From positions 84,329 to 148,328 of the IMG/VR virus record IMGVR_UViG_3300043446_003702: a DNA stretch of 64,000 nucleotides. One strand, given 5' to 3'. Shown one piece after another: positions 1 through 64,000 of this stretch. Source of the stretch: a virus. The notes under the pieces are model-generated. The model saw only the letters and a list, made by a program, of their open reading frames with translations. It was not told where the DNA came from and did not search any database. How positions within the stretch are numbered: position 1 is the first letter of the stretch; every line of letters starts with the position of its first letter. The translations under genes were made by a program, and so were the position numbers.

Positions 1-1891
1 TGATGTAATAACTTTGTCCAACTACAATACCACCGGCTGTGGTACCTGAAAAAATAATTTCTTCACCTTCGTACAGTCCAGCAGTTGAGCTGCAGGTAAT
101 ATAGTTGCTGCCTGCTTGGGTGGCTGTGCAAGTAAATGTAGTTGTACCGGACCCATATGAAACTGGTAACACATCACCAGTAAATCTTACTTTGAGCCCG
201 TTGGTAAATGTTACTCCATTGGGACTGACATAATTTTTTTGTCCAATGATTTGATCGATAAAAATTGTGCTGGTTTCTGTTTGATCCAGTAGCCGTATTT
301 TTCCAAAAATCTCTGGATCAGTTGCATCTTGATACCATAATTCATTAAGCACTGCTGTCAGCAAAGGTATGCGTTGGAAATATCCTGTGGAGTTTTTATA
401 CCAACTGGTATTGCTGTATGTGGTGCCGTAACTGATGGTAAACTTTTGATTTAGCCCAATATCAGCAATTTTAGCCAAACTGATGTAGTCAATACCACTG
501 CGATTTACAACACTGATTTGCCAAACCTGATAGCGGTCTGCCACGGGTACAACATCAGTCTGATCATATGTTACGGTATCATAACTGCCCACCTGACCAT
601 TTTGTGAATCTAATCGAGGTAGTGGGTCATAAAATGATGTTATCAACCAGCCACCATCAGTGTCATCTGCAATGGGATTTGTAAACACCAGAGTACGACC
701 GTCAAGATATGTGGTCCCGTCAATGCCGCCGTAAGTGGCAATAAACTGTTCCAATGATTGATTGTTGATTTGATCAAATTTTAAATCAGTCAACAGATCA
801 ATTGGTCCTACGTCAGGAAGATCATAATAAAATTGTTGGGCTGTTTTTTGTGGTACATTAAAAGAAACAACACCAAGATCTTCACCATTGTCAGTAACAC
901 CATACACATCTCGATTGCTGATATTAGGTGTAGTAGGAACTACCCCTGCTACTCCTGGTGAAGTTTGAATCCAAAAGCCTGGGCCAGTTCCTGGAGTACC
1001 ATCAACAATATTAATGGTACCACGTAGGTTGGTTTGATTTTGACTAACGTAGTACAAGGTGTCGGGAGCATCTTGCGGCACAGTAAACGTCACTAGACCA
1101 AAACTGCTCCCGTTGCGCGACACCCCTGAATTGTATGCATCGCCGGTTCCGAGACTCACGGCAGTTTTAATCCAGAAAGGATAAACGCCATTTAGTGTGA
1201 TATTGAAAACATAGGTATTGCCACGTGCCAAGGTCAGTGTAGGATTGGCCTGAAAATCAATCAAGTACGAGGAAGTTCCATTGTTGGTAACCCGATAGTT
1301 CACAGTTTCTTTGGCATTTTGTGCTACTTGAAACGTGTAACTACCTCCACGCACTAGATCAATTGTGGGATTATTTCCGTTTAGGCCTGAGAATGTATAA
1401 ACCCCATTTTCTCTGGTTACCACAAAGTTATTGGCAGTGGGAGTACCAAGAGATTTTACATCAACAGTTTCTGGGCCACTGGGCAACCAAAAATACTGAC
1501 TAAAGTTAATAAAACTATCATAATCAATAAATGGATCCCATGTGTAGTATTCACTGTTGTACAGTTGATCTGGTTTGTTTTGATTACCGCCTTGAAAACC
1601 AATGGCATCATTCATGCCTGGGTAAGTTATAACATTTTTTACATCTTGGGTGTCAGGTTTGAGGCTGACGACTCCGGCCTCGAGTTGATAATTTTGTCTT
1701 GTTGCACTGGGTTCTACAACATAACTGTCGTTGGGGTTGACGCCTGGTCCCACAGTACGGCCAATAAAACCTTGTGTTTTTTTAAACTTGGGTTCCTGAA
1801 CCATTTGATCCAGTGTGGCCGCCAAGAATTGTTTGTTAACTGGGGTCTGAAATATCTGTGGAAGAAAATCAACTGATCTTGTGCGTGCCAT
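1..1891 (-). CDS. Large baseplate/virion structural protein (gp7-like position), truncated at the window start; absent from the ORF track
   Basis: ATG at 1891 overlaps the gp6 stop (TAATG). Hand translation of both ends gives MARTRSVDFLPQIFQTPVNKQFLAATLDQ... and ...SGTTAGGIVVGQSYYI at the window edge in the same frame. It lies directly after gp6. Confidence 0.75.
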   Translation of the reverse strand, partial: MARTRSVDFLPQIFQTPVNKQFLAATLDQMVQEPKFKKTQGFIGRTVGPGVNPNDSYVVEPSATRQNYQLEAGVVSLKPDTQDVKNVITYPGMNDAIGFQGGNQNKPDQLYNSEYYTWDPFIDYDSFINFSQYFWLPSGPETVDVKSLGTPTANNFVVTRENGVYTFSGLNGNNPTIDLVRGGSYTFQVAQNAKETVNYRVTNNGTSSYLIDFQANPTLTLARGNTYVFNITLNGVYPFWIKTAVSLGTGDAYNSGVSRNGSSFGLVTFTVPQDAPDTLYYVSQNQTNLRGTINIVDGTPGTGPGFWIQTSPGVAGVVPTTPNISNRDVYGVTDNGEDLGVVSFNVPQKTAQQFYYDLPDVGPIDLLTDLKFDQINNQSLEQFIATYGGIDGTTYLDGRTLVFTNPIADDTDGGWLITSFYDPLPRLDSQNGQVGSYDTVTYDQTDVVPVADRYQVWQISVVNRSGIDYISLAKIADIGLNQKFTISYGTTYSNTSWYKNSTGYFQRIPLLTAVLNELWYQDATDPEIFGKIRLLDQTETSTIFIDQIIGQKNYVSPNGVTFTNGLKVRFTGDVLPVSYGSGTTTFTCTATQAGSNYITCSSTAGLYEGEEIIFSGTTAGGIVVGQSYYI

Positions 1892-4800
1892 TAAATTACT
1901 CCGCTGCCTGGTGCAGTACGTAGGTTGGTACTGGTCAGTGCTTCTATTACATCTATGTTGTCAATGACAGCACCATTGGCAAAAATTTCATTGGGCTGAC
2001 TGCGTATCTCGTACAAGTCGCCAAAACTTTTTTGTTGATTCAATGGCACCAACACCACCGAGCTAATAATTGTTCCCAACTGCCTGTGTAAGTATGCTGC
2101 CAGTTCTGAAAAGTAAAATGTATCACCAAAATTCCATTTGTCAATTGAAAAATAATTATTCATTTCGGCCAGCACCAAACTCTTGATTTCACTAGTGCTG
2201 GCGGTAGAATTTTGAGCACGAATCACTTTGATTGTACCACGGAGTTCTGCTGCGGCCTTGGGACCAAACAAGGGTTTGAACACCACTGAATTTACCACAA
2301 TGTTGTCTGAGATCATTTTATAATCTTGCAATGCTTGATATTCGGTTGTCAGCTCATCAATTGTGGGCATGTCTGGTTCAATCACAGTACCTGTAGTATC
2401 GCGCAACCAATTTTGATAAGCAGTGTAATAATTCAAAGTAACCACATACATGTCAATAATATTGGTGGTACCTGGATCAATTCTGTTGGTAAGGGGCGAG
2501 TTGTGACGATACTGGAAGTACAAACTTTGTCTACCAGTTTTCGCAATCCAACCTGACACACTGACAATGGTGCGTACTCCTGTTACTGAAATGCTGAGTT
2601 GATAAAATGCATTTTCGTCGTAGGCATAAAATACCTGTCCCGGAGTCCACTCAGTTTTGGCCAATTCAATTTCTTCCAAGGTGCCGTAGAGATAAACAAC
2701 TCTACCAGGCTCTACCAAGAGATATCGTTGCAGGTTGTCAAAGTCCACTGTTTGCTGCAAGAACACATAAGGCCCAGCAGTTGTAGCAGGTCCCACAATT
2801 TCGTCAAAGAAATCTGGATTATCTGGCACCCCGTCATTGTCGCTATCTCTAAAACTGACCAGGACTTGAAAGTCGTCTACATAGCCGTCGCTTTCCACAG
2901 GTTGCCCAATGATTGTGGTATAGATATCGCCCGGCAGGGGTTCTGTTGAGTTGGGTTGTGTGTTCACTGCCAACACATTGATAAAGTCTTTGATGATTGT
3001 ACCTGTACGGCTGTCATATACCAATTGATCTTCGTAGAAGAAGAAACGTGTCTGCAACACTGATCCAAAGTTGTAGGACAGTCCCCGAAATGTAATGGTG
3101 TAATTTTGATTTTCTACAACAAACTGTATTAGCCAACTAGCATCAAGATTAGTACCTGATGTGTTACCAGCATATTGTTGACTCCATGTTGCAGGATTGC
3201 TTTGGGAATACGCATCAAGATTGGTGCTGGTTATGAGATACCAAGTGTAAGGTGTACCAGTTATATCACCGTTGTTATCATATCCCAATCCAAAATTTCG
3301 ATACAATAGAATCTGCTCACTCATTTGCTGTTCAATAGTGGTGGGAAGATCAGTAACAAACAATGGAATAATACTGTCTACCAAGGCACCAGTGGGCACA
3401 AAGTTATTGATGGTTACAGGTCCTGATCCACTGGCTAGATTTCCAACACCGTTGTTGTATCCATCCCCCACAATGGCCTGAGGGCTGGCCCAAATTTCCA
3501 TGCGTTCGTCTGCTCGCATGGGTGTGCCTTGAACCAATCGGTTGTTGCGATCAAAATAATAGCCTGTGGGTGGCACAAATTTTATCAAGCTGCCTACAAT
3601 GGCATACCTAAACATTGTGGTGGTTGTATCGCCAATGGGAATCGGCGTTCCTGTGGCATTGGTAAAGTATCCAGTGGTTTCATTGGCCAATGTGGTACTT
3701 TGGTGCCATTGATAACCGGCCAACCATGTTATACCATTGGGCGTTGTGGTTGATGTAATACGTGGGAAGTTAGCATAATAAAACTGTTTTACGGTGTAAC
3801 CACCAATACTTGGTTGCACCTGGTTGGTGATAATATCTGCAATATCGTTACGATTGATATAGGAAAACAATATGGTAGGTAAAATATTTTGGCGCCAAAT
3901 TGCGCCGTCACTTGAGAATGTGTTTGTTGAGCTGTACTTGCCAGTGTTATCCACAAGGTCAAGATAACGACTAGTGCCAATTGACGCACGATTCAATGCT
4001 TTGCTCTTGATGATACTGTTGTATTGTGTATAAGGGAAAAGATTGTAGTCTTCTCCATTGACCATGCGGTTTTGTGTGTAGTACCGTGCAGGAGCACGTT
4101 GTTTGATTTCAGCAATGGGTTCACGTGCTTGGCTGTTGCTCACTGGACGAGTAATGCCGCAAGTGAATGTGATGGTTTGTAAGTTTCCGTTGCGGTCAGT
4201 GTAGCTGATGGGCAGCACAACGTTTTGCATTTCTTCAGGATTGATAATGTACTGTAATCCATTTGATGCACGAACATAGGCACGAAATATACCCACAGGA
4301 ATTTCACTAAACACACCATCCCCAAAAATCATGGTGATTTGATCATTGGCTCTTGATGTTACTGAGTAAATGGGTTGCAGCACATTGTTGCGTTGTTCGG
4401 CTGCTGTGTAAACATTTTCCACGTATTTCCACTCACGGCTGATATTACCAATGTTGTCTAACTGAAATAACCACCGGTCGTCGTTGTTTACTCCCTCAAT
4501 ATTGATGTCTACTGTGCGATTAGCAATTCGCTCAGTCAAATTAAAATCTTGATTTTGCAAGATACCTTGTTTGAAGAAAAAGAAATATCCAGTATTGGCT
4601 GACTGAAATCCCAATTGGTCATTTCTAAACAATATGTTAAACACAGTATTGGGAGTAGGGGCTGGTTCGTATACGTAATCCTTTCCTACACTGGTAGAAG
4701 TAGTGGCTTCAAACGGCATATTGATACCGTCCACAGTGGCAGTGTAAGGAATCACCGGCAAAAATCCTGACACCAAATTGATACCATATTCAGCAGTATC

Positions 4801-5346
4801 TACGCCCAGTATGGTTTGTCGATTGCCCGGGCGTCCTACTTTTTGACTGTCTACCAATGCAGCATTGATAATAGCAGTAAATTGTTCTTGCCAGTCATTA
4901 TTGGTAGGATCAGCCCAGTTCACCGTGACGTTGGAAAGATTTACGCCATTGTAGTCAACAACATTTTCAGTTGTTGTGACATTGAACACTTTGAGAAACC
5001 CTTCGGCTGCGGTGTTACGTTTGGCAGTGTAACTCACCAAATTTGCAAGACGTACCACTGAATCTCTGCGTTCAGCAGTGTCCATGTAGTTTTCGCGTGT
5101 GTTTAGATCAGTGCGAAATGCCAGTGCTTGGCCCATAAACGCCATAACGTCCAGCAAGGCAATAAATTCTGACGACTCAATGTAGTCATTGAAAGTTTCG
5201 GGGTAGTACAAACGCAGATAGTCAATGAAACTTTTGCGAAGTGTCTCAAAGTCATAGCTCTGAAAATCAGCTTCGCGGTAGGTTTGATAGATCTGTTTCC
5301 AATCTTCTACACCAAATATTGCTGTTTGTCTTGTGGTTGTTGCCAT
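1891..5346 (-). CDS. gp6: Baseplate wedge subunit, T4 gp6-like (long form)
   Basis: DFETLRKSFIDYLR...NDYIESSEFIALLDVMAF...TAERRDSVVRLA, FGDGVF and EPIAEIKQRAPARYYTQNRMVNGEDY are gp6/baseplate-J signatures. Confidence 0.9.
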   Translation of the reverse strand: MATTTRQTAIFGVEDWKQIYQTYREADFQSYDFETLRKSFIDYLRLYYPETFNDYIESSEFIALLDVMAFMGQALAFRTDLNTRENYMDTAERRDSVVRLANLVSYTAKRNTAAEGFLKVFNVTTTENVVDYNGVNLSNVTVNWADPTNNDWQEQFTAIINAALVDSQKVGRPGNRQTILGVDTAEYGINLVSGFLPVIPYTATVDGINMPFEATTSTSVGKDYVYEPAPTPNTVFNILFRNDQLGFQSANTGYFFFFKQGILQNQDFNLTERIANRTVDINIEGVNNDDRWLFQLDNIGNISREWKYVENVYTAAEQRNNVLQPIYSVTSRANDQITMIFGDGVFSEIPVGIFRAYVRASNGLQYIINPEEMQNVVLPISYTDRNGNLQTITFTCGITRPVSNSQAREPIAEIKQRAPARYYTQNRMVNGEDYNLFPYTQYNSIIKSKALNRASIGTSRYLDLVDNTGKYSSTNTFSSDGAIWRQNILPTILFSYINRNDIADIITNQVQPSIGGYTVKQFYYANFPRITSTTTPNGITWLAGYQWHQSTTLANETTGYFTNATGTPIPIGDTTTTMFRYAIVGSLIKFVPPTGYYFDRNNRLVQGTPMRADERMEIWASPQAIVGDGYNNGVGNLASGSGPVTINNFVPTGALVDSIIPLFVTDLPTTIEQQMSEQILLYRNFGLGYDNNGDITGTPYTWYLITSTNLDAYSQSNPATWSQQYAGNTSGTNLDASWLIQFVVENQNYTITFRGLSYNFGSVLQTRFFFYEDQLVYDSRTGTIIKDFINVLAVNTQPNSTEPLPGDIYTTIIGQPVESDGYVDDFQVLVSFRDSDNDGVPDNPDFFDEIVGPATTAGPYVFLQQTVDFDNLQRYLLVEPGRVVYLYGTLEEIELAKTEWTPGQVFYAYDENAFYQLSISVTGVRTIVSVSGWIAKTGRQSLYFQYRHNSPLTNRIDPGTTNIIDMYVVTLNYYTAYQNWLRDTTGTVIEPDMPTIDELTTEYQALQDYKMISDNIVVNSVVFKPLFGPKAAAELRGTIKVIRAQNSTASTSEIKSLVLAEMNNYFSIDKWNFGDTFYFSELAAYLHRQLGTIISSVVLVPLNQQKSFGDLYEIRSQPNEIFANGAVIDNIDVIEALTSTNLRTAPGSGVI

Positions 5347-5392
5347 TTTTGTCTCGTCCGTGCTTTATTTATTAATAATAAAAACGGCGTAG

Positions 5393-5767
5393 TTATACGT
5401 AACTGGCATTACGAGTTTGTTCGTCAAAGAATATGCTGAGAATTTCAGCGTTGGTGGTGTTTATAATGGTGATCTGAAGTTGTATCAGTATACCATTTAC
5501 TTGAGGAAACACTTGTATGTCATTGACAGTGAGTCTGGGATCGCCGCCTGCTACTCGCTGCACTTCGGCACGTATCTGTTGTGAAATTTGTTCAACTTGA
5601 TTTTCAAACAAAAAATCATACAAAGTGGTGCCATATCCCGGGCGTCCAGGCAGTTCACCTTGACGAATACTGAAAGCATTAAGCAGGTCTCGTTGTATAA
5701 GATCAAAGTCAGTCAGTGTGAACTTTTTGTATTGATCAATGGTATTAAAGCCAATAAATGTGGTCAT
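5393..5767 (-). CDS. gp25: Baseplate wedge/sheath initiator, gp25-like
   Basis: DLLNAFSIRQGELPGRPGYGTTLYDFLFE...DPRL is a GPW/gp25 motif; adjacent to gp6. Confidence 0.9.
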   Translation of the reverse strand: MTTFIGFNTIDQYKKFTLTDFDLIQRDLLNAFSIRQGELPGRPGYGTTLYDFLFENQVEQISQQIRAEVQRVAGGDPRLTVNDIQVFPQVNGILIQLQITIINTTNAEILSIFFDEQTRNASYV

Positions 5768-5772
5768 GTCAA

Positions 5773-5780
5773 TATTTATA
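5773..5780 (-). promoter_or_regulatory. T4-type late promoter TATAAATA (gp25)
   Basis: Perfect TATAAATA on the minus strand, 5 nt before the gp25 ATG. AATAAATA at 5366-5373 precedes gp6. Confidence 0.75.
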
Positions 5781-5797
5781 GATTACTCACCCCTGCG

Positions 5798-6868
5798 TTA
5801 CTGGGATGGTAGAACAGGTCCGGGATAGTCTAAATTAGGTATTTTGTCATTACCAAACACTCGAGTCACAGCAGCGTCCACCGTGGCACGATCTACTGTG
5901 TCTTCCGCTTCCCCTGGTGGCGCTAATTGTGCCACAGCATCGTTGAGTTTTTTGTCAGCAAAGTCCACAGCAAATGATGCGTCTTTGGCCACAGTGTCAA
6001 ATTGAGATTTTACGTTTGCAGGCAGTTCACCTTTGGCCCAGGCCAGTGTGTCTGTCGGACTCTTGGCAGCATTTAATGAGACTCCTGCCAATGCCTTGGG
6101 ATTGAGTTTATCAATTGGAATCCCCAGTTGTTTAACTACGTTTAGTCCTGAGCTCATTAAATTTTGTTGTGTTAAATTTTGTACGGCTGGGTTGTTTAAC
6201 AATCCATCAAGGTTGTTAATACCATCTTTGCCGGTCCACACTGCAGGACTTTTAAGTACGCTGGTCAATGAGTTGGTACCTTGATTGAGAAACGATGCCA
6301 CTGTCCCAGTTTTTAACAAGCCGGCGTTTTCTAACTGAGACGCATTGAATCCAAATTTACCTACCCCTGCAGCGTCACTAAATTCTGATGTGGTTTGTCC
6401 TACCAAGGTTGATGCTTGCGACATGGCTGATCTTACATCAATGCCACTGAGTCCGCTGATAGAAGTCAACGATGGTGTTTGTTTGGCAAAATCAGCCAAG
6501 TTTATGCCGTTTGTAACTGGGGTTCCACTGATGACTTTGGTTATACCTGACAATGTTTGTTGTGCCACAGATGTTGCTGACCCCAGCACAGAGGAGAATT
6601 CTTTGCCTGCTGAACTAAATGCTGGACCCAATGCTCCTGAAGTCAATCCTGGAACGCCACTGAGTGCCTGTGACACTTGTCCTGATGCAGCCGCAAGACC
6701 ACCTTGAGCTTGTTTGGCTGCATTTATTACATCACCAGACTCTAGGCCAACCAGGGCACCAGTCTTTGACTGTTGTTCAAACACTGCGCGAGCCTGTGCT
6801 TCAGTAGCACCTGGTGGCCCTTGAATGTTGAATTTTTTTCCAAGATAATCAAAAACAAAATTGCTCAT
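5798..6868 (-). CDS. Baseplate-associated protein with a lysozyme-like C-terminal region
   Basis: Start reassigned to ATG 6868 (ATGA overlap with the upstream stop). GKFGF..QLENAGLLK..WTGKDGINNLDGLLNNPAVQ resembles muramidase-like domains. Confidence 0.55.
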   Translation of the reverse strand: MSNFVFDYLGKKFNIQGPPGATEAQARAVFEQQSKTGALVGLESGDVINAAKQAQGGLAAASGQVSQALSGVPGLTSGALGPAFSSAGKEFSSVLGSATSVAQQTLSGITKVISGTPVTNGINLADFAKQTPSLTSISGLSGIDVRSAMSQASTLVGQTTSEFSDAAGVGKFGFNASQLENAGLLKTGTVASFLNQGTNSLTSVLKSPAVWTGKDGINNLDGLLNNPAVQNLTQQNLMSSGLNVVKQLGIPIDKLNPKALAGVSLNAAKSPTDTLAWAKGELPANVKSQFDTVAKDASFAVDFADKKLNDAVAQLAPPGEAEDTVDRATVDAAVTRVFGNDKIPNLDYPGPVLPSQ

Positions 6869-8367
6869 TTGGCTTGAATATTCCATCCTGCAGGCATAGG
6901 TACAGCACCTGGTGGTGGTGTGGGTTGTCCTGGTTCTAATTTTATTTTTACATCAACACCCTTGTTGTGATACGGATATGGTTCATGTGTGGGTGCTCGA
7001 GGCACAATAGTTTTCAATGCTTTTTTGTCAACTTCCCAACCTTTGCTGGTATTAAATGTTGTGTCATCTAATTCAATTGTGGCAATGGGGTCTGGTGCAT
7101 CCACTGTGGGCGCAGTGGGACCATTAAGGTCAATGCCGCCGGCAGTGAACAACAAGGCGTCACCTCCGTTCCATGATCCTGAAGCACTGTTCATGGCCAA
7201 AGAACCATCGGCCTTGACGCCTATGGTGTTTTTGCTGTAGATTTTAAATTCATTTTGTGCAGTAACACTGAGATCAGTCATGGCCTCCACTGTCATGGCA
7301 TTGGCAGTTTTGATCTGTATATTGCCACCTGAATACATGTTGATGTCGCGGTCAGCATGCAGGTTGATGTCACCCTGTGTGCGAATGTTTACACTGTTGG
7401 TAGAGAACACATCCACTGTGCCTTCTTTGCCAAACTCCAACCAAGTCTGACCGTTGGCATGTGTAATATAGAAAAAGTCACCAGAGTCATTCATGGTAAT
7501 CTGATGACCCTTGGGGGTTCGCAATCTAAACAAGGCATTGTTGCCGTCAAGATCACCATCGTCCATCACAAGGGTGTGCCCACCCATACGACCAATCACT
7601 TCGGCTTGATCAGGTCTGATCTCATTGGCCTGAATCTTTTTACGGATATCATTGGGACTCATACCTCCTTGGTACACAGGTATTCCCGGCGTACTAATAC
7701 CAAACACAGCACTGGGCGTTTCCCGCTGGCTACTTGACCGTATTGGACCGCGTTCTATATCCTTGTTGAGTCCTTGTTGGAACAATACGCCAGCAGCCAC
7801 AGCATGCACGGGTTTTTTTTGATCAAAAAATCTTCCATTGTTGACAATAGCAATATTATCCGTGTTGATTTCTGTCACTGGCAGCAGTTTGTCATCAGCA
7901 AAATATGTTTCTTGATTTTTGTTGCCTACCACATACTGAGTGGTGCTGCCAATAGCAGGAACCATGTGTCCTATACCGTCATCAGGAACCACACCAATGT
8001 AATAACCCAGCTGCCGATCACCATTGGCAAAAACACACAAAATTTTAATACCAATGTCTGGTGGTGTAAACCACATGCCGTATGCATTTTGATTTTGTGT
8101 ATAATCACCCACTCCAGTGTTGGCTGTGTTGCCTTCGGGTGTGTAACCATAGAATCCTGGCAGATATCTCACAGTGGTCCATTTAGATGAATCTTCGGGA
8201 TCACCACTGGTAAATGTTTCAATATAAACTTGCAATCTTCCACTGCGAGTGGGATCAACATTGTTTTTGACTATGCCCACAAAAGGTCCAAATTCCGTAG
8301 GTACGCCGCCACGATCTAATTTGTAGTTGGTTGGCCTACCTCTGCTGCGTTGTATATCTTCTGACAA
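6865..8367 (-). CDS. gp5: Baseplate hub/spike, gp5/VgrG-like (OB-fold plus beta-helix, no internal lysozyme)
   Basis: GIVKNNVDPTRSGRLQV and YGMWFTPPDIG..LCVFANGD..GYYIG (gp5 OB fold), beta-helix repeats and a PTHEPY tip motif. TTG start with AAGGAG SD. Confidence 0.8.
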   Translation of the reverse strand: MSEDIQRSRGRPTNYKLDRGGVPTEFGPFVGIVKNNVDPTRSGRLQVYIETFTSGDPEDSSKWTTVRYLPGFYGYTPEGNTANTGVGDYTQNQNAYGMWFTPPDIGIKILCVFANGDRQLGYYIGVVPDDGIGHMVPAIGSTTQYVVGNKNQETYFADDKLLPVTEINTDNIAIVNNGRFFDQKKPVHAVAAGVLFQQGLNKDIERGPIRSSSQRETPSAVFGISTPGIPVYQGGMSPNDIRKKIQANEIRPDQAEVIGRMGGHTLVMDDGDLDGNNALFRLRTPKGHQITMNDSGDFFYITHANGQTWLEFGKEGTVDVFSTNSVNIRTQGDINLHADRDINMYSGGNIQIKTANAMTVEAMTDLSVTAQNEFKIYSKNTIGVKADGSLAMNSASGSWNGGDALLFTAGGIDLNGPTAPTVDAPDPIATIELDDTTFNTSKGWEVDKKALKTIVPRAPTHEPYPYHNKGVDVKIKLEPGQPTPPPGAVPMPAGWNIQAK

Positions 8368-8376
8368 AATTACTCC

Positions 8377-11052
8377 TTATGCTTCTCTAACTATGGTCTG
8401 TGTGCGTCCAGCATTGACGTAGGGGTTGGTATTCAACGGTATTGGCGCATTGTCACTGAATGCAACTGGAGTGACTCCTGACCCTGTGGGTGCTTGTGGG
8501 TAGGTTGCTGGGCCAATATTCAAGTTGTTGTTGTTCTGCAACGACGATGGTGCGCTTGATGCTCCGACACTGTTCAAAGGTGCGGATGCTATTGGTATTG
8601 TTCCAGTGTTTGTAAATGCCGCTGAAGTTTTTATATTGTTATATAAAGTGTTATTGAAATTTGTTGCCGCTGTTGTTTCTGCTGTAGCGGGTTCTGCCGA
8701 AGGTGATTGTGCATTTTGTCTGTTCAACTGAGCATTATCTGTTGTACCTTCGTTGCTTCCAGTATTGGCTGCTGCTGATTTGCCTACAGTGTTTGTGCCA
8801 TCAGGTTTGGGAAACATGTACAATGCGCCCTCAATTGTTTGTTCAAATTTTCCTTGTCTAAATTCACTCACAACCTTCTGTGCAGAATACACTGTGCTTT
8901 GTATTGGTAGTCGATCTTTTGTATTACCACCAGCATACGGATCTGCCAGTCCAGTGTTCAAATCATAATCTTTTGGACGTTGCCATGATATTTCAAACAT
9001 CACTTGCTGTGCGTCAAAATTTATGCTGCCGTCAGGTAAAAATGCCGAGTAACTGAATTCTTTAAGACTCACCCCACCAGACATACTGCCTTGTTGAATC
9101 CAAGCAGGATCACCAACAATTCGTAAATTACATGTGCCCATATCACCAGGACTGTAAAGATACTCAGCAGCATTGGCCTGTGCTTCAAGTGCGCGGGCTT
9201 CTTCGCCTTGTCTATCTTCTGTACTACTGGGAGCATAGGTATAAAACGGAATTTCTCGCATGCTTGCAGTTGTTGCCTCCCGTATAACTTCTGCCCCACT
9301 TTCGCTTTTTTTAGTACCAGTCACTGTGATATTATACAAACTGTTAAAACTGGCAGTAAAATCTATCACTGCTGTATTTTGTCCAGTGAACCAGTAAGGA
9401 TATGCTTTGTGTATGCCGCGAAACTCAGTCAATGGAAAATATTTTGAATTAAAATTTTGTAAAGGATACGGTGTGACAAAAAATACAATATCATAAGCAA
9501 AGTCATTGCGTTTTCGATCATACTTGCCCTGGTACGCTTCCATAGAAATTTCAAACCACATCATGGGCTTTTTTGTTGCATTTGGATTGGGAGCTTCTTT
9601 GTTTGTTTTGGCATCTATCACTGTCAACTGTTGATTGTAAATGTAACTGCTTTTCCTAATGGCTTGGTCAATGACCTGTACTAATTGCATACCAGAAGTG
9701 ACTGACCATTTACGTGCCACACTGTCCATGGGGTTTGTTTCTGGAGACAACGCTTGATTGGCGTTTTGACTAGGTGCGACCCCCATTGGAGTATTACTTT
9801 GAATTACAACATTGCCTGTTAATTTCAACAACGACTCGCCAATATCAAGTTCTGGATAATCTGGGTGCTTTCCAAATTCAATAGCGTAAGTGTCAGCCAC
9901 GGTATAGATGCCGTCTTTGACCAATTTTTGTTGGTATTCATTCATGGCTCCTATGACACCTTGTTTGATAGTCAATGACGAAGTGGGTGCGGTTGATGCC
10001 TTGGGCGGCGGCGGTGTTGTTGACCCAGAAATTGCTGATGGTGAGTAGTTTGGATTGCCAAATACTCCACTTAAAGAATTGCCACCAGTGGTTGTGGTTG
10101 CTCCCGGATTATCAACAGGTGCAGTTGATGACACATACTTTAAATTGTCACCTAGTAATTCACTGACTGTTTTTGCAGAAAATTCTCCATCAAAAGGTAT
10201 TGTGCCACGACGTGTGCTGCCAGCCACCCATTGACCTATGGGTGCACATTCAAAGTCATATGTGACCAGCCTTGAACTCACCTGCCAATTGATGTTTGTA
10301 ATAATAAATGGTATAAATTTTTCTACCACAGCATTGGGGTCAGTCAATCCTGTGTTGGGGTCAGCAGCACCAACAGCTATCTGATTACCGTTGATGTCAT
10401 ACCCATACCACCGTATGACCATGAGATATGCCGCGGCAGTGTAGTTTATGGGCTCATTGTTGTTGTCTACCTGAGCTACATCTTGTACAGCTCGATATAA
10501 TCTATCCAATAATGTTATATTTCCTGGTTCTACCACAGTGAATTTTAAATCAGTGACAAAATGCGGGCTTTGTGTCAGTTTGCCAGGCAAGGCATTTTCT
10601 ATAGTAATAGAATCAATGTAAAAATCTTGCGGGAATGCAGGATTGCGACCATAGTCTTCCTCCCCGTCATTGACAAAATCTGCATTGGGATCTTGGCCGC
10701 CTACTGAGCCTGATCCTTTGCCCAAAAACCCACCTTTGTTGACCGGTGCGCCACCGCTTTGAAACAACAAAAAGTATCCGTTAAGGTTCTTTTTTGATCC
10801 TCGTAAAAACGTTTGATATTGCACATTGCTCATTAGATACACACTGGCAGAATAGGTGTAACTGGCAAATCTATCTAAAACGTTTGGTTGCGGAGTAATT
10901 TCGTCAGAGGCTGAGAGATTGCCTGACACATTGGCCTGGGTTTGCGTAGCTGTAACCGTGACCTCACCCAGTGTACGGTCATCATCGTTATTGAGATTAG
11001 CCGACTGTGGTTGGTTGTCAGGATTGGACAGTTTGGGTGGAGCATCAGCCAT
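8377..11052 (-). CDS. Tail/baseplate hub protein (gp27/Mu gp44-like)
   Basis: 891 aa between gp53 and gp5. C-terminal CNLRIVGDPAWI...YSAQKVVSEFRQGKFEQTI is typical of hub proteins. Confidence 0.55.
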   Translation of the reverse strand: MADAPPKLSNPDNQPQSANLNNDDDRTLGEVTVTATQTQANVSGNLSASDEITPQPNVLDRFASYTYSASVYLMSNVQYQTFLRGSKKNLNGYFLLFQSGGAPVNKGGFLGKGSGSVGGQDPNADFVNDGEEDYGRNPAFPQDFYIDSITIENALPGKLTQSPHFVTDLKFTVVEPGNITLLDRLYRAVQDVAQVDNNNEPINYTAAAYLMVIRWYGYDINGNQIAVGAADPNTGLTDPNAVVEKFIPFIITNINWQVSSRLVTYDFECAPIGQWVAGSTRRGTIPFDGEFSAKTVSELLGDNLKYVSSTAPVDNPGATTTTGGNSLSGVFGNPNYSPSAISGSTTPPPPKASTAPTSSLTIKQGVIGAMNEYQQKLVKDGIYTVADTYAIEFGKHPDYPELDIGESLLKLTGNVVIQSNTPMGVAPSQNANQALSPETNPMDSVARKWSVTSGMQLVQVIDQAIRKSSYIYNQQLTVIDAKTNKEAPNPNATKKPMMWFEISMEAYQGKYDRKRNDFAYDIVFFVTPYPLQNFNSKYFPLTEFRGIHKAYPYWFTGQNTAVIDFTASFNSLYNITVTGTKKSESGAEVIREATTASMREIPFYTYAPSSTEDRQGEEARALEAQANAAEYLYSPGDMGTCNLRIVGDPAWIQQGSMSGGVSLKEFSYSAFLPDGSINFDAQQVMFEISWQRPKDYDLNTGLADPYAGGNTKDRLPIQSTVYSAQKVVSEFRQGKFEQTIEGALYMFPKPDGTNTVGKSAAANTGSNEGTTDNAQLNRQNAQSPSAEPATAETTAATNFNNTLYNNIKTSAAFTNTGTIPIASAPLNSVGASSAPSSLQNNNNLNIGPATYPQAPTGSGVTPVAFSDNAPIPLNTNPYVNAGRTQTIVREA

Positions 11053-11055
11053 GTT

Positions 11056-11355
11056 TTAGAATCCCAATACAGATTTGAGTGTGGTGATTTTGGGCAAGTA
11101 AATTTTGGTACCCACTGTGAAATCCAAAGGCGGTTTAGTAAGTGTATTGGGATTGCGTTGATAAAACACCCACCATAGTCGAGCATCGCCGTACAAGTCA
11201 TGCGCCAACAAATCAGGTCTATATTGATAAGTGATATTGATACTAAAACTCAAATCGTCACTTTCTTTGGGCAAAGGCCGGTCCACCATGACGTCAAGAT
11301 AAAATTGATTGTACCCTGTGGCAAAATAAGGACTGGTTGCATCATAATTGGCCAT
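11056..11355 (-). CDS. gp53: Baseplate wedge protein gp53-like (LysM-like)
   Basis: YRPDLLAHDLYGDARLWWVF..RNP...GTKIYLP motif; likely start 11355 (TAATG overlap). Confidence 0.8.
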   Translation of the reverse strand: MANYDATSPYFATGYNQFYLDVMVDRPLPKESDDLSFSINITYQYRPDLLAHDLYGDARLWWVFYQRNPNTLTKPPLDFTVGTKIYLPKITTLKSVLGF

Positions 11356-12707
11356 TACCAAAACCCTCCTTTGAGCAAATTACCATTGGCAAACTCTTTG
11401 ACACTGAACTGTTGGCTGACTTGGTCCCGTGTTTGTACAGGCAGCAAACTGATTTGCACTGTAATTTTGGTAGGCACATAAGTTGAATTGTCTATGTTGT
11501 TGACACTTTGACTAACAGTTAATAATTCTTGCGGAGTGTTGGGCACTGCGCCCTTGGGTAGCAAAGCATTTCTCAGTCGATTTATCACAGCAGATATAGG
11601 ATTGTTACCACTCTGTGTTTTGGGCAAAGTATTGTTGAAATTTACATTGTAGTTGTTGGGTTTGGTTCTAATGTAATCTACATCATTGGGCAAGTTATAA
11701 TTAAAACTGCGAATCACGCAAGGGTGTGCGTTGAACTGGTACTGTCCCAGCCCAAACAAATACACCAATGGTGGCGGAGTGCCGCGCTGGCTATCTTTGC
11801 CGCCATAAAACATTTTTGTGGCCGAACGAAAAAAATGTATCACTGCCAAAAGATAATTAGCTTCAGCTGTATTTTGTGCAGTAAACACCCCAGTAATGGT
11901 AATGTCTCCCACATATGAATTTTTGTAAAAATATCCGCGATAGTTAGAATGTGTCAAATCTGTTGTGTCGTAATTGGCATTGTATGAGGTCTGTATGTCA
12001 GGCATGTATGGGAATATTACACCATCACTGTCCGCCAATGGCGCTAAAATTGACCTTTGCGTATCATCTTTGTACAGATACGTGGCGCCCGGCGCCAACT
12101 TTAATTTCACACGCCAGTCGCCATTGGCTGGAGACTGAAACTGTTCTTTAATGGCTTGTTGTTCTCGAAGTTGTATTTCTGTTGCTCGCTGCTGAGCTGC
12201 TTCAGCAGCGGCCACTGCATCTGCTGCTGCTTCTGGATTTCTAGCAGCCGCGTTGTTAAAGGCAGCGCCGCCAAATGGGCTGGTGGCGCCTGGATCTTGG
12301 GCAGCATCAACTGGTGCAGGTTGCTGAACACCAATGGCTCTGAGAACGCTCTGATTGGTGTCCGCAACAGCCACTTCACCCGGCGTTGATATTGTAATCT
12401 GGCCTTCGTTCGCTGTTGGGACTGCGGCGGCTGAACTAGGCACAGCAGGAGGTTGAAACACAGTGGGCGCAGCAGTATCTACAGGTGCGGCCACAGGCAC
12501 TGCGGGATCAGGCGGATTGCTTTGCTGGGTGAAAGATGAAATTTCTTGTTGAACAACCACAAGATCATTTAGAGCCTGACTGCGTTGAATGATCAACGCT
12601 TGCTGTTGTTGTGGCGGCGTGTCAGCTGCTGATATCTGTTGTGTGAGCCGTGCAATCTGTTGTTCTAACAGTGCTGCCTGTGCCTGTAACTGAGCCGGTG
12701 TTGCCAT
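11355..12707 (-). CDS. Tail tube initiator/baseplate protein (gp48/gp54-like) with an Ala/Pro/Gln-rich N-terminal extension
   Basis: GVIFPYMPDI...THSNY...ITITGVFTAQN...GTPPPLVYLFGLGQYQFNAHPCVIRSFNYNLPNDVDY suggests a tube-like fold. Confidence 0.65.
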   Translation of the reverse strand: MATPAQLQAQAALLEQQIARLTQQISAADTPPQQQQALIIQRSQALNDLVVVQQEISSFTQQSNPPDPAVPVAAPVDTAAPTVFQPPAVPSSAAAVPTANEGQITISTPGEVAVADTNQSVLRAIGVQQPAPVDAAQDPGATSPFGGAAFNNAAARNPEAAADAVAAAEAAQQRATEIQLREQQAIKEQFQSPANGDWRVKLKLAPGATYLYKDDTQRSILAPLADSDGVIFPYMPDIQTSYNANYDTTDLTHSNYRGYFYKNSYVGDITITGVFTAQNTAEANYLLAVIHFFRSATKMFYGGKDSQRGTPPPLVYLFGLGQYQFNAHPCVIRSFNYNLPNDVDYIRTKPNNYNVNFNNTLPKTQSGNNPISAVINRLRNALLPKGAVPNTPQELLTVSQSVNNIDNSTYVPTKITVQISLLPVQTRDQVSQQFSVKEFANGNLLKGGFW

Positions 12708-12762
12708 TTTATGTTCCTATCTCTTATTTACCCAAATCAAAAACCACACACTTAAAGAAAGG

Positions 12763-12795
12763 TTGACAATTGTTGTAAATGTGCTACAATAAGTA
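12763..12795 (+). promoter_or_regulatory. Sigma70-type promoter overlapped by a late-type AATAAGTA, upstream of gp55
   Basis: TTGACA 12763-12768, 16-nt spacer, TGC-TACAAT ending at 12790; AATAAGTA 12788-12795. A divergent TAAATA at 12725-12730 on the minus strand serves the baseplate operon. Confidence 0.65.
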
Positions 12796-12817
12796 CATAT
12801 CTGGAGAACCCCTGCCG

Positions 12818-13714
12818 ATGACTTTAATCGCAAAACCCGCACCCAAGGTCAACTACCTTAACAACCGTGACATCTTGAAGGAAATACATCTCAGCAAAAA
12901 CACCTACTGTGCATTTAGAGATCCTGTGACTGATCATCAGTTTGACATGATCCTACCCAGTGTGAGCAAAATCAATCAAAAGACCATTGCCGAAGCACGC
13001 CGCAATCGTGCTGACCGTCACAAACGTGAAACAGGTGTAGTGATTGACCCTAAAAAAATACCCAATACCGAAGTGGTTTTTCGTATCATGACCTGGGAAC
13101 ACATACCCCGAGCGCCCAAGAAAGTGCCTAAAACTGCACCCAAAAAGAAACGGATTGAGGACATCTTGGACCTTGATGATGTTACGGAAGACCCCTTGGC
13201 AGACTTGATTGACGATGTTGTGCTGGATCCCACACACATGCGAGTGAACTTTCCTCCGTTCTATCACTATCGTGTGGACGAAGACAAGAATCCTGTGCTG
13301 GTGGGCAAGAGCCACTGGCGGGGTGACTTAGACACCGGCGAATTCTGCAAGGACCACGGCAACATGACACGCAAGTTGGCCATGATGTTTTTGAAACTGT
13401 GCGAACGCTATGCCACTAGATCCAACTGGAGAGGCTACACCTACAATGAAGAAATGCGCGGACAAGCCCTGTTACAACTCAGTCAAATCGGACTGCAATT
13501 CGACGAATCAAAATCGCAGAATCCTTTTGCGTATTACACTGCTGCTATCACCAATAGTTTTACTCGCATCTTGAACATTGAAAAGAAAAATCAAAACATT
13601 CGTGATGACATTTTGGAAATGAACGGGCTCAATCCATCTTGGACACGTCAGAACTCTGGTAAAGCCAGCATGGAAGCCATGAGTGGTCCAGTTGTGACAA
13701 CCTATGAAGAATGA
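12818..13714 (+). CDS. gp55: Late transcription sigma factor gp55-like
   Basis: NYLNNRDIL...LCERYATRSNWRGYTYNEEMRGQALLQL...FDESKSQNPFAYYT motif; upstream of gp47/gp46 as in T4. ATG 12818 follows a GGAGA SD. Confidence 0.85.
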   Translation: MTLIAKPAPKVNYLNNRDILKEIHLSKNTYCAFRDPVTDHQFDMILPSVSKINQKTIAEARRNRADRHKRETGVVIDPKKIPNTEVVFRIMTWEHIPRAPKKVPKTAPKKKRIEDILDLDDVTEDPLADLIDDVVLDPTHMRVNFPPFYHYRVDEDKNPVLVGKSHWRGDLDTGEFCKDHGNMTRKLAMMFLKLCERYATRSNWRGYTYNEEMRGQALLQLSQIGLQFDESKSQNPFAYYTAAITNSFTRILNIEKKNQNIRDDILEMNGLNPSWTRQNSGKASMEAMSGPVVTTYEE

Positions 13715-14601
13715 GTGGCACTGTTCCCATTGTGTACAATGCCGGGGCATACGGCACCTATGTTGAATGGTGTTTGACCACACTGTGTTCTAATCAAACC
13801 ATAATTACACCATTCAATGCCAATGGCAACAGCCATGGATTCACCGGCAACTTCCTGTCAGGGCTGCAAGGTTGGCAACAGTACAAGGTCAATCGACCCC
13901 GGCACCAATTTGTCAGGCTTCACCCCAAAAATCTGGCCTCAGAATCTCTGTCTGCCAATTTGACTGAAATATTACAGTCGGCGCCGGGCATGGTTTATCT
14001 GTATCCTGACCATGATCACATGCTGTTGGTGCTGAACAACTATTTGTCAAAGTGCCATGATGACTGGTGGCTTAAAAACTTTGCCGAGGACATTGATCAG
14101 TCAAAAATTTATTCAAACTGGCAAGTTGGCAACAAGAGCATTTCAGAAATTCCTTTGTGGGTGCGCAGAGAATTTTTGAGTTTTTATCTCATGCCAGCCT
14201 GGCATGATCAAATTGAGTGGTATCATTTAGATACCTGGATGCATCCACGCTCACACAACATACTGATCAAAGATTTGCTGTTTGATTTTGAGCGTGTCAT
14301 GCGCCAATTACAACAGGCATTTGGTTTTAAGTTCGCAAGGCCAATTCAAGATTTGCTGCCCTATCATGAAAAAAACCTAGCATTGCAAGTGCATCAAACA
14401 CAAGATCAGCTGTGTCAAAACATTGTTGACTCTGTGGTGCATGGCATTGATTTTGATTGGAGCAATCAACCACTGCCCTTGGCCAGCGAGGCCTATGTTC
14501 AGTGGCAACTGAGAAATTTAGGTTATGAAATTCGATGCCATGAACTTGACAAGTTCCCCACTGATAGTGTACACTTGAAGGAACTACTCTATACCATATG
14601 A
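13711..14601 (+). CDS. Hypothetical protein, possible P-loop/sulfotransferase-like fold
   Basis: 296 aa with ATGA coupling on both sides; N-terminal IVYNAGAYGTYVEW loop. The function is speculative. Confidence 0.4.
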   Translation: MSGTVPIVYNAGAYGTYVEWCLTTLCSNQTIITPFNANGNSHGFTGNFLSGLQGWQQYKVNRPRHQFVRLHPKNLASESLSANLTEILQSAPGMVYLYPDHDHMLLVLNNYLSKCHDDWWLKNFAEDIDQSKIYSNWQVGNKSISEIPLWVRREFLSFYLMPAWHDQIEWYHLDTWMHPRSHNILIKDLLFDFERVMRQLQQAFGFKFARPIQDLLPYHEKNLALQVHQTQDQLCQNIVDSVVHGIDFDWSNQPLPLASEAYVQWQLRNLGYEIRCHELDKFPTDSVHLKELLYTI

Positions 14602-15611
14602 ATCTATTTCGCAAAGCCGCAGTCTTCACAGACATACATTTTGGATTGAAGTCCAACAGCCAAACACACAATGATGATTGTCTAGCATTTGTCAAATGGG
14701 CCACTGCCAAGGCCCGGGAACAAGGTTGCGAAACATGTTTGTTCCTGGGTGACTGGCACAACAATCGTGCCAGCTTAAATATTGTTACCCTGAACTTTAG
14801 TTTACAGGCCTTGGAGCATATGAATGACAATTTTGATCAGGTATATTTTATTCCTGGCAATCACGATCTTTATTATCGAGACAAGCGCGATATACAAAGT
14901 GTGGAGTGGGCCAAACACCTACCGAACGTTGTTATATGTAATGATTGGTTCAGCAGTGGTGACGTTGTTATTGCCCCTTGGTTGTGTGGCGACGATCACA
15001 AGCGTATTCCAAAACTAACTGGTCGGTACATGTTTGGGCATTTTGAATTGCCCGGTTACTACATGAATGCCATGGTGCAGATGCCAGATCATGGCACCAT
15101 ACAGCGTTCAGACTTCCAGGCCTTTGATCATGTGTTCACCGGACACTTTCACAAACGTCAAACTGCCAACAACATCACCTACATTGGCAACTGCTTTCCA
15201 CACAACTATGCCGACGCTGGAGATGACGAACGTGGCATGATGATCTTGGAATGGGGGCAGGAGCCCACGTATCATGCCTGGCCTGATCAGCCCCGATATC
15301 GTGTGTATGGCCTGGCCAATCTCATTGACAATGCTGCCACACTGCTGGCTCCCAAAATGCATGTGCGTGTGAACCTAGACATTGAAATCTCATACGAAGA
15401 AGCCAACTTTATCAAAGAAACATTTATCCGAGATTATGGTCTGCGTGAAATGGCGTTGATTCCTAACAAAACTTCCGGTGTAGATGTAGACCTTGCGCCT
15501 GGCAATGTCAAATTTGAGTCAGTGGATCAAATTGTCACAGACCAACTCACCAACATTGAATCAGAATTCTATGACAACAAACTGTTATTGCAGATATATC
15601 AAAATTTATGA
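14598..15611 (+). CDS. gp47: Recombination endonuclease gp47 (Mre11/SbcD-like)
   Basis: Metallophosphoesterase motifs DIHFG, LGDW, GNHD, GHF and GHFH. Confidence 0.92.
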   Translation: MNLFRKAAVFTDIHFGLKSNSQTHNDDCLAFVKWATAKAREQGCETCLFLGDWHNNRASLNIVTLNFSLQALEHMNDNFDQVYFIPGNHDLYYRDKRDIQSVEWAKHLPNVVICNDWFSSGDVVIAPWLCGDDHKRIPKLTGRYMFGHFELPGYYMNAMVQMPDHGTIQRSDFQAFDHVFTGHFHKRQTANNITYIGNCFPHNYADAGDDERGMMILEWGQEPTYHAWPDQPRYRVYGLANLIDNAATLLAPKMHVRVNLDIEISYEEANFIKETFIRDYGLREMALIPNKTSGVDVDLAPGNVKFESVDQIVTDQLTNIESEFYDNKLLLQIYQNL

Positions 15612-17371
15612 TTCAAATTAAAAATCTTTCTGTTCGAAATTTCATGAGTGTGGGCAATGCCACACAGGGCATTGACTTTGACCGTCAAGACCTTACCTTG
15701 GTCTTGGGTGAGAATCTAGACCTAGGCGGTGATGGATCACGCAACGGCACAGGCAAGACCACAATCATCAACGCCTTGAGTTATGCTCTATATGGGCAAG
15801 CATTGTCAAACATTCGCAAAGACAATCTTGTAAACAAAACCAACAGCAAAGGCATGTTGGTAAGTTTGGATTTCAGTGTCAATGGTAAAAACTACAGAAT
15901 TGAACGTGGACGCAAGCCCAATGTGTTGCGCTTCTATGTGGACAGTGAAGAACAAAGTGCCAGTGATGATGCACAAGGTGACAGCCGAGAAACACAGGAT
16001 GCCATAGAACGTGTCATGGGCATGAGTCATGACATGTTTCAACACGTTGTGGCCTTGAACACCTACACCTTGCCGTTTCTCAGTTTGAAAGCCAATGAAC
16101 AACGCACCATAATTGAACAGTTGCTGGGTATCACACTGCTGAGTGAACGTGCCGATCGTATCAAAGAACTCAACAAGGTTACCAAGGATGCCATCACCAC
16201 AGAAGAATTTAGAATACGTGCTGTGCAAGAAGCCAACCGGCGCATTGAAGAACAGATAGAAAGTCTGCGTAAGCGACAACGACTTTGGACAGCCAAGCGT
16301 GATGAAGATGTTGAAAAACTTGGTCAAGCCATTGCGGACTTAGAACACATTGACATCGACGCCGAAGTGCAGGCGCACAGAGATTTAGAAACGTTCCATG
16401 TCAAACGCAAAGCCATAGATGAAGCCAATCATTGGCTAAGACAGATTGCTGCTGATGATGTCAAACAAAACAAATTGATAGAAAAACTAAAAAAAGAAAT
16501 TGAAGCACTAGACAATCATCAGTGCTATGCCTGTGGACAAGATTTACACGACACCAAGCAAGATGAGATACGTGCCAGCAAGCAGGTCACGCTACAGGAA
16601 ACTGCACTTCAACTATTGGCCAATGACACGCAACGCCAGGAACATCAAAACACATTGAGTGAACTAGGCGAGTTAGGCACAGCCCCCACTGTGTTTTACG
16701 ACAGCCTCGAACAGGCACTGAATCATCGCAACACTGTGGAAACACTGCGCAAGGACTTGACCAGCAGAGCCAATGACACTGATCCCTACGCTGAACAGAT
16801 TGCAGACATGCAAAATCAAGCTCTGCAGTCAGTGGCATATGATGAATTAAACCGTCTCACAAGACTGCAGGACCATCAAGAGTTCTTGCTCAAACTACTC
16901 ACAAGCAAAGATTCGTTTGTACGCAAAAAGATCATTGATCAGAATTTGAGTTACCTCAATGCCAGACTCACACACTATTTGGATCGCATTGGATTGCCAC
17001 ATACTGTGAAGTTCCAAAATGACTTGAGTGTAAGCATTGAAGAACTGGGCCGTGAACTGGACTTTGATAACCTCAGTCGTGGCGAACGCAATCGACTGAT
17101 ACTGAGCATGTCATGGGCATTCCGTGATGTATGGGAAAGTCTGTACAGCCCTATCAATATACTATTCATTGATGAAATGATTGACTCAGGCTTGGACACA
17201 CAGGGTGTGGAAAATGCCTTGGCCTTGCTGAAGAAGATGACTCGTGAACGCAACAAATCAATTTGGCTTGTGAGTCACCGAGACGAACTCACCAGTCGTG
17301 TGGAAAACATACTGAAGGTTGTCAAAGAAAACGGTTTTACCAGTTATAGCACAGATGTTGATATAAAATGA
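15608..17371 (+). CDS. gp46: Recombination ATPase gp46 (Rad50/SbcC-like)
   Basis: Walker A NGTGKTT, coiled coil with a CYAC zinc hook, signature LSRGE and Walker B ILFIDE. Confidence 0.93.
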   Translation: MIQIKNLSVRNFMSVGNATQGIDFDRQDLTLVLGENLDLGGDGSRNGTGKTTIINALSYALYGQALSNIRKDNLVNKTNSKGMLVSLDFSVNGKNYRIERGRKPNVLRFYVDSEEQSASDDAQGDSRETQDAIERVMGMSHDMFQHVVALNTYTLPFLSLKANEQRTIIEQLLGITLLSERADRIKELNKVTKDAITTEEFRIRAVQEANRRIEEQIESLRKRQRLWTAKRDEDVEKLGQAIADLEHIDIDAEVQAHRDLETFHVKRKAIDEANHWLRQIAADDVKQNKLIEKLKKEIEALDNHQCYACGQDLHDTKQDEIRASKQVTLQETALQLLANDTQRQEHQNTLSELGELGTAPTVFYDSLEQALNHRNTVETLRKDLTSRANDTDPYAEQIADMQNQALQSVAYDELNRLTRLQDHQEFLLKLLTSKDSFVRKKIIDQNLSYLNARLTHYLDRIGLPHTVKFQNDLSVSIEELGRELDFDNLSRGERNRLILSMSWAFRDVWESLYSPINILFIDEMIDSGLDTQGVENALALLKKMTRERNKSIWLVSHRDELTSRVENILKVVKENGFTSYSTDVDIK

Positions 17372-17778
17372 ATTGCGTTGAGATTGCCAGTTTGACCAAT
17401 TTGGAATATGTCAAAATCAGCATTAATCAACAGATTGTGCTAGAAACACACAATTGCAAAACATTGAACTGTAAGATAGTTACATTGCCAGCAACAGTCA
17501 ATGTAGAATTTCGACCATTAAAAATTCGACCCATAGTAAGATATAACAATTTTATGTTGAATTATTGGTTGGCTGGCATACAGTTATTTGATCACCAACT
17601 TGAATTTACCATTACAGAAACGTTTTTTCAAGACTACAAGAATAAAAATATACAAGGACGGATTGACTCTCTCACTGAGTCTCAAAAAAAACTAGATCAC
17701 TATTGGGATAAATATGTTGGCATTGACAATTTACACCCAGAAATAGTTCAAAAAATCAAAAGTCTTATCAGCAAATGA
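17368..17778 (+). CDS. Hypothetical protein (first gene of the AT-rich accessory cassette)
   Basis: 136 aa, translationally coupled to gp46 and to the next gene. Confidence 0.6.
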   Translation: MNCVEIASLTNLEYVKISINQQIVLETHNCKTLNCKIVTLPATVNVEFRPLKIRPIVRYNNFMLNYWLAGIQLFDHQLEFTITETFFQDYKNKNIQGRIDSLTESQKKLDHYWDKYVGIDNLHPEIVQKIKSLISK

Positions 17779-19307
17779 AAAATGTTGTATTTGTCGCCTT
17801 GCCCAAAATAGAAATAACATATCCTTCGGGAGCTATTGCTATTTTGTCAAGTGTGGCCAAAGCAAACCATTATGAATCTGTTGTCTATGATTATAATTTA
17901 GATTTACATACATTGTTAACTGCCACAGAGTGGAATGAACTAGAACTGTGGAATACATTTGCGACATCTAGTATTTCTACAGAACTTGAACACAAAATAC
18001 ATCAAATTTTTATAACAAATTTAAAAAAATGTATAAACCCACAGACAGAATACGTTTGTTTTTGTGTGTTCAGCTATTTTAGCAATCAGATTGCTCTTAA
18101 AGTTCTTAATTGGTACAAACACTTCAGCAACATACCTTCAATAGTAGGTGGCGCAGGAATATCAACTGATGCTAGTGCCACTAATAAAGAAATTTTTGGT
18201 AATCTATTGGTGCGTAACCAATTAGCCACTTATGTTGTTTTTGGCGAAGGCGAACTGTCATTTGACAGTATACTAAAAAAACAATTTGACTTTCCAGGAA
18301 TTAATGTGAACAATCCTCAACAGATTGAAGACCTCAGTGTATTACCTATTCCCACCTATGAGTACTTTGATATGGCAAGATATCAAAATCAAAAAATATT
18401 GATCACAGGCAGCCGGGGTTGTGTAAGAAACTGCACCTTTTGTGACATTGAGTTGACTTGGCCAAAATTTAGATATCGAAAAGCTGAACACATAGTTGAG
18501 GAAATAAAACAACATTTTTACGAGTACGGCATTACTGAATTTGAATTTACCGACAGCTTGATCAATGGCAGTATGAGCAATTTCAATCGTTTTAATGAAT
18601 TGTTGTACGAAGCAAAACAAAAAGATCCTGCATTGGAAACAATCAAATATCAAGGACAATTTATCTGTAGACCCAGTGGATCTAACCAAGACAAGTCTTA
18701 TGAACTCATGCACCTTGCAGGCTGTAATATGTTGATCACTGGCATTGAAAGTTTTAGTGAGAATGTTCGCAATCACATGCGTAAAAAATTCAACAACAGC
18801 GATATTGATTACCACTTTGAACAATGCGCACGTTGGGGGATCCCCAACGTGCTTTTGATGATTGTTGGATATCCAACTGAAACTGAACAAGATCACCTAG
18901 ACAATATCAATGCCTTAAAAAAATACAAACCATTTGTGGACATGGGGACAATTTTTATGGTGCGTTGGGGATTGACCATGCATCTTTACGAGCATACTCC
19001 CATCATGAACATGGTTAATGAATTAGGTATTAATTTCAGCAACGATATAAAATTTGACAGCGTTTACAGTTGGACGTCGGACAAAAATCCAACAAACACC
19101 TTGCAAGAACGCATACGTCGAAGATTAGAAATACACGAACTGTGTGTGGAATTGGGTTACCCTATGCCAAGAGTGTTGGAAGAATTACTGGTGTTGGTTA
19201 ATTTGGCGGAAAAAAGTCGGGAACTAAAGAAAAAAACAATTTTTACACTAGAATTAGAGACACCATCTAGTGTGCCTGCTAATTTTAAAACAAACGCATA
19301 TACCTAA
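17775..19307 (+). CDS. Radical SAM protein with an N-terminal B12-binding-like domain (class B-like)
   Basis: SRGCVRNCTFC (CxxxCxxC), IVGGAG, VVFGEGE, FTDSLING, GIESFSE and MIVGYPTET. Confidence 0.85.
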   Translation: MKNVVFVALPKIEITYPSGAIAILSSVAKANHYESVVYDYNLDLHTLLTATEWNELELWNTFATSSISTELEHKIHQIFITNLKKCINPQTEYVCFCVFSYFSNQIALKVLNWYKHFSNIPSIVGGAGISTDASATNKEIFGNLLVRNQLATYVVFGEGELSFDSILKKQFDFPGINVNNPQQIEDLSVLPIPTYEYFDMARYQNQKILITGSRGCVRNCTFCDIELTWPKFRYRKAEHIVEEIKQHFYEYGITEFEFTDSLINGSMSNFNRFNELLYEAKQKDPALETIKYQGQFICRPSGSNQDKSYELMHLAGCNMLITGIESFSENVRNHMRKKFNNSDIDYHFEQCARWGIPNVLLMIVGYPTETEQDHLDNINALKKYKPFVDMGTIFMVRWGLTMHLYEHTPIMNMVNELGINFSNDIKFDSVYSWTSDKNPTNTLQERIRRRLEIHELCVELGYPMPRVLEELLVLVNLAEKSRELKKKTIFTLELETPSSVPANFKTNAYT

Positions 19308-20792
19308 ATGGACGCAGTTATTGTCAATATTCCTAGAATGGCTCCTAGTAGGCCCAGTGCGGGCACTGCCTTGATCAAAAGTTTGTTGAATAATATCAAT
19401 GTATCAAATAAATTACTGGATATAAACATTGATTTCTTTAATTGTTTTGCTGAGCAATACGGCGCAGAACAGTTTCAAGAACTTGATAGATACTTGTACA
19501 ACGACGACATTGTGTTGTCTGCTGCCACAAATCAAAGTTATCAAAATTTTTTGGAGTATTGGATCAAAAACATTGTTGAGCTAGACCCCAAATGGATTTT
19601 GATTAGTATTTTTACATGGCAATGTCAAAACTTTGCTCGAGACTTTATTAGTAAACTGAGAACATATACCACTGCCAAGATTGTGATAGGCGGGCAAGGC
19701 ATGATCAAAAGTGAGAACACCAGCTTCAATGAAAATCCTTATTTTGCCAAAGAACTTTTGACCGCTGGTGTAATAGATTATTACATACAAGGTGAAGCAG
19801 AAAAAGCGTTGCCCGAATTGTTACGTGGTAATGATACTTTCCCTGGCATCAACTCAGATATATTTGCCGAACGCAGTGAAATGAGTACAGTCCCTGCATA
19901 CGATTTTTCTGACCATGATATTACTGCATACCACAGTGGCTATTCAGATGGACAATTGCCACTAGAAAGCAGCCGTGGTTGCGTAAGATCTTGTTCGTTC
20001 TGTGATTGGCCTGTGTATGCCGGGGGCTTCCGCAGCAAGCCTGGAGATCAGTTGTTTGAAGAATGTATAGGCTATTATTACCAACATGGCACAACCAACT
20101 ATTATTTCAACGACAGTTTGATCAATGGCAATTTGACAGACTTTAGACAATTCAATCATAGATTAGTTGAGTATTACAAACAAAACAACTTGCCAGATCG
20201 CACAATCAAATACAGTGGCTGTTACATTGTTCGCAAGCCCAATCAATGGCGCGAGGAAGATTGGGAGTTGATTGGTCGTGCAGGGGCGGATATATTGTTA
20301 ATTGGGGTGGAAACAGGATCAGACCGTGTGCGTAAAGAAATGAAAAAAGGTTTCAACGCTGATGATTTAGACTTTACTGTGCAGATGGCCAGTCGTTACA
20401 AAGTAAAATTGTATTTTTTAATGATTGTGGGCTGGCCTAGTGAAACTAGAGAAGAGTTTGATGAAACCTTGGATTTATTGCGAAGATATCAACGCTATGT
20501 TGCTGACGGAACATTAATGGGCATAAACTTTGGTACTAGTCTTACCATAGGCGAAGGCACACCTATCTATAAAAATCCGGAAAAATTCAATGTTGTGGGA
20601 GTAAATGGTAAACGGCCCAACGATGTGTTTTGGATGCATCAACACAACCCTGCCCTCACGTACAAAGAACGTGTGCTACGCAGAATTGAGGCACAGGAAC
20701 TGGCCATCAGCTTGGGCTACACATTCTGGAAAGGTGATGATCAGTTGAACTTTATTCGCAACAAATACGAAAGAATCTTGAATGAAAATTGA
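19308..20792 (+). CDS. Radical SAM protein with a B12-binding-like domain, paralog of the upstream gene
   Basis: SRGCVRSCSFC, IVIGGQG, IQGEAE, FNDSLING, GVETGSD and MIVGWPSET. Confidence 0.85.
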   Translation: MDAVIVNIPRMAPSRPSAGTALIKSLLNNINVSNKLLDINIDFFNCFAEQYGAEQFQELDRYLYNDDIVLSAATNQSYQNFLEYWIKNIVELDPKWILISIFTWQCQNFARDFISKLRTYTTAKIVIGGQGMIKSENTSFNENPYFAKELLTAGVIDYYIQGEAEKALPELLRGNDTFPGINSDIFAERSEMSTVPAYDFSDHDITAYHSGYSDGQLPLESSRGCVRSCSFCDWPVYAGGFRSKPGDQLFEECIGYYYQHGTTNYYFNDSLINGNLTDFRQFNHRLVEYYKQNNLPDRTIKYSGCYIVRKPNQWREEDWELIGRAGADILLIGVETGSDRVRKEMKKGFNADDLDFTVQMASRYKVKLYFLMIVGWPSETREEFDETLDLLRRYQRYVADGTLMGINFGTSLTIGEGTPIYKNPEKFNVVGVNGKRPNDVFWMHQHNPALTYKERVLRRIEAQELAISLGYTFWKGDDQLNFIRNKYERILNEN

Positions 20793-21339
20793 AATTTTGT
20801 TGCAGTGCGAAACACGACTGGGTGCACCAATGATACGTTGTACCATAGACGAAGGTGCGCCATTTTTTGACGGTCCAGCACAGGAACACATCTCAGCCAC
20901 ACTAGGTGTAGCACCAGGATTTCATGAACTGGTGATTAGTCATTATAACAAACAAGATCATGATCATGTGTTGGACAATAATGGGTGCATCATCATAGAC
21001 AAGCATGTTGAAATCCTAGCTATTAGTATAGACAACCTTGAGTTCAGCATGGATGAACTAAGGCAAGCACATTTTTATCCTGTGTACCAATCTGTTTATT
21101 ATCAACAGCAGTTGGACCAAGGCCATAAGTTGCCTCCCAGTATTTCTCCAAATTTGTACTTGGGACACAATGGTATTTGGAAGTTGAACTTTCACACACC
21201 GTTTGTGGAATATATTATACAAAAACGTAAAAATTTGGCCATGAACTTGGACAACACTATTTTTCAAAGTGATACTGAGTTGTTACGCCAAACCAAAGAC
21301 TGGATACAGGCACAACCGGACATTGTATGGAACATATAG
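20782..21339 (+). CDS. Hypothetical protein, paralog of 22342-22827
   Basis: Shared motifs: HYNK..D...DKHVEILAISID..LYLGHNGIWKLNF here versus HYGK...DRSCELDSIEVD..LFFGKNGTWRIAF. Confidence 0.65.
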   Translation: MKIEILLQCETRLGAPMIRCTIDEGAPFFDGPAQEHISATLGVAPGFHELVISHYNKQDHDHVLDNNGCIIIDKHVEILAISIDNLEFSMDELRQAHFYPVYQSVYYQQQLDQGHKLPPSISPNLYLGHNGIWKLNFHTPFVEYIIQKRKNLAMNLDNTIFQSDTELLRQTKDWIQAQPDIVWNI

Positions 21340-22364
21340 GCAGACAGTTTGCCATGGCCATGGCCTTAGCACAAAATCCCCATGCTGATTTTTGGGCAGT
21401 GAGATCTGCCATCAACGGATATTACATTGGCAGCAGGGTGGATCAGGATCCTGTTGTAGAAACATTGTTGAATACAACTATTCGCATAGAAGATGTGGTT
21501 CGTGCTGCCAACAGCAATGATCAACTTATACAATTAGAGCAGCGGTTTGCCAGCTGGATATTGAGTCACCAAACCAATACTATCACAGGACTGGAACAAT
21601 ACGAACCTGACTACAGTGAAGGCAGTACACAGGCCTTTGACAGTTTTTACTTTAGACACAGACACCGACGCTTTCGTTGCTTTGTAGGCGAATACTTTTA
21701 TCACCCAAAAACTTGGATTAGCACCGGTGCTGATTGGAGTTTTATCACTGACAGAGATCCGCTTGGTTCTGGAGATGCACTGGTATTAAGTGTGCCATTT
21801 TGTGACACAGTTGGCGTAGTTGATAATTACGCTCAACTCATGCAGTGGTGCCAAGCAATGAATATTCCAGTGCTGTTGGACTTGTGCTATTGGCCTATTA
21901 GTCATGACTTACATGTTGATTTGTGTTACAATTGCATAGACACTGTGGCGTTTAGTCTCAGCAAAGCCTGGCCTGTGGGCACTGCCCGAATAGGCATGCG
22001 ATACACCCGATCAGACACATTTGATGGACAGAAACTGCATCACAGCATGGGATATAACAACAATGTAGGTGCCATGATAGGCAACGTATTGTTAGATAAT
22101 TTTGCTCCAGACTGGATTTATACCACTCGCCAAAGTAAATACAAAACTGTATGTAAAGTACTGAACTTACAGCCTACCCATAGTGTGAACTTTGGCATTG
22201 GTGACTCTTCTTGGGATCGCTACAATCGTAGAGAATTGTTAAAATCTTATCAATTAGACTTTGATCCCAATTTGTTCGTAAATCGTATTTGTGTGAACCG
22301 AGTGTATCAACACTGGGATTTGTTTAGGACTTTTTGTCGCCATGAACTTGACATTGAAATTTAA
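21327..22364 (+). CDS. PLP-dependent fold-type-I enzyme (aminotransferase/decarboxylase-like)
   Basis: GSTQAF, VLLDLCY (PLP Asp) and FSLSKAWP..RIG (Schiff-base Lys). Confidence 0.7.
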   Translation: MEHIGRQFAMAMALAQNPHADFWAVRSAINGYYIGSRVDQDPVVETLLNTTIRIEDVVRAANSNDQLIQLEQRFASWILSHQTNTITGLEQYEPDYSEGSTQAFDSFYFRHRHRRFRCFVGEYFYHPKTWISTGADWSFITDRDPLGSGDALVLSVPFCDTVGVVDNYAQLMQWCQAMNIPVLLDLCYWPISHDLHVDLCYNCIDTVAFSLSKAWPVGTARIGMRYTRSDTFDGQKLHHSMGYNNNVGAMIGNVLLDNFAPDWIYTTRQSKYKTVCKVLNLQPTHSVNFGIGDSSWDRYNRRELLKSYQLDFDPNLFVNRICVNRVYQHWDLFRTFCRHELDIEI

Positions 22365-22827
22365 AAATATACAACCCTGCAACGGTCTACCCATGATTCA
22401 CATTGTGATCAACGATGCCTTGGTATTTGAAAACTCTGTGCGTCCGGAGATCAACATACAATGCCATCCTGTAGACAACAAGATCAACTTGAGCATCCAG
22501 CACTACGGCAAAGACCCTACAACAGATACCGTGGTTGAGAATGGTGTGATTGTGCAAGACCGCAGTTGTGAACTTGATAGCATTGAAGTAGACGGCTATG
22601 ACCTACAAGAGTTGAAATGGTTGAGTACATATCACTGTGATGATGGCGCAGTTTTAGACAAGTGTCTGTTCTTTGGTAAAAATGGTACATGGCGGATTGC
22701 ATTTGAATTGCCAGTATTGCAGTGGATACTGCGAACCAGGCACAACATCAATGGCAATGATCCCAACTGGTCTGAAGATTATGAAAGTTATGTGAGAGCA
22801 TGCAGACTGCTGAACAAATCAATCTAA
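22342..22827 (+). CDS. Hypothetical protein, paralog of 20782-21339
   Basis: Shares the paralog motifs above; coupled to its neighbours. Confidence 0.6.
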   Translation: MNLTLKFKNIQPCNGLPMIHIVINDALVFENSVRPEINIQCHPVDNKINLSIQHYGKDPTTDTVVENGVIVQDRSCELDSIEVDGYDLQELKWLSTYHCDDGAVLDKCLFFGKNGTWRIAFELPVLQWILRTRHNINGNDPNWSEDYESYVRACRLLNKSI

Positions 22828-23861
22828 TACAACAAATCAGTTGGGCACTGGCCAAGGCCAGTGCCGAAGACTGCTTGGACACGCCTGGCGAGTTTGTGTG
22901 GGCCTATCCACAGAACTCGCAATTCTGGGAAGTACGAGCACGTAGCCATAGCATATTCAGTAGTGGCAATGCTATCAAAGACCAAATCGTTATCGATTTT
23001 GTCAACCATTTGAGTTTGAGTGAGCACCTTAGAGACTGCTGGATTGTCAACAAGTTTCAAGAAGCATTTCCTGCATGGATTGCTGCTGGCACTCGATACC
23101 GATTACATAACTTGGATCAGTTCCGGTATGTGGGCTTTTCACAAGGCACACAGGAATCATTTCTTAACTGGTACATGATGCACAAGGACCAGCGACTGCG
23201 AGTGTTTCGTGGCGACTACTGGTGGCACATGGAGATCTGGCAAAAGGCCGGGTTCAACTGGCGGTACATCGACGATGATTTTGATATCAAACCTGGCGAT
23301 GCTTGTATATGCAGTCTGCCGTTTGCACTCACAGGTCAAGAACATGAACGCTTCAAGTGGTTGGTAGAACAGTGTGACCGCCAAGGTGTGGACCTGTTGG
23401 TGGACTTTATCTACTTGCCCAACAGCAACAATGTTGTGGACATTGACTTGAGTGCAGACTGTATCAAAGAAATAACATTCAGTCTCAGCAAAACATTTCC
23501 TGTGCAAACAGCCAAGATTGCTGTGCGCATGCTAAAACACAAACCCAGCGATCCCATGCAGATGAGCAACGATGAAAACATTTGCAACCGTTTGAGTAGC
23601 GGATTAGCATTGAGTCTAATACAGCAGTTCCCTGTGGACTACATGGTGAACAAATATCTAGATCAACAGACATATTGGTGTGAACGCTTGGGATTACGAC
23701 CCACCGGCGTTGTACATTTTGGACTGGGTGAAAACTATACTGCCACAGGCAGACAGCAAGAATTGAACTATCTAAGCAAATATAACGAGCAACAAAATCG
23801 CTATAATCTGGGCATGCTCTTTGAAAATCAAAATTTCCTGAAAAAACTTCAATTATACTAA
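22800..23861 (+). CDS. PLP-dependent fold-type-I enzyme, paralog of 21327-22364
   Basis: GTQESF, LLVDFIY and FSLSKTFP motifs. Confidence 0.7.
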   Translation: MQTAEQINLIQQISWALAKASAEDCLDTPGEFVWAYPQNSQFWEVRARSHSIFSSGNAIKDQIVIDFVNHLSLSEHLRDCWIVNKFQEAFPAWIAAGTRYRLHNLDQFRYVGFSQGTQESFLNWYMMHKDQRLRVFRGDYWWHMEIWQKAGFNWRYIDDDFDIKPGDACICSLPFALTGQEHERFKWLVEQCDRQGVDLLVDFIYLPNSNNVVDIDLSADCIKEITFSLSKTFPVQTAKIAVRMLKHKPSDPMQMSNDENICNRLSSGLALSLIQQFPVDYMVNKYLDQQTYWCERLGLRPTGVVHFGLGENYTATGRQQELNYLSKYNEQQNRYNLGMLFENQNFLKKLQLY

Positions 23862-23905
23862 AGGCAACATAACTACAGCACGAAAGGCAGATCCCGCTCA
23901 AGCAC

Positions 23906-24334
23906 ATGACATGGTTATATCAAGACACCCCAGTTGAGACTTTACCTGAAGAATGTGTGGGTTTTGTTTATCAAATCACAAATAATCTATCTGGACGCAA
24001 GTACATAGGCAAAAAATTAGCAAAATTCAGTAAGACAACGTACAAGACAGTAAAACAAAAGAACGGCACAAAAAAGCGGAAGAAGATACGAACCAAAGTC
24101 GATTCAGACTGGCGTGAGTACTACGGGTCAAGCCCAGAATTAACCGCAGACGTAATCAAACTAGGCATCGAAAACTTCACCAGAGAGATACTCTTCTATT
24201 GCAAATCAAAGTCTGAATGTAGTTACATTGAGGCACGAGAACAGTTTGCACGTCGAGTATTGGAATCAGCAGATTATTACAACGGCCATATACAAGTACG
24301 TGTACATGGCTCACATATCAAAGACAAAATTTAA
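23906..24334 (+). CDS. Short GIY-YIG endonuclease
   Basis: GFVYQITN..GRKYIGKK...YYGSS...E..EQF...YYN; a catalytic domain with no long DNA-binding tail. Confidence 0.85.
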   Translation: MTWLYQDTPVETLPEECVGFVYQITNNLSGRKYIGKKLAKFSKTTYKTVKQKNGTKKRKKIRTKVDSDWREYYGSSPELTADVIKLGIENFTREILFYCKSKSECSYIEAREQFARRVLESADYYNGHIQVRVHGSHIKDKI

Positions 24335-24344
24335 CAGGCAGTAA

Positions 24345-24771
24345 CGACTCGCACAGGTCAACAACGTGTGCCCTGGACCTGGATCTTGGATCGCAGGGAT
24401 GGAAGACTCACCGCGCCAGTGAGCACTCAGCAACTATCCTTGACAGGACGACGATCGCAAATTGCCGCGGTTTTGCTGTTTGAAAAGAATTCCCAGGCTA
24501 AAAAGACGCTGCCGCGGGGCAGCAGGTCAGTGCAATGTGTTAGCGTATGTTGTATTGATTGCCGTTGTAGTAAAGACGCAACTCGAGGTACAGGACAACC
24601 GCCTCTGTAATTGTTGTAACGCTAGGTGCTATCAGAACTCAGATGAAGCAGCCTTTGCCCTGTGCGGGCAAAGTGTGACTATAGAATCTAGATGAAACTG
24701 TTTCGCTTCGCTCGAAAGAAAACAATGAGTTGATGAGCATAGCGAAATCAACAGATCTACGAAGTAGATCT
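24345..24771 (+). ncRNA. Candidate large structured non-coding RNA/cis element (unknown family)
   Basis: The ~430-nt gap between convergent genes holds more than 10 stems, a 15-bp helix with 7 G-U pairs (24525-24539/24546-24560) and pseudoknot potential (24541-24546 with 24619-24624). Confidence 0.6.
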
Positions 24772-25113
24772 TTAATCGTTGAGATTAGTATCTGGCCAAT
24801 CTCTAAACAGTGCATGTTGAATGTTTCCTGAAACAAACTGATTGAAACTCTTGTGTTTGGTTTCAAGATCGCCTTTGAGTGGGGCAACTCGTTTGAATGC
24901 GCTGTCCATTTGAGCCATGTCTTTAAACTCCATGATGATCATCCATTCAGGCATGTCAGCTATGCTACGAAATCCCATTTTGCAACGAGTGATCCTGTAG
25001 GTTTCCATGCGTCCTTCTTCAACAAGATGATCAAAGAAACTTTTCATACCGTTGACCCAATCTAGGTCTGATATGTCTCCCTCTTTGTCTGCCCATATTG
25101 TGTATAAATCCAT
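24772..25113 (-). CDS. Hypothetical protein, dimeric alpha-beta barrel-like (DUF6614-like)
   Basis: 113 aa with the pattern YRITRCKMGF...PEWMIIMEFKDMAQMDSAF; last gene of the minus-strand operon. Confidence 0.55.
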   Translation of the reverse strand: MDLYTIWADKEGDISDLDWVNGMKSFFDHLVEEGRMETYRITRCKMGFRSIADMPEWMIIMEFKDMAQMDSAFKRVAPLKGDLETKHKSFNQFVSGNIQHALFRDWPDTNLND

Positions 25114-25115
25114 GT

Positions 25116-25556
25116 TTACTCCATTGGTCCTAGTATTTCAAATCCGTCTATTTCTTTTTTGTATTCGTGTGCTTGTTCAAGGTACAGGTACCTAAAGCCA
25201 CGTGCTCGATAGATAGCACATTCTACCTTCATGGTTTCTATGCCCAGTCTCATGCGTGGATTATGATAGGTCCATGCAAACTGATCGCACAAGGCATTGT
25301 GTTCATCATAACGTTTAATCAGTGAAAAAGCCACCAACCGTCCATGGTCATAGTAACCTATGATGTCGGTCATGGCATCAGTGTATCGCGAATCAAATAT
25401 AGGCATTACACTGGTGAATTTTCTGTACTGACAGTACTGTCGATATATGCTATTCAACTCTGCAATGTTGGGGGTGGTCATGTACATCCATTCCACGGTC
25501 GTGGCTGAGTAGTTGGTTTTGGCAAGATCAATCCTGGCAAACTGATATGAACTCAT
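25116..25556 (-). CDS. Aminoacyl-tRNA:protein transferase (ATE1/Bpt) C-terminal-like GNAT protein
   Basis: IYRQYC..RK...GYYDHGRLVAFSLI...YHNPRMRLGIETMKVECAIYRARGFRYLYL resembles the ATE_C domain. Confidence 0.55.
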   Translation of the reverse strand: MSSYQFARIDLAKTNYSATTVEWMYMTTPNIAELNSIYRQYCQYRKFTSVMPIFDSRYTDAMTDIIGYYDHGRLVAFSLIKRYDEHNALCDQFAWTYHNPRMRLGIETMKVECAIYRARGFRYLYLEQAHEYKKEIDGFEILGPME

Positions 25557-26053
25557 CTGGGATCCTGTCTGTGATGAAAAAGGTCAGTGAGATACTGTTC
25601 AGGCCAGTCCTTGTAAAACCCCTTGGCAGCCAGTTGCTCAGCAGCGGCATTGAGTTTGCTCAAACTCTGTACAAATATTATAGCATACTGACCTTGATTC
25701 ATGATTACACCGTTGACATCCTCCACTGCGTTGGGATGATCTTCCAGGGCCAACATATCCTTGGCACACAACAGCTCTTGATTGGCAGACTCTATGGCCG
25801 AGTGAAAACGTTCATAAGGCCATTCTGCAGGGTCGTACACATAGGCAATCACATCCCAGTGATACATGCCCCATCGCGATCTCAGTCGGAGATCAAACCA
25901 AGGATCTGATCCCAACAATACCTGTACACGATTGCTGAGTCTGGCTTGTCTGGCATAGGGACAGGGAGGCCATGCTCCCAGAGCAGGATGTGGTTGTTCT
26001 ACAAAGCGTTCGCTCCAGGCCAATATGTCAGCAGTGACAGTTTCAATATTCAT
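25553..26053 (-). CDS. Hypothetical protein (DUF1415-like, CPYA motif)
   Basis: WSERFVE..HPALG..PPCPYARQA; coupled within the operon. Confidence 0.5.
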   Translation of the reverse strand: MNIETVTADILAWSERFVEQPHPALGAWPPCPYARQARLSNRVQVLLGSDPWFDLRLRSRWGMYHWDVIAYVYDPAEWPYERFHSAIESANQELLCAKDMLALEDHPNAVEDVNGVIMNQGQYAIIFVQSLSKLNAAAEQLAAKGFYKDWPEQYLTDLFHHRQDPR

Positions 26054-26284
26054 TTAAAAGTACGGTAAGTTAGATTTCTTTGTGGTCTCAATATTTTCTT
26101 TGGCAAGTTCGTTGATTAGTTTTCGTTCTGCAGCACTCATTTGCATAACATCATTATAACTAGCGCCTCCACGCATGTACCAAGCTAACCTGAGACTTTC
26201 TGCCCTGATTTGTCCAGCCTCCTGATCCAAGCGGTCTACATATGAACTGATTTGCTCAGGAGAAGAGACTAGGAGGCGGAGGCG
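26054..26284 (-). CDS. gp51-like baseplate/tail assembly chaperone segment, probably reached by a -1 frameshift from gp26; absent from the ORF track
   Basis: Hand translation: RLRLLVSSPEQISSYVDRLDQEAGQIRAESLRLAWYMRGGASYNDVMQMSAAERKLINELAKENIETTKKSNLPYF-stop. The stop abuts the next ATG. Confidence 0.7.
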   Translation of the reverse strand, partial: RLRLLVSSPEQISSYVDRLDQEAGQIRAESLRLAWYMRGGASYNDVMQMSAAERKLINELAKENIETTKKSNLPYF

Positions 26285-27111
26285 AAAAAATTTGCAATGT
26301 CCAAGTCTAGTGCTTGTTCATATTCGTGATCACACTCAGTGCATTTTATTTTCAATGGCGGTATATCACTCTGTTGTCTCAGAGACACCACATGTTCTCG
26401 TATTTGATTGTATATTTTACTTTCACAATTTCTTAAAAATTCTTCAATCTGTGCTGAGTCTGACACTACATCATTGGGTGTTTTGATAATTGCAATGCTT
26501 TGGCAGATTATGTTTATTGTTAAATCAGTGATGATTTTCAATGCCTGAGTTAGTCGACTCATTTTTTCTTCTTCAGGCAATTCTGAAGTTGGCAGTGTAG
26601 ACAAAATCTTTTGTTGCTCAAATTGTGCAATACTACTTTGATTTTGTTGTTCGTAGGTGACTGGTTTAAACACAATTTCTAAATCACCATAGTGAACAGT
26701 TTCGGCAAAATTTGGAACACGAAGTTGATCTAAGATTGTGCGCAGATCCAGTGCGTATTCTTCTTCATGGCTGCATGACGGACATGTGGCATTTAGGCCC
26801 ATTTCGTGTCCTTGGCTGGCAATACGTATGGCTATCAACAATGGACTGAGATCAATGTTGGGCACATGCCAAGCATTTTTGATAGCAGGAACACAACTTT
26901 GTATCACACTGATCACTGCTTGTCCGTTGAACAAGGCATCTGGTGTGCGATATGTTATTTCGTCAATGGCAGTCATGGGATATATTGGTACCTCTCCATT
27001 GGCGGGCAGGTCCAACGAGGCTGCTGGCCAATATCGTCCAGCACTGGGCAATTTTAGATAGATTGCAGGTTGTCTAAAAAATTGTCGTAACGGATTGGGT
27101 GATTGGGTCAT
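26269..27111 (-). CDS. gp26: Baseplate hub assembly protein gp26-like
   Basis: YLKLPS.G.YW...IYPMTAIDE...IDL..LLIAIRIASQG, two CxxC pairs (CPSC, CTEC) and a C-terminal NFF. Confidence 0.8.
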   Translation of the reverse strand: MTQSPNPLRQFFRQPAIYLKLPSAGRYWPAASLDLPANGEVPIYPMTAIDEITYRTPDALFNGQAVISVIQSCVPAIKNAWHVPNIDLSPLLIAIRIASQGHEMGLNATCPSCSHEEEYALDLRTILDQLRVPNFAETVHYGDLEIVFKPVTYEQQNQSSIAQFEQQKILSTLPTSELPEEEKMSRLTQALKIITDLTINIICQSIAIIKTPNDVVSDSAQIEEFLRNCESKIYNQIREHVVSLRQQSDIPPLKIKCTECDHEYEQALDLDIANFFASAS

Positions 27112-27114
27112 TTT

Positions 27115-27148
27115 TGTACCTATAAATATAGTTCTACTTATAGGTACA
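27115..27148. promoter_or_regulatory. Face-to-face late promoters inside an inverted repeat
   Basis: TATAAATA (+, 27121-27128) and TATAAGTA (-, 27135-27142) lie in the arms TGTACCTATAAATA / TACTTATAGGTACA. Confidence 0.65.
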
Positions 27149-27153
27149 CAACC

Positions 27154-29583
27154 ATGACACCAGAAGAAAATCTCGCCAGGATCACAGAAGAAGTAAACGA
27201 GCAGATGCGCCGGTTTGGATATATTTTGCCAGAAACCAATCGACGACTACTGGAAGCACAGACCGGCATACAAAACTTTGGATTCAAAGTACAAATAGCC
27301 ACAAGTGTCATGGGCAATTTGGCTGATGCTGTAGGTGACTATACCAAGGCCATGTACCGTGGCGAACAGGGTGCCGCAGTATTCAATAGTTCAATGAGCA
27401 AAATGACCGATGCAGTATCAACGCTTGCTATTGGACTGAGTTTGTTGATGCCCGGCGGGCCTATCATGAAAGCGGTAACTGCCGGACTGACTGCATTGGG
27501 TGTGTATGCTTTAAAAACCGCTGAAGATTTGGCTGCAGTGTCAAAAACCCAGGCAGACACCATGTACTCGGCATTCAGCCAGTTGGCCGAAAGTGGTGCT
27601 GTGGGAGCCGACGGTATTGAAGGGCTGTTCAACGACATACAAAAGTTGGGATTGAATGTTACCAAACTTGACAGATTCTTGTCACTGGCTGGACAAAATG
27701 CTGACGCCATGGCTGCCATGGGTGGTACAGTGCTCAAAGGACGACAACAATTTGCCGAACTTGGTCGCAGCATGGCTGGTTACAACGAGTCATTTCGCAA
27801 ACTGGGAATGGATCAAGATGCACAAGCCGAAGCCATATTAGAGTACGCCACAATGCAAGCCAAAATCAGTCGCGGTACTATCAATGATTTTGGCCAATTG
27901 GGCAAAAGTGCTTATGAATTAATACTGCAACAAGATGCACTGACCAAAGTAACTGGACTCAGTCGTAAACAACAACAACAAGCCCTGCAAGAAGCACAAA
28001 GAAACGAAAAGTTTCTAGCAGCCCAAAACAAAATTAGACGCCAATTTGGTGAGGGCAGTGATGCCATGAAGCAGTTGGCGGCGTTGACCACTCTTACAAA
28101 AGAGCTAGGTGATGACGTTTTCAAAGGCATGCAAGACATGATGAGTGGTGGTGCACCTACTCCTGAATCAAAAGCATTGTTGTCAATGGCTCCAGAAATG
28201 TTTCAATTGATACAACAATTAAAGGCTGGCAAATTTCAAGGAGATCAACAAGGGTTTGAAAAAGGATTTGACGAAGTTCTAAAAAGCATGGCTCGCAGTA
28301 GCAAAAGCCAAGAAGAATTGGCCATGTTTGGAAAATCCGTGGGTGGAATGTATTCATCATTGACCAAGGCCGAGTCCATGATGAACCGTGGTGGCTTGCA
28401 GCAAAATCTTGAAGCGGCCCGACTAAATCAAGCAGCTCAACTGGGAGACAAAACTGGGCAAGTGGCAAAACAAGCAGAACTTCGTGCGGCTCAGAACGAA
28501 GTCATGTTGGCAGAACAAGCATTTATACAAACTGGATTGCCCAGTTTACTAAGAGATGCTTCAATGGTTGTGCAAAAAGACATACTTGATTTGGTAAAAA
28601 AGATTGGGCAAACTTTGGGAGAAGGTATAGTTGTGGGTCGTCAATCTAGCAGATTTGGCCCTGAAAGTGTTGGGGTCTTGGACAACTTGCCTGACAATGC
28701 TGATCAACGTTTGGATCGACGATTTATACGTAGCAATCCTGATGGTAGTCAGAGTTCAGCAGGTCCAGTTGGTCCAAACAATCCTAGAGTTGACAATCGA
28801 CCAATGCCACCTTGGAGCCAAAGCAATCCTTTGCCAGTGATAATCCAGCCACCAGTACCGCCTATAACTACTGATGAGCAAACTTCGCCACCGCCACGCC
28901 CTCCACGCATGTATGACCAACTATTTCCGCCTCCAGTTCCGGCCAGAGAAGACGGCACAGCAGGAGTACTTGGTAAATTGTTTGAACCCAAAGACATCAT
29001 TGCACAGTTGCACAAAGGCGAACGTGTGCTCAACAAAAATGAAAATACTGATTTGACCAAGTTGTTCAACATGGTCAGTGGTGAAAAGTCGCAAAAGAAA
29101 ATAATGGATGCTCAGGGCGAAATGCTCAAGGTAATTGACAAGATTACCAGTGGAATAAAACTCACTGCCAAGTCAGGGGGCAATAAAGAATTTTCCGCAG
29201 CCGCTGCAGACATGTCTTCACAAATTCCATCCACTGATACTGTACAAAAAACAATGATTGATCTGCAAGGACAGATGCTGCAGAAAATGGAAAACTTTGC
29301 CATGCCTACATCAGCAGACAGTCAGGCAGCACTGTTGGGCGACATGCCCAAACTAGACATCAACAAAGAATCAGTGGAACAACTGGGGCAGAATATAAAA
29401 GACAGCATGGGTGAAGAGTTCAAGTCAGCTGTGACCAGTATTAACCGACTAGCCGAACAAATGCAGAGCCGCGGCGACACAGGGCTGCAACAGCAAATGG
29501 TAGGATTGTTGGAAGAAATTCGTCGCAGTCAACAAGCCACAGCCAAAGCCAGTGGGCGATTAGCACAGGTGGCCAGTAATTAA
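27154..29583 (+). CDS. Tape-measure-like tail protein
   Basis: Ala/Gln/Leu/Met-rich helical protein with a hydrophobic segment, divergent from the gp26/gp51 chaperones. Start reassigned to ATG 27154, downstream of the late promoter. Confidence 0.6.
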   Translation: MTPEENLARITEEVNEQMRRFGYILPETNRRLLEAQTGIQNFGFKVQIATSVMGNLADAVGDYTKAMYRGEQGAAVFNSSMSKMTDAVSTLAIGLSLLMPGGPIMKAVTAGLTALGVYALKTAEDLAAVSKTQADTMYSAFSQLAESGAVGADGIEGLFNDIQKLGLNVTKLDRFLSLAGQNADAMAAMGGTVLKGRQQFAELGRSMAGYNESFRKLGMDQDAQAEAILEYATMQAKISRGTINDFGQLGKSAYELILQQDALTKVTGLSRKQQQQALQEAQRNEKFLAAQNKIRRQFGEGSDAMKQLAALTTLTKELGDDVFKGMQDMMSGGAPTPESKALLSMAPEMFQLIQQLKAGKFQGDQQGFEKGFDEVLKSMARSSKSQEELAMFGKSVGGMYSSLTKAESMMNRGGLQQNLEAARLNQAAQLGDKTGQVAKQAELRAAQNEVMLAEQAFIQTGLPSLLRDASMVVQKDILDLVKKIGQTLGEGIVVGRQSSRFGPESVGVLDNLPDNADQRLDRRFIRSNPDGSQSSAGPVGPNNPRVDNRPMPPWSQSNPLPVIIQPPVPPITTDEQTSPPPRPPRMYDQLFPPPVPAREDGTAGVLGKLFEPKDIIAQLHKGERVLNKNENTDLTKLFNMVSGEKSQKKIMDAQGEMLKVIDKITSGIKLTAKSGGNKEFSAAAADMSSQIPSTDTVQKTMIDLQGQMLQKMENFAMPTSADSQAALLGDMPKLDINKESVEQLGQNIKDSMGEEFKSAVTSINRLAEQMQSRGDTGLQQQMVGLLEEIRRSQQATAKASGRLAQVASN

Positions 29584-29599
29584 CAATAAATAATCAACT

Positions 29600-31384
29600 A
29601 TGGCAGAATCCAAACAACCCGGCTGGCGCAAATATTTCAAAGTGGCAGACACTACAGGTGTCATGAGTCCTATTTCAGGCAGGAACCAATTTGGACTCCC
29701 TGGCTACACCAAAAATGATGGCTCAGACACTGGTATGCCTGCAGACTTTATCTTTCGCAACTATGCGTCAAGACTGCCCGAAGTGTACTCAGGACACCCC
29801 AATCGTATTGAACGCTACAATCAGTATGAAAACATGGACATGGACTCAGAAATCAATGCATGCCTGGACATCATTGCTGAGTTTTCCACACAGATGAACG
29901 AACAAAACGGTACACCTTTTGAAGTTGATTATCGTGAAAAACCCACAGACAACGAAGTGTCAATCATCAAGAAGCAGTTACAACAATGGGTCAAACTCAA
30001 CAAGCTGGATCAGCGCATATTCAAACTGTTCCGCAACACCATCAAGTACGGTGATCAAGTGTTTGTGCGTGACCCAGAAACTTTTGAAATGATGTGGGTG
30101 GACATGAGCAAAGTTGCCCGTGTTATTGTAAACGAATCAGAAGGCAAGAGACCCGAGCAGTATGTGATTCGTGACATCAACCCCAACTTTCAAAACATGA
30201 CTGTGGCAGCAAAAACCACCACAGACTACATGACCAACCCAGTGACAGGAACAATTTCAGGCAATGCCAACTACACCATGCCCAATGGCGGCACTGGTGG
30301 CGGTGTGGGCAACAGTCGTTTTATAACTGCCATGAACGAAGTTTGCTTGGATGCCAAGCACGTGGTACACATGAGCCTTAACGAAGGCCTAGACGTGTTT
30401 TGGCCTTTTGGACGCAGTATCCTGGAACAGATCTACAAGGTATTCAAGCAGAAAGAACTGTTGGAAGATGCAGTGCTGATCTATCGTGTGAGCCGTGCTC
30501 CTGAGCGCAGAATCTTCAAAATTGACGTGGGCAATATGCCATCACACTTGGCCATGGCTTTTGTAGAACGTGTGAAAAATGAAATGCATCAGCGAAGAAT
30601 TCCTACCATGACCGGTGGTGGTAACAACATGATGGATGCGTCATATAACCCACTCAGTATTAATGAAGATTATTTCTTTCCCCAAGGGGCAGACGGGCGT
30701 GGTTCAAGCGTGGATACACTGCAAGGTGGACAAAATCTGGGCGAAATTGATGACTTGAAATATTTCAACAACAAAATGGCTCGTGGTTTACGTGTGCCCA
30801 GCAGTTATTTGCCCACTGGTCCAGACGATTCAGACCGTGCCATGACTGATGGAAAAGTAGGCACAGCACTGATACAAGAGTACAGATTTAATCAGTATTG
30901 CGAACGACTACAGGCCTTGATTGTGCAGAAATTAGACGACGAATTCAAGATGTTTATGAAATGGCGTGGGTTTAATATAGACTCTAGCCTGTTTAATTTG
31001 AAGTTTAATGCACCTCAAAACTTTGCCAGTTATCGTCAAAGCGAACTAGATACCACACGCATTGGCGCATTTACACAGTTGGAACAACTGCCGTACATGA
31101 GCAAACGTTTTATGTTGCAGCGTTTTTTAGGATTAACCGAAGAAGAAATTGCAGAAAACGAAGAAATGTGGCGCGAAGAACGCGATGATCCCAAGTTGGA
31201 AACCAATGCAGGACAGGATATGCGCAGTATTGGTATTACTCCAGGTGCATTAGAATCTGACATTGAAACTGGTGAAGAAGTTGCTGGCATGGCAGCAGCA
31301 GGAGCAGCACCTGCTGGCGCTGGTCCTGTGCCTGTAGTTCCTGGTGGTGCACCTGCCCCTGCTGCTCCCCCTGGTGCAGTATAA
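29600..31384 (+). CDS. gp20: Portal protein
   Basis: LLEDAVLIYRVSRAPERRIFKIDVGNMP...EDYFFP...LPGGQNLG-like LQGGQNLGEIDDLKYF; AATAAATA at 29585-29592. Confidence 0.95.
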   Translation: MAESKQPGWRKYFKVADTTGVMSPISGRNQFGLPGYTKNDGSDTGMPADFIFRNYASRLPEVYSGHPNRIERYNQYENMDMDSEINACLDIIAEFSTQMNEQNGTPFEVDYREKPTDNEVSIIKKQLQQWVKLNKLDQRIFKLFRNTIKYGDQVFVRDPETFEMMWVDMSKVARVIVNESEGKRPEQYVIRDINPNFQNMTVAAKTTTDYMTNPVTGTISGNANYTMPNGGTGGGVGNSRFITAMNEVCLDAKHVVHMSLNEGLDVFWPFGRSILEQIYKVFKQKELLEDAVLIYRVSRAPERRIFKIDVGNMPSHLAMAFVERVKNEMHQRRIPTMTGGGNNMMDASYNPLSINEDYFFPQGADGRGSSVDTLQGGQNLGEIDDLKYFNNKMARGLRVPSSYLPTGPDDSDRAMTDGKVGTALIQEYRFNQYCERLQALIVQKLDDEFKMFMKWRGFNIDSSLFNLKFNAPQNFASYRQSELDTTRIGAFTQLEQLPYMSKRFMLQRFLGLTEEEIAENEEMWREERDDPKLETNAGQDMRSIGITPGALESDIETGEEVAGMAAAGAAPAGAGPVPVVPGGAPAPAAPPGAV

Positions 31385-31392
31385 ATAACAAC

Positions 31393-31614
31393 ATGTTGTT
31401 AACTGAATTTTTTCGCAAAGACCCAGAAGCATTTCAAAACTTGTCGCAAGACAACAGTCAGCCACAAGAGAGTGATCTGCGCAAAACTCGTCTCACACTG
31501 CGTCAACTCAACAAGTTGAGAAAAATGAATGACGTAAGAATGTATGAGTTCAAAGAGAAACTCAAACTGGTGCGCAAACAATATGCACCACCTCCTGCCG
31601 CCCCGGCAATGTAA
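31393..31614 (+). CDS. Small head-cluster hypothetical protein
   Basis: 73 aa, basic, with TATAAATA (31380-31387) 5 nt upstream. Confidence 0.65.
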   Translation: MLLTEFFRKDPEAFQNLSQDNSQPQESDLRKTRLTLRQLNKLRKMNDVRMYEFKEKLKLVRKQYAPPPAAPAM

Positions 31615-31712
31615 TAAATTTTTTACATTTATTGGCCTTTTGGCCCCTTAAACCACGTCTTTTTCTCCTTGTGTGTAAATAACAGCACACTTTACCTATA
31701 GGAGTTTCCCAT

Positions 31713-32552
31713 ATGAACCGTTTTGAACAATTGATTGAATATGTAATCAATGACGAAGAGGCGAAAGCCCGCGAACTTTTCCACGACATTGTTGTGGAGA
31801 AAAGCCGTCAGATCTATGAAAATATCATGGCTGAAGAAGCCGAAGAAGATATTGAAGAAGCCAAAGAAGAAGAACTCGACGAAGGCGAAGAAGAACTAGA
31901 CGAAGCCGAAGAAGACATTGAAGAAGGTGCCATGGGCGGCGATGCCAGTGACGACCTGATCGATGACGTGGAAATGGAAGAAGAATCTGACATGAACATG
32001 GAAGCCGAAGGCGACGAAGAAGAAGAATTTGACATTGGTGTCAGCGACGACGAAGGTGGCAGCGAACCAGCAACCAAAGACGACATCATGAATTTAGAAG
32101 ACAAACTGGACCAGTTAATGGCCGAGTTTGAAGACCTCATGGGCAGCGATGACATGGGTGACGGCGATGGCTTTGGTCCCGACGAAGGTGGCGACGCCAT
32201 TGAAATAGACGACACAGACGAAATGGAACCCGGCATGATGGAAGCTGTGAGTCTCAAAGCAGCCCCAAAGCCCACAACCAGTGAAGAAGGCGGTGTAAAC
32301 AAGAAGTCTACCTATGCAGCTAACAGCGGACAGGCAGGCATGGCCAGCCGTCCAGTTCACACTGGTGCCAGCGAAGGTGGACATCATGACACAGCCGCTT
32401 ATAGAAACACCACAAAAGACTTGATCGGCAAAGTGGGTAACACACCTGCACAAGGCACACAAAAGCCTTCAGCAGCACCAAAGCCTAAAATGGGCGCCGG
32501 TAGCGAAGGTCAAAACAACAAGAGCCCACTTCCCGGCGGACGTAAGGGTTAA
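31713..32552 (+). CDS. Highly acidic prohead core/internal protein
   Basis: Glu/Asp-rich with EE-A/LDE repeats resembling gp21 cleavage sites; between the portal and the protease. Confidence 0.6.
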   Translation: MNRFEQLIEYVINDEEAKARELFHDIVVEKSRQIYENIMAEEAEEDIEEAKEEELDEGEEELDEAEEDIEEGAMGGDASDDLIDDVEMEEESDMNMEAEGDEEEEFDIGVSDDEGGSEPATKDDIMNLEDKLDQLMAEFEDLMGSDDMGDGDGFGPDEGGDAIEIDDTDEMEPGMMEAVSLKAAPKPTTSEEGGVNKKSTYAANSGQAGMASRPVHTGASEGGHHDTAAYRNTTKDLIGKVGNTPAQGTQKPSAAPKPKMGAGSEGQNNKSPLPGGRKG

Positions 32553-32556
32553 TTAG

Positions 32557-33195
32557 ATGTCATCTAGATACCTTAGAGAAGATCTTACTTTTAGCCAAGC
32601 CAACATCCAAATCTTAGAAGAGGCGGATGTGGCTGGTAAAAAGCATCTCTACCTCAAGGGCATTTGCATTGAAGGCGACAAGCGCAATGCCAATGAACGT
32701 ATCTACCCCCGACACGAAATTATCAAGGCAGTAGAAACCATTAACGAACAGATCCACAACGGTAACTCCGTACTAGGTGAAGTGGACCATCCAGATGATC
32801 TAAAAATCAACTTAGATCGTGTGTGCCACACAGTTGAAGGCATGTGGATGGACGGACATGCTGGTTGCGGTAAGTTGAAGATATTGCCAACTCCCATGGG
32901 AGAATTGATTAAAACGCTGATCACGTCAGGTGTAAAACTTGGCGTCAGCAGTCGTGGCAGCGGCAACGTGGACGACAGAACAGGACATGTAAGTGACTTT
33001 GAAATTGTCACTATAGATGTAGTTGCACAACCCAGTGCACCCAATGCTTATCCCACAGCAATTTATGAAGGCCTCATGAACATGAAGCACGGTCATAAGC
33101 TGATGGAAATGGCACGGGAGTCTGGCGAGAGCGACAAAGTGCAGAGATACCTCAAGAATGAAGTTAAAAGACTCATTCGGGATCTCAAAATCTAA
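32557..33195 (+). CDS. gp21: Prohead protease
   Basis: NANERIYP, LGEVDHP, GVSSRGSG and DVVAQPSAPNAYP motifs. Confidence 0.95.
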   Translation: MSSRYLREDLTFSQANIQILEEADVAGKKHLYLKGICIEGDKRNANERIYPRHEIIKAVETINEQIHNGNSVLGEVDHPDDLKINLDRVCHTVEGMWMDGHAGCGKLKILPTPMGELIKTLITSGVKLGVSSRGSGNVDDRTGHVSDFEIVTIDVVAQPSAPNAYPTAIYEGLMNMKHGHKLMEMARESGESDKVQRYLKNEVKRLIRDLKI

Positions 33196-33207
33196 GGAGA
33201 ACCAGGA

Positions 33208-34296
33208 ATGTTTGATGCAATCAAACCCCTGCTCGACAGCGGCCTAATTAACGAAGACGTTAGTAAAGAACTCAACGAAGCTTGGGAAGGAAAACTTAAC
33301 GAAGCCCGTGAACAGGTACGTGCAGAACTCAGAGAAGAGTTTGCACAACGCTACGAGCATGACAAAACAGTGATGGTAGAAGCCCTAGACAAGATGGTAA
33401 CAGAAGGTTTGGCCGCAGAAATTGCGCAAGTGGCTGCTGAAAAGCAAGCACTGGCGGAAGATCGCGTTCGTTTCCAAGGCAAGATGAAAGAGTCAGCTAC
33501 AAAGTTCAACAACTTTATGGTTTCTAAACTTGCAGAAGAAATTGGCGAACTGCGCAAAGACCGCAAGATGCATACCGAAGGAGTGTCAAAACTTGAAAAC
33601 TTCGTGGTGCAGGCATTGGCACGTGAAATCACAGAATTCGCCAAAGACAAACGTGATGTCGTAGAGACAAAAGTGCGTCTGGTACGTGAAGCCCGTGGCA
33701 AACTTGAAGCATTGAAGAGCCGTTTCGTAAAAGAATCAGCTGAGAAAATGAGTCAAGCTGTTAGTCGTCATCTCAAGGCTGAGTTGAATCAGTTACAAGA
33801 AGACATCAAAATTGCTCGTGAGAACAATTTTGGTCGCAGAATCTTCGAAGCGTATGCAGCAGAGTTCGGTGCTACCCATCTCAATGAGAAGGCAGAAGTC
33901 CGTAAACTGTATGATGTTATTGCTGAGAAAGATCAAAAATTGCGTAAAGCAATTGAACTCACCCAACACGCCAAAGTGGTGGTGGAGTCCAAAGAACGTG
34001 AACTGCGTATGATCCGAGAATCCAATGAGCGCGAAAGTACTCTGGATGAATTGCTGCGTCCCTTGAACCGGGAAAAGCAAGAAGTCATGCGTAATTTACT
34101 CGAAAGCGTTCAAACACCACGTTTGAAGTCAGCTTTTGAAAAGTATCTACCAGCAGTGTTGGAAGATAGATCTGTGAAAGCCCGTAAAGTAATTGCAGAA
34201 TCTGTTACCGCAGTAACTGGTGATAAAAATACTGTACCCACGGTGTCGGAAGATCGCAGCAACGTGATTGACCTCAAGCGCCTGGCAGGTCTTTAA
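33208..34296 (+). CDS. gp22: Prohead scaffolding protein
   Basis: Coiled-coil protein with GRRIFEAYAAEF, between gp21 and gp23; strong AAGGAG SD. Confidence 0.85.
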   Translation: MFDAIKPLLDSGLINEDVSKELNEAWEGKLNEAREQVRAELREEFAQRYEHDKTVMVEALDKMVTEGLAAEIAQVAAEKQALAEDRVRFQGKMKESATKFNNFMVSKLAEEIGELRKDRKMHTEGVSKLENFVVQALAREITEFAKDKRDVVETKVRLVREARGKLEALKSRFVKESAEKMSQAVSRHLKAELNQLQEDIKIARENNFGRRIFEAYAAEFGATHLNEKAEVRKLYDVIAEKDQKLRKAIELTQHAKVVVESKERELRMIRESNERESTLDELLRPLNREKQEVMRNLLESVQTPRLKSAFEKYLPAVLEDRSVKARKVIAESVTAVTGDKNTVPTVSEDRSNVIDLKRLAGL

Positions 34297-34315
34297 TCTT
34301 AACAAGGAGACTTAA

Positions 34316-35512
34316 ATGTCACAAGAACTATTAGAAAGTCGTTGGGGCGAAACCAAAGAGGCACTGTTAGAAGGTCTTAATGGAACCAAACGCAATAGCA
34401 TGAATGTAATCCTCGAGAATACACGTCGCTATTTGAAAGAGAATGCAAGTGCAGGTTCTACTGCGTCTGGCAACATTGCCACACTTAACCGTGTGATTCT
34501 GCCAGTGATCCGTCGTGTGATGCCCACCGTTATTGCTAACGAGTTGGTTGGCGTTCAGCCTATGACTGGTCCAGTTGGTCAAATTCACACCTTGCGTGTG
34601 CGTTATGCCAACTCATTGACAGACAATTCAGCAGCCGCTACCAGCGTGAGTGCTGGTGAAGAAGCATTGAGCCCATTTAAAATTGCTCAAGCATATTCAA
34701 CTGTGCCTGCAGGTACAAACACAGCTACTAACTATACTGGTAACAACACAGCTACCATGGAAGGTACTGGCGGTAAGCAAATTTCCGTTCAGATCTTGAA
34801 ACAAGCCGTTGAAGCTCGCACACGTAAGTTGCAAGCTCGCTGGACATTTGAATCTGCTCAAGACGCACAAGCCATGCACGGTATTGACGTTGAAGCAGAA
34901 ATCATGGCAGCATTGGCTCAAGAGATCACTGCTGAAATTGACCAAGAAATCTTGTTGTCATTGCGCTCATTGGCTGCCACTGAGTTCACATACAACCAAG
35001 CAACTGTTTCTGGTACAGCAACATTCGTTGGTGACGAACACGCCGCATTGGCAGTGTTGGTCAACCGTGTTGCTAACTTGATTGCTCAACGCACACGTCG
35101 TGGCGCTGGTAACTACGCTGTGGTTTCCTCTGCTGCTTTGACTGTGTTGCAAAGTGCAACAACCAGTGCATTTGCACGTACCACAGAAGGTACCTTTGAA
35201 GCACCCACAAACACCAAGTTTGTTGGTACATTGAACGGCTCTATGCGTGTGTTCGTTGACAGCTATGCTGCTGACACACAATCAGTATTGGTCGGTTACA
35301 AAGGTTCTTCAGAAGCTGACGCACCAGCATTCTACTGCCCATACATTCCCTTGATGAGCAGTGGTGTTGTGCTTGATCCAACAACCTTTGAACCAGTGGT
35401 GTCATTCATGACACGCTATGGTTACATTGAGTTGACCAACACTGCCAGCAGCTTCGGCAACGCTGGTGACTATGTTGGTGAGATCGCAGTTTCCAACTTG
35501 TCATTCTCCTAA
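34316..35512 (+). CDS. gp23: Major capsid protein
   Basis: GVQPMTGPVGQIHTLR, RKLQARWTFESAQD, EIDQEIL, FYCPYIPL and FMTRYG. Confidence 0.97.
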   Translation: MSQELLESRWGETKEALLEGLNGTKRNSMNVILENTRRYLKENASAGSTASGNIATLNRVILPVIRRVMPTVIANELVGVQPMTGPVGQIHTLRVRYANSLTDNSAAATSVSAGEEALSPFKIAQAYSTVPAGTNTATNYTGNNTATMEGTGGKQISVQILKQAVEARTRKLQARWTFESAQDAQAMHGIDVEAEIMAALAQEITAEIDQEILLSLRSLAATEFTYNQATVSGTATFVGDEHAALAVLVNRVANLIAQRTRRGAGNYAVVSSAALTVLQSATTSAFARTTEGTFEAPTNTKFVGTLNGSMRVFVDSYAADTQSVLVGYKGSSEADAPAFYCPYIPLMSSGVVLDPTTFEPVVSFMTRYGYIELTNTASSFGNAGDYVGEIAVSNLSFS

Positions 35513-35543
35513 TCAGAGAACAACTACCCAGGGATGGGAAGTT

Positions 35544-35571
35544 CAAAAAACCCGCTGAGGCGGGTTTTTTG
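35544..35571 (+). terminator. Rho-independent terminator after gp23
   Basis: AAAAAACCCGC-TGAG-GCGGGTTTTTT. Confidence 0.85.
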
Positions 35572-35587
35572 TTGGCTAAGTATTGCC

Positions 35588-36448
35588 ATGAGCAGATGGA
35601 ACAATTTTTATAAAAACATTCGAGACCCCAGCTGGCCAGATTGTGCTAACGAACATGAGTTTACGACCCTACCTAAACATATACAGCATGAAATTCTAAA
35701 TAATTTTGGTGGCAGAGAATATGTTTACCTAACAACACAAGATCTATATCATTTGCCACTGAAATTGCCTGCTGATGATCTAGCCAGCAATGTTGATTAT
35801 GATTTGGAATTTTTAGTGGCCAACGATTTTGTTGTATATTACAATCACTCTATAGAAGGCGGTGGAATTGATATAGGGCAAAATTTTCCTAGAATTATTC
35901 GTTGCCTGTACCCTGACAGAATTTTTGAACACGGTATGGAATGGGCAGCCGGGCACGGTGCCATTGGTTTTAGATTGTTGGCAGATGGTATTTGTAAAAC
36001 CATGAACCTAGTAGAAAGCAACCAGTATGCAATAGATGCATGCAAAAAAACCATCAGCAACATGCCAGCAAGATTTCAAGGCACAGTTTCAGTATCTCAC
36101 ACAGACACACTGAAAACACTAGACAACAAATTACAATTTGATTTAATTGTAGCCAATCCACCAACGTTTAAAACTCATCTATATAATATCACCAATTTTG
36201 AACATGGCTCTATGCATGATTGGCATAGAATAAGTGTTGACAAAGACTGGCAAGCACATCAAGATTTTTTTTCTAATGTAAAAAAACACCTGTCGGCCAA
36301 TGGTGTAATCTTGTTACAAGAACAAAAATTTGGATCCAGTGTGTTTGAGTTTGAAAAATTTATTGTTGACAGCGGATTAAAAGTTGTGTCAGCTTTTTTT
36401 GAAAAATTCAATCAGTACACTTGGTATTTGGAATTAACTCACAAATAA
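35588..36448 (+). CDS. SAM-dependent methyltransferase (HemK/MTS-like, NPP motif) with a small N-terminal WPDC domain
   Basis: MEWAAGHGAIG (motif I), LVESN and FDLIVANPP. Start reassigned to 35588, 5 nt after TAAGTA. Confidence 0.75.
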   Translation: MSRWNNFYKNIRDPSWPDCANEHEFTTLPKHIQHEILNNFGGREYVYLTTQDLYHLPLKLPADDLASNVDYDLEFLVANDFVVYYNHSIEGGGIDIGQNFPRIIRCLYPDRIFEHGMEWAAGHGAIGFRLLADGICKTMNLVESNQYAIDACKKTISNMPARFQGTVSVSHTDTLKTLDNKLQFDLIVANPPTFKTHLYNITNFEHGSMHDWHRISVDKDWQAHQDFFSNVKKHLSANGVILLQEQKFGSSVFEFEKFIVDSGLKVVSAFFEKFNQYTWYLELTHK

Positions 36449-36449
36449 C

Positions 36450-37622
36450 CTAAACTTTGAACCAGCTGAGATACTGTTCTATTTTCTTTGTGACAGACGC
36501 CCAGTCACCCATCGACGGTTGTCGGAATATTCTCACAGTGGGATACCATGGACTTGAATCACGGTCCAACAACCAACGCCAATCAGTGGCAAACCACTGC
36601 AACATCAACCAAGTGGGTCTGCCCATGGCACCAGCCAGATGTGTGATGGCAGTGTCCACTGAGATCACCACATCCAAGCAATTGATCAAGGCTGCTGTGT
36701 CTGCAAAACTTTGAATGGTGCCAGGATAGCGTGTTACTCCTGCTGCTGCCAGTGCTTCATCTTCCTCGCCCGCAACGTCTACTTGCAGGTTGATCCACTC
36801 ATATTGTGGGTTGCGTCGTATGAGATCCAGCATGATCTCAAAAGGCACACCTTTGTGACGATTCAACCAGGCATCTCTGCGACCGGACCATGAAAAGCCA
36901 ACTCGCATGCGTGTTTTTGGACCCAGTCGCTTAAGCCAAGCAGAGGATTTGTCATGATCGGGTGATATGTACTGCACTGTTTTAGGCAAGTTATCTAGGG
37001 TCACACCCAACACACCGGGTAAACTCATGATGGGAATCCAGTAGTCAAATTCAGGAGGTTCATCGGTGTAGGTGCCTATCCATGATATGACCTGGCTGGT
37101 GGCCAGCATGGGAATCAAACCCAGGGTGGTTTGGAACAGTACTCGTGCGCCTGCAGCATGAAGATTGCCCAAAAATCTGCAGAACTGTATGTTGTCACCA
37201 TGACCCTGTTCACCTACCACCAGTATGGTTTTGCCTTTGAGATCCTCACCACTCCAGCGTGGTTGGCGGTGCTGAGGTTCTGTACCGGCTAGATGTTCAT
37301 ACTGCCAACGTGCTTCGTATGCTGGCCAACCACGAACATAGTCACCCATGATTAGATGGCTTACGGCCAGATTAAATCGAGCAGTGGCATTGTTGGGATC
37401 CAGTATGATGGCATGTTCCAAAAATGGTATACCACGTCGGGGTTGCCCACACTCACGTAACACATTGCCATAATTATTGAAAGCAGCAGCTGAGTCTGGG
37501 TCGTGGCACATGGCCAGCATGTAGCATTTGAGTGCTTGATCTGGACGATTTTCTCCGCGCAGTCGATTGCCTTCCTCAATGAGTCGAGCAGGATCTGTGA
37601 TTATTTCGTTTGTGGATTCCAT
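36450..37622 (-). CDS. TPR-repeat plus GT-B glycosyltransferase (GT9-like C-terminus)
   Basis: TPR helices (AAAFNNYGNVLRECG, ARFNLA), EQGHGDNIQFCRF, VGFSWSG and DVVISVDTAITHLAGAMGRPTW. Confidence 0.85.
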   Translation of the reverse strand: MESTNEIITDPARLIEEGNRLRGENRPDQALKCYMLAMCHDPDSAAAFNNYGNVLRECGQPRRGIPFLEHAIILDPNNATARFNLAVSHLIMGDYVRGWPAYEARWQYEHLAGTEPQHRQPRWSGEDLKGKTILVVGEQGHGDNIQFCRFLGNLHAAGARVLFQTTLGLIPMLATSQVISWIGTYTDEPPEFDYWIPIMSLPGVLGVTLDNLPKTVQYISPDHDKSSAWLKRLGPKTRMRVGFSWSGRRDAWLNRHKGVPFEIMLDLIRRNPQYEWINLQVDVAGEEDEALAAAGVTRYPGTIQSFADTAALINCLDVVISVDTAITHLAGAMGRPTWLMLQWFATDWRWLLDRDSSPWYPTVRIFRQPSMGDWASVTKKIEQYLSWFKV

Positions 37623-37682
37623 GGACATATTTACAGTATACACTCAGTAGTTAAAGATTTCAACCTCTTCATAAATATTTGT

Positions 37683-37738
37683 GACGCAATTCGGCGTCTT
37701 ATGCAGTGCTAACCCTCTGCGTAGCGGCTAGAACCCGC
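37683..37738 (+). promoter_or_regulatory. Three-hairpin structured 5' leader after late promoter CATAAATA (37670-37677)
   Basis: Stems GACGC/GCGTC, TATGCAG/CTGCGTA and GCGG/CCGC lie back to back before an AAGGAG SD. Confidence 0.5.
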
Positions 37739-37765
37739 ATTGGGCTTCTTTAAGGAGAAATCAAA

Positions 37766-38596
37766 ATGGGAAGAGCTCTCAAAATTGCAAAATACGGCAC
37801 CGCTCAAGGTGTAACATATCCAACGTCAACTTCAGTTAACCAACCTGCAGCCGCAGTCAATGTTGATGTTGGTTATCCCAACTTTGGATCTTTAACTGAT
37901 CCAGTATACAACGCACCTGTACAAACTCTTGATGCTGCACAATATCTTGGTGTTGTTGGTGGCAGTCCTGCCAGCAGTGTTGCAACTGCTACCAATCCGC
38001 AGATTGCCGCAGTAGTGAACATTGCATTGCAAGACGGTACCAGCACCACTGCTGGCGCCGGTCGCATCATCCGTCAAAAAGGTGCACACAAATTCTTGGT
38101 GGCTTACACAGCCAGCACCACAGCTGACGGTAGTTTTATTGTGGGACAAGCATATCAAATTGCTGTAGTGGGCACCACTGACTGGGCTGCTGCTGGCGCC
38201 AAAGGGAGTCCAGTGGCCGCTGGTGACATTTTTACTGCAACCAGCGTGGGCGGAGCAGGCACAGGTGAAGCATACCCAGTGGACATCTGTGTGTTGAGCA
38301 ACACTGCAACACCAGCTGCTGGTTACATGAGTATTGCTTACAGCACTGGTGACAGTTCAGCTGTTTACGCCAGCTACATCACCAACAAGTGGGTGCGTGA
38401 CTGGAATGGCATGACCTATGGTAACTATGCTGATACCAACTATGGTACTAACACTCAAAGCAGTGAAAACTACTATGCTGCCAACTTCTTCACAGACGAA
38501 GGCACAGTTACATGGAGTGGTGCAGAAATTGTCAACAGTGCTTATGCACAAAACGGCACAGTGCAATTGGCTCAAATTGCCAGCGTTACTTCTTAA
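37766..38596 (+). CDS. Virion structural protein (decoration-like)
   Basis: Ala/Thr/Gly-rich with an IIRQKGAHKFLV motif, strong SD and a late promoter. Confidence 0.6.
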   Translation: MGRALKIAKYGTAQGVTYPTSTSVNQPAAAVNVDVGYPNFGSLTDPVYNAPVQTLDAAQYLGVVGGSPASSVATATNPQIAAVVNIALQDGTSTTAGAGRIIRQKGAHKFLVAYTASTTADGSFIVGQAYQIAVVGTTDWAAAGAKGSPVAAGDIFTATSVGGAGTGEAYPVDICVLSNTATPAAGYMSIAYSTGDSSAVYASYITNKWVRDWNGMTYGNYADTNYGTNTQSSENYYAANFFTDEGTVTWSGAEIVNSAYAQNGTVQLAQIASVTS

Positions 38597-38611
38597 TTTG
38601 TAAAGTGTTAG

Positions 38612-38640
38612 AGTCCTCCCAGCTACATACTGGGAGGATT
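38612..38640 (+). promoter_or_regulatory. SD-sequestering hairpin/terminator with TACATA in the loop
   Basis: AGTCCTCCCAG-CTACATA-CTGGGAGGATT; the GGAGG of the next gene is in the 3' arm. Confidence 0.6.
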
Positions 38641-38644
38641 TCTT

Positions 38645-39232
38645 ATGAGTGCAGCATTTGTTTTGGGCAACGGCGTTAGCCGTTTGAGTGTTGATTTATC
38701 TGTGTTGAAACAGCGTGGGCGTGTGTACGGGTGCAACGCCTTGTACCGAGAATTTGCGCCAGATGTGTTGGTCAGTACCGACAAGGGCATAGCACATGCC
38801 ATACAACACACTGGATATGCACAACAGCATGTAATGTACACACGCAAACCTTTACCAGGGCTGGGTGCAAGATCAGTGCCGCAAAACTACTACGGATTCA
38901 GTTCAGGACCCATAGCAGTGGGCTTGGCAGCCCTGGATCAACATCTAGCAGTGTATCTCATAGGATTTGACATGGGGCCCACTGCTACCAATCGTTTCAA
39001 CAATGTGTATGCTGACACAGAATTTTATAAAAAAAGCTCGTCCAATCCCACGTTTACTGGCAACTGGGTGCGGCAACTAGTCACAATAGCCCGGGATTTC
39101 CCTACAACCAGTTTTCATCGAGTTGTTGGTGAATCAACAGCACAAATACAAGAGTTGCAGGGTATAAAAAACATGCAGCACATGGCCATGGCTGACTTCT
39201 TAGACCGTATAAATAACGTAAAGGATTTCTAA
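38645..39232 (+). CDS. Rossmann-like protein resembling Maf/MptE/sialyltransferase-like domains
   Basis: AFVLGNGVSR, YGCNALYR..PDVLVSTD, FSSG..A and VYLIGFDM. Confidence 0.55.
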   Translation: MSAAFVLGNGVSRLSVDLSVLKQRGRVYGCNALYREFAPDVLVSTDKGIAHAIQHTGYAQQHVMYTRKPLPGLGARSVPQNYYGFSSGPIAVGLAALDQHLAVYLIGFDMGPTATNRFNNVYADTEFYKKSSSNPTFTGNWVRQLVTIARDFPTTSFHRVVGESTAQIQELQGIKNMQHMAMADFLDRINNVKDF

Positions 39233-40705
39233 ATGAGTTCAGTCAAGCGTGTCAGTGGTGATTACACAATTGAAAGCGTCAATGCCACAGACGTTGTCAA
39301 CATAAATTCGCCCTTTGTCAATATCAACGGCAATCTCACTGTGAGTGGCAATGCTGTGCTGGTGGGCAACATCAATGCTGACAAGATTTTCAATGGCACA
39401 ACCAGCGTGGAAATCCCTGTAGCCAGCGGCAATGCCAATGTCACTGTGGGCGGTACATCCAATGTGGCAGTGTTTGCCACAACAGGTGTTTTTATAACTG
39501 GATTGGCCAGTGTCACTGGTAACGTACAAGGCGGCAACTTGCGCACTGCAGGGCTGATCTCTGCAACCGGCGCAGTAACTGGCAGCAATCTCAGTGCCAC
39601 TGGCAACATCATTGTCACACGAACCAGCAGCGCAACCAGTAATCCAATAATTCGATTCAATGACGCCAACACTGCTGTGACCACACTGGGTGCCAATATA
39701 GGTGGTGTTGAGTGGTTTACAAACGACAGTACCGGCGCAGGAGCCAGAGTAACAGCAAGAATTCGAGCAGTGTACGAAGATACCAACGGTAATGCCAACA
39801 TAGAGATTCAAACCGGCAGCACTGCCACACCCACTACAAGAATCACAGTGATTGGCAGTTCGGGCAACGTTGGCATTGCAAACTCAGCACCACTAGACAC
39901 ATTGGCTGTCACAGGTACCACATACATCAGTGGCAATGTGACCAGCGCAGCCAACATATCGGGTGCAAACTTGATCACAGGTGGCTTGGCCACTGTGACC
40001 GGCAACATTACCGGAGGCAATGTTCTCACTGCTGGTGTCATGAGCAGCACAGGCGATATCACTGGGGGCAACATCATTAGCCTAGGGGCTGTCAGCGCAG
40101 GTTCAGCAGGCATTACAGCCACAGGCAACGTGAGAGGCGGCAACGTCAACAGTGACAACTTGATTTCAGCAACCGGGAATGTCACTGGTGCCAACGTCAT
40201 TGCTGTGCAGAATATCAGCACCACAGGCAATGTGATCACTGCCAATATAAATGTCACTGGCAACAGCTACGGCAACGGTATTGGTGTAGAAAACATTGTA
40301 TGGCAACCCACCACAGTGGCATTCAACAGCTCAGTACAAGCCAATGTGGGTGTGTTGGGATTCTTGGCTCTGGCAGGTTATAGTTACAAATACGAAGCAT
40401 ATTTGCCTATATTGCCCGATGGTGGTACAACCACTGGATTCAGCACATACTTTGATGCAGGTACCTGTTACTACACTGTAGAAGCACAAACCACACAAAC
40501 AGCCGCATTTTCCACCAGTACCAGCAATGTGTCAGGTACAGCAGCGGCTACCCAGGTCATGACTGGAACCACGCCCAGAACCGTGAGAATTCAAGGCACA
40601 ATCTACAGTGCAGGTAACGCCAACTTGGCCATACAAGCACAGACCAGCGCAGCCAATATCAATATTCAATCAGGCGCCTATCTAACCTACACCAGAATCA
40701 GCTAA
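39233..40705 (+). CDS. Fibre-like virion protein with (A/V)TGN(I/V)TGGN repeats
   Basis: Asn/Gly/Thr repeats; GNVGIANSAP is a tail-fibre-like motif. Confidence 0.7.
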   Translation: MSSVKRVSGDYTIESVNATDVVNINSPFVNINGNLTVSGNAVLVGNINADKIFNGTTSVEIPVASGNANVTVGGTSNVAVFATTGVFITGLASVTGNVQGGNLRTAGLISATGAVTGSNLSATGNIIVTRTSSATSNPIIRFNDANTAVTTLGANIGGVEWFTNDSTGAGARVTARIRAVYEDTNGNANIEIQTGSTATPTTRITVIGSSGNVGIANSAPLDTLAVTGTTYISGNVTSAANISGANLITGGLATVTGNITGGNVLTAGVMSSTGDITGGNIISLGAVSAGSAGITATGNVRGGNVNSDNLISATGNVTGANVIAVQNISTTGNVITANINVTGNSYGNGIGVENIVWQPTTVAFNSSVQANVGVLGFLALAGYSYKYEAYLPILPDGGTTTGFSTYFDAGTCYYTVEAQTTQTAAFSTSTSNVSGTAAATQVMTGTTPRTVRIQGTIYSAGNANLAIQAQTSAANINIQSGAYLTYTRIS

Positions 40706-40755
40706 AACTGCAAACAAGTCCTTTTGGTAAATACACCAGAGGACATTGTAGATCT

Positions 40756-43700
40756 ATGGCACAACAGATTATTGACATTGGTGCAGCAGCAAATGACGGC
40801 ACTGGTGAACCGTTACGCGATGCATTTAACGCTGTAAATGAAAATTTCACTGAGATTTATACCGCTGGCCCTGTTGGCAGCAATGTTGTCATCTCTGGAA
40901 ACACCATCACAGTAACTGGTACCAACAACAACCTGGTACTGCGAGCCAATGGAATTGGCAATATCCAAGCAAATAGTTCAATCATGCCCAGTATTGATGC
41001 TGTGTATGATATTGGCGCCCCAACTCAACGAGTTGACACAGTCTATGCTGCCTATTTTGTAGGCAATGGTTCGGGCATTACCGGCATTACAACTGCTGGT
41101 ACCAGCATTGATTGGGGAACTAGCAATGTTAAAATTGTAAGTTCAGGTGGCAATGTCACAGTAAGTGTGGGCGGCACCAGCAATGTTGCTGTGTTTGGTG
41201 CAACTTCTTCAAATATACGAGCCAATTTGGCTGTGGGCAATCTTTCAACTGCGGGACAAATTTCCGCTACCAGTAATATCACAGGTGGCAACATCACAAC
41301 TGTGGGCTCGATCAGTGCCACAGGCAATGTTACAGGCAACTATATTTTTGGTAATGGTGCGCTGCTAACTGGTATCATTACCACAGTGGCCAATATCAAC
41401 AACGGCAACAGCAATGTAAGTATTTTAAATGCTGGCAGCAATGTCATAGTCAGCGTAAATGGCGTGTCAAACACAGTGGTGTTTGGACCAAGTGCCACAA
41501 CATTCTCAGGCAACATTGTTCCTGCAGCCAATAATGTATCCACACTGGGTACCAGTACACAACGATTTAAAAATATCTACCTGAGCGGCAACACAATCAC
41601 GCTTGGTGAGTCAACACTCACTGCTAATGCCGATGCCATAGTGTTGACCAATCCTGTTGGTGGTAGTTTTGTGGTACAAGGCACCAGTCAAAGTGACAGC
41701 ACTGCCATTACCAATGGCACCAGTAGAATGGCCATTCCTGTAGCCAATGCCAATGTGCAGATCAATGTAGGTGGAATTGCCAATGTGTTTGTGGTATCTA
41801 GCACTGGCATTCAAAGTGCTGGTAATATTCGGGCCAATAGTCAAATCAGTGCCGTTGGTAATATCATAACTGATGGATTCTTTGTGGGAACATTTGTTGG
41901 CAATGTCACTGGTAATATCAGTGTGCCAGGTGTCAACACACAAATACTTTACAATAACTTTGGCAATGCTGGTGCCAGTGCTGGATTTCGATTCAACAGT
42001 GTTGGTAATGTTCTCACACTCACTGGCAATGCTCAAGTTGGCAATGTCATAGCTACAGGCAATGTTTCTGGTGGATACATCTTAGGCAATGGCGCATTAC
42101 TCACCGGTATAGCTTCCAGTTACAGCAATGCCAATGTGGCAGTGTATTTGGCCAGCGGCACCAACACATCAAACATCATCACTACAGGCAACATTGCAGG
42201 CGGTAATTTATCTTTAACAGGTGCATTTGGTGCTGGTTCATTGAGCTCGTCAGGTAATGTCACTGGTGGGAATTTGCGCACTCTAGGTATTGTAAGTTCA
42301 GCAGGCAATATTGTCACTGATGGTTACTTTGTTGGTACTTTTGCAGGCAACATCACAGGTAATTTAACTGTACCGGGGTCAAACACACAGATCATTTATA
42401 ACAATGCTGGCAATGCTGGTGCCAGTGCTGGATTGAGATTTGACACAGCAGGTCCCAACTTGCTCACAGTCAATGGCAATATACAAACCATTGGCTTGTT
42501 GGCATCTGGCAATGTCTCAGCAGCCGGCAACATATTAGCAAACAATGTGGTCATAACTGGCCTGGTTAGTGCAGCAGGCAGCATATCAGCCACAGGCAAT
42601 GTCACCGGTGACAACATCAATACTGCTGGTCAAGTTGTGGCTACTGATACCATCGCTGGTGGTAATCTACTCACAGGTGGATTGATTTCGTCCACAGGTT
42701 CTATAACATCGGCAGCCAACATTACAGGTGCCAATGTCATTACTGCTGGGTCAGTCAGCGCCGGTGGTGATGTTAGTTTGGTAGGCAATGTGGATGGTGG
42801 AAATATTCGCGCAGTTGGTGTGGTCTCTGCAACTGGCAATGTCACCGGCAACAACATCAATGCTGTGGGATTGAGTCTCAGTGGCAATGTAATATCAGCA
42901 TTGAACAGCACAGCCGCTGTCAATACCACGGCCAACATCACAGGTGGTAATGTAAATGCAACAATCAATGTCAACGCCACAGGGGATATCAGCGCCACAG
43001 GCAATGTCACTGGTGCAAATCTCATTGGTACTTTAGCAACGGCTACACAACCAAATATCACTTCAGTTGGTACGTTAAGCAGCCTTTCAGTAACAGCCAA
43101 TGTTAATGGCGGGAACTTACGCACTACTGGTTCAATTAGTGCCACAGGCAATATCACTGGTGGCACTATCAATACCACATTAGTCAGCGCCACTGGCAAT
43201 GTATTGGCCAGTGTATTGAGCGCATCAGGAAATGTCACTGGTGGTAATTTAAATACAGCAGGTGCAGTAGTTGCAACTGGTAACGTAAACACTCTGGCCA
43301 ATGTCAACGGTGTCAACTTGGCCGCATCTGGATTGATCACAGCAGTAGGCAACATCTCTGGTGGCAACTTGATCACTGCCGGTGCAATAAGTGCTGCCAG
43401 TGTGAGTTCTTCGGGCAATATCACCGGCGGAAACATACTTGGCGGGGCAAATGTCAATGCAACCACACACACCGGTACCACAGTTTCAGTGACTGGCAAT
43501 ATCACTGGTGGTAATCTAAATGCTGCAGGATTGAGTTTGAGCAGCAACGTGGTTTCTGCTGTAAACGTTTCTGGCAATATTGCGGGCAGCAATGTCACTA
43601 CTCCGGGACTGATATCTGCAACTGGTAATATCACTGGCGGCAACATCATTTCTGTAGCAGCTATCAGTGCAGCCACTGTGACCACAACAGGCAATGCCAT

Positions 43701-45918
43701 TGTTGGTGGTGATTTAATTGTCAATGGAAATCTTAGTTACAACAACGTAACCAGTTTCAATGTTGAAGATCCAATCATCGGTTTGGGGCGCGGTGCCAAC
43801 AATACACCTTTGGTCAGCAACGATGGCAAAGATCGTGGTGAACAACTTTATTATTATGCAGCCAGCGAAAAATCTGCGTTTGTTGGCTACCAAAATAGCT
43901 CAGGTAACATCATTGCAGCCACAGATGTTAGTATTGCCAATGAAATAGTCACAGTCAACACTTATGGCACATTTGTAGTAGGCACCTTGGCAGGTACAGC
44001 AGTTTCAGTAACTGGTAATGTCACTGGCGGTAATATCAACACTGGGGGTGCAGTGTCAGCCACCGGTAATGTAACAGGTGGCAACATCAACACAGGGGCA
44101 CAAGTAGTGGCCACTGGCAATATAACTGGCAGTAATTTAAATGCTGCTGGATTGAGCCTAAGTTCAAATGTTGTGTCAGCATTCAATGTTACGAGCAATA
44201 TTGCTGGCGGCAATATCAAAACCCCTGGAATAATTTCTGCAGCAGGTAATATCACCGGCAACTACTTCATTGGCAACGGATCACAGCTGACTGGTGTCAT
44301 TGCTACTGGTATTGGTATACTGTCTAGTTTGAGTGTAACTGGCAATATCATCACTGGCAATTTGAGTTCTTTGGGTGCTGTCAGCGCAACCAGCAACATT
44401 GTTGGTGGCAATATCACTACGCCTGGACTGATATCTGCAACTGGCAATGTTACTGGTGGCAATATCATTTCTGTAGCGGTAGTCAGTGCCGCATCAGTGA
44501 GCACAACAGGCAATGTCACTGGAGGTAACCTTGTAACTGCTGGTGCCATAAGCGCCGCTTCAATTTCGGCAAGTGGCAACATCACCGGTGGTAATGTCTT
44601 GGGCGGTGCCAATGTCAATGCCACAACTCATACAGGTACCACAGTGTCAGTAACCGGTAATATCACCGGTGGTAATGTTTTGGGCGGTGCCAATGTCAAT
44701 GCCACAACTCATACAGGTACCACAGTGTCAGTAACCGGTAATATCACCGGTGGTAACATTGTAACTGCTGCTGCTGTGAGTGCTGCTTCGGTGTCGGCAT
44801 CGGGCAATGTCACAGGTGGCAATTTGGTCACTGGTGGAATTATCACAGCCACAGGCAACATTGTATCAGGTTCACTAATTTCAGCAGCGGGCAATGTGTC
44901 AGCCGCAGGCAATGTTTTTGCTCAATATGTTTTTGGTAATCTAGTCGGAAGTATAACTTTATCCAGTTCGGCCAACAGTCAGGTATTGTTTGATCAAAAT
45001 GGTGTCATTGCTGGTGACTCTGGATTGGTATTTGATTATGCAGCCAACGCACTCACAGTAGGCGGAGCCATAGTAACCACAAACGGTGGCGACCTGACTG
45101 TGGCTGGTTCAGCCACAGTTATTGGCAATATCTCAAGCACCATTGGTAATATTGGCGGCGGCAACATCCTGGCTACAACTTTGCTCAGTTCAGGCGGCAA
45201 CATCATAGGTGCCAACATTAACACAGCTGGTCTAATCAGTGCTACCGGTAACATAACTGGTGGTAATATCAGATCAGGCGGGTCGGCCAGCATCAGCGGC
45301 AACGTTATCAGTGGTAACTTGACCACAGGCGGTGTAGTAACAGCAACAGGTAATGTCACAGGTGGCAACATCAACACAGCAGGATTGGCCAGCGTTAGTG
45401 GTAATGTCATAGGTGGTAATTTAAGCACAGCCGGATTGATCACATCCACCGGTAATGTCACAGGTGGCAACATCAACACAGGGGCACAAGTAGTGGCCAC
45501 TGGCAATATAACCGGCGGCAACATACTCACTGCTGGTGTAATCTCGGCCACCGGCAACATCACCGGCGGCAACTTGAGTGGCACCAGCATTGTGGGCACA
45601 TTGACCACAGCGGCTCAAAACAACATCACTTCAGTGGGTACACTGAGCAGTTTGAGTGTAACGGGCAATGTAGATGGTGGCAATCTGCGCACCGCTGGCC
45701 TGATCAGTGTCACCGGCAATGTCACCGGCGGCAATTTGAACGCTGTGGGATTGAGTCTCAGTGGCAACGTGCTCAGCGCAATCAACATGACAGCAAATAT
45801 AACAACCACAGCCAACATCAGTGCCAACAATATCAACGCTACAACCGCGATAAATATCAACAACGCCAGGGTAGCAACCATAGATGACGCGGCTGCATTG
45901 GCAATAGCATTAGGATAA
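40756..45918 (+). CDS. Long fibre protein (1720 aa) with TGNITGGN repeats and chlorovirus glycoprotein-like repeats
   Basis: N-terminal IDIGAAANDGTGEPLRDAFNAVNENFTEIY (T4 gp9/10-like anchor), NYFIGNGSQLTG-type repeats and a C-terminal AAALAIALG. Confidence 0.8.
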   Translation: MAQQIIDIGAAANDGTGEPLRDAFNAVNENFTEIYTAGPVGSNVVISGNTITVTGTNNNLVLRANGIGNIQANSSIMPSIDAVYDIGAPTQRVDTVYAAYFVGNGSGITGITTAGTSIDWGTSNVKIVSSGGNVTVSVGGTSNVAVFGATSSNIRANLAVGNLSTAGQISATSNITGGNITTVGSISATGNVTGNYIFGNGALLTGIITTVANINNGNSNVSILNAGSNVIVSVNGVSNTVVFGPSATTFSGNIVPAANNVSTLGTSTQRFKNIYLSGNTITLGESTLTANADAIVLTNPVGGSFVVQGTSQSDSTAITNGTSRMAIPVANANVQINVGGIANVFVVSSTGIQSAGNIRANSQISAVGNIITDGFFVGTFVGNVTGNISVPGVNTQILYNNFGNAGASAGFRFNSVGNVLTLTGNAQVGNVIATGNVSGGYILGNGALLTGIASSYSNANVAVYLASGTNTSNIITTGNIAGGNLSLTGAFGAGSLSSSGNVTGGNLRTLGIVSSAGNIVTDGYFVGTFAGNITGNLTVPGSNTQIIYNNAGNAGASAGLRFDTAGPNLLTVNGNIQTIGLLASGNVSAAGNILANNVVITGLVSAAGSISATGNVTGDNINTAGQVVATDTIAGGNLLTGGLISSTGSITSAANITGANVITAGSVSAGGDVSLVGNVDGGNIRAVGVVSATGNVTGNNINAVGLSLSGNVISALNSTAAVNTTANITGGNVNATINVNATGDISATGNVTGANLIGTLATATQPNITSVGTLSSLSVTANVNGGNLRTTGSISATGNITGGTINTTLVSATGNVLASVLSASGNVTGGNLNTAGAVVATGNVNTLANVNGVNLAASGLITAVGNISGGNLITAGAISAASVSSSGNITGGNILGGANVNATTHTGTTVSVTGNITGGNLNAAGLSLSSNVVSAVNVSGNIAGSNVTTPGLISATGNITGGNIISVAAISAATVTTTGNAIVGGDLIVNGNLSYNNVTSFNVEDPIIGLGRGANNTPLVSNDGKDRGEQLYYYAASEKSAFVGYQNSSGNIIAATDVSIANEIVTVNTYGTFVVGTLAGTAVSVTGNVTGGNINTGGAVSATGNVTGGNINTGAQVVATGNITGSNLNAAGLSLSSNVVSAFNVTSNIAGGNIKTPGIISAAGNITGNYFIGNGSQLTGVIATGIGILSSLSVTGNIITGNLSSLGAVSATSNIVGGNITTPGLISATGNVTGGNIISVAVVSAASVSTTGNVTGGNLVTAGAISAASISASGNITGGNVLGGANVNATTHTGTTVSVTGNITGGNVLGGANVNATTHTGTTVSVTGNITGGNIVTAAAVSAASVSASGNVTGGNLVTGGIITATGNIVSGSLISAAGNVSAAGNVFAQYVFGNLVGSITLSSSANSQVLFDQNGVIAGDSGLVFDYAANALTVGGAIVTTNGGDLTVAGSATVIGNISSTIGNIGGGNILATTLLSSGGNIIGANINTAGLISATGNITGGNIRSGGSASISGNVISGNLTTGGVVTATGNVTGGNINTAGLASVSGNVIGGNLSTAGLITSTGNVTGGNINTGAQVVATGNITGGNILTAGVISATGNITGGNLSGTSIVGTLTTAAQNNITSVGTLSSLSVTGNVDGGNLRTAGLISVTGNVTGGNLNAVGLSLSGNVLSAINMTANITTTANISANNINATTAININNARVATIDDAAALAIALG
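44581..44756 (+). repeat. 81-bp in-frame tandem duplication within the fibre gene
   Basis: Units start at 44581, 44662 and (partial) 44743, with one mismatch between the full copies. Each encodes ITGGNVLGGANVNATTHTGTTVSVTGN. Confidence 0.9.
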
Positions 45919-45921
45919 CAA

Positions 45922-46254
45922 ATGGCAAATACCTTTACACGAAAAACTTCACAAAACATTGGCGCAACAGCTGATCAAATTGGGTCATATACAGTACCAG
46001 CAGCCACAACAACTATTGTGATTGGCTTGGTTTGTACCAATACAACAGGCAGTGCCATAACAGCCAACGTGTACCTGGCCAACGCAACAGCCAACACTTA
46101 CATAGTGGCCAATGCACCCATAAGTTCTGGCGCATCGCTGATTCCTGTGGGGGGTGATCAAAAGATAGTAATGATTACTGGGGACAAAATGTATGTGCAA
46201 AGCAGTGCCGCATCCAGCATTGATACAGTAATGAGCATAATGGAAATCACTTAA
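45922..46254 (+). CDS. Small virion/fibre-associated protein
   Basis: MANTF...YTVPAATTTIVIGL..N...KIVMITGDKMYV is typical of phage fibre clusters. Confidence 0.7.
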   Translation: MANTFTRKTSQNIGATADQIGSYTVPAATTTIVIGLVCTNTTGSAITANVYLANATANTYIVANAPISSGASLIPVGGDQKIVMITGDKMYVQSSAASSIDTVMSIMEIT

Positions 46255-49200
46255 TGTCATATCTAGGTCTTCAACCCAATACACCACTGCTGAATACCAG
46301 CACTCAATTTTTGAGTGGCAACGCAGTAGCAACCCAATTTACCCTGAGTAGATCAGTTGCCAGCGCCAGTGACATTGACGTCATGATCGGCAGCACGTTG
46401 AAGATTCCATTTACCGATTACACAGCTGGCAATGTCTCATTGCAATTTACCACACCACCAGCCGCTGGCAGCAACAACATCGCAGTCACATATCGAGCAG
46501 GGGCTCTAAATAGCCTTGATCTCACAGCATCAGTGTTCAATGCTGGCACAGCAGCAGCACCCAGTGTGGTAAGCCTAGCAGCCAACAACACTGGTTTATA
46601 CTGGGCCAATGCCAGTTCAATGAGTGTGACAGTGAGTGGCGCGGATCGTGTGACATTCAATGCCAATGCAACTTCAGTCAGCAATGTCACAGGTGCTGTG
46701 GTTGTATACGGCGGGGCTGGCATTGGCGGCAATATCACAGTGAGTGGAACAGCTAACATAACAGACACTACCGAAAGCAGTAGTATCACCACTGGCAGTT
46801 TTAAAACAGCAGGTGGCGCTGGCATTGTGGGCAACTTAAATGTGGGCGGAGACATCACTTGCGTAGGTGACTTTACTGTAAATGGAACATTTACCACCAC
46901 AGGGACAGACAGTTTGGCTGTTACTGATCCATTTATTTTCTTGGCACAAAATAATCCTGGCGATACCTATGATTCTGGAGTAATCTCACAGTATTTTGAT
47001 GGCGCCAACACTCGTTACACCGGCTATTTCCGCGACGTCACAGACGCAAAATATAAGTTGTTCACCAACTTGTTGACAGCGCCTACCACAACAGTTGACA
47101 CTACAGATCCCAGTTTTCAGTACACTGACTTGCAATTAGCCAATGTAAGTGCCACGGGCAATGTATCAGGTACATACTTTATTGGCAATGGCAGTCAACT
47201 CACAGGCATTGCCGGCCTTAGCAGCAGCAACATTTTTCTCGGCAACACATCAGTTGTAATTCCTGCCACCAACGGCAATGTCAATGCTGTAATCAACAGT
47301 GTGCAAATAGCCAACATTTGGTCAGGCGGAATCAGCGTAGTTGGCGCAGTGGCAGCCAGCACCACAGTGAGTGCTACTGGCAATATCACAGGTGGTAACC
47401 TACTTACTGGCGGGCTAATAAGTGCCACAGGCAACGTAACATCAGCAGCAAATGTGTCTGCCGCCAATGTAGTCACTGGAGGATTACTCACAGCCACTGG
47501 TAATGTCACAGGCGGTAATGTCAACACAGCAGGTGTAGTATCTGCAGGTGGCAATGTAAACGGTGGCAATGTTCGAACTGTTGGATTGATGTCAGCCACA
47601 GGCGATGTTTACGGCAACAATCTAATTGCTACTGCAAATATCAACGCCAGCTTAGATGTCAGCGCCACAGCCAATGTAGTTGGTGGAAACATATTGACTG
47701 GTGGAATGGTGTCTGCAACTGGCAACATCACAGGCGGCAATATTATTGGCACGCTGGTAAGCACTACACTGTCTGTCTCAGGGAACATCACCGGCGGTAA
47801 CATTATTGGTACAACAACAATAACAACAGCTGGAAATGTCACAGGTGGAAATTTAATTACCGCTAATTTAATACAAGGTGCTACACTAAGTGCCACAGGC
47901 GCTGTTACCTTCTCAGGCACAACTCAAAACATCAATCTTGGAAGCAGTCAAACCACTGGCAACGTGGTTATTGGTGCAGCCAGCCAAACTGGGTTTATTC
48001 AAATTGGTCAATCAACCGCCAGTCAAACGGTCAATATTGCCAATGGTGTCACAGGCACAGGCAACACCAAAGCTGTAAACATTGGCACTGGTGGAACAGC
48101 AGGTTCTACAACGACCATTGCCATTGGACCAGTCACAGCCACTACAGCCTCTGCCACAGCTACATTTAACTCAGCAACCTTGGTATCTATTGCCAACACT
48201 GGAGCATCAGCACTGAGTGTAGCCGGCAATGTTACGGGTGCAAATATCAACACTGGTGGAGCAATGTCGGCAACCGGCAGCATCACTGGCGGCAATTTGT
48301 TATTTGGATCAGGTCAGGTGTCTGGCACTGGCAATATCACAGGCGGAAATGTTTTGTATGGTGCAGGCATTGTGAGTGGTACCGGCAGTGTATTGGGCAG
48401 TGTTGTCAGCGCCAGCGGCAATGTCACTGGTGGCAATTTGTTATTTGGATCAGGTCAAGTATCCGGAACCGGCAATATATCAGGCGGCAATATACTCTCT
48501 GCTGGCATTGTAAGTGCAGTGGGCAATATCACTGCCAACGGTGTATCAAACATATCTGGCGGCAACATTATTGGCACACATGTGGGCAATGTGACTGGTG
48601 CTACCACAATATCAGCATCAGGCAACATCACTGGCGGTAATTTGAATGCTGCCGGTTTGAGTCTAAGTTCTAACGTGGTTTCGGCCTTGGCCACCACGGC
48701 CAATATCACAGGATCAAATATCATAGCCACAGCAGCCATGAGTGCTGCCAGCGTCAGTGCGTCGGGCAACATCACTGGGGGCAATGTGTTTGGTGGTGCC
48801 AATGTCAATGCCACAAGTTTAACTGGTACCACTGTGTCAGTGTCAGGCAACATCACTGGGGGCAATGTGTTGGGTGGTGCCAATGTCAATGCCACTACTC
48901 ATACTGGCGCCACTGTGTCAGTGTCAGGCAATATTAATGCGGCAAACGTAATTGTTAGTGGAACAGCCGCAGCAGGATCGGCTGTGTTGATTGTATCGGG
49001 CAACATTCAAACCACCGCAGCCAACAACACAGCCAACATTGGCAACGTTACAAATTACTTCAACACTGTGCACGCCAAAGCCACCACAGCACAGTACGCT
49101 GACTTGGCAGAATGGTATGAAGCAGATGCTGATTACAAACCAGGCACTGTGTTGATTTTTGGAGGTGATCGAGAAGTCACTGTGGCCACCCATGTGGCTG

Positions 49201-49469
49201 ATCAGCGAGTGGCCGGGGTGGTCAGTACCAATCCTGCACACATTATGAATTCGGGACTCAAAGCACAGCACGTTGCGGCAGTGGCTTTGACAGGTCGCGT
49301 TCCTACCGAAGTTGTGGGATCAGTAACCAAAGGCGATATGATGGTGTCAGCCGGCGGCGGTCGTGCCATGGCTTGTGCAGAACCACGAATTGGCACAGTG
49401 ATTGGCAAAGCCTTGCAGGATCATCCAGGTGGGACTGGCATAATTGAAATTGTTGTGGGAAGATTATAA
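46254..49469 (+). CDS. Fibre protein with TGNITGGN repeats and a C-terminal intramolecular-chaperone (peptidase G2-like) domain
   Basis: YADLAEWYEAD..YKPGTVLIFGG..EVT...VAGVVSTNPAHIMN...VALTGRVP...GTVIGKAL. Confidence 0.8.
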   Translation: MSYLGLQPNTPLLNTSTQFLSGNAVATQFTLSRSVASASDIDVMIGSTLKIPFTDYTAGNVSLQFTTPPAAGSNNIAVTYRAGALNSLDLTASVFNAGTAAAPSVVSLAANNTGLYWANASSMSVTVSGADRVTFNANATSVSNVTGAVVVYGGAGIGGNITVSGTANITDTTESSSITTGSFKTAGGAGIVGNLNVGGDITCVGDFTVNGTFTTTGTDSLAVTDPFIFLAQNNPGDTYDSGVISQYFDGANTRYTGYFRDVTDAKYKLFTNLLTAPTTTVDTTDPSFQYTDLQLANVSATGNVSGTYFIGNGSQLTGIAGLSSSNIFLGNTSVVIPATNGNVNAVINSVQIANIWSGGISVVGAVAASTTVSATGNITGGNLLTGGLISATGNVTSAANVSAANVVTGGLLTATGNVTGGNVNTAGVVSAGGNVNGGNVRTVGLMSATGDVYGNNLIATANINASLDVSATANVVGGNILTGGMVSATGNITGGNIIGTLVSTTLSVSGNITGGNIIGTTTITTAGNVTGGNLITANLIQGATLSATGAVTFSGTTQNINLGSSQTTGNVVIGAASQTGFIQIGQSTASQTVNIANGVTGTGNTKAVNIGTGGTAGSTTTIAIGPVTATTASATATFNSATLVSIANTGASALSVAGNVTGANINTGGAMSATGSITGGNLLFGSGQVSGTGNITGGNVLYGAGIVSGTGSVLGSVVSASGNVTGGNLLFGSGQVSGTGNISGGNILSAGIVSAVGNITANGVSNISGGNIIGTHVGNVTGATTISASGNITGGNLNAAGLSLSSNVVSALATTANITGSNIIATAAMSAASVSASGNITGGNVFGGANVNATSLTGTTVSVSGNITGGNVLGGANVNATTHTGATVSVSGNINAANVIVSGTAAAGSAVLIVSGNIQTTAANNTANIGNVTNYFNTVHAKATTAQYADLAEWYEADADYKPGTVLIFGGDREVTVATHVADQRVAGVVSTNPAHIMNSGLKAQHVAAVALTGRVPTEVVGSVTKGDMMVSAGGGRAMACAEPRIGTVIGKALQDHPGGTGIIEIVVGRL

Positions 49470-49861
49470 TGAGTTATTTAGGCAATTCACCGCAGATCGG
49501 GCAGTACCGTAAAATGGACAATCTCACCTTCAATGGGGTGACACAAACTTTTGCTATCACTATCAGTGGGGTGCCGTTTAACCCGCCTACTTCCTATGCC
49601 ATGATGGTGAGTTTGAACAACGTAATTCTCAATCCTGGGGTTGATTTTTCTATCTCTGGCAGCACTATTAGTTTTGCTTCGCCACCAGCAGCATTGACAC
49701 CTTTCTTTGGCTTGTTGTTCGGAGACACACTATATACAGGCACACCCAGCGATGCCACAGTTACCAACAGTAAAATTGCAGCAGGCACAATCAATTACGA
49801 CCGGTTCAGCACCAACACGCAGGCAACATTGACTGCGAATCAAATCATATTTGGAGTTTAA
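49469..49861 (+). CDS. Small fibre-associated structural protein
   Basis: MSYLGNSP...FNGVTQTF...VSLNNVILNPGVDFSISGSTISFASPP; the N-terminus resembles that of the upstream gene. Confidence 0.7.
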   Translation: MSYLGNSPQIGQYRKMDNLTFNGVTQTFAITISGVPFNPPTSYAMMVSLNNVILNPGVDFSISGSTISFASPPAALTPFFGLLFGDTLYTGTPSDATVTNSKIAAGTINYDRFSTNTQATLTANQIIFGV

Positions 49862-49864
49862 TAA

Positions 49865-52800
49865 ATGGCAAGAAAACGCATATACGAGTACGTATTCACA
49901 CCAGGCACAGCAGGTCTTGGCACAGTCAAGGTTCAAAACCGTGTGAACCTGGATGACTTCTTGGCCATATACGACATTACCACCAACACATCAATTTACA
50001 ATTTTGGTGACAACACACAAGGTGGATCAATTGTTTGGACAGAAGGAACTGATGCAGATTTTCCAGCTGCCTATGCTGGTACTACCACCTTGTACTTGGA
50101 CAAGGACACTTCGGCATTGAGCAGTACAGATGATCTAGCTATCTATGTTGATGATCGCTACATCATGGCACAGCCTTGGGAAATGGGCATGGATGCAATT
50201 GGTCGTGCTAGAGTTGCCAATCCTGAAAGTTTGATTGATGCTGACTTTGAATATGGTTTGCAAAATACCAAGTGGCAGAACGTTAGCACTACAAATAACA
50301 TTCCTACTTTTTACGAGGACATTGGCGCCGACCTAACCTATAACACCAATGGTTATACAACACTGCTGGCCAGCACCAACCTGTTGACCAGCAATGTTGA
50401 CACATCGGTCAACACAGAAAATCAAGGCACACCGGCGTTTGTCAATGATGATTATGTGCTGATTGTGAGTCAAACGCAAGGTAATACCACACCTTTAGTG
50501 AGCAGTTATCTCACAGCTAATGTCAACAGTTCAGCAGAACGTACATTTACTGTGGCCAGTACCACAGGCATCAGTGCACTAGATAATATTTTGTTGATTG
50601 GGTTGCCCACTGCTGGTGGTACGACCACAGCAGTTTCAAACATCACCAGTGTAGCCACCACCACAGTCAACGTTACCAATGCATCAGCAGCAGGCATTGT
50701 GGCTGGCACTTATATCATTGTACAAACAGATACTTCTGGTGTATATGAAGTCATGGCAGTGACCTCGGTGTCAACCAATGCACTTACAGTTGTGCGTCAA
50801 AGCAATCAAACCAATGGTGCAGGTGCAAATATCAGCACCGGCAAAAATGTTTATGCAGTCAGCACCATAGAAGTTGCACAAGTGCAAGAAGTCACAGACT
50901 CTACCACGCTGCAATTGAATCGTGGTTGGTACAACATTCCTGCTGCCAACTCATTTGTGTCAGGATCTGTATTTCAGAAACTCAGCAGCAACGTTGAAAT
51001 TGTTAAAAATTCCACAGCCGCAACCAATGTCAATGGCACGCAAACCATTGCTAGATCACAGTTTAACACCACTGCTTTGACCACAGCTGGTGTTGGGTCA
51101 CCATTTATTAGACTCACCGGCATGTGGTATGGTGGGTCAAATACAGTGCCACAAATAGGTGTCAATGTCACAGATTCACCCCTGGATGCCAACGAATATG
51201 TCAGCACACAAAACACAGCAGCCAGCAATGCTGAAGGTGTGGAAATTGTTTATCTTGGTGAAACCAACAACTTTGGATACTATCCACGACGTGCACTGAA
51301 TCTAGATCCAGGCTATCCGTTGAATCAAACAGACACCATTATCCGTCAAGCCTATCCATATTCAGGTGCAGACTTTGATGTGGCCAGTGTGGCCAGCGAT
51401 GGCGGCAATCCCAGTATCATCACAGTGACCACAACCTATGCACATGGATTGTTCCCAGGTTGCCCTATCACAGTGGACATGACATCAGGCACCAACGCCA
51501 GTTATGCTGAAGGTTCGTTCATTGTCACTGCCATACCCAGCACCACAACATTTCAATATACAGCCAAAACAGGAGCTGTGGTGTCAGGATCACTGGCCGG
51601 CAATTTCTATGTGCGTAGCAATGCAGCTTTTTTGCCCCGACCATTTGATGGCGGTGTGTTGATTGGTCCAGGAACGCCCACACGTGGTGCGTCAGCAACA
51701 CGTACCACAAAGAAATACTTCCGCTACCAGTCTGGCAAAGGTATTTTGTTCAGCACAGGTACTGTGTTGGCACCCACATTTGATATTTCTAACATCACAG
51801 CCTCAGGCACAGCAGCTAACAGTAACATCACAGTGACCACAGATGTGGAACACGGACTCAATGCTGGTGCCACAGTCAGAATCAGCGGAGTAACCACTTC
51901 GGGGTACAATGCATCAGGTTACATTGTGACCAGTATCACCAGTGACACTGCATTTGTTGTACAAGCTCAAACCACGCTGGGCAGTACAACTCCTGTGTTG
52001 GGACAACAACCCAGACTCAATGTCACAAACTGGCATGGTGCCAGCATACGTGCAGGTATGTTTGATGATCAAAACGGTATTTTTTGGGAAAACGATGGCA
52101 TCAGCGTCAATGCTGTGTTGCGATCAAGTACCTTGCAACTGGCAGGTTTTGTCAACGTGTCAGTAGGATCAAATCTTGTGACAGGTGACGGTACCTGTAG
52201 ATTTCAAGATCAACTCAACGTAGGCGATACTGTGGTGATCAAAGGCATGACGCATTCAGTGGCATCAATTGCCAGCAACAATCGTATGACTGTGGTGCCC
52301 ACGTACCGTGGAGTTTCCAATCAAACCCGTGTCAAAATGACCTTGCGCAATGAATTGCGTGTGCGCCAAAGCGATTTCAACATTGATCGACTGGACGGTA
52401 CAGGTCCTTCGGGATTTACGCTGGATGCCAGCAAGATGCAGATGTATGCATTTGAATATTCATGGTATGGTGCTGGTACCATTATTTGGATGCTGCGCGG
52501 ACAAGATGGACAGTTTAACTGGGCACATCGTAGACCCAACAACAACTTAAACAATGAAGCATTCATGCGCTCAGGCAACTTGCCGGGTCGTTATGAGGCC
52601 ATCAATGAGACTCCTACAAGTTCACTCAATGGTGCAATTGACAACACTCAAACCACTATCACCTTGGTTGATGCCACCGACTACCCACCGGCCTCGGTAA
52701 CGTATCCTGCCTATGTCATGATTGACAGTGAAGTCATAAAGTACTCGGGCAAAGCAGGCAACACCTTGACTGGGTGTACCAGAGCAGCCACCTTTACGCA

Positions 52801-53821
52801 ATGGGCTGAAGGACAAAGTCGCAGTTACACCAGTAGCGCAGCAGCCAGCCATGCCGACAATGCAGGTGTGATATTGATATCAAACACTTGTGTACCCTTG
52901 GTTAACCACTGGGGTTCAGCCATTATCATGGACGGCACATTTGATGGTGACGAAGGTTTTGCATTTACCTACAATCGCAGCAACTATGGTCTGCCAGCCA
53001 CTGTAGGCGCCAGCCAAACTGCTTTCTTGATGCGACTGGCTCCTAGTGTTTCAAATGGCATCATTGGTGACCTTGGTGTGCGTGAGTTGATCAATCGTGC
53101 ACAGTTAACATTGCAAACACTAACAGTTAATGTTACCGCAGGACGTTATTTGATCACAGGCATTTTAAACCCCAACAACATTGACTCAGCCAACACAACC
53201 TGGGCCGGATTGAACAATGCTGGTGGTGGTTTCCAACCCAGCTTTTCGCAATTTGCTGTTGCTCCGCGCTACGCAAATGAAAGTACCGGCGGTGTGCAAG
53301 CCGCACCACTCAACACCACAGGCGGTTTTTCACGCTCGGGTACCATGGTAAGTTCTAGTTCAATCAAGACTTACGCCAACTTGACTCCCACTGTTGTTTC
53401 AAGTTCGGGTACAGGTGCCAACTTGACTGTGCAGTTACAGGCCAATAAAACCACCTACAGCACTACTACAACTTCTATCTCAGTACAAAACCCTGGAACA
53501 GGATATGCTGTTGGAGACACATTAAAAATTCTTGGCAATGCCTTGGGTGGCACCACTCCTACAAATGACTTGGCGCTGACAGTGACTGCGATTTCAGCAG
53601 ATGTCACCGGCGGTGAACGACTGTTTGCTATACCAATTCAGGCCACAGGCACTAATACCTTAGATCTTACAAAGATCAAACAGATTGGACAGAGTGCTGT
53701 GCCCGGAACAGGTACATATCCCAATGGTCCTGAAGTGCTGGCTGTGGTAATCACTGCGTTGACCACTGCCAGTTCACCAGTGGGTGAGATACAATTGAGT
53801 TTTGAGGAAAGTCAGGCTTAA
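49865..53821 (+). CDS. Large virion structural protein (beta-rich)
   Basis: 1318 aa, Thr/Ser-rich; PESLIDADFEYGLQ, KKYFRYQSGKG and YSWYGAG motifs; HGL..G..V small beta domains. Confidence 0.7.
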   Translation: MARKRIYEYVFTPGTAGLGTVKVQNRVNLDDFLAIYDITTNTSIYNFGDNTQGGSIVWTEGTDADFPAAYAGTTTLYLDKDTSALSSTDDLAIYVDDRYIMAQPWEMGMDAIGRARVANPESLIDADFEYGLQNTKWQNVSTTNNIPTFYEDIGADLTYNTNGYTTLLASTNLLTSNVDTSVNTENQGTPAFVNDDYVLIVSQTQGNTTPLVSSYLTANVNSSAERTFTVASTTGISALDNILLIGLPTAGGTTTAVSNITSVATTTVNVTNASAAGIVAGTYIIVQTDTSGVYEVMAVTSVSTNALTVVRQSNQTNGAGANISTGKNVYAVSTIEVAQVQEVTDSTTLQLNRGWYNIPAANSFVSGSVFQKLSSNVEIVKNSTAATNVNGTQTIARSQFNTTALTTAGVGSPFIRLTGMWYGGSNTVPQIGVNVTDSPLDANEYVSTQNTAASNAEGVEIVYLGETNNFGYYPRRALNLDPGYPLNQTDTIIRQAYPYSGADFDVASVASDGGNPSIITVTTTYAHGLFPGCPITVDMTSGTNASYAEGSFIVTAIPSTTTFQYTAKTGAVVSGSLAGNFYVRSNAAFLPRPFDGGVLIGPGTPTRGASATRTTKKYFRYQSGKGILFSTGTVLAPTFDISNITASGTAANSNITVTTDVEHGLNAGATVRISGVTTSGYNASGYIVTSITSDTAFVVQAQTTLGSTTPVLGQQPRLNVTNWHGASIRAGMFDDQNGIFWENDGISVNAVLRSSTLQLAGFVNVSVGSNLVTGDGTCRFQDQLNVGDTVVIKGMTHSVASIASNNRMTVVPTYRGVSNQTRVKMTLRNELRVRQSDFNIDRLDGTGPSGFTLDASKMQMYAFEYSWYGAGTIIWMLRGQDGQFNWAHRRPNNNLNNEAFMRSGNLPGRYEAINETPTSSLNGAIDNTQTTITLVDATDYPPASVTYPAYVMIDSEVIKYSGKAGNTLTGCTRAATFTQWAEGQSRSYTSSAAASHADNAGVILISNTCVPLVNHWGSAIIMDGTFDGDEGFAFTYNRSNYGLPATVGASQTAFLMRLAPSVSNGIIGDLGVRELINRAQLTLQTLTVNVTAGRYLITGILNPNNIDSANTTWAGLNNAGGGFQPSFSQFAVAPRYANESTGGVQAAPLNTTGGFSRSGTMVSSSSIKTYANLTPTVVSSSGTGANLTVQLQANKTTYSTTTTSISVQNPGTGYAVGDTLKILGNALGGTTPTNDLALTVTAISADVTGGERLFAIPIQATGTNTLDLTKIKQIGQSAVPGTGTYPNGPEVLAVVITALTTASSPVGEIQLSFEESQA

Positions 53822-54246
53822 TTCCCAGTCAAGGCAAGATACCGCTCCACACTGTTGATCTTATCTTGCACTGTTTCAACGTTGACTGTTGACCAAAGCC
53901 CAGGATGCATGGGCCTAGGCCATTGTCCACGGTCAATCCAGGCATAACCCATGTGTTCTTCATTGAGCACAGGTACAAATTCATTAGCAACAACACAAAC
54001 CCAGGTATTGTATTCAAATTGTGAATCTGCGGATGTAAACTTTTCCAAGGGAACCAAGCGTTGATACTCGGGCATTGAGCCTAATTCTTCAATGCATTCC
54101 CGTTCCATGGCACCCAACAGTGTTTCTCCAGATTCGACCTTGCCACCAGGTAGTCCCCAGGAGCCAGGATGACGAGTGTCATTGCGTAGTAGATAAAGAT
54201 ATCGTCCTGTGGCACTGCTGCGAAACCAAACTCCTACTGCCTTCAA
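53818..54246 (-). CDS. NUDIX hydrolase
   Basis: Nudix box GGKVESGETLLGAMERECIEELG; likely TTG start at 54246 overlapping the gp15 stop. Confidence 0.85.
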   Translation of the reverse strand: MKAVGVWFRSSATGRYLYLLRNDTRHPGSWGLPGGKVESGETLLGAMERECIEELGSMPEYQRLVPLEKFTSADSQFEYNTWVCVVANEFVPVLNEEHMGYAWIDRGQWPRPMHPGLWSTVNVETVQDKINSVERYLALTGN

Positions 54247-55646
54247 AGTACCAGTCTCCAGGTGCCTCCAGGATACACGCCTTGGTAACTCTTGACCCAA
54301 GCATCTCCAATCCAACGGTATTGAACGCCTGTGGTAAGATTGGTAACATATTGAGTGTTGTTGGTTTCTGTGGCAGACCTAAACACTACACGCCAGTAGT
54401 TGTTTGAATACTCAACAATGTCATTGGCCTGCGCCACCAATCCACGGCCATTGGAACCTACCCATGCACTAGCAGGACTGGGATTGTTAGATGATCCAGT
54501 GTCTTCTGTAAGCAAATAGCGTTGTCCGTTCAGTGCTGAATCCAAACCATCGCCGGGACCTGATGTCAAGGGATTGATTACAGCATCAATGGGATCCAAG
54601 GTGTTTTGGGGAGTAGTATCAATATCCACATCGAACAGTAAAAATCTGTCATCGTTGGGATCTAGTGCAATGGTACCTACAACTTCAGTTTCGTCTGGCT
54701 GTATCAATCGTATTTGACTGATGCCAGGACGTAGCGAACCGTACAAATCAATCACTGCCGGCCACAGTAAGTTTGAGTCTGGCACAATTTCTGTTGGAGT
54801 TACAGTGTCATTGCTAGGTTCTTGTGTAAGATACTTTTGTTGCAAACATTGCAGTTTGTTGCCAATTAGCACTGTGGCATAGTTAAACGGTGTAATAACC
54901 TGTCTTGTGCCCATCAACAGATCTTCGTTGTCAATGGCATTGTTTAGGTCCCCCTTGGCGTCATACATCGAAGCAATTACACGTTCGATTACACCCAGTT
55001 TCTTCACCTTGGCTGGGCTAGATATCCATATAGGCATGCTGAAAGTCAGGCTGGCAACGTCAATAGGATTTTCTGTACCAATGGGAATGGTGCGACTGGT
55101 CCATACGGTCCGGTCTAAGTACAGTGTGCTCAAACTGGTCCAGTCAATGTAGTTGTCAGTGCTTTGAATTTCCAAACTGGGATTGAACAGTGTGAGAATT
55201 TGTTCCAACAACTGTAGTTTTTGGTTTGTGTTTGATGTCCAAATGTCCAAGTTTATTGTTAGTTTAAATGGCACAGGCATCAAGCGTTCAATTGTAAATG
55301 CATTGCCTTGTGTGGTTTCGTATGTTTCTGTGATTGGATCATAGGTTTGTTGGCGCACATTTATTTTGCTGACAAAATATGGATCTTGCATACGAGTTTG
55401 TTCATAATCCAAGCCAGTGATATAAAAAGTCATCAACGGAGTTGACGGCAAACTGTTGCGTGAATTTTCTTGTATGATGGTTTGCGCATTGCGACTGGCA
55501 TCACCATACCTCACAGGCACACGGATCAGTGCGGCAGCATTTACTCCGTCATTTTCGTTGGCATACTCTACTTGAAAGCCTGAAAAGATTCTTGTAAACT
55601 GCAACAAGAATCTGCGTATCTGTTCGTCATAAAAAAATTGTTGCAT
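54243..55646 (-). CDS. gp15: Tail sheath stabiliser/tail completion protein
   Basis: FFYDEQIRRFLLQFTRIFS...VPVRYG...MPVPFKLTINLDIWT...QLLEQILTLFNP, with a C-terminal extension. Confidence 0.85.
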   Translation of the reverse strand: MQQFFYDEQIRRFLLQFTRIFSGFQVEYANENDGVNAAALIRVPVRYGDASRNAQTIIQENSRNSLPSTPLMTFYITGLDYEQTRMQDPYFVSKINVRQQTYDPITETYETTQGNAFTIERLMPVPFKLTINLDIWTSNTNQKLQLLEQILTLFNPSLEIQSTDNYIDWTSLSTLYLDRTVWTSRTIPIGTENPIDVASLTFSMPIWISSPAKVKKLGVIERVIASMYDAKGDLNNAIDNEDLLMGTRQVITPFNYATVLIGNKLQCLQQKYLTQEPSNDTVTPTEIVPDSNLLWPAVIDLYGSLRPGISQIRLIQPDETEVVGTIALDPNDDRFLLFDVDIDTTPQNTLDPIDAVINPLTSGPGDGLDSALNGQRYLLTEDTGSSNNPSPASAWVGSNGRGLVAQANDIVEYSNNYWRVVFRSATETNNTQYVTNLTTGVQYRWIGDAWVKSYQGVYPGGTWRLVL

Positions 55647-57061
55647 TATGTTCCTGGCGGTAAGAAGCCACCTTGATCACCATTGTCTGCTCGGGGTCGA
55701 AGAATTTCGCTCAAACTCTGACGACTTGGAATGTTGCCCAAGTCCTTGGTACTCACAGTAGCAGTGTTATTTACGAAGCCACTGCGCAGTGTTTTATTTG
55801 TTGGTCCATTGTTAAGATTGGTTCTAACCTTGTCGTCAACTTTGATCCAACGTGCACCATCATAACGGAACAAACGATTGGGTTTGTAGTCCAGTCTCAA
55901 CACATAAGTACCGGCAACTGGATTGGGCGGAAAGTTTACTCCTGGAGTCACTGGTATGCCATTGGGTGCTGTACCGCCGCCAGTGAGATAGCCAGCTGCA
56001 TAGCCTTCGCCTGTGGGGGTAACGCTCATGCCTCCTTGAGTTCCATCTACAGTGAGACTTTCATCAGCAGTCAAACTGGTGGGATTTGCAGGACCGCCAG
56101 TGGTGGTAGTTGGCTCAATATAGAATGTGGTATTGTCATAGCCTGACAGCGGAACTTCAACATCTGCTTGCGCCAAAATAGCATCATTGATTTCGTAGTC
56201 TTTTACACGGGTGCCTTGTACATCACTGATGGTGGCAGGGTCGTATGGTTCCCAGAAATTGGTGTCAGTGATGTTGGTGCCAGCAGGTGTGTTGACCTTG
56301 GCACGGAAATATTCATTGCCTTGGTTTACAATGGTATTGGCAGGATAAAAGTTACCCGGATCCCAGATGTTTTCTTGCACAAAAGGCTTGTTTGTGATGG
56401 TGTTAAACTCTTGCTGATCCTTCATGGGCGTACATTTTACACGCCACAAGTGCGGCAACCAAGTCACTGAAAATCCTTCGCTGGCAAAGTCTGCGTCCTG
56501 GATCACATAGTATCTAGGTAGTGCTCGTGGAATGTTTTGATTAAGCGGATGATAATCTTTTAAATTGGGAATTTCTATCACATCACCATTCATGAGCTTG
56601 CGACCAAATGTGTCAATCATGGTGTTGTAATGAAACGTCATGAATATTGTGTCGTTATTTAGAAAGAGCCCAAACTGTGTCAAATCAAAGTCTATGTCCT
56701 GTGTGTTGTACACCCCGCGCATGACGTACACATCAGGGTCATAAATTCGATCCCGATTTTCTAGTAACAACAAGTCTTGGATGTGCAACACGTCTACTGT
56801 TTCATATTTGGGTTGTGTTGCATCAAAATTACTGGGCGGGTTGTTGATTTCTGTGGCCAAATCAATGCTGACTTCGGTCTGTAAGTCCTTGTCGTTTTGA
56901 GTTTGTAATAGTTGTGCTGTGCCTCTGCTACCAGCCTGCGGGCCCAGATACTTGTGGATGTAGATATCCAGTCCGCCCACAGTGTACATTTCACGTATGG
57001 TGCGGTCTAGGAATTGATAGTCTCTGGTGCGATTTGGTCGGTATAGGGATAAGCGTGGCAT
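55646..57061 (-). CDS. gp14: Neck/head completion protein
   Basis: DLLLLENRDRIYD, FDLTQFGLFL and GRKLMNGDVIEIP; adjacent to gp15; TATAAATA at 57066-57073. Confidence 0.75.
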   Translation of the reverse strand: MPRLSLYRPNRTRDYQFLDRTIREMYTVGGLDIYIHKYLGPQAGSRGTAQLLQTQNDKDLQTEVSIDLATEINNPPSNFDATQPKYETVDVLHIQDLLLLENRDRIYDPDVYVMRGVYNTQDIDFDLTQFGLFLNNDTIFMTFHYNTMIDTFGRKLMNGDVIEIPNLKDYHPLNQNIPRALPRYYVIQDADFASEGFSVTWLPHLWRVKCTPMKDQQEFNTITNKPFVQENIWDPGNFYPANTIVNQGNEYFRAKVNTPAGTNITDTNFWEPYDPATISDVQGTRVKDYEINDAILAQADVEVPLSGYDNTTFYIEPTTTTGGPANPTSLTADESLTVDGTQGGMSVTPTGEGYAAGYLTGGGTAPNGIPVTPGVNFPPNPVAGTYVLRLDYKPNRLFRYDGARWIKVDDKVRTNLNNGPTNKTLRSGFVNNTATVSTKDLGNIPSRQSLSEILRPRADNGDQGGFLPPGT

Positions 57062-57099
57062 ATTATATTTATAGTACTTTGGGTTTACCTTGATCCGGG

Positions 57100-57128
57100 T
57101 TGACCAATAATAACGTTTCTGCTATAAT
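57100..57128 (+). promoter_or_regulatory. Strong sigma70-type promoter
   Basis: TTGACC, a 17-nt spacer ending in TGC, then TATAAT (extended -10). Confidence 0.75.
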
Positions 57129-57152
57129 TACACATAATTTACAGGAGCCCCA

Positions 57153-58289
57153 ATGAACGCCACACGCACAGTACTCAAACCCATGAATCCCAAAAGTGCC
57201 GACACCAAGTATGTTGGCGTGGAGCCCACATGGCGGGTGCAACCCACTGAAAATCGCATTAGTGCCCTGAGCTATGCGTTTGGCTGGTACAATTACTTTT
57301 ATGGCAAAAAAGAAGCCAAGGACATGATTGTGGCTTATTTGGATGCACACGAACGACCACGCGATGCCAAAAAAATACGCACACTGCCAGATTCACAGGT
57401 GCGACTCACCACAGGTTGGTTGTGCCGCATGCAAATGATGGGCTTGGATTTGAACCAAGCTGAAGAAACCAAACTGCAGGCTTTGATCAAAGAATTACTG
57501 GATCTCAAACAGCAGGCCGCGGTGGAAGTTGAAGCAGTGGATGAGCCTGCACGACCCAACATACAGGACCGATTGCGTGAAAAGGTTTCCGAATGTGCAG
57601 GTGAACTGGACGGCATGTTCGACGAATTTTTGATCAACGGTGCCAAAATGTCGGCAGACTACAAGCCCATCACAGTGATCCGTGGCATGAACGTGGCTCC
57701 ACAAATGATCTCAAACATTGCTGATATTTGGAAACGCAAACTGTCAGAGTTTGACGCTGTGATCGAGGGCAAAGATGCACAGTTGGTTGAAGGTTACAGT
57801 CATCTCACCAAAATACAAATGCGCAATCTTGTAAAGTTTTGCGAAGCTGTCATAAACGACTGTGGACAATATGTACAGATCAAGAAAGTGGAACGTAAGC
57901 CACGCAAGGTCAAGCCTGTGAGCCCAGAAAAACGTGCCGCAAAGTTCAAGGTACTCATGGAATTCGCCGAGCTCAAACTTAAAGGGCTACCGGCTGCAAG
58001 TCTTGTGGACAAGGCCGAAGCCTGGTTGTACGACACCAAGAAGCGCAAGCTCATACACCTTGTGGCCGACAGTCACACACAAGCGTTCACTGTGAAAAGC
58101 AACAGCATCATTGGTTTCAGCACCATTGAGACCATGCAGAAAACTGTGCGCAAGCCAGCAGATGTGGTCAAGGCTGTACAAGCCGCAGGCAAACCAGCCG
58201 CACGTAAGATCTACAAGGACCTGACCACAACAGAAACAGCATGGAACGCCCGAGGCACCGAGAACTTGATGGTGCTCAAGGCTTGGTAA
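57153..58289 (+). CDS. Hypothetical protein (early/middle, Lys-rich C-terminus)
   Basis: 378 aa with its own sigma70 promoter and an AGGAG SD. Confidence 0.7.
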   Translation: MNATRTVLKPMNPKSADTKYVGVEPTWRVQPTENRISALSYAFGWYNYFYGKKEAKDMIVAYLDAHERPRDAKKIRTLPDSQVRLTTGWLCRMQMMGLDLNQAEETKLQALIKELLDLKQQAAVEVEAVDEPARPNIQDRLREKVSECAGELDGMFDEFLINGAKMSADYKPITVIRGMNVAPQMISNIADIWKRKLSEFDAVIEGKDAQLVEGYSHLTKIQMRNLVKFCEAVINDCGQYVQIKKVERKPRKVKPVSPEKRAAKFKVLMEFAELKLKGLPAASLVDKAEAWLYDTKKRKLIHLVADSHTQAFTVKSNSIIGFSTIETMQKTVRKPADVVKAVQAAGKPAARKIYKDLTTTETAWNARGTENLMVLKAW

Positions 58290-58296
58290 GTACAGC

Positions 58297-59247
58297 ATGC
58301 ACCATATTGTTGACGAGGATCCGCAAGATCCTCGACTGTACATTCCCAATGTAGAATTTTACATCACCAACGTTTGTAATTTGACCTGTAGCAATTGCAA
58401 TAGATTTAATGATTATGATTTCAAAGGCTGGCAACGTTGGAGCGACTACCAGCAAGAATATCAAACCTGGGCCAGCCATGTGCGTTTACAACGCATTACC
58501 ATACTGGGCGGCGAGCCACTGCTGAATCCCACCATCTGTGACTGGGTAGATGGTATCAATCGCTTGTGGAAAAAATCAGTGCAGATACTAACCAATGGCA
58601 CTCGGTTGAACCATGTGCCTGGGCTGTATGATCGTATTAGCAAATTCAGCCATCCCACTACACCTTGGGTTAAAAATTGGATTGGAGTCAGTCTGCACAA
58701 CGGCCATGATCGGCAGAGGTGCTTTGATGAAATACATAAATTTTTGCAAGGATCAGTTGACTACTACAACCGAACTCATGGCGAGTCATATACCTGGGGC
58801 GCCGACCATGCGTTTGTAGACAGCAATGGCATGCGTGTGCATGTGTGGGAGTATGATTCATTTTATCGTGCTGCCGTACAAAAAAATTTACTGGGTCAGT
58901 ATGTGTTGTTTGACAATGACCCTGTGCAAAGTCATGCCGTGTGCGGATTTGCACAGTTCAAATGCTATCATTTCATACGTGCCAAACTGTACAAGTGTGG
59001 ACCTGTGGCACTGTGGCCAGAATTTGATCAGCAACATGCATTTGCAATTTCTGCTGAAGATAGATCATTGTTGACTGCTTATGAACCACTTACAGTCACG
59101 GCCATACCTCAACATGGCGCGGCATTTTTACGTGACATTGATCAAGTCATACCGCAGTGCAAATTTTGCCCCAGTGCCAAAGATCAGTTTAACACAAAAA
59201 TTTTTGCTCGAGGCAAAAAAATCAACAGTCAGTCACAGTTTACATGA
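58297..59247 (+). CDS. Radical SAM protein
   Basis: ITNVCNLTCSNC, ILGGEPLLNP and ILTNG; C-terminal Cys cluster (C..KLYKC...CKFCP). Confidence 0.85.
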   Translation: MHHIVDEDPQDPRLYIPNVEFYITNVCNLTCSNCNRFNDYDFKGWQRWSDYQQEYQTWASHVRLQRITILGGEPLLNPTICDWVDGINRLWKKSVQILTNGTRLNHVPGLYDRISKFSHPTTPWVKNWIGVSLHNGHDRQRCFDEIHKFLQGSVDYYNRTHGESYTWGADHAFVDSNGMRVHVWEYDSFYRAAVQKNLLGQYVLFDNDPVQSHAVCGFAQFKCYHFIRAKLYKCGPVALWPEFDQQHAFAISAEDRSLLTAYEPLTVTAIPQHGAAFLRDIDQVIPQCKFCPSAKDQFNTKIFARGKKINSQSQFT

Positions 59248-59873
59248 CCCGGATCTTACTTACATTGGGCGACAGTTGGCCCGAAGGCGCTGAACTAGGC
59301 GCAGGTCGACGTTATGGCGAAATACTCAAAGACACCATGGGATTTGATCAACTGTTAAACTACGGATCAGGTGGTGCCAGCAACGAAGACATGCTGTATC
59401 AACTACAGGATTATCTGCAATGCCACACAGCCGACTGTGAGGTCACTGCTGTGTTTTTTCTAACCAATCCTGCTAGAACTGCTCATTTTCCAAGGTTTTT
59501 GAGTTGGCACCAAGCCGATGCTCACAGCAAAGAAATTTACACTCATTTTCATACCAAGCAACACGAAATCATGCGTAGCAGTGCCACTGTGAGTGCACTG
59601 CAACACTGGTGTGATGCGTTTGACATCGACGATTACTATTTTGCTGGCTGGGTGCGATACACCCATTGGCTTCCAGGAGTTGACTTGGATCGTATCTGGG
59701 CCAAGGGCCAAGAAACCGCAGCCGACTGGTTTGGTGCCAGCGATCACAATGGCGAGCATCTTATCAATGTGCAAACCAATACATACATACGTCCAAATTT
59801 TGCTCATCCCAACCAACTGGGGCATGATCTCATAGCTGAAAAACTGCAAAGTTGGATCCAGTCAAAACAATAA
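59244..59873 (+). CDS. SGNH/GDSL-hydrolase-like protein
   Basis: LGDSWPEG, NYGSGGASN and HPNQLGHDLIAEKL. Confidence 0.7.
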   Translation: MTRILLTLGDSWPEGAELGAGRRYGEILKDTMGFDQLLNYGSGGASNEDMLYQLQDYLQCHTADCEVTAVFFLTNPARTAHFPRFLSWHQADAHSKEIYTHFHTKQHEIMRSSATVSALQHWCDAFDIDDYYFAGWVRYTHWLPGVDLDRIWAKGQETAADWFGASDHNGEHLINVQTNTYIRPNFAHPNQLGHDLIAEKLQSWIQSKQ

Positions 59874-59895
59874 ATACAGGTACCGGGAGCACCTG

Positions 59896-60666
59896 ATGTC
59901 AGAACAACAACAGCAATCACTACAAACACTCAAGCAAGACTTAATTGAATATGTCAAGCTTCAGTTAGGCGGTGATATCATTGACCTAGAACTAGATCCT
60001 TCACATTATGAAGCGGCTTACCAAAAAACCATTGGCACCTACCGTCAACGAGCCAACAATGCCTACGAGGAAAGTTACAGTTTTATGCAGTTGGTGCAAG
60101 ATGTCAACATCTATGAATTGCCTCAAGAAGTAGTTTCAGTGCGTCAAATCTTTCGTAGAACATTTGGCGATAGCTCAGGACCATTTGCGTCAAATTTTGA
60201 TCCGTTTGCACAGGCGTCAATCAATGTTTACCTCATGAACTTTAACGTGGCAGGTGGACTTGCCACCTATGATTTCTATAGCCAGTACATTGAACTGGCC
60301 GGGCGCATGTTTGGCGCTTACATGAACTACACCTGGAACCCTGTGACAAAGAAATTGCAACTGATCCGTGACCCCAAGGGTTCAGGTGAAACTGTGTTAT
60401 TATGGACCTACAATTTGAAACCTGAATTTAACTTGTTGAGTGATTACCAAATACGCCAGTGGATTCGCGACTACATGGTGGCCAACTGTAAAATGATCAT
60501 TGGTGAAGCACGTGAGAAATTTGGGCAGATTGCTGGACCACAAGGCGGTGGCACATTAAATGGCACTCAAATGAAATCTGAAGCACAGATTCAAATGGAT
60601 CTGCTGATCAATCAATTAGTAATGTATGTAGACGGTAGCCAACCTCTTACATTTGTTATTGGCTAA
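59896..60666 (+). CDS. gp13: Neck protein
   Basis: YVKLQLGGDIIDLEL...WIRDYMVANCKMIIGEAREKF..IAGPQGG.TLNG; AATAAATA at 59869-59876. Confidence 0.88.
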   Translation: MSEQQQQSLQTLKQDLIEYVKLQLGGDIIDLELDPSHYEAAYQKTIGTYRQRANNAYEESYSFMQLVQDVNIYELPQEVVSVRQIFRRTFGDSSGPFASNFDPFAQASINVYLMNFNVAGGLATYDFYSQYIELAGRMFGAYMNYTWNPVTKKLQLIRDPKGSGETVLLWTYNLKPEFNLLSDYQIRQWIRDYMVANCKMIIGEAREKFGQIAGPQGGGTLNGTQMKSEAQIQMDLLINQLVMYVDGSQPLTFVIG

Positions 60667-60706
60667 ACTGCATACACTTTTTCCTAAAATCCTGCTATAA
60701 TGTGGC

Positions 60707-61225
60707 ATGGACTTGATGATCGACATTGAAGGTTTGGCCACTGGCCCCGAAGCAACAATCTTAACCATTGCGGCTCAGGCCTTTGATCCTCTTGGTACTG
60801 GCTACTACCAACACAAATACTATGCCAGAATAGATCTTGAGAGTCAGGAGAACCGTACCATTGAGCAAGGCACCATAGAGTGGTGGGCTACCCAAGGCGC
60901 TGCCCAGGATGAAGCGTTTGCTGAAGATGGGCGCATACCGCTTGATCAGGCGCTGGATGAATTGCACAGGTTATGTTGGCGGTGCAATCGTATCTGGATG
61001 AACGGACCCACTTACGATGCCAACATTTTAGAGCATGCCTACAAGAGCTATGGCAAACCCCTGCCCTGGCAGTATTACAAGATACGTGATGCACGAACGG
61101 TATATAGTTTGTATCCAGGGTTGAGCCGGCCTGCTACCAGTCATCATGCACTGGAAGACTGTCGCAGACAGATTGACATGTTGCAAACAACCTTGCGGTA
61201 TTTAAACATCAAGGAACTGGCATGA
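60707..61225 (+). CDS. DEDDh 3'-5' exonuclease (DexA/Rv2179c-like)
   Basis: DLMIDIEGL, WMNGPTYD..IL, RDARTV and HHALEDC; extended -10 TGCTATAAT ends 5 nt upstream. Confidence 0.8.
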   Translation: MDLMIDIEGLATGPEATILTIAAQAFDPLGTGYYQHKYYARIDLESQENRTIEQGTIEWWATQGAAQDEAFAEDGRIPLDQALDELHRLCWRCNRIWMNGPTYDANILEHAYKSYGKPLPWQYYKIRDARTVYSLYPGLSRPATSHHALEDCRRQIDMLQTTLRYLNIKELA

Positions 61226-61857
61226 TCATTGGCATTTGTGGATTCATAGGTTCGGGCAAAGATACCATTGCAGATTACCTGGTAAATTTGCACCACTTTC
61301 GCAGAGAAAGTTTTGCCAACAGTCTCAAGGATGCTGTGGCACAGGTGTTTGGCTGGGACAGAACCATGCTGGAAGGACGCACAAAACAGGCCCGTGAGTG
61401 GCGCGAGCAGGTGGATCCTTGGTGGGCCAAACGGCTAGGTATATCTAACTTGACCCCACGCTATATCCTACAACAGTGGGGCACTGAAGTGTGCAGAAAA
61501 AACTTTCACAATGACATCTGGATTGCCAGCCTGGAAAACAAACTGCGCAACAGCAGCGATGATGTTGTCATAAGTGACTGTAGATTTCCCAACGAAATAC
61601 GAGCTATTAGAGCCGCAGGTGGCATGGTGGTGCGTGTGGTACGTGGACCCGAACCAGACTGGTATGATGCGGCTGTGAGTGTGAATCGTGGTCCCAACGG
61701 CAACGCCACATGGGCACTCAGCGGACGGCGACTGGAGCAATCAGGTGTGCATGCCTCAGAAACTGCATGGGTGGGCACTGCCTTTGACGTGGTGTTGGAC
61801 AACAACGGTACCTTGGATGACTTGTATCAGCAAGTCAAGCAACTGGTGGCAAGTTAG
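61222..61857 (+). CDS. gp1: Deoxynucleoside monophosphate kinase
   Basis: GFIGSGKDT, FANSLKD, PRYILQQWGTEVCR, ISDCRFPNE and HASE. Confidence 0.92.
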   Translation: MIIGICGFIGSGKDTIADYLVNLHHFRRESFANSLKDAVAQVFGWDRTMLEGRTKQAREWREQVDPWWAKRLGISNLTPRYILQQWGTEVCRKNFHNDIWIASLENKLRNSSDDVVISDCRFPNEIRAIRAAGGMVVRVVRGPEPDWYDAAVSVNRGPNGNATWALSGRRLEQSGVHASETAWVGTAFDVVLDNNGTLDDLYQQVKQLVAS

Positions 61858-62198
61858 ACATCTGGCTCTAAATCGCCCCGGCGCCAAGTAACTTCCACTC
61901 GCGCAATTTCTTCTGTACAGTTGCGACATACTGTGCGTAAATTTCTCAATGCAGTATTATTGAGATCACCATCCACATGATATACCAGTAATTGGCTGGT
62001 TAATCTTGCTTTGAATCCGCAGCGGTCGCAGGCGGATTTTTTCTTATAGCCTGCTGATTTCCAACGCGGTTCTCTGGGTTTGATACCTCGTCCTTTGCGC
62101 TGACACGTCTCGCATCGGCTGCGATAGTGCGTGATATCTTCACGGATGTAGTTTACAGCACAGGGACGTTGATTGCAGGCAGGGCACATGGGTCTCAT
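61854..62198 (-). CDS. Zn-finger/HNH-like protein
   Basis: CPAC, CETC, CDRC and HVDGDLNN..NLRTVCRNC; TAAATA 4 nt upstream. Confidence 0.7.
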   Translation of the reverse strand: MRPMCPACNQRPCAVNYIREDITHYRSRCETCQRKGRGIKPREPRWKSAGYKKKSACDRCGFKARLTSQLLVYHVDGDLNNTALRNLRTVCRNCTEEIARVEVTWRRGDLEPDV

Positions 62199-62294
62199 GG
62201 GGTATTTAGTGGCTGGACCTTTGCCAAAGGTTGGCTTAAACTGGGTTTTTTTGGATATGCCAATAAATATCTACAACTTGAAAAGGAACCAACC

Positions 62295-64000
62295 ATGGCA
62301 CTAGTATCACCAGGCGTAGAAGTACAAGTAATTGATGAAAGTCAATACATCCCTTCTGCTGTAAACACAGTACCCTATTTTTTGATTGCCACAGCACAGA
62401 ACAAGGTTGATGCTGCTGGCGTAGGCGTTGCAGCCGGCACAACTGCTGCCAACGCAAACAAAACATATCTCATTACCAGTCAGCGGGATTTGGCAGCTAC
62501 ATTTGGTGTGCCATTCTTCTACAATACCACAACTGGCACTCCCATCAATGGTTACGAACTCAACGAATATGGCTTGTTGGCAGCATATTCAGCCCTGGGT
62601 GTCACAAATCGTGCCTACATACAGCGTGTGGACATTGACCTTACAGAACTCACTGCCAGTCTAAGTCGTCCCACAGGCAATCCTAACAACGGTACATATT
62701 GGCTTGATACCAGTACCAGTCTTTGGGGAATATTTGAATGGAATCAAGACTCAGCAACATTTACTAATAAAGTGCCTTATGTGATCACTGACATGGCTGA
62801 GGTAGTTGATGCCGAAGGCGGTGATTACACTCCTATCAATACCTTAGGCAGCATTGGCGACTACGCGGTAAGTGCTGTAAGTTTAAACAATCAAAACTAC
62901 TATAAAAATTCAAACAACACCTGGGTTTTGTTGGGATCGGATCAATGGAAAACATCATGGCCTACACTGCAAGGCACCAACTCAGTGCCTGGTTCCGGAC
63001 TAACTGTTGGTTCCAACATGTACATCAATGGTACCTTGGCCACAGTCAGTGCAACCAACACTGTAGTGGGATTTGCCGCAGTAATCAATTCACTGGCCAT
63101 TCCAGGAGTGACTGCTGCCTCAGTCAGCAACAAGTTGACACTGTATGCCAACAGCGATGCTACCAATGATGGATCCACAGACAATGGGGGTGTTATCAGT
63201 ATTCAAACTGGTACCATCGGTGGCGCTGCATTGCTGACCGCATTGGGTATTGCAGCCATTGAGTACCGTGCTCCAAGTTATTTTCCAGGTTACAGTTATC
63301 AAGCACCTCGTTGGAGAACCACAGATACTGCACCTGCTCCCACAGGGTCGATTTGGCAAAATGTCAGCCCTGCCAGCACTGGTATGAGCATAAAAGTAAA
63401 AAAATACAGTGCTGCGCTGGATACCTTTGTTCCACAAAGCAGTCCTGTGTACTCATATGATGCCTCGGCCAACTACGGACTTGACCCCACCGGTGGTGGT
63501 AGAAATATACCAGTTGGCAGCACCTATGTACAGTATGATGCACAATCATACAACACAGCTCCAAACGCAAATGCTGCTTTTTTGTTGCTGGAAAGAATTG
63601 CACTAGGTGCAACAGTGGTTACTGGAGACACCACACCAGGAAGCAATGGGGATGTTTTGTTTACTCCTGGTAACCAATTCCAGGTTTATGCCACTGCTGC
63701 AGGATCACCCAGTGCCAGCACTGCCTATAATATTACATTATCTGGTTCAAGCGTTTCCTCTTTTATCGCTGATGTTAGTGCTGCCAATATACCCTATGTC
63801 AGTGCCAGTGTCAACAGTGCTGGCAACATTGTGTTTACACACAGTCAAGGCGGTGCAATTTACCTAAGTAATATAACTGGCACACCCATTACCACTGCTG
63901 GATTTACCACAGCTACACCAAAAGTTCGACAAGATCAAGTAGCAGGATTTTTGGTACTGAGCAATTGGGTTACTGCTGACTTGTTCTCATACACCGCAAG
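62295..64000 (+). CDS. gp18: Tail sheath protein, truncated at the window end; absent from the ORF track
   Basis: MALVSPGVEVQVIDESQY...LITSQRDLAATFGVP...ELNEYGLLAAYSALG; AAGGA SD and AATAAATA at 62262-62269. Confidence 0.92.
   Translation, partial: MALVSPGVEVQVIDESQYIPSAVNTVPYFLIATAQNKVDAAGVGVAAGTTAANANKTYLITSQRDLAATFGVPFFYNTTTGTPINGYELNEYGLLAAYSALGVTNRAYIQRVDIDLTELTASLSRPTGNPNNGTYWLDTSTSLWGIFEWNQDSATFTNKVPYVITDMAEVVDAEGGDYTPINTLGSIGDYAVSAVSLNNQNYYKNSNNTWVLLGSDQWKTSWPTLQGTNSVPGSGLTVGSNMYINGTLATVSATNTVVGFAAVINSLAIPGVTAASVSNKLTLYANSDATNDGSTDNGGVISIQTGTIGGAALLTALGIAAIEYRAPSYFPGYSYQAPRWRTTDTAPAPTGSIWQNVSPASTGMSIKVKKYSAALDTFVPQSSPVYSYDASANYGLDPTGGGRNIPVGSTYVQYDAQSYNTAPNANAAFLLLERIALGATVVTGDTTPGSNGDVLFTPGNQFQVYATAAGSPSASTAYNITLSGSSVSSFIADVSAANIPYVSASVNSAGNIVFTHSQGGAIYLSNITGTPITTAGFTTATPKVRQDQVAGFLVLSNWVTADLFSYTA

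Follow-up and report, generated by a model that had tools for sequence, protein, structure and literature searches.

The locus comes from an uncultured giant freshwater phage, which is T4-like. Within the window, i.e., the whole stretch of 64,000 nucleotides that was analyzed, seven ORFs at positions 17368-23861 all lie on the plus strand, each overlapping or abutting the next (Table 1), and are preceded in the same direction by genes for a gp55-like protein, a 296-aa protein, gp47, and gp46. The stop codon of gp46 and the start codon of small share an ATGA overlap. An earlier note on this DNA had described seven genes with three paralog pairs that are coupled to gp55-gp47-gp46, and both aspects were confirmed: the coordinates and the pairs RS1/RS2 (27% identity, E 2e-71), X/X' (27%, E 8e-13), and PLP/PLP' (26%, E 3e-38) agree with that order, and the three named upstream genes, all of which gave PHROG matches, are located upstream on the same strand. 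The AT-richness noted for the first half of the set was also found, with a GC gradient that runs from 0.32 in small to 0.45 in PLP' at a genome GC of 0.446. When compared with a 92%-identical relative, each of the seven genes gave a dN/dS between 0.05 and 0.18, which indicates purifying selection.

Table 1. Genes of the locus and its flanks, with positions in the window.
Feature	Position	Strand	Length	GC	Matches and remarks
gp55-like late sigma factor	12779..13714	+			phrog_12791 E 6e-77, phrog_234 E 2e-23; heads the co-directional string
Conserved protein between gp55-like and gp47	13711..14601	+	296 aa		
gp47 / SbcD-like nuclease subunit	14598..15611	+			phrog_100 E 4e-63; Metallophos
gp46 / SbcC-like ATPase subunit	15608..17371	+			phrog_77 E 2e-102; 50% identity to PA5oct
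small	17368-17778	+	136 aa	0.32	
RS1	17775-19307	+	510 aa	0.36	
RS2	19308-20792	+	494 aa	0.40	
X	20782-21339	+	185 aa	0.40	
PLP	21327-22364	+	345 aa	0.42	
X'	22342-22827	+	161 aa	0.42	
PLP'	22800-23861	+	353 aa	0.45	
SegE-like GIY-YIG homing endonuclease	23906..24334	+			homing-endonuclease PHROGs; PF19835 in relatives

The 296-aa protein had no match in Pfam, PHROG, or NCBIfam, and ORFs of 297-317 aa, some of which were picked up by phmmer, precede gp47 in relatives. In T4, alpha-gt occupies the slot between genes 55 and 47, and we take the slot of the 296-aa ORF to be the same one. At the other end, the locus finishes with the SegE-like homing endonuclease gene in nearly all relatives, and most loci have this gene after the PLP-X'-PLP' triad.

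Enzymes and X-family proteins of the locus

RS1 and RS2 both exceeded the 29.5-bit cut-off of the Pfam Radical_SAM family PF04055, at 57.3 bits (E 3e-15) and 52.6 bits (E 8e-14), respectively. Both translations contain the CxxxCxxC motif, and an alignment of 30 sequences shows no variation at C225, C229, and C232. With respect to the B12-binding-like N-terminal domains that had been proposed for them, the evidence was divided. Class B families head the NCBIfam list of the pair, albeit with 76-84 bits at family cut-offs of 360-600, which is 4- to 10-fold below these cut-offs, and families of RiPP C-methyltransferases also score high in this list; the alignments to TIGR04013 and TIGR04072 begin at residues 73-109. 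The B12-binding family PF02310, however, was reached by RS2 only below its cut-off (24 bits, E 4e-5, cut-off 32.1) and gave no Pfam match with RS1. Many RS2 homologs have a precomputed PF02310 match, and the RS2 profile aligns to OxsB across residues 61-353. The best solved relative found with the family profile is QCMT (9CCB, E 7e-13). On the basis of their sequences, RS1 and RS2 are thus predicted to be radical SAM enzymes of the B12-domain type (class B). They are like QCMT, OxsB (5UL4), TokK, TsrM, and AprD4 in the CxxxCxxC core, and the Rossmann/B12 region of OxsB aligns with their N-terminal domain. AprD4 and some other enzymes of this architecture do not use B12. Unlike these class B relatives, the RS genes come paired with an X-family partner, and no such pairing of a radical SAM enzyme was found in the literature searched.

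The assignment of the second pair as PLP enzymes was borne out by structure prediction combined with Foldseek, which gave a fold-type I aminotransferase fold for PLP (AlphaFold2 model, pLDDT 94.2). HisC and KAT were matched at E 1e-10, there were at least 500 PDB matches with E <= 0.001, and those listed were all fold-type I. VIA yielded Z scores of 21-22 over approximately 300 residues. Neither PLP nor PLP' matched a Pfam family at E <= 0.01, and PF00155 was reached by some relatives only. The PLP-family profile matches Plu4 (7N79), with the lysine regions aligned. Conserved residues are Lys213, Asp185, Tyr188, Ser210/212, Arg221/225, and Arg320 in PLP (43 sequences) and Lys231, Asp202, Tyr205, Ser228/230, Arg243, and Arg334 in PLP' (42 sequences), with at least 95% conservation of K213/K231, D185/D202, Y188/Y205, S210+S212/S228+S230, and R225/R243. 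Class-specific differences include those at R221 and D160 of PLP, which correspond to K239 and L177 of PLP'. From the spacing of these residues, the lysine would form the Schiff base, the aspartate would contact the pyridine nitrogen, and the Ser/Arg residues would bind the phosphate, whereas the conserved C-terminal arginine is consistent with an alpha-carboxylate substrate. Judging from model and alignments, PLP and PLP' are fold-type I enzymes in which the catalytic lysine and aspartate are intact in both copies.

This fold is common to HisC, the Thr-phosphate decarboxylase CobD, the KATs, and MppP/RohP/Plu4, and the class I/II pattern of Asp-x-x-Tyr, Ser-x-x-Lys, an arginine at Lys+8, and the C-terminal arginine is kept. 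In contrast to this, the pair is only 10-16% identical to class I/II enzymes, the usual N-P-T-G loop reads P-F-C-D-T in PLP when the alignment is inspected by eye, and the two enzymes always form a diverged duo that flanks an X-family gene. No sugar aminotransferases of the DegT/DnrJ/EryC1 type were among the Foldseek or VIA rows shown, which were all class I/II-type; structurally, PLP is nearest to amino-acid enzymes, namely kynurenine, histidinol-phosphate, and aspartate aminotransferases, CobD, and MppP/RohP/Plu4. Natural fusions in the PLP family comprise rSAM-PLP, PhyH-PLP, and PLP-methyltransferase proteins; where a radical SAM domain is fused, it does not belong to the B12 type. Short PLP homologs sit in clusters with four radical SAM genes. 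The family comprises 687 clusters at 50% identity and is virus-restricted: a search of 50,697 GenBank phage records gave zero matches, and 185,579 species genomes gave three, the sole triad-bearing one being on a contig whose genes are arranged as in a phage.

X' was modeled with a pLDDT of 94 as a beta-sandwich with two C-terminal helices. Its best structural match is the CBM60 structure 2xhh (Z 11.2, rmsd 3.3 A, 107/119 residues; next best Z 6.7), and the top Foldseek match was 2xfd (E 7e-4, TM 0.62 by target length). A language-model feature search (Atlas) returned CBM60 as the nearest named cluster (score 0.78), which we regard as a lead only. The CBM60 family PF16841 was not matched in Pfam by the X family in the window, and identity to CBM60 is 10-14%. 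According to the model, the X' fold is CBM60-like, but sugar binding does not follow from the fold. The beta-sandwich topology is common to the calcium-dependent CBM60/CBM36 domains (2XHH, 2XFD). While CBM60 is fused to glycoside hydrolases, X is a stand-alone and apparently cytoplasmic protein encoded beside rSAM or PLP genes, and the two extra conserved C-terminal helices of the X family are not found in CBM60. Lys57 and Asp73 are invariant across the X subfamilies, of which there are three or four, and an X paralog adjoins each enzyme module in relatives.

Modular composition and history of the locus

A survey of the neighborhoods in approximately 100 related phage loci showed that the locus is a stack of three enzyme sets, each traveling separately, rather than one duplicated pathway. 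The view of a single duplicated cassette therefore had to be abandoned, as X groups with the preceding RS gene and the modules occur apart from each other across the surveyed loci. Module 1 is the PLP-X'-PLP' triad, which is autonomous. It was found in 56 loci with 42 distinct PLP sequences, in 23 of which (23/56 loci) there is no nearby radical SAM gene, and its genes overlap one another in 51/51 loci when the copies of this genome are left out. Module 2 is RS2-X. RS-X without PLP genes occurs in two loci (L011 and L012), and an X gene lies downstream of the RS2 orthologs of 47-93% identity in every case. In the X tree, the proteins encoded downstream of RS genes, including those of L011 and L012, form a single clade with a support of 96/94, and X is placed in this clade. 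The X copy upstream of PLP had been taken as PLP's own, but the phylogeny ties it to the upstream radical SAM gene rather than to the PLP gene that follows. As to the suggestion that X is a partner subunit, this copy would be the partner of RS2. Independent scattering of the genes in relatives, which the earlier note had named as an argument against its cassette, was thus seen in part: RS-X and PLP-X'-PLP' are separable, but the triad itself stays together.

Module 3, small-RS1, is the most AT-rich. The small gene was found only in two relatives of 92% identity (L007 and L008; 80% amino acid identity, dN/dS 0.12), whereas relatives of 83% identity (L020-L025) have RS2 and lack both small and RS1. 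Nearest to RS1 are RS genes of L042, L043, and L028 with 35-38% identity, and the RS1-type genes of relatives have an X-family protein upstream (hhalign 98.9%). By sequence comparison, small is not detectably a homolog of X, and its Atlas model has a pLDDT of 0.41. At this locus, the unrelated 136-aa protein small thus appears to replace the X-family partner that is seen upstream of RS1-type genes elsewhere. We infer that module 3 is the newest insertion and that module 1, the GC content of which is like that of the genome, is the oldest; this order of arrival matches the GC gradient.

One relative, G001, is 98% complete. Its triad is located at 26 kb and an X-then-RS pair at 324-326 kb, approximately 300 kb apart. 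This pair follows a RecA/UvsX-like gene, a further, weaker X-like match adjoins a twitch radical SAM gene, and the X copies of this genome lie beside UvsX-like and UvdE genes. Rather than functional partners, these neighbors seem to mark places between core genes where insertions occur. In a second conserved context, the triad is immediately preceded by two unknown genes and one that is QueD/PTPS-like. Across the surveyed loci, the triad has no conserved neighbors of the transporter or ligase type or from another pathway. The site between gp46 and the SegE-like homing endonuclease would be a plastic one that hosts separately moving enzyme-plus-partner modules, and the adjacency to gp46 would reflect an insertion hot spot and early/middle co-transcription rather than a role in recombination.

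Possible function of the enzyme-plus-partner modules

Our favored but still tentative reading is that the modules encode soluble tailoring enzymes that X-family proteins dock onto a carbohydrate-bearing acceptor. The X-family proteins would be dedicated docking or substrate-recognition subunits, and the RS and PLP enzymes would act on one acceptor, for example, a glycan or glycoconjugate produced by the phage. A radical C-methylation or a similar edit would be the task of the RS enzymes, and PLP and PLP' would run two different amine/keto reactions, such as a transamination and then a further PLP-dependent step. As the triad often occurs alone, RS and PLP enzymes need not share a substrate. 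The carbohydrate lead comes from the X' fold because it matches CBM60 well above the next structure. This genome has seven N_Twi_rSAM genes and an NDP-sugar epimerase/dehydratase gene, and no NDP-sugar genes are present at the locus itself. An uncharacterized modification pathway, as envisaged in the earlier note, thus survives in so far as uncharacterized rSAM and PLP enzymes are present, but not as one unified pathway.

A PLP aminotransferase and a radical SAM enzyme that edit one sugar are known as DesI/DesII, and class B C-methylases of the GenK type tailor aminoglycosides. The same logic could apply here, and rSAM-PLP fusions occur naturally in the PLP family. However, the PLP enzymes described here are not visibly DegT-type, the radical SAM domains in the fusions are not B12-type, and the locus lacks NDP-sugar genes.

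The PLP structural neighbors, all amino-acid enzymes with tied Z scores near 22, and the kept class I/II residue pattern would also fit a free small-molecule pathway, in which the PLP pair transaminates, decarboxylates, or oxidizes an amino acid or amino-phosphate metabolite, the RS enzymes methylate it, and X is regulatory or stabilizing. Such a pathway would yield a non-proteinogenic amino acid, a cofactor piece, or a signaling or anti-defense molecule, and the QueD/PTPS-like gene that precedes the triad in the second context points in the same direction. We consider this rather unlikely, as it gives no role to a CBM60-like partner that is repeated beside unrelated enzyme classes, and neither a transporter nor a ligase is conserved at the triad. 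X could alternatively be the substrate itself, with the RS1-type, RS2-type, and twitch rSAM enzymes and the PLP pair each modifying the adjacent X paralog post-translationally. The outcome would be small beta-sandwich proteins that carry modifications, or else a product that is assembled on these proteins or set free from them. Every enzyme module has its own X paralog alongside, QCMT methylates a protein glutamine, RiPP C-methyltransferase families rank high, an Asp/Asn beta-hydroxylase-like gene is present in a distant cluster, and Lys57 and Asp73 of X are invariant. Yet X' is a compact, confidently folded domain of 160 aa without a leader/core layout, protein side chains are rare targets of PLP enzymes, and the family scores of the RS proteins are far below the cut-offs, so that we regard X as an unlikely substrate.

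Two further readings concern DNA. The earlier note had pointed to thymidine hypermodification of the M6 type. In this M6/ViI-type pathway, an amino acid appended to 5-hmdU is shaped by an rSAM isomerase and a PLP decarboxylase. The enzyme superfamilies are alike in name, the genes would be co-transcribed with early/middle DNA-metabolism genes, and T4 has a DNA glucosyltransferase gene in the matching 55-47-46 string. Nevertheless, the analogy with M6 gp51-gp54 and ViI, which also combine a phage rSAM and a PLP enzyme, fails on the class of both enzymes. M6 gp53 is spore-photoproduct-lyase-like, unlike the B12-domain type predicted for RS1 and RS2, the lysines reported for M6 gp52 and ViI gp226 are K36 and K92, and ViI gp226 was modeled on tryptophan synthase beta (PMC8989533); neither these lysines nor this template is compatible with the fold-type I enzyme found here and its Lys213. 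In agreement with the earlier note, which saw no 5-hmdU kinase, PF18723 (HMUDK_hel) was matched neither in this genome (G000, a fragment of 43%) nor in the relative G001, which is 98% complete, in a search that had no phage positive control. The sole ThyA-family gene of that relative is canonical (NF002497 350.8 vs. 327 bits, TIGR03284 346.5 vs. 108), and the 148-kb fragment contains no ThyA-family gene. As the enzyme classes differ, the 5-hmdU DNA kinase was not found in the fragment or in that relative, and the near-complete relative has a canonical ThyA, we consider hypermodification of this type very improbable. Another kind of DNA modification, in which X recognizes a base-attached sugar that the enzymes tailor, would draw on the gp55-gp47-gp46 position, the proximity of X to UvsX-like and UvdE genes in the relative, and the CBM-like fold; it appears improbable, as a hydroxymethylase was not found and those neighbors resemble insertion sites.

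Returning to docking onto a carbohydrate-bearing acceptor, it is conceivable, though somewhat doubtful, that the X family is a hitherto undescribed, virus-restricted class of CBM60-like partners that serves B12-type rSAM enzymes, twitch rSAM enzymes, and a new family of PLP enzymes as a plug-in system with which complex glycoconjugates are built or edited. If this were true, these phages would have a glycoconjugate of a kind known from no cultured phage, whether it sits on virions, on the envelope of the host, or even on DNA.

Layout of the gene string

The seven genes form an unbroken plus-strand run in which every ORF overlaps or abuts its neighbor, as the earlier note had described: the ORF small, the radical SAM genes RS1 and RS2, X, PLP, the X paralog X', and the PLP paralog PLP'. 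The source IMG/VR record has a length of 148 kb and an estimated completeness of 43%, and the window makes up its final 64 kb. The closest cultured relatives of the window's gp46 are found in jumbo phages, with PA5oct (50% identity) followed by Phosso and Atu_ph07. In related phages, ORFs of 297-317 aa occupy the slot of the 296-aa ORF, a slot that in T4 belongs to the alpha-glucosyltransferase. The best PHROG match of the SegE-like protein is phrog_447 (E 9e-38), labelled "NAD synthetase", but this label seems wrong because the Pfam SegE_GIY-YIG match and the matched homing-endonuclease PHROGs conflict with it.

Coordinates of the features discussed (window positions unless a locus or record is named; G000, 148-kb source record; G001, 354-kb relative; L numbers, related phage loci)
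Feature	Position	Strand	Remark
gp55-like late sigma factor	12779-13714	+	phrog_12791, E 6e-77; start of the string
296-aa ORF	13711-14601		between gp55-like gene and gp47; conserved, without family match
gp47/SbcD-like, then gp46/SbcC-like	upstream of small	+	
small to PLP'	17368-23861	+	seven genes
Hairpin in RS1	18828-18852		
X	20782-21339	+	companion of RS2
SegE-like GIY-YIG endonuclease	23906-24334	+	closes the string
Seven N_Twi_rSAM genes	G000:C1:21373-63355		upstream of the window
NDP-sugar epimerase/dehydratase	G000, 43787-44482		
Radical SAM and SDR-like genes past RS-X	L011:10061-11757; L012:10005-11704		
Second context of the triad	L052:4400-9191		example locus
X-then-RS pair	within L104 (G001:C1:320500-328500)		
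X-like match after N_Twi_rSAM	within L105 (G001:C1:240000-247000)		
Fourth X-family gene	within L106 (G001:C1:134500-142000)		

The three proposed paralog pairs are real, with 27% identity over 492 residues for RS1/RS2 (E 2e-71), 27% for X/X' (E 8e-13), and 26% for PLP/PLP' (E 3e-38). The AT-richness of the first half was likewise confirmed, as the GC content climbs from 0.32 in small over 0.36 in RS1, 0.40 in RS2 and X, and 0.42 in PLP and X' to 0.45 in PLP', with a genome mean of 0.446. In comparison to L007, a 92% identical locus, dN/dS was 0.05-0.18 in all seven genes, and therefore even the orphan ORF small is a constrained gene. Scans for promoters and terminators gave no excess above shuffled sequence. 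Within the AT-rich RS1, there is a perfect hairpin with an 11-bp stem and the center GGATCC, followed by TTTTGATGAT. This hairpin probably arose by chance or is peculiar to the lineage, as it is not kept in L007 and L008 (91% identical), where synonymous changes disrupt the stem.

The enzymes and their small partners

PLP and PLP' had no match in Pfam, PHROG, or NCBIfam. The AlphaFold model of PLP, based on 62 homologs (pLDDT 94.2, pTM 0.91), matched fold-type I PLP enzymes, with Foldseek E-values of 1e-10 to kynurenine and histidinol-phosphate aminotransferases and VIA Z-scores of 21-22 across about 300 residues that were tied among kynurenine aminotransferases, RohP/MppP/Plu4, C-S lyases, CobD, and HisC. 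Counted over 43 PLP and 42 PLP' sequences, conservation was at least 95% at Lys213/231, Asp185/202, Tyr188/205, Ser210 and Ser212/Ser228 and Ser230, Arg225/243, and the C-terminal Arg320/334 (PLP/PLP' numbering), and about fifteen further positions are fixed differently between the paralogs. These patterns suggest that both enzymes are catalytically competent and specialized for different jobs.

With 687 clusters at 50% identity (E <= 1e-3), the PLP family is large and, in the databases searched, virus-restricted. No match was obtained by tblastn of PLP or megablast of the cassette against 50,697 GenBank phage records, and 185,579 species genomes gave three matches only, one of which carries the triad PLP-X'-PLP'. 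This match is filed as a Haliscomenobacter MAG (NZ_JBBAKG010000001.1, 183 kb) and has the phage-like order gp47, gp46, triad, SegE, and baseplate-side genes; to all appearance, this is phage sequence that was placed in a bacterial MAG by binning. Distant family members are shorter (about 300 aa) and reside within clusters that include four radical SAM genes, and natural fusions join the family to radical SAM, PhyH, and methyltransferase domains. We rejected these fusions as a specific link to RS1 or RS2, because their radical SAM portions gave no match to the RS profile.

RS1 and RS2 both exceed the Pfam Radical_SAM cut-off and contain the CxxxCxxC motif. Their best NCBIfam matches, at scores 4- to 10-fold under the cut-offs, are all radical SAM families with a B12-binding domain (PhpK, the ladderane B12 protein, RiPP C-methyltransferases, and MJ_1487), and OxsB aligned with the RS family profile over residues 61-353, which includes the N-terminal domain. 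In Pfam, the B12-binding match stayed under the threshold for RS2, and RS1 had none. The B12-binding-like N-domains of the earlier note thus probably hold as far as homology is concerned, while cobalamin use is only putative. The best match among solved structures is 9CCB, identified in a 2026 review as QCMT, which C-methylates a glutamine of methyl-coenzyme M reductase in a B12-dependent manner.

X and X' also had no match in PHROG, Pfam, or NCBIfam. The X' model (pLDDT 94.1) consists of a beta-sandwich (residues 1-122) and two conserved helices, and an exhaustive structural search returned the CBM60 structure 2XHH with a Z-score of 11.2 (rmsd 3.3 Å, 107 of 119 residues aligned), followed by a runner-up at 6.7. 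The best Foldseek match was likewise CBM60, and a language-model search gave CBM60 as the nearest named cluster (score 0.78), which we treat as a lead only. Matches in a viral structure library were confined to uncharacterised proteins of uncultured phages. For small, PHROG, Pfam, and NCBIfam gave no match, relatives were detectable in L007 and L008 only, and no fold was predicted with confidence; the Atlas's own model has a pLDDT of 0.41, and the Atlas matches were noise only. We rejected the idea that small is a degenerate X, as BLASTP and hhalign against the X profile and the profile of X proteins preceding RS were all negative.

Combination of the modules in related loci

The survey comprised about 100 related loci, some obtained from metagenome assemblies through exact-protein look-ups and the others through a pattern scan of IMG/VR, which we annotated with custom profiles. 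The triad PLP-X'-PLP' is the stable unit, present in 56 loci with 42 distinct PLP sequences (identity down to 40%). Its genes all overlap in 51/51 loci that are not copies of the window genome, and its usual site is directly between gp46 and SegE. A second triad context, away from gp46, was seen in L050, L052, L057, and L059-L061, in which PLP-X-PLP' follows a QueD/PTPS-like 149-aa gene and two ORFs of 394 and 234 aa (u394 and u234), both without a PDB or NCBIfam match; T4 gp9/10-like baseplate genes lie downstream.

The RS2-type gene always has an X gene next downstream, and this pair is also found without PLP genes, as in L011 and L012, where the order is gp46, RS, X (hhalign 99.5%), another radical SAM gene, an SDR-like gene, and SegE. 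Maximum-likelihood analysis of 60 X-family sequences placed the X proteins that follow RS in one long-stemmed clade (support 96/94), apart from the triad X', and X is therefore the companion of RS2 and not of PLP. This does away with the pairing of PLP with the X before it, and the tree together with the PLP-less RS-X loci rules out a tandem duplication of an X-PLP unit, so that the cassette can no longer be called duplicated. In L011, L012, L040, L045, and L046, the slot past RS-X or past the triad holds a SPASM/twitch-like radical SAM protein of 300-372 aa, with a 194-aa SDR-like protein behind it in L011 and L012; this is another interchangeable module at the gp46-SegE site.

The pair small-RS1 is the latest and most AT-rich arrival, as L020-L025 (83% identity) have RS2-X-PLP-X'-PLP' but lack small and RS1; this five-gene form is thereby confirmed as an intermediate stage of the locus. 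Upstream of the closest RS1 relatives, the RS genes of L028, L042, and L043 (35-38% identity), there is an X-family gene (profile hhalign 98.9%), and small here takes the place that an X normally has in this subfamily.

The modules do scatter among relatives, although the triad itself stays intact. There is no radical SAM gene within about 10 kb in 23 of the 56 triad loci, and in G001, which is 98% complete, the triad at 26 kb and a B12-type X-then-RS pair at 324-326 kb, directly downstream of a RecA/UvsX-like gene, are about 300 kb apart; an obligate coupling of RS and PLP was therefore rejected. The modules are therefore separate insertions among core genes. There is an insertion hot spot at the gp46-SegE site, which would fit the adjoining homing endonuclease, and the location next to gp46 reflects this hot spot and not a functional coupling. 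A weak X-like match in G001 (E 4e-7, partial profile coverage) follows a twitch-type N_Twi_rSAM gene beside a UvdE (UV-endonuclease) gene, and a fourth X-family gene at 138 kb lies downstream of a ClpB-like AAA+ gene, with two unknown ORFs in between and a weakly cytidylyltransferase-like gene two genes further on.

Proposed function and meaning

The locus encodes two intact enzyme classes under tight translational coupling and purifying selection, and each enzyme module of the phage clade comes with a member of a CBM60-like partner family. In the reading that we tentatively prefer, which is plausible but falls somewhat short of probable, the X proteins would be docking or substrate-recognition subunits. 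Through them, the radical SAM and PLP enzymes, which are soluble, would reach a carbohydrate-bearing acceptor common to both, where the RS enzymes may carry out a radical C-methylation or a similar edit and PLP and PLP' may catalyze two distinct steps on amine or keto groups. A glycan acceptor is favored because of the NDP-sugar epimerase/dehydratase gene and the seven N_Twi_rSAM genes (NF033640, above the family cut-off; five clustered at 54.5-63.4 kb) in the source record and the eleven N_Twi_rSAM genes in G001. In total, there are at least nine radical SAM enzymes in the 148-kb fragment, including RS1 and RS2, and over 11 in a complete relative. However, the closest structural relatives of the PLP model among the matches listed are amino-acid enzymes and not DegT-type sugar aminotransferases, and the CBM60 likeness of the X' model is a fold match that does not show sugar binding.

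A free small-molecule pathway would suit these structural neighbors of PLP as well as the conserved context of the QueD/PTPS-like gene, u394, u234, and the triad, but it leaves the repeated X partner unexplained and we consider it rather unlikely. That each enzyme modifies its own X is a little more doubtful still. In its favor, there is a separate X for every enzyme, the methylation target of the best RS relative is a protein, and a distant cluster contains a gene resembling those of protein hydroxylases; against it, X is a compact folded domain and protein modification by PLP enzymes is rare. The earlier analogy to M6/ViI-type thymidine hypermodification is highly improbable and was abandoned. 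The radical SAM enzyme reported there is spore-photoproduct-lyase-like, and neither the decarboxylase lysines K36 and K92 nor the tryptophan-synthase model of gp226 is compatible with a fold-type I enzyme (PMC8989533). In agreement with the kinase gene not having been visible in the window, no HMUDK_hel (5-hmdU DNA kinase family) was found in the 148-kb fragment or in G001, and the single ThyA-family gene of G001 scores above the thymidylate synthase equivalog cut-offs. Another kind of DNA modification, for which the position of the genes is the sole basis, is improbable.

The enzyme superfamilies are already known. In the literature searched, there was no description of the virus-restricted PLP family or the invariant PLP-X'-PLP' unit, nor of a CBM60-like partner common to B12-type radical SAM, twitch-type radical SAM, and PLP enzymes. 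The locus is a clearly bounded case that lends itself to testing, in a gene-rich group of uncultured phages, and its mechanism is putative. With thymidine hypermodification removed as an attractive but wrong lead, three handles are at hand: the strictly conserved triad can be synthesized and assayed alone, the recurring small partner protein marks the member enzymes of the system, and natural fusions tie the PLP family to radical SAM enzymes. The uncultured jumbo phages of lakes are rich in radical SAM genes of uncharacterised chemistry, and these handles give access to it.

What the first reader, a model, noticed from the sequence alone, without database searches (positions are those of the whole stretch)
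24335..24700. Large, ornate structured non-coding RNA candidate directly downstream of a stand-alone GIY-YIG nuclease
Seen: this is the only long non-coding gap in an otherwise tightly packed window, and it is almost fully base-paired. Stems include GCACA/TGTGC (24351/24367), CCCTG/CAGGG (24371/24394), CTCAC/GTGAG (24407/24419), a multibranch CAGCAA/TTGCTG (24428/24473) enclosing two hairpins, GCTGCC/GGCAGC (24508/24518), GAGGT/GCCTC (24585/24601) and CTTTGCCC/GGGCAAAG (24653/24666). An uninterrupted 15-bp helix (24525-24539/24546-24560) has 7 G-U pairs, so it forms only as plus-strand RNA. Its loop TAGCGT is complementary to ACGCTA at 24619-24624, suggesting a pseudoknot. Near-direct repeats AGAACTCAGATGAA (24634) and AGAATCTAGATGAA (24683) flank the last hairpin. 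I recognise no tRNA, tmRNA, RNase P or group I/II intron core. Inference: a novel phage ncRNA co-transcribed with the GIY-YIG gene. The nuclease lacks a long DNA-binding tail, so a ribonucleoprotein (nuclease plus RNA partner or guide, by analogy with IscB/omega-RNA) is one hypothesis; an RNA-primed origin is another.
Basis: partly seen in the sequence, partly recalled or inferred. Interest (0 to 1): 0.85.

Follow-up and report, generated by a model that had tools for sequence, protein, structure and literature searches.

The report
Extended Polynucleobacter-1 twin-box phage RNA
The gene-free stretch behind a small nuclease gene of this uncultured freshwater T4-like phage encodes a real, knotted non-coding RNA of about 430 bases; its first third is the Polynucleobacter-1 motif catalogued in 2010 with no known function, and nothing found here shows that it serves the nuclease.

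Summary
Bases 24335-24771 are the longest ORF-free gap in the window, and they encode a plus-strand structured RNA.

- **Structure:** On 74 distinct relatives, 84 proposed base pairs are 91.8% paired, against 37-41% in shifted controls. 62 pairs carry compensatory changes.
- **Novelty:** It is not a new RNA. Bases 24346-24481 match Rfam RF01718 (Polynucleobacter-1) at 114.8 bits; the family cut-off is 37. The 2010 paper already placed the motif downstream of a conserved phage-like gene.
- **Uncatalogued parts:**
  - the 3' two thirds: a double-pseudoknot core and three tail hairpins;
  - two 7-letter boxes that are identical to each other in 69 of 71 loci although the word itself varies;
  - two sibling RNA classes with other 5' domains and no Rfam match.
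- **Nuclease link:** The linkage is tight but does not look functional.
  - 72 of 73 close nuclease loci carry the RNA.
  - Nearly identical nucleases sit beside all three RNA classes.
  - No nuclease residue tracks the boxes.
  - Six cultured phages with distant homologues have no such RNA.
  - Two RNA-bearing contigs have no nuclease.

The function remains unknown. My best guess is a free-standing RNA whose twin boxes are read twice by an unidentified partner. This scan reached the same reading earlier on four other genomes.

The parts
23906..24334 (+). GIY-YIG nuclease gene (142 aa, catalytic domain only), the upstream neighbour of the RNA
   Evidence: Pfam PF19835 SegE_GIY-YIG, E 6e-33. 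AlphaFold model pLDDT 83.5 with residues 127-142 disordered. Best solved fold is the I-TevI catalytic domain, probability 0.99. More than 8000 near-length relatives against 8 longer ones.
24346..24481 (+). 5' domain, the Polynucleobacter-1 RNA motif (RF01718): helices P1 24351-24371, P2 24379-24396, P3 24407-24423, P4 24428-24433/24473-24478, P5 24437-24448, P6 24453-24472
   Evidence: cmscan 114.8 bits against a cut-off of 37, E 4e-26, full model 1-141. Helices 2-8 are 78-99% paired, with compensatory changes in every helix except P5 (helix 6).
24346..24359 (+). Small 5' pseudoknot: 24346-24348 pairs with 24357-24359 in the loop of P1
   Evidence: Helix 1: 2 of 3 pairs change on both sides, 91.5% paired.
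24508..24523 (+). P7 hairpin, preceded by a conserved A-rich linker (24479-24507)
   Evidence: Helix 9: 5 of 6 pairs covary. The loops are mostly of GNRA type on the plus strand.
24525..24560 (+). P8, a long helix with 7 G-U pairs in this copy; its loop forms pseudoknot PK1
   Evidence: Helix 10: 13 of 14 pairs covary, 88.5% paired.
24541..24624 (+). Pseudoknot PK1: the P8 loop 24541-24546 pairs with 24619-24624
   Evidence: Helix 11: 6 of 6 pairs change on both sides, 96.1% paired.
24564..24599 (+). Pseudoknot PK2: 24564-24568 pairs with 24595-24599 inside the loop of P10
   Evidence: Helix 12: 3 of 5 pairs covary, 99.7% paired. The same pairing is kept with other letters in class B.
24578..24617 (+). 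P11 (24578-24582/24613-24617) enclosing P10 (24585-24605), whose loop holds the near-invariant 17-nt core at 24587-24603
   Evidence: Helices 13 and 14 (5 of 5 and 2 of 5 pairs covary). The core is invariant or nearly so in 74 sequences and is shared with class B.
24637..24647 (+). Box 1 of the twin boxes (variable 7-letter word at 24641-24647)
   Evidence: Its variable letters match those of box 2.
24653..24673 (+). P12 hairpin between the boxes
   Evidence: Helix 15, 93.1% paired. The stem has other letters in classes B and C.
24686..24696 (+). Box 2 of the twin boxes (same 7-letter word at 24690-24696)
   Evidence: Normalised mutual information with box 1 is 0.84-0.92. No other column of the RNA exceeds 0.5.
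24702..24771 (+). Tail: mini-hairpin 24702-24714, a hairpin 24729-24752 with a conserved 12-nt loop, and a terminal 8-bp hairpin 24753-24771 that probably marks the 3' end
   Evidence: The tail is present behind all three RNA classes, and the stems covary between loci. No U-run follows: on average 2.55 T in the next 8 nt.
24772..25113 (-). Convergent DUF6614 gene that bounds the RNA (context, not part of it)
   Evidence: Pfam PF20319, E 2e-22. It is the commonest gene family next after the RNA in the 22 loci compared.

Best explanation
**What it is (shown; my confidence is about 0.97).** It is a plus-strand non-coding RNA of roughly 360-430 nt. It is the full-length form of the Polynucleobacter-1 RNA of uncultured freshwater giant T4-like phages. 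It has four parts:
1. a 5' domain (RF01718);
2. a conserved core tied by two pseudoknots around a near-invariant 17-nt loop;
3. a platform in which two copies of one 7-letter word flank a hairpin;
4. three small tail hairpins.

It sits at a fixed place in these genomes. That place is the end of a plus-strand gene block, behind a small GIY-YIG nuclease gene and facing convergent genes.

**How it probably works (inferred; about 0.4).** It is made as the 3' continuation of the nuclease transcript and ends at the terminal hairpin. It then acts as a free-standing folded RNA rather than as a partner of that nuclease. The knotted core is a rigid scaffold. The twin boxes are read twice by one partner: a dimeric or two-site protein, or a nucleic acid used twice. 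That partner's specificity differs between closely related phages. The exchangeable 5' domain (three unrelated forms in the same slot) is the part under diversifying pressure. This would fit a decoy or sponge-like role in the phage-host contest.
For: - **Family membership.** Rfam match at 114.8 bits.
- **Structure.** Covariation supports all helices and three pseudoknots.
- **Non-coding.** The window's frame is open in 0 of 73 relatives.
- **Strand.** G-U pairs fix the plus strand.
- **Modular build.** Classes A, B and C share the box platform and the tail. A and B also share the core, while the 5' domains differ. Classes B and C have no Rfam match even at E <= 1.
- **Fixed slot.** The position is syntenic, and the classes alternate in it.
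- **Twin boxes.**
  - They are identical in 69 of 71 loci, across at least 9 different words.
  - Their variable letters correlate only with each other.
- **Independence from the nuclease.**
  - Close nucleases pair with all three classes.
  - There is no residue-box association.
  - ORFs are inserted between gene and RNA in about 10 of 71 loci.
  - The RNA occurs without the nuclease on a 92.6-kb contig and a 16-kb contig.
  - Six cultured phages with distant homologues have no such RNA.
- **Expression (weak).** Relatives of the stretch occur in contigs of four metatranscriptome runs.
Against: - No transcript ends, strand or abundance could be measured. Only assembled contigs were available, and DNA carry-over cannot be excluded.
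- No reader of the boxes was found. None of nine neighbouring protein families within 6 kb tracks the box word. There is no complementary sequence nearby.
- The terminal hairpin lacks a U-run, so the 3' end is inferred, not shown.
- The linkage to the nuclease is very tight: 72 of 73 loci counting L039. A purely positional explanation is not obviously sufficient for that.
- The decoy or sponge role is a guess drawn from the exchangeable 5' domain. Nothing tested here supports it directly.
Confidence: 0.42

Rival explanations
1. Nuclease-RNA ribonucleoprotein. The RNA binds the GIY-YIG protein through the shared 3' module. It supplies the target recognition or activation that the missing DNA-binding domain would otherwise give.
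For: - The nuclease is a catalytic domain only, with a basic beta-hairpin insert and a disordered tail.
- The RNA follows it in the same orientation in 72 of 73 close loci.
- A GIY-YIG gene lies upstream in nearly all viral RNA loci that have enough upstream sequence.
- The box platform and the tail are common to all RNA classes, so one protein could bind all of them.
Against: - More than 450 cultured-phage homologues are equally short. The six examined have gaps of 0-150 nt and no such RNA.
- No nuclease residue tracks the box word; the best normalised MI is 0.2-0.34, against 0.84-0.92 between the boxes.
- There is no hypervariable unpaired guide segment.
- Unrelated ORFs are inserted between gene and RNA.
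- The RNA occurs on contigs without the nuclease.
- To my knowledge, no GIY-YIG enzyme is known to be RNA-guided.
Confidence: 0.12
2. Parasitic neighbour. The nuclease is a Seg-like selfish endonuclease that became fixed beside a conserved RNA gene. Homing endonucleases favour conserved targets (T4 SegB in the tRNA cluster is the example I recall). On this reading the association says nothing about how the RNA works.
For: - The domain is of SegE type and the fold is I-TevI-like.
- A rare longer relative carries a NUMOD3 DNA-binding motif.
- In cultured phages the homologue sits in varied contexts, sometimes as a lone gene on its strand or beside another homing endonuclease.
- Accessory-gene hot spots flank the module.
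Against: - Within this clade the gene is not sporadic. It is present and intact at the same place in essentially all loci.
- It is strongly conserved, with 83% mean column identity.
- It lacks any DNA-binding domain needed for site recognition.
Confidence: 0.12
3. Cis-acting 3' untranslated region. The folded RNA protects or regulates the nuclease messenger. It would act as an exonuclease block, a terminator or a translational feedback element, and would have no life of its own.
For: - Same strand, immediately after the stop codon, with no sigma-70-type promoter consensus in 23700-24900.
- It ends in conserved hairpins at a convergent gene junction.
Against: - About 430 nt with three pseudoknots and near-invariant unpaired nucleotides is far more than a stabiliser needs.
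- The RNA is kept when other ORFs separate it from the nuclease, and on contigs without the nuclease.
- Homologous nuclease genes elsewhere do without it.
Confidence: 0.12
4. Unrecognised ribozyme. The conserved knotted core is a catalytic centre, for example for self-processing out of the long transcript.
For: - The core has a double pseudoknot around a near-invariant 17-nt loop.
- Many invariant unpaired nucleotides are shared by classes A and B.
- A conserved short motif lies at the 5' boundary just after the stop codon in all classes.
Against: - No Rfam ribozyme family matches, even at E <= 10.
- Class C lacks the core but keeps the boxes and the tail.
- No cleavage site can be inferred from the contigs.
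Confidence: 0.1
5. DNA-level element: an RNA-primed replication origin or a recombination site, with the boxes acting as direct DNA repeats.
For: - Direct repeats flank a perfect hairpin.
- One natural variant (L204) lacks box 1 and the hairpin, as if it had recombined between the repeat units.
Against: - Covariation uses G-U pairs and is strand-specific, as expected for RNA.
- The site is a convergence point, with no skew extremum.
- Positions next to the boxes differ consistently between the two copies, so the identity is not due to gene conversion.
- There is no reverse transcriptase in three near-complete genomes.
Confidence: 0.03

Closest known systems
Polynucleobacter-1 RNA motif (Rfam RF01718; Weinberg et al. 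2010, Genome Biol 11:R31, PMC2864571)
   Same: Bases 24346-24481 match the whole 141-position model at 114.8 bits. They come from fresh water and lie downstream of a conserved phage-like gene, as the paper's supplement says. The flanks printed in the paper's own alignment file already show the 3' extension and the two boxes.
   Different: - The catalogued model covers only the first third.
- Not in Rfam: the double-pseudoknot core, the twin boxes and the tail.
- Sibling classes B and C keep the box platform and the tail (B also the core) but lack the catalogued motif.
- The paper found no example in a purified phage. Here the RNA lies on viral contigs that include near-complete genomes of about 345 kb. 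It is still absent from 50,697 deposited phage records.
OMEGA systems (IscB/omega-RNA, TnpB/reRNA) and HEARO RNA
   Same: A large structured RNA is encoded next to, and in the same orientation as, a small nuclease gene. Earlier orphan RNA motifs of this kind turned out to be nuclease guides (my recollection, not tested here).
   Different: - The nuclease is GIY-YIG, not RuvC/HNH.
- There is no transposon context; the locus is fixed and syntenic.
- There is no variable guide segment.
- There is no match to the Rfam families of those RNAs.
- The nuclease family mostly lacks the RNA.
Free-standing GIY-YIG homing endonucleases of T4-like phages (Seg proteins, I-TevI)
   Same: The catalytic domain family and the fold.
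   Different: There is no DNA-binding domain. The gene is not sporadic within its clade. T4 endonuclease II, also a short GIY-YIG enzyme as I recall, may be the better functional analogy for the protein. I did not test that.
Other large orphan structured RNAs of phages (GOLLD, ROOL)
   Same: Several hundred nucleotides, multiple pseudoknots, phage-borne, function unknown (from my own knowledge).
   Different: There is no sequence or model match. This RNA is not next to tRNA genes; the window has none. The twin-box feature has no counterpart that I know of.

Membership tests
Polynucleobacter-1 RNA (RF01718) | Covariance-model score at or above the curated cut-off (37 bits) over the full model | tested here: met
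   114.8 bits, model positions 1-141, E 4e-26.
Polynucleobacter-1 RNA (RF01718) | Consensus helices kept by compensatory changes | tested here: met
   Helices 2-8 are 78-99% paired, with compensatory changes in every helix except the 3-pair P5 (helix 6).
Polynucleobacter-1 RNA (RF01718) | Lies downstream of the conserved gene family named in the 2010 paper (GOS11034, possibly related to a P-SSM2 gene) | tested here: inconclusive
   The RNA follows the GIY-YIG gene, and that gene has homologues in 455 deposited phage records, 405 of them cyanophages (Synechococcus, Cyanophage and Prochlorococcus entries). I could not check that GOS11034 is this family.
RNA-guided nuclease systems (OMEGA-like) | A variable, unpaired guide segment attached to a conserved scaffold | tested here: not met
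   The alignment of 74 sequences shows no hypervariable unpaired stretch of 15-20 nt. The variable parts are helices that covary or short linkers.
RNA-guided nuclease systems (OMEGA-like) | Nuclease and RNA co-occur throughout the nuclease family | tested here: not met
   They co-occur within the close clade. They do not in the six cultured phages with 40-50% identical homologues. Two RNA-bearing contigs have no nuclease.
RNA-guided nuclease systems (OMEGA-like) | The protein binds the RNA and needs it for cleavage | not testable with these tools
   This needs biochemistry.
Free-standing homing endonuclease (Seg/I-TevI type) | GIY-YIG catalytic domain | tested here: met
   PF19835, E 6e-33. 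I-TevI catalytic domain is the best fold match. The motif residues are invariant in 22 sequences.
Free-standing homing endonuclease (Seg/I-TevI type) | C-terminal DNA-binding domain | tested here: not met
   142 aa, with residues 127-142 disordered. Only 8 longer relatives against more than 8000 of near length.
Free-standing homing endonuclease (Seg/I-TevI type) | Sporadic presence among close relatives | tested here: not met
   The gene is in the same syntenic slot in all 22 loci compared.
Group I intron carrying a GIY-YIG gene | Intron core and flanking exons of one gene | tested here: not met
   No Rfam intron match at E <= 10. The upstream gene ends at 23861 and the downstream gene is on the other strand.
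tRNA / tmRNA | Recognised by ARAGORN or Rfam | tested here: not met
   No gene found in the window.
Type III toxin-antitoxin (ToxIN-like) | Tandem repeat RNA upstream of an endoribonuclease toxin | tested here: not met
   The RNA is downstream, there are only two 11-nt boxes, and the protein is a GIY-YIG domain.

The most novel reading that the evidence does not exclude
The twin boxes are two read-outs of one 7-letter code by a partner that changes its specificity between sister phages. The RNA would then be the hub of a new phage ribonucleoprotein. The partner could be the neighbouring catalytic-domain-only GIY-YIG nuclease acting as a dimer, or an unknown host or phage factor. Alternatively, the knotted core is a new ribozyme class. 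Either way, the abundant Polynucleobacter-1 orphan would become the first member of a new functional class of phage RNAs, with three interchangeable heads.
Probability: 0.15. Interest if true: 0.85.

Novelty: new member of a known kind. Interest (0 to 1): 0.45.

Why it matters
Polynucleobacter-1 has been an orphan motif since 2010.

- **A phage home.** This locus puts it on viral contigs of giant T4-like freshwater phages. Its neighbouring gene has thousands of close relatives in metagenomes.
- **A bigger RNA.** The catalogued model is only the head of an RNA three times larger.
- **A redrawn family.** Its true family signature may be the 3' module, which two uncatalogued sibling classes also carry.
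- **A testable rule.** Two boxes that must spell the same word give a sharp handle for finding the partner.

None of this is a new kind of system yet. The attractive nuclease-guide reading is not supported.

Tried and rejected
1. **Deposited phages.** A distant DNA search with the 437-nt stretch gave no match in 50,697 records.
2. **Bacterial genomes.** A pattern scan with the 17-nt core returned mostly chance hits in GC-rich genomes. Only three were real (L112, L145, L164, all contigs from metagenome bins).
3. **RNA expression.** Only assembled contigs of four metatranscriptome runs could be laid.
   - Relatives of both the nuclease gene and the RNA are present.
   - One contig of depth 185 covers parts of the RNA, against 5-30 for the nuclease contigs.
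   - One contig ends at 24338.
   - Contigs cannot show level, strand or ends, so I do not count this as evidence.
4. **Reader of the twin boxes.**
   - Nuclease residues: no association.
   - Eight other protein families within 6 kb: none, and the highest values came from columns with 8-16 states.
   - A complementary sequence within 6 kb: own-word matches 89 against 514 for other words, as expected by chance.
   - Any other RNA column: none.
   - Genome-wide enrichment of the word in the window: none.
5. **Retro-element model** (direct repeats used for template switching). No reverse transcriptase in the window's contig or in three genomes that are 95-100% complete.
6. **Pairing of box 1 with box 2.** I tried several antiparallel registers by hand. 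None explains why the letters must be identical rather than complementary. In class C the central four letters form a palindrome, which is suggestive but not general.
7. **Reading the boxes as an AUR codon plus A, or as a URA stop.** Noted only. No frame is conserved.
8. **Small ORFs in the gap.** Rejected.
9. **Sequence search of the nuclease against solved structures.** Nothing significant.
10. **Pfam scan of the ORFs inserted between nuclease and RNA.** No families.
12. **Origin idea.** No skew signal and no promoter consensus.
13. **Literature.** Only the 2010 paper names the motif.

Full report
**Setting**

The window is part of a 148-kb viral contig that is estimated to be 43% complete. 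It carries T4-type portal and baseplate-hub genes. Relatives reach 331-347 kb when near complete. DNA runs that hold the stretch are mostly freshwater, drinking-water, aquaculture and estuary metagenomes.

The stretch 24335-24771 lies between two stop codons. Upstream is a 142-aa GIY-YIG gene (23906-24334, +). Downstream is a convergent DUF6614 gene (24772-25113, -).

**Is the RNA real?**

The fold energy of the single sequence is unremarkable: z = -1.36 on the plus strand and -2.30 on the minus strand. The decisive evidence is comparative.

I fetched 80 viral loci through the nuclease protein and 119 through a 17-nt core of the RNA. I then aligned 74 distinct full-length relatives with the window sequence as the first row (A1).

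| Measure | Proposed structure | Partners slid by 1-3 columns |
|---|---|---|
| Cells paired | 91.8% | 36.7-41.0% |
| Covariation score | 0.398 | 0.05-0.08 |

- The structure has 84 pairs in 15 helices.
- 62 pairs have changes on both sides.
- None of 500 shuffles reaches any of the measures.
- A second pseudoknot joins 24564-24568 to 24595-24599, inside the loop of the 24585-24605 hairpin.
- A small third one joins 24346-24348 to the loop of the first hairpin.
- Conserved G-U pairs fix the plus strand.
- The window's 77-codon frame is open in none of the 73 other sequences.

**What is known about it**

Rfam places 24346-24481 in RF01718, Polynucleobacter-1 RNA. The score is 114.8 bits against a cut-off of 37, over the whole model.

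The only paper in the library that names the motif is its 2010 description. Its supplement makes three relevant points:
- Most examples lie downstream of genes of one family, possibly related to a cyanophage P-SSM2 gene.
- The 3' half is not always detected.
- No purified phage carried it.

The flanks in the paper's alignment file already show sequence that parallels 24482-24700, including both boxes. So the 5' third is a known orphan, and the rest is visible in the old data but was never modelled. Rfam has nothing for 24482-24771 beyond chance-level hits.

**A larger family**

Clustering the 520 nt behind the nuclease gene gave three main groups.

| Class | Sequences | Rfam RF01718 | 17-nt core and pseudoknots | Box-hairpin-box platform and tail |
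|---|---|---|---|---|
| A | 30, including the window | all match | yes | yes |
| B | 30 | none match | yes | yes |
| C | 10 | none match | no | yes |

- Class B shares the near-invariant 17-nt core, both pseudoknot pairings, the box platform and the tail, but has another 5' domain. Its own consensus fold has 76 pairs, 32 of them with compensatory changes.
- Class C shares only the platform and the tail.
- Neither B nor C matches any Rfam family, even at E <= 1.
- All three classes occupy the same syntenic slot. The order of genes there is:
  1. a 587-aa gene;
  2. a variable accessory cassette;
  3. the nuclease gene;
  4. the RNA;
  5. optional variable genes on the other strand;
  6. DUF6614 and two further conserved genes;
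  7. the baseplate hub.

**The twin boxes**

The boxes are 24637-24647 and 24686-24696. They differ consistently in letters 2-4. They carry the same 7-letter word at 24641-24647 and 24690-24696.

- Across 172 distinct loci, eight words occur; a ninth is in L064.
- Both copies agree in 69 of 71 nuclease-anchored loci.
- In 134 distinct sequences, the three commonest variable positions agree in 126 of 129, 124 of 126 and 125 of 127 cases where both copies have a letter.
- The four combinations of the first two variable letters are about equally common among close relatives. So the word changes often, and always in both copies.
- These positions correlate with nothing else in the RNA.
- They do not track any residue of the nuclease, or of eight other neighbouring protein families.
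- No complementary sequence lies within 6 kb.
- Gene conversion is unlikely, because the letters next to the word stay different between the copies.
- A retro-element model fails for lack of a reverse transcriptase.

The rule is real, and I cannot explain it. The simplest reading is one partner that reads the word twice.

**The nuclease and its link to the RNA**

The protein is a SegE-type GIY-YIG catalytic domain with a basic beta-hairpin insert and a disordered C-terminus.
- Its best solved fold match is the I-TevI catalytic domain.
- It has more than 8000 near-length relatives and only eight longer ones.

The linkage is tight within the clade:
- 71 of 73 loci with room carry the boxes. One of the two exceptions, L039, has the core 1.2 kb downstream.
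- Nearly all viral RNA loci with enough upstream sequence have the gene.

Six observations argue against a working partnership:
- Nucleases 93-96% identical to the window's sit beside classes A, B and C.
- Nothing in the protein follows the boxes.
- About 10 of 71 loci have one or two unrelated ORFs between gene and RNA.
- Two RNA-bearing contigs, one of 92.6 kb, hold no homologue.
- 455 deposited phage records hold homologues of 37-50% identity, often annotated 'NAD synthetase'.
- In the six I opened, that gene is followed by 0-150 nt and ordinary small genes.

Lacking a DNA-binding tail is therefore the normal state of this protein family. It is not a sign that an RNA replaces the tail.

**Ends and expression**

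- No sigma-70-type promoter consensus lies in 23700-24900. Read-through from the nuclease gene is the simplest source of the RNA.
- A short conserved motif follows the stop codon in all classes.
- The tail ends in an 8-bp hairpin whose stem covaries between loci. No U-run follows it.
- Contigs from RNA libraries contain relatives of the stretch. They cannot show level, strand or ends.

**Verdict**

- The RNA is real and ornate, but its head is a known orphan motif.
- The origin idea has no support.

The new elements are the full architecture, the three pseudoknots, the twin-box rule and the two sibling classes.

Earlier follow-ups of this scan on four other genomes reached the same reading. 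I re-derived it independently here, and I do not count those reports as evidence.

Noticed in passing
window 37682-37768 (+): A second catalogued orphan RNA: Rfam RF02980 (freshwater-2), 68.6 bits against a cut-off of 49.9. It ends at the start of the ORF 37766-38596.
   Followed up: no
L007:4430-4815 (+); L004:4430-4900 (+): Two further large structured RNA classes (B and C) sit in the same slot behind the nuclease gene. Neither has an Rfam match even at E <= 1. Class B has 32 compensatory pairs.
   Followed up: partly
L005:4440-5453, L039:4450-5457, L048:4438-5427, L040:4436-5152 (+); L018:4426-4692 (+): ORFs of 238-337 aa, and an 88-aa ORF in class C loci, are inserted between the nuclease gene and the RNA. 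None has a Pfam family.
   Followed up: partly
window 24505-24525 (-): Read on the minus strand, hairpin P7 is followed by a run of T and scores as an intrinsic-terminator-like site. Convergent transcription might therefore end inside the RNA gene. On the plus strand the same hairpin has GNRA-type loops and covaries.
   Followed up: no
L204:8265-8706 (+): A natural variant that lacks box 1 and the hairpin between the boxes, as if deleted between the two repeat units. It could also be an assembly artefact.
   Followed up: no
window 17368-23861 and 24772-26053; loci: The genes just upstream of the nuclease and just downstream of the RNA differ from phage to phage. Different cassettes, including radical-SAM-like genes, sit between conserved anchors. 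The module therefore sits between two accessory-gene hot spots.
   Followed up: partly
window 23906-24334; deposited phage records: Homologues of this GIY-YIG protein are annotated 'NAD synthetase' in many deposited phage genomes and in PHROG 447. Pfam and the fold say nuclease, so the name looks like a propagated error.
   Followed up: partly
window 31385-31712: The second-longest ORF-free gap of the window (about 328 nt), right after the portal gene. I did not examine it.
   Followed up: no
L211:10307-10843 (-): A divergent class-B-like RNA with no nuclease on a 92.6-kb contig. It follows a 98-aa ORF that looked MazG-like to me by eye, and a threefold short direct repeat precedes the RNA.
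   Followed up: partly

What the first reader, a model, noticed from the sequence alone, without database searches (positions are those of the whole stretch)
35588..49861. Candidate phage-encoded virion glycosylation system: TPR-glycosyltransferase beside fibres packed with N-x-S/T sequons
Seen: right after the capsid gene come a methyltransferase, a TPR plus GT-B glycosyltransferase and a Maf/sialyltransferase-like Rossmann protein, all with late-type promoters. Three fibre genes follow, whose repeat unit (GNITGGN, GNVTG, GNVSA, VNATT) carries an N-x-S/T sequon in most copies; a hand count gives roughly 70 in the 1720-aa fibre. Two fibres also carry GN(V/I)(T/S)GxY(F/I)xGNGxxLTG units. Known: this unit resembles the chlorovirus Vp260 glycoprotein repeat, and cytoplasmic GT-B enzymes with helical N-domains (HMW1C/OGT, GT41) glycosylate N-x-S/T in repetitive adhesins. 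Inference: the phage may glycosylate its own fibres and decorate the glycan, possibly using the radical SAM, PLP, SGNH and sulfotransferase-like enzymes elsewhere in the window. Caveats: Asn ladders of beta-solenoids and the high N/S/T content inflate sequon counts, and the GT looks GT9-like rather than clearly GT41.
Basis: partly seen in the sequence, partly recalled or inferred. Interest (0 to 1): 0.8.

Follow-up and report, generated by a model that had tools for sequence, protein, structure and literature searches.

The report
Late phage FlmG-like glycosyltransferase beside fibres
An uncultured freshwater T4-like giant phage carries, between its capsid gene and its repeat-rich fibre genes, a late-expressed enzyme built like the bacterial enzymes that put sugars on flagellin; it may sugar-coat phage particle proteins, but the many Asn-x-Ser/Thr motifs in the fibres come from the fibre repeat itself and are not a sign of N-glycosylation.

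Summary
The genes and repeats are real. The reading is only partly right.

**The enzyme.**
- The minus-strand gene 36450-37622 encodes three TPR pairs plus a GT-B domain (AF2 pLDDT 94).
- The catalytic fold is GT9-like (Z 16-19 to heptosyltransferases and TibC). It is not GT41.
- The whole protein aligns (E 8e-34) with the Caulobacterales TPR-GT that sits beside flbT-flaF-flagellin, the FlmG position.
- It has the same late-box, leaderless start as the portal gene.

**The sequons.**
- The 1720-aa fibre has 76 N-x-S/T against 53 expected. Other i/i+2 residue pairs in this 17-residue repeat deviate as much or more.
- The +2 Ser/Thr is no better conserved than other Ser/Thr.
- A 99%-complete relative with no such enzyme has equally sequon-rich fibres.

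**The neighbours.**
- The methyltransferase is variable cargo of an insertion hot spot.
- The "Maf-like" gene (38645-39232) has only sub-threshold support.

**Best reading (about 0.4).** A late, FlmG-like protein O-glycosyltransferase that acts on virion proteins. Target and sugar are unknown.

This scan has noted similar phage TPR-GT9 genes on other DNA before.

The parts
34316..35512 (+). Major capsid protein (gp23 type). It marks the left border of the region.
   Evidence: Pfam PF07068, 3.5e-96. It is 86-100% identical in related loci.
35534..36448 (+). Accessory methyltransferase. It is MTS/HemK-like with an NPPT motif, so an amino-methyltransferase type and not a sugar O-methyltransferase type.
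   Evidence: Pfam PF05175, 3e-8; NCBIfam PrmC-like, weak. It is present in only about 10 of 80 related loci. The same slot elsewhere holds a homing endonuclease, a desaturase, radical SAM genes, or nothing.
36450..37622 (-). TPR + GT9-fold (FlmG-like) glycosyltransferase, 390 aa from the ATG at 37622. The open frame reaches a GTG at 37643.
   Evidence: Pfam TPR families plus PF01075 at 30.9 bits (cut-off 22). AF2 pLDDT 94. VIA Z 18.8/17.7/17.3/16.4 to GT9 3tov, WaaF, WaaC and TibC. BLASTP 8e-34 to the FlmG-position protein of a Caulobacterales genome. The database gene call is 390 aa.
37628..37635 (-). Late-type box TGTAAATA, 5 nt before the GT start codon (a leaderless architecture).
   Evidence: The TAAATA core and its spacing are conserved in 12 related loci. 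The same box + 4-7 nt + ATG architecture occurs at the portal gene and at two other genes in the window.
37670..37677 (+). Late-type box CATAAATA for the gene at 37766.
   Evidence: The TAAATA core is invariant in 12 loci.
37678..37765 (+). Conserved 5' leader of about 85 nt with hairpins and a strong AAGGAG ribosome-binding site.
   Evidence: Alignment A3 shows long invariant blocks and paired changes in the stems.
37766..38596 (+). Ala/Thr/Gly-rich 276-aa protein of unknown fold. It is highly variable between relatives, is probably an abundant late virion protein, and is a candidate acceptor.
   Evidence: No Pfam, PHROG or NCBIfam family. 28-72% identity across loci whose neighbours are far more conserved. 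The Atlas gave no usable hit.
38645..39232 (+). 195-aa protein with an N-terminal GNGxS...CN motif. It is a weak candidate for a Cst-II/Maf-like (GT42/MptE-like) sugar transferase.
   Evidence: PHROG 30607, function unknown. Atlas lead to PF01973 at 0.90. The only PDB profile hits are Cst-II-type sialyltransferases, E about 0.1, residues 1-36. PF01973 itself does not match. Pelagiphage homologues lie among replication and recombination genes. It is present in the relative that lacks the GT.
39208..39215 (+). Exact late box TATAAATA, 17 nt before the 490-aa fibre gene.
39233..40705 (+). Fibre protein, 490 aa. It is S/T/N-rich with few canonical repeats.
   Evidence: 14 sequons against 12.6 expected. 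Syntenic in related loci.
40756..45918 (+). Fibre protein, 1720 aa, with a 17-residue repeat. It has 19 GN(I/V)TGGN copies and 4 Y(F/I)xGNGxxLTG units.
45922..46254 (+). Small conserved 110-aa protein between the fibres.
   Evidence: PHROG 1276, function unknown. 68-94% identical in related loci.
46254..49469 (+). Fibre protein, 1071 aa, with the same repeat family. Its C-terminal domain (about 929-1068) is shared with fibre or virion proteins of PA5oct-like and CP220-like phages.
49469..49861 (+). 130-aa protein matching the N-terminal module of tail-fibre and virion structural protein families.
   Evidence: PHROG 18673, tail fiber protein, 2.5e-26.

Best explanation
The minus-strand gene 36450-37622 encodes an active, late-expressed protein glycosyltransferase of the FlmG type. 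By analogy with FlmG, a short N-terminal TPR module (three helix pairs) would hold a protein acceptor. A GT9-fold GT-B domain would transfer a sugar from a nucleotide sugar to Ser/Thr hydroxyls.

The most likely acceptors are the phage's own late surface proteins made at the same time. These are the Ser/Thr-rich repeat fibres and/or the variable 276-aa protein transcribed divergently from the same 122-bp promoter region.

**What is shown**
- The fold, the family relationship and the conserved motifs.
- The late-type promoter architecture.
- Vertical conservation of the gene in a large subclade.

**What is inferred**
- That the acceptor is a protein, which protein it is, the O-linkage, and the donor sugar.

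The N-x-S/T motifs of the fibres are a by-product of the 17-residue repeat and play no demonstrable part.
For: **Fold and family**
- AF2 on a 117-sequence alignment gives pLDDT 94 and pTM 0.92. Residues 11-107 form TPR helices; two Rossmann lobes follow.
- Residues 125-390 superpose on GT9 enzymes at Z 16-19 and rmsd about 3 A over 235-250 residues.
- Pfam PF01075 passes its cut-off on the DTxxxHLAGAxG donor motif. The same motif aligns with WaaC.
- The N-lobe EQGxGD motif and the C-lobe D-T-x3-H motif are at least 90% conserved in 117 homologues at 31-85% identity.

**Link to FlmG**
- The whole protein, residues 21-386, aligns at E 8e-34 with a 600-aa TPR-GT. That gene lies divergent from flbT (PF07378), flaF (PF07309) and flagellin genes in a Caulobacterales genome.
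- Homologues of about 600 aa lie 2-3 kb from flagellin genes in 4 of 6 such genomes checked.
- FlmG is a TPR (acceptor-binding) + GT-B (donor-specific) flagellin O-glycosyltransferase (PMC7591256; bioRxiv 10.1101/2022.03.25.485807).

**Late expression**
- The architecture of TAAATA box, 5 nt, then ATG is conserved in 12 loci.
- The portal gene and other late genes in the window share it.

**Conservation**
- 244 IMG/VR stretches encode it. All 80 loci examined keep the order capsid-GT-276aa-195aa-fibres.
- 47 of 54 loci anchored on the 195-aa gene have it.

**Independent lineages**
- Homologues lie between the capsid and adaptor genes, with a methyltransferase and a GT8, in a podovirus.
- In another podovirus they lie next to a DegT aminotransferase and the terminase.
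- In cyanophage BUCT-ZZ01 they lie among tail-fibre genes.
- In S-SRM01 they lie after the baseplate, fibre and RCC1 genes, and are followed by sulfotransferase, GT and epimerase genes.
- The S-SRM01 protein is a full-length structural twin (TM 0.81).

**Sugar supply and precedent**
- The phage genome also encodes sugar-nucleotide tailoring enzymes: a 4,6-dehydratase/epimerase-family enzyme, DegT, an FkbM methyltransferase and radical SAM enzymes.
- Virion glycoproteins were reported for Xanthomonas jumbo phage XacN1 (PMC5852040). Its MCP was not compared here.
Against: - No chemistry is available, and no acceptor is identified.
- The gene lies in an insertion hot spot between the capsid gene and the 276-aa gene, and is inverted relative to its neighbours. 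Its position next to the fibres therefore carries less weight.
- A 99%-complete relative lacks it but keeps the fibres, the 195-aa gene and the DegT gene. It is therefore dispensable for making these fibres, and it is not the only outlet of the glycan cassette.
- The other phages with homologues do not have this fibre repeat.
- In bacteria the family is huge, with 38,895 cluster representatives including giants with up to six tandem copies. It has no conserved neighbour, so a protein acceptor cannot be generalised.
- The GT9 enzymes with the best fold scores are LPS heptosyltransferases.
- The FlmG identification rests on synteny, length and architecture. It was not compared with the C. crescentus reference sequence.
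Confidence: 0.4

Rival explanations
1. One reading: the enzyme N-glycosylates Asn in the N-x-S/T sequons of the fibres, in the manner of HMW1C/GT41 cytoplasmic N-glycosyltransferases.
For: - There are 76 sequons in the 1720-aa fibre against 53 expected, and 36 against 25 in the 1071-aa fibre.
- The TPR + GT-B architecture resembles OGT/SPINDLY, which top the Foldseek list by E-value.
Against: - No GT41 Pfam match.
- The catalytic domain fits GT9 at Z 16-19 and rmsd about 3 A. OGT fits at Z 11-14 and rmsd about 13 A.
- The sequon excess is ordinary among i/i+2 residue pairs of the repeat.
- The +2 Ser/Thr is not preferentially conserved.
- The same excess is found without the enzyme, including in a 99%-complete genome with no homologue.
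- The 490-aa fibre shows no excess.
Confidence: 0.05
2. The enzyme glycosylates a host protein (flagellin, pilin or another surface or cytoplasmic protein) or a non-structural phage protein. This could, for example, change the infected cell's surface or motility. The virion would not be the target.
For: - Its nearest characterised relatives act on flagellin.
- It is inverted cargo in a hot spot.
- It is dispensable in a close relative with the same fibres.
- Aquatic T4-like phages gather host-surface-related genes near their fibre genes. This last point rests on general knowledge, not on a test made here.
Against: - The late, leaderless promoter architecture is shared with the portal gene. That timing is odd for host takeover or superinfection exclusion.
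- Homologues recur inside structural modules of unrelated phages.
- The TPR region is much shorter than that of the FlmG-position proteins: about 100 aa against about 300.
Confidence: 0.2
3. The enzyme acts on a non-protein acceptor, such as LPS core, another glycan or a small molecule. This would match classical GT9 heptosyltransferases. The TPR module would serve complex formation only.
For: - The best fold matches are LPS heptosyltransferases and an uncharacterised GT9.
- Pfam and NCBIfam hits are to heptosyltransferase models.
- Bacterial homologues have no conserved protein partner.
Against: - Only 32 residues match PF01075.
- The full-length alignment is to the FlmG-position protein, not to WaaC or WaaF.
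- Fusions of TPR to GT-B are typical of protein-directed enzymes such as FlmG, OGT and SPY.
Confidence: 0.12
4. The gene is decaying or neutral hot-spot cargo with no present function.
For: - It lies in a variable slot beside a homing-endonuclease-bearing region.
- It is absent from some relatives.
Against: - The frame is intact in all 80 loci examined (of 244 matching stretches), at 51-90% identity, with the catalytic motifs conserved.
- The promoter box is conserved.
- The protein is very abundant in metagenomes: more than 5,500 relatives, with the top 120 at 76-100% identity.
Confidence: 0.03

Closest known systems
FlmG (FlbA) of Caulobacter/Brevundimonas, a flagellin O-glycosyltransferase (PMC7591256; bioRxiv 10.1101/2022.03.25.485807)
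   Same: - Same architecture: N-terminal TPR, then a GW..YE.R linker, then a GT-B domain with the EQGxGD and DT..H..A motifs and a PWYP...F tail.
- End-to-end alignment with the protein in the FlmG genomic position (E 8e-34, 26% identity).
- The expected working principle is that TPR binds the acceptor protein and GT-B sets the donor.
   Different: - The phage protein has about 100 aa of TPR instead of about 300.
- It lies in a phage structural region with no flagellin.
- No NeuB or CMP-sugar synthetase (pseudaminic/legionaminic acid pathway) was found in the 148-kb fragment.
- Bacterial multi-copy TPR-GT proteins are closer (36-43% identity) than the FlmG-position proteins (26-33%).
- The reference FlmG sequence itself was not compared.
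GT9 LPS heptosyltransferases (WaaC 2h1f, WaaF 1psw) and GT9 3tov
   Same: - Best structural matches of the catalytic domain: Z 17-19, rmsd about 3 A.
- The shared donor-site motif passes the PF01075 cut-off.
- The position of the N-lobe GD Asp corresponds to the heptosyltransferase catalytic base. This is an inference from the alignment and the fold.
   Different: - Sequence similarity is limited to about 30-85 residues (E 0.1 against the PDB).
- GT9 enzymes have no TPR and act on lipid A-core.
- The donor here is unknown.
Bacterial autotransporter heptosyltransferases TibC/AAH (PMC4358343)
   Same: - GT9-related catalytic fold (Z 16.4).
- They are cytoplasmic enzymes that O-glycosylate Ser in repetitive adhesin passenger domains. 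This is the closest functional analogy to decorating a repeat fibre.
   Different: - The defining N-terminal beta-barrel and the four-Cys iron finger are absent. TPR takes the place of the barrel, and Cys occurs only at residues 33, 39, 58, 148 and 315.
- The beta-hairpin thumb was not examined.
- No evidence of a dodecamer.
GT41 enzymes (OGT, SPINDLY, XcOGT) and HMW1C
   Same: TPR + GT-B architecture. These enzymes head the Foldseek list by E-value.
   Different: - No PF13844 match.
- The superposition is poor: TM about 0.3, rmsd 13-17 A.
- Nothing supports N-x-S/T specificity.
Phage and giant-virus virion glycosylation (virion glycoproteins of Xanthomonas jumbo phage XacN1, PMC5852040; chlorovirus and mimivirus systems, PMC4691112)
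   Same: Virus-encoded soluble glycosyltransferases next to structural genes. XacN1 virions contain glycoproteins.
   Different: Those enzymes belong to other families. No published phage case with a FlmG-like TPR-GT was found in my literature searches.

Membership tests
FlmG-type TPR + GT-B protein O-glycosyltransferases | N-terminal TPR domain fused to a C-terminal GT-B domain | tested here: met
   Pfam TPR families on residues about 27-110. The AF2 model shows 6 TPR helices followed by two Rossmann lobes.
FlmG-type TPR + GT-B protein O-glycosyltransferases | Sequence homology to FlmG across the linker and the GT domain | tested here: met
   BLASTP E 8e-34 over residues 21-386 to the 600-aa TPR-GT divergent from flbT-flaF-flagellin in a Caulobacterales genome. 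Similar hits lie next to flagellin genes in 4 of 6 genomes. Caveat: orthology to C. crescentus FlmG is inferred from synteny, length and architecture, not from the reference sequence.
FlmG-type TPR + GT-B protein O-glycosyltransferases | Flagellin acceptor; gene in a flagellar or nonulosonic-acid gene context | tested here: not met
   The context is a phage structural module. No NeuB (PF03102) or CMP-sugar synthetase (PF02348) in the 148-kb record, which is only 43% complete.
FlmG-type TPR + GT-B protein O-glycosyltransferases | O-linkage of a sugar to Ser/Thr of a protein | not testable with these tools
   Needs mass spectrometry or an enzyme assay.
CAZy GT9 / Pfam PF01075 heptosyltransferases | Match to the family model above the curated cut-off | tested here: met
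   30.9 bits against a cut-off of 22, but only residues 313-344 (model positions 174-205 of 247) match.
CAZy GT9 / Pfam PF01075 heptosyltransferases | GT9 fold of the whole catalytic domain | tested here: met
   VIA Z 18.8 (3tov), 17.7 (1psw) and 17.3 (2h1f), with rmsd 2.9-3.2 A over 235-250 residues.
CAZy GT9 / Pfam PF01075 heptosyltransferases | ADP-heptose donor and lipid A-core acceptor | not testable with these tools
Heptose-pathway genes were not searched for. PF00483 gave no match in the fragment.
BAHT (TibC/AAH) | Four-Cys iron-finger insertion in the C-lobe | tested here: not met
   Cys occurs only at residues 33, 39, 58, 148 and 315, with no cluster. The feature is as defined in PMC4358343.
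BAHT (TibC/AAH) | N-terminal beta-barrel domain | tested here: not met
   In the model the N-terminus is an all-helical TPR.
GT41 (OGT/SPY/HMW1C-like) | Match to the GT41 catalytic domain model | tested here: not met
   No PF13844 among the hits at E up to 0.1. PDB sequence hits to OGT and SPY cover the TPR only. The catalytic domain alone gives no OGT hit.
GT41 (OGT/SPY/HMW1C-like) | Structural fit of the catalytic domain | tested here: inconclusive
   OGT and XcOGT give Z 11-14 but rmsd about 13 A, with TM about 0.3. GT9 fits clearly better.
Maf / MptE-like (PF01973) or GT42 sialyltransferase, for the 195-aa gene 38645-39232 | Match to the family model or to a solved member | tested here: inconclusive
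   PF01973 gives no match, either by hmmscan at E up to 0.1 or in a search of the phage record at E up to 10. Profile against the PDB: all seven hits are sialyltransferases, six Cst-II-type and one LOS alpha-2,3-sialyltransferase, at E 0.1-0.2 on residues 1-36. The Atlas feature lead to a PF01973-bearing cluster scores 0.90.
Chlorovirus glycoprotein repeat (PF06598) | Match above the curated cut-off (27 bits) | tested here: not met
   22.4, 19.7 and 19.1 bits at the Y(F/I)xGNGxxLTG units of the two fibres. A 26.9-bit match lies in another gene outside the window.

The most novel reading that the evidence does not exclude
Abundant freshwater T4-like jumbo phages may use a late, leaderless-expressed FlmG-like O-glycosyltransferase to coat their own fibres and/or a variable capsid-associated protein. 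A miniature Cst-II/Maf-like enzyme may contribute. The sugar would be heavily tailored by the phage's own radical-SAM, aminotransferase and methyltransferase cassette. This would amount to a phage 'virion glycocalyx' that tunes adsorption or shields the particle. The same TPR-GT module recurs in unrelated aquatic phages.
Probability: 0.25. Interest if true: 0.75.

Novelty: new variant of a known kind. Interest (0 to 1): 0.45.

Why it matters
Glycosylation of phage structural proteins has been shown for very few phages, and none uses this enzyme type. Here a FlmG-like enzyme is fixed in hundreds of contigs of an abundant freshwater phage lineage. It has the same late promoter architecture as the portal gene.

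If it decorates virions, it would extend protein O-glycosylation by TPR-GT enzymes from flagella to phage particles. It would also give a first functional handle on a very large uncharacterised bacterial family, with about 39,000 cluster representatives and proteins carrying up to six tandem copies.

The negative result matters too. High N-x-S/T counts in Asn/Ser/Thr-rich repeat fibres should not be read as evidence of N-glycosylation. In this lineage they occur equally without the enzyme.

Tried and rejected
- **Single-sequence AF2 of the GT** gave pLDDT 39 and was useless. It was replaced by a 117-sequence alignment.
- **PDB sequence searches with the catalytic domain.** The domain alone found nothing meaningful. 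A small profile reached only WaaC at E 0.1.
- **Conserved bacterial neighbours.** A search of 80 genome loci found none apart from paralogues.
- **tblastn of the fibres against cultured phages** matched only the C-terminal domain of the 1071-aa fibre; the repeats gave no match.
- **PDB search with 441 aa of repeat** found no solved relative.
- **The 276-aa protein** matched no family, and the Atlas model was poor.
- **The third homologous-protein search**, on the 195-aa protein, returned only close relatives without Pfam labels.
- **The commonest hot-spot cargo**, a 360-aa family, has no Pfam or PDB match.
- **Phage-encoded nonulosonic-acid pathway.** No NeuB or CMP-sugar synthetase was found in the held fragment. 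There was also no NTP_transferase and no GT2.
- **The sigma-70-like site before the GT** was rejected as the main promoter. Only the TAAATA core is conserved in distant loci.
- **Strict coupling of the GT to the glycan cassette** was rejected. The GT-less 99%-complete relative keeps the DegT gene.

Full report
**Setting.** The window is bases 84329-148328 of a 148-kb IMG/VR contig, about 43% of a genome. It belongs to an uncultured T4-like jumbo phage. Pfam identifies a Gp20 portal, an S77 prohead protease, the Gp23 capsid protein, a T4 baseplate protein and a gp15-like tail-sheath stabiliser. Related contigs reach 343-361 kb.

The gene order in the finding is as follows.
- Capsid, 34316-35512.
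- Methyltransferase, 35534-36448.
- TPR-glycosyltransferase, 36450-37622, on the minus strand.
- A 276-aa protein, 37766-38596.
- A 195-aa protein, 38645-39232.
- Fibres of 490, 1720 and 1071 aa, with small genes between them.
- A 1318-aa virion structural protein.

**Observation check.**
- The fibre repeat is real. It has a 17-residue period and a consensus near (V/I)SATGN(V/I)TGGN(I/L)xTAGx.
- The 1720-aa fibre has 76 N-x-S/T; shuffles give 52.9 (z 3.9). The 1071-aa fibre has 36 against 25. The 490-aa fibre has 14 against 12.6.
- The longer GN..Y(F/I)xGNGxxLTG units are present, three plus one. The chlorovirus glycoprotein-repeat model matches them, but below its cut-off.
What it called Maf-like must be the 195-aa gene.

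**The enzyme.**
- Pfam finds TPR repeats and a 32-residue match to GT9 above the cut-off. It finds no GT41.
- A 117-sequence alignment gave an AF2 model with pLDDT 94. It shows three TPR pairs and then a GT-B domain.
- An all-against-representatives structural search puts GT9 enzymes first for residues 125-390: 3tov Z 18.8, WaaF 17.7, WaaC 17.3 and TibC 16.4. OGT-type enzymes follow at Z 11-14 with rmsd about 13 A.
- Foldseek ranks SPINDLY and OGT first by E-value, because of the shared TPR + GT-B layout. Their TM is only about 0.3, against 0.50-0.55 for GT9.
- The family is enormous in bacteria: 38,895 cluster representatives, some with up to six tandem copies. NCBI names members 'tetratricopeptide repeat-containing glycosyltransferase family protein'.
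- It has no conserved neighbour in 80 loci.

**Link to FlmG.**
- In Caulobacterales genomes the phage GT domain finds a single open frame of about 600 aa, at 28-34% identity.
- That frame lies 2-3 kb from flagellin genes in four of the six genomes checked.
- In one genome it is divergent from flbT, flaF and two flagellin genes. That is the known place of flbA/flmG. It aligns with the phage protein from the last TPRs to the C-terminus (E 8e-34).
- FlmG binds flagellin through its TPR domain and sets donor specificity through its GT-B domain (PMC7591256; bioRxiv 10.1101/2022.03.25.485807).
- The two BAHT hallmarks examined are absent: the beta-barrel and the four-Cys iron finger (PMC4358343).

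**Expression.**
- The 122-bp divergent region holds two conserved TAAATA boxes.
- One is followed by an 85-nt conserved hairpin leader and a strong ribosome-binding site for the 276-aa gene.
- The other lies 5 nt before the GT start codon.
- The same layout of box, 4-7 nt, then ATG precedes the portal gene and two other genes in the window.
- The GT therefore very probably belongs to the late class, on a leaderless mRNA.
- No such box precedes the methyltransferase or the 195-aa gene.

**Are the sequons meaningful?** Four tests say no.
1. Among i/i+2 residue pairs in the 1720-aa fibre, N-x-S/T (z 3.7) is unremarkable. G-x-I/L gives z 10.7, T-x-N 4.7, V-x-G 4.7 and S-x-S/T 3.8. 47 of the 76 sequons are simply GN(I/V/L)(T/S) of the repeat.
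2. Across six orthologues the +2 Ser/Thr is kept at 0.60-0.75, against 0.61-0.81 for other Ser/Thr.
3. Loci anchored on the 195-aa gene show the GT in 47 of 54 cases. Fibres downstream of GT-less loci have observed/expected sequons of 1.37, against 1.45 with the GT.
4. One GT-less relative is a 345-kb, 99%-complete genome with no homologue anywhere; the positive control gave E 3e-170. Its fibre has 5.5 sequons per 100 aa (z 5.2) and eight GN(I/V)TGGN copies.

**The neighbours.**
- The slot between the capsid gene and the GT is an insertion hot spot. It is empty in about 9 of 31 loci. Elsewhere it holds the methyltransferase, a GIY-YIG homing endonuclease, a fatty-acid desaturase, radical SAM genes or unknowns. 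The methyltransferase is therefore not a conserved partner.
- The 195-aa protein has a conserved N-terminal GNGxS...YGCN motif. Its profile hits only sialyltransferases in the PDB, six Cst-II-type and one LOS alpha-2,3 enzyme, and weakly (E about 0.1, 36 residues). A language-model lead points to PF01973, but the model itself does not match.
- Its pelagiphage homologues lie among replication and recombination genes.

**Comparative support for a virion-directed role.** Homologues in four other phage lineages lie in or beside structural modules, with sugar enzymes.
- In a podovirus: capsid ... TPR-GT, methyltransferase, GT8, adaptor.
- In another podovirus: GT, methyltransferase, DegT, terminase.
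- In BUCT-ZZ01: tail fibre, BNR protein, GT, VrlC-like protein.
- In S-SRM01: baseplate, fibre and RCC1 genes, then TPR-GT, oxygenase, sulfotransferase, GT and epimerase.

None of these phages has this fibre repeat.

The present genome also carries sugar-nucleotide tailoring genes about 40 kb upstream of the window: a radical SAM enzyme, a dehydratase/epimerase, DegT and FkbM. The GT-less relative keeps the DegT gene.

**Verdict.** The most likely reading is a late, FlmG-like protein O-glycosyltransferase acting on virion surface proteins (confidence about 0.4).

| Rival reading | Confidence |
|---|---|
| Host or non-structural protein target | 0.2 |
| Non-protein acceptor | 0.12 |
| N-glycosylation of the sequons | 0.05 |

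The scan has flagged similar phage TPR-GT9 genes on other DNA before. Those notes are not independent evidence.

Noticed in passing
window 37678-37765: The 5' leader of the 276-aa gene is about 85 nt long and highly conserved across 12 related loci. It has three hairpins, and some stem positions change in pairs. It ends in a strong AAGGAG site. This could be a regulatory or stabilising RNA element for an abundant late protein.
   Followed up: partly
window 29585-29592, 31380-31387, 5773-5780 (-), 57066-57073 (-), 37628-37635 (-): Late-type (N)ATAAATA boxes lie only 4-7 nt before ATG start codons of the portal gene and several other genes. Many late mRNAs of this phage may therefore be leaderless.
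   Followed up: partly
related loci, between the capsid gene and the GT (e.g. L024:8895-9656, L061:3966-4847, L053:11155-11931, L077:4480-5910): The capsid-GT junction is an insertion hot spot. Its cargo includes a GIY-YIG/NUMOD3 homing endonuclease, a fatty-acid desaturase, two kinds of radical SAM enzyme, the methyltransferase and a widespread 360-aa unknown. It is empty in about a third of the loci.
   Followed up: partly
G000:C1:42276-51899 (locus L172:6276-15899), outside the window: A sugar-nucleotide tailoring cluster: a radical SAM enzyme, an NAD-dependent 4,6-dehydratase/epimerase, a DegT aminotransferase, four unknowns and an FkbM methyltransferase. A ThyX gene is next to it. Its product and target are unknown. 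The DegT gene is retained in a relative that lacks the TPR-GT.
   Followed up: partly
proteins P0121-P0270: Bacterial giant proteins of 1,100-3,100 aa carry two to six tandem copies of the same TPR + GT9-fold module, at 31-43% identity to the phage domain. The family has about 39,000 cluster representatives and, apart from FlmG, appears uncharacterised.
   Followed up: no
window 49038-49457 (residues 929-1068 of the 1071-aa fibre): The C-terminal domain of this fibre is shared (34-42% identity) with virion or fibre proteins of Pseudomonas PA5oct-like, Campylobacter CP220-like, Agrobacterium Atu_ph07 and Sinorhizobium jumbo phages. It begins with a ..DLAEWY.. motif that suggests an autoproteolytic or chaperone module.
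   Followed up: no
L084:6001-6846 and L180:2995-3825: Homologues of the 195-aa protein in Pelagibacter myophages Mosig and HTVC008M are longer (276-281 aa, with a large insertion). They lie among replication and recombination genes (gp59-like, uvsY, uvsW) and not beside fibres.
   Followed up: no
PDB 7wff chain a: A subunit of the Arabidopsis NDH-PSI supercomplex matches the GT9-fold domain as well as TibC does (Z 16.4). It is a non-enzymatic or repurposed GT9-like fold in chloroplasts.
   Followed up: no
I found no sequence evidence tying them to sugars or to the GT.
   Followed up: partly
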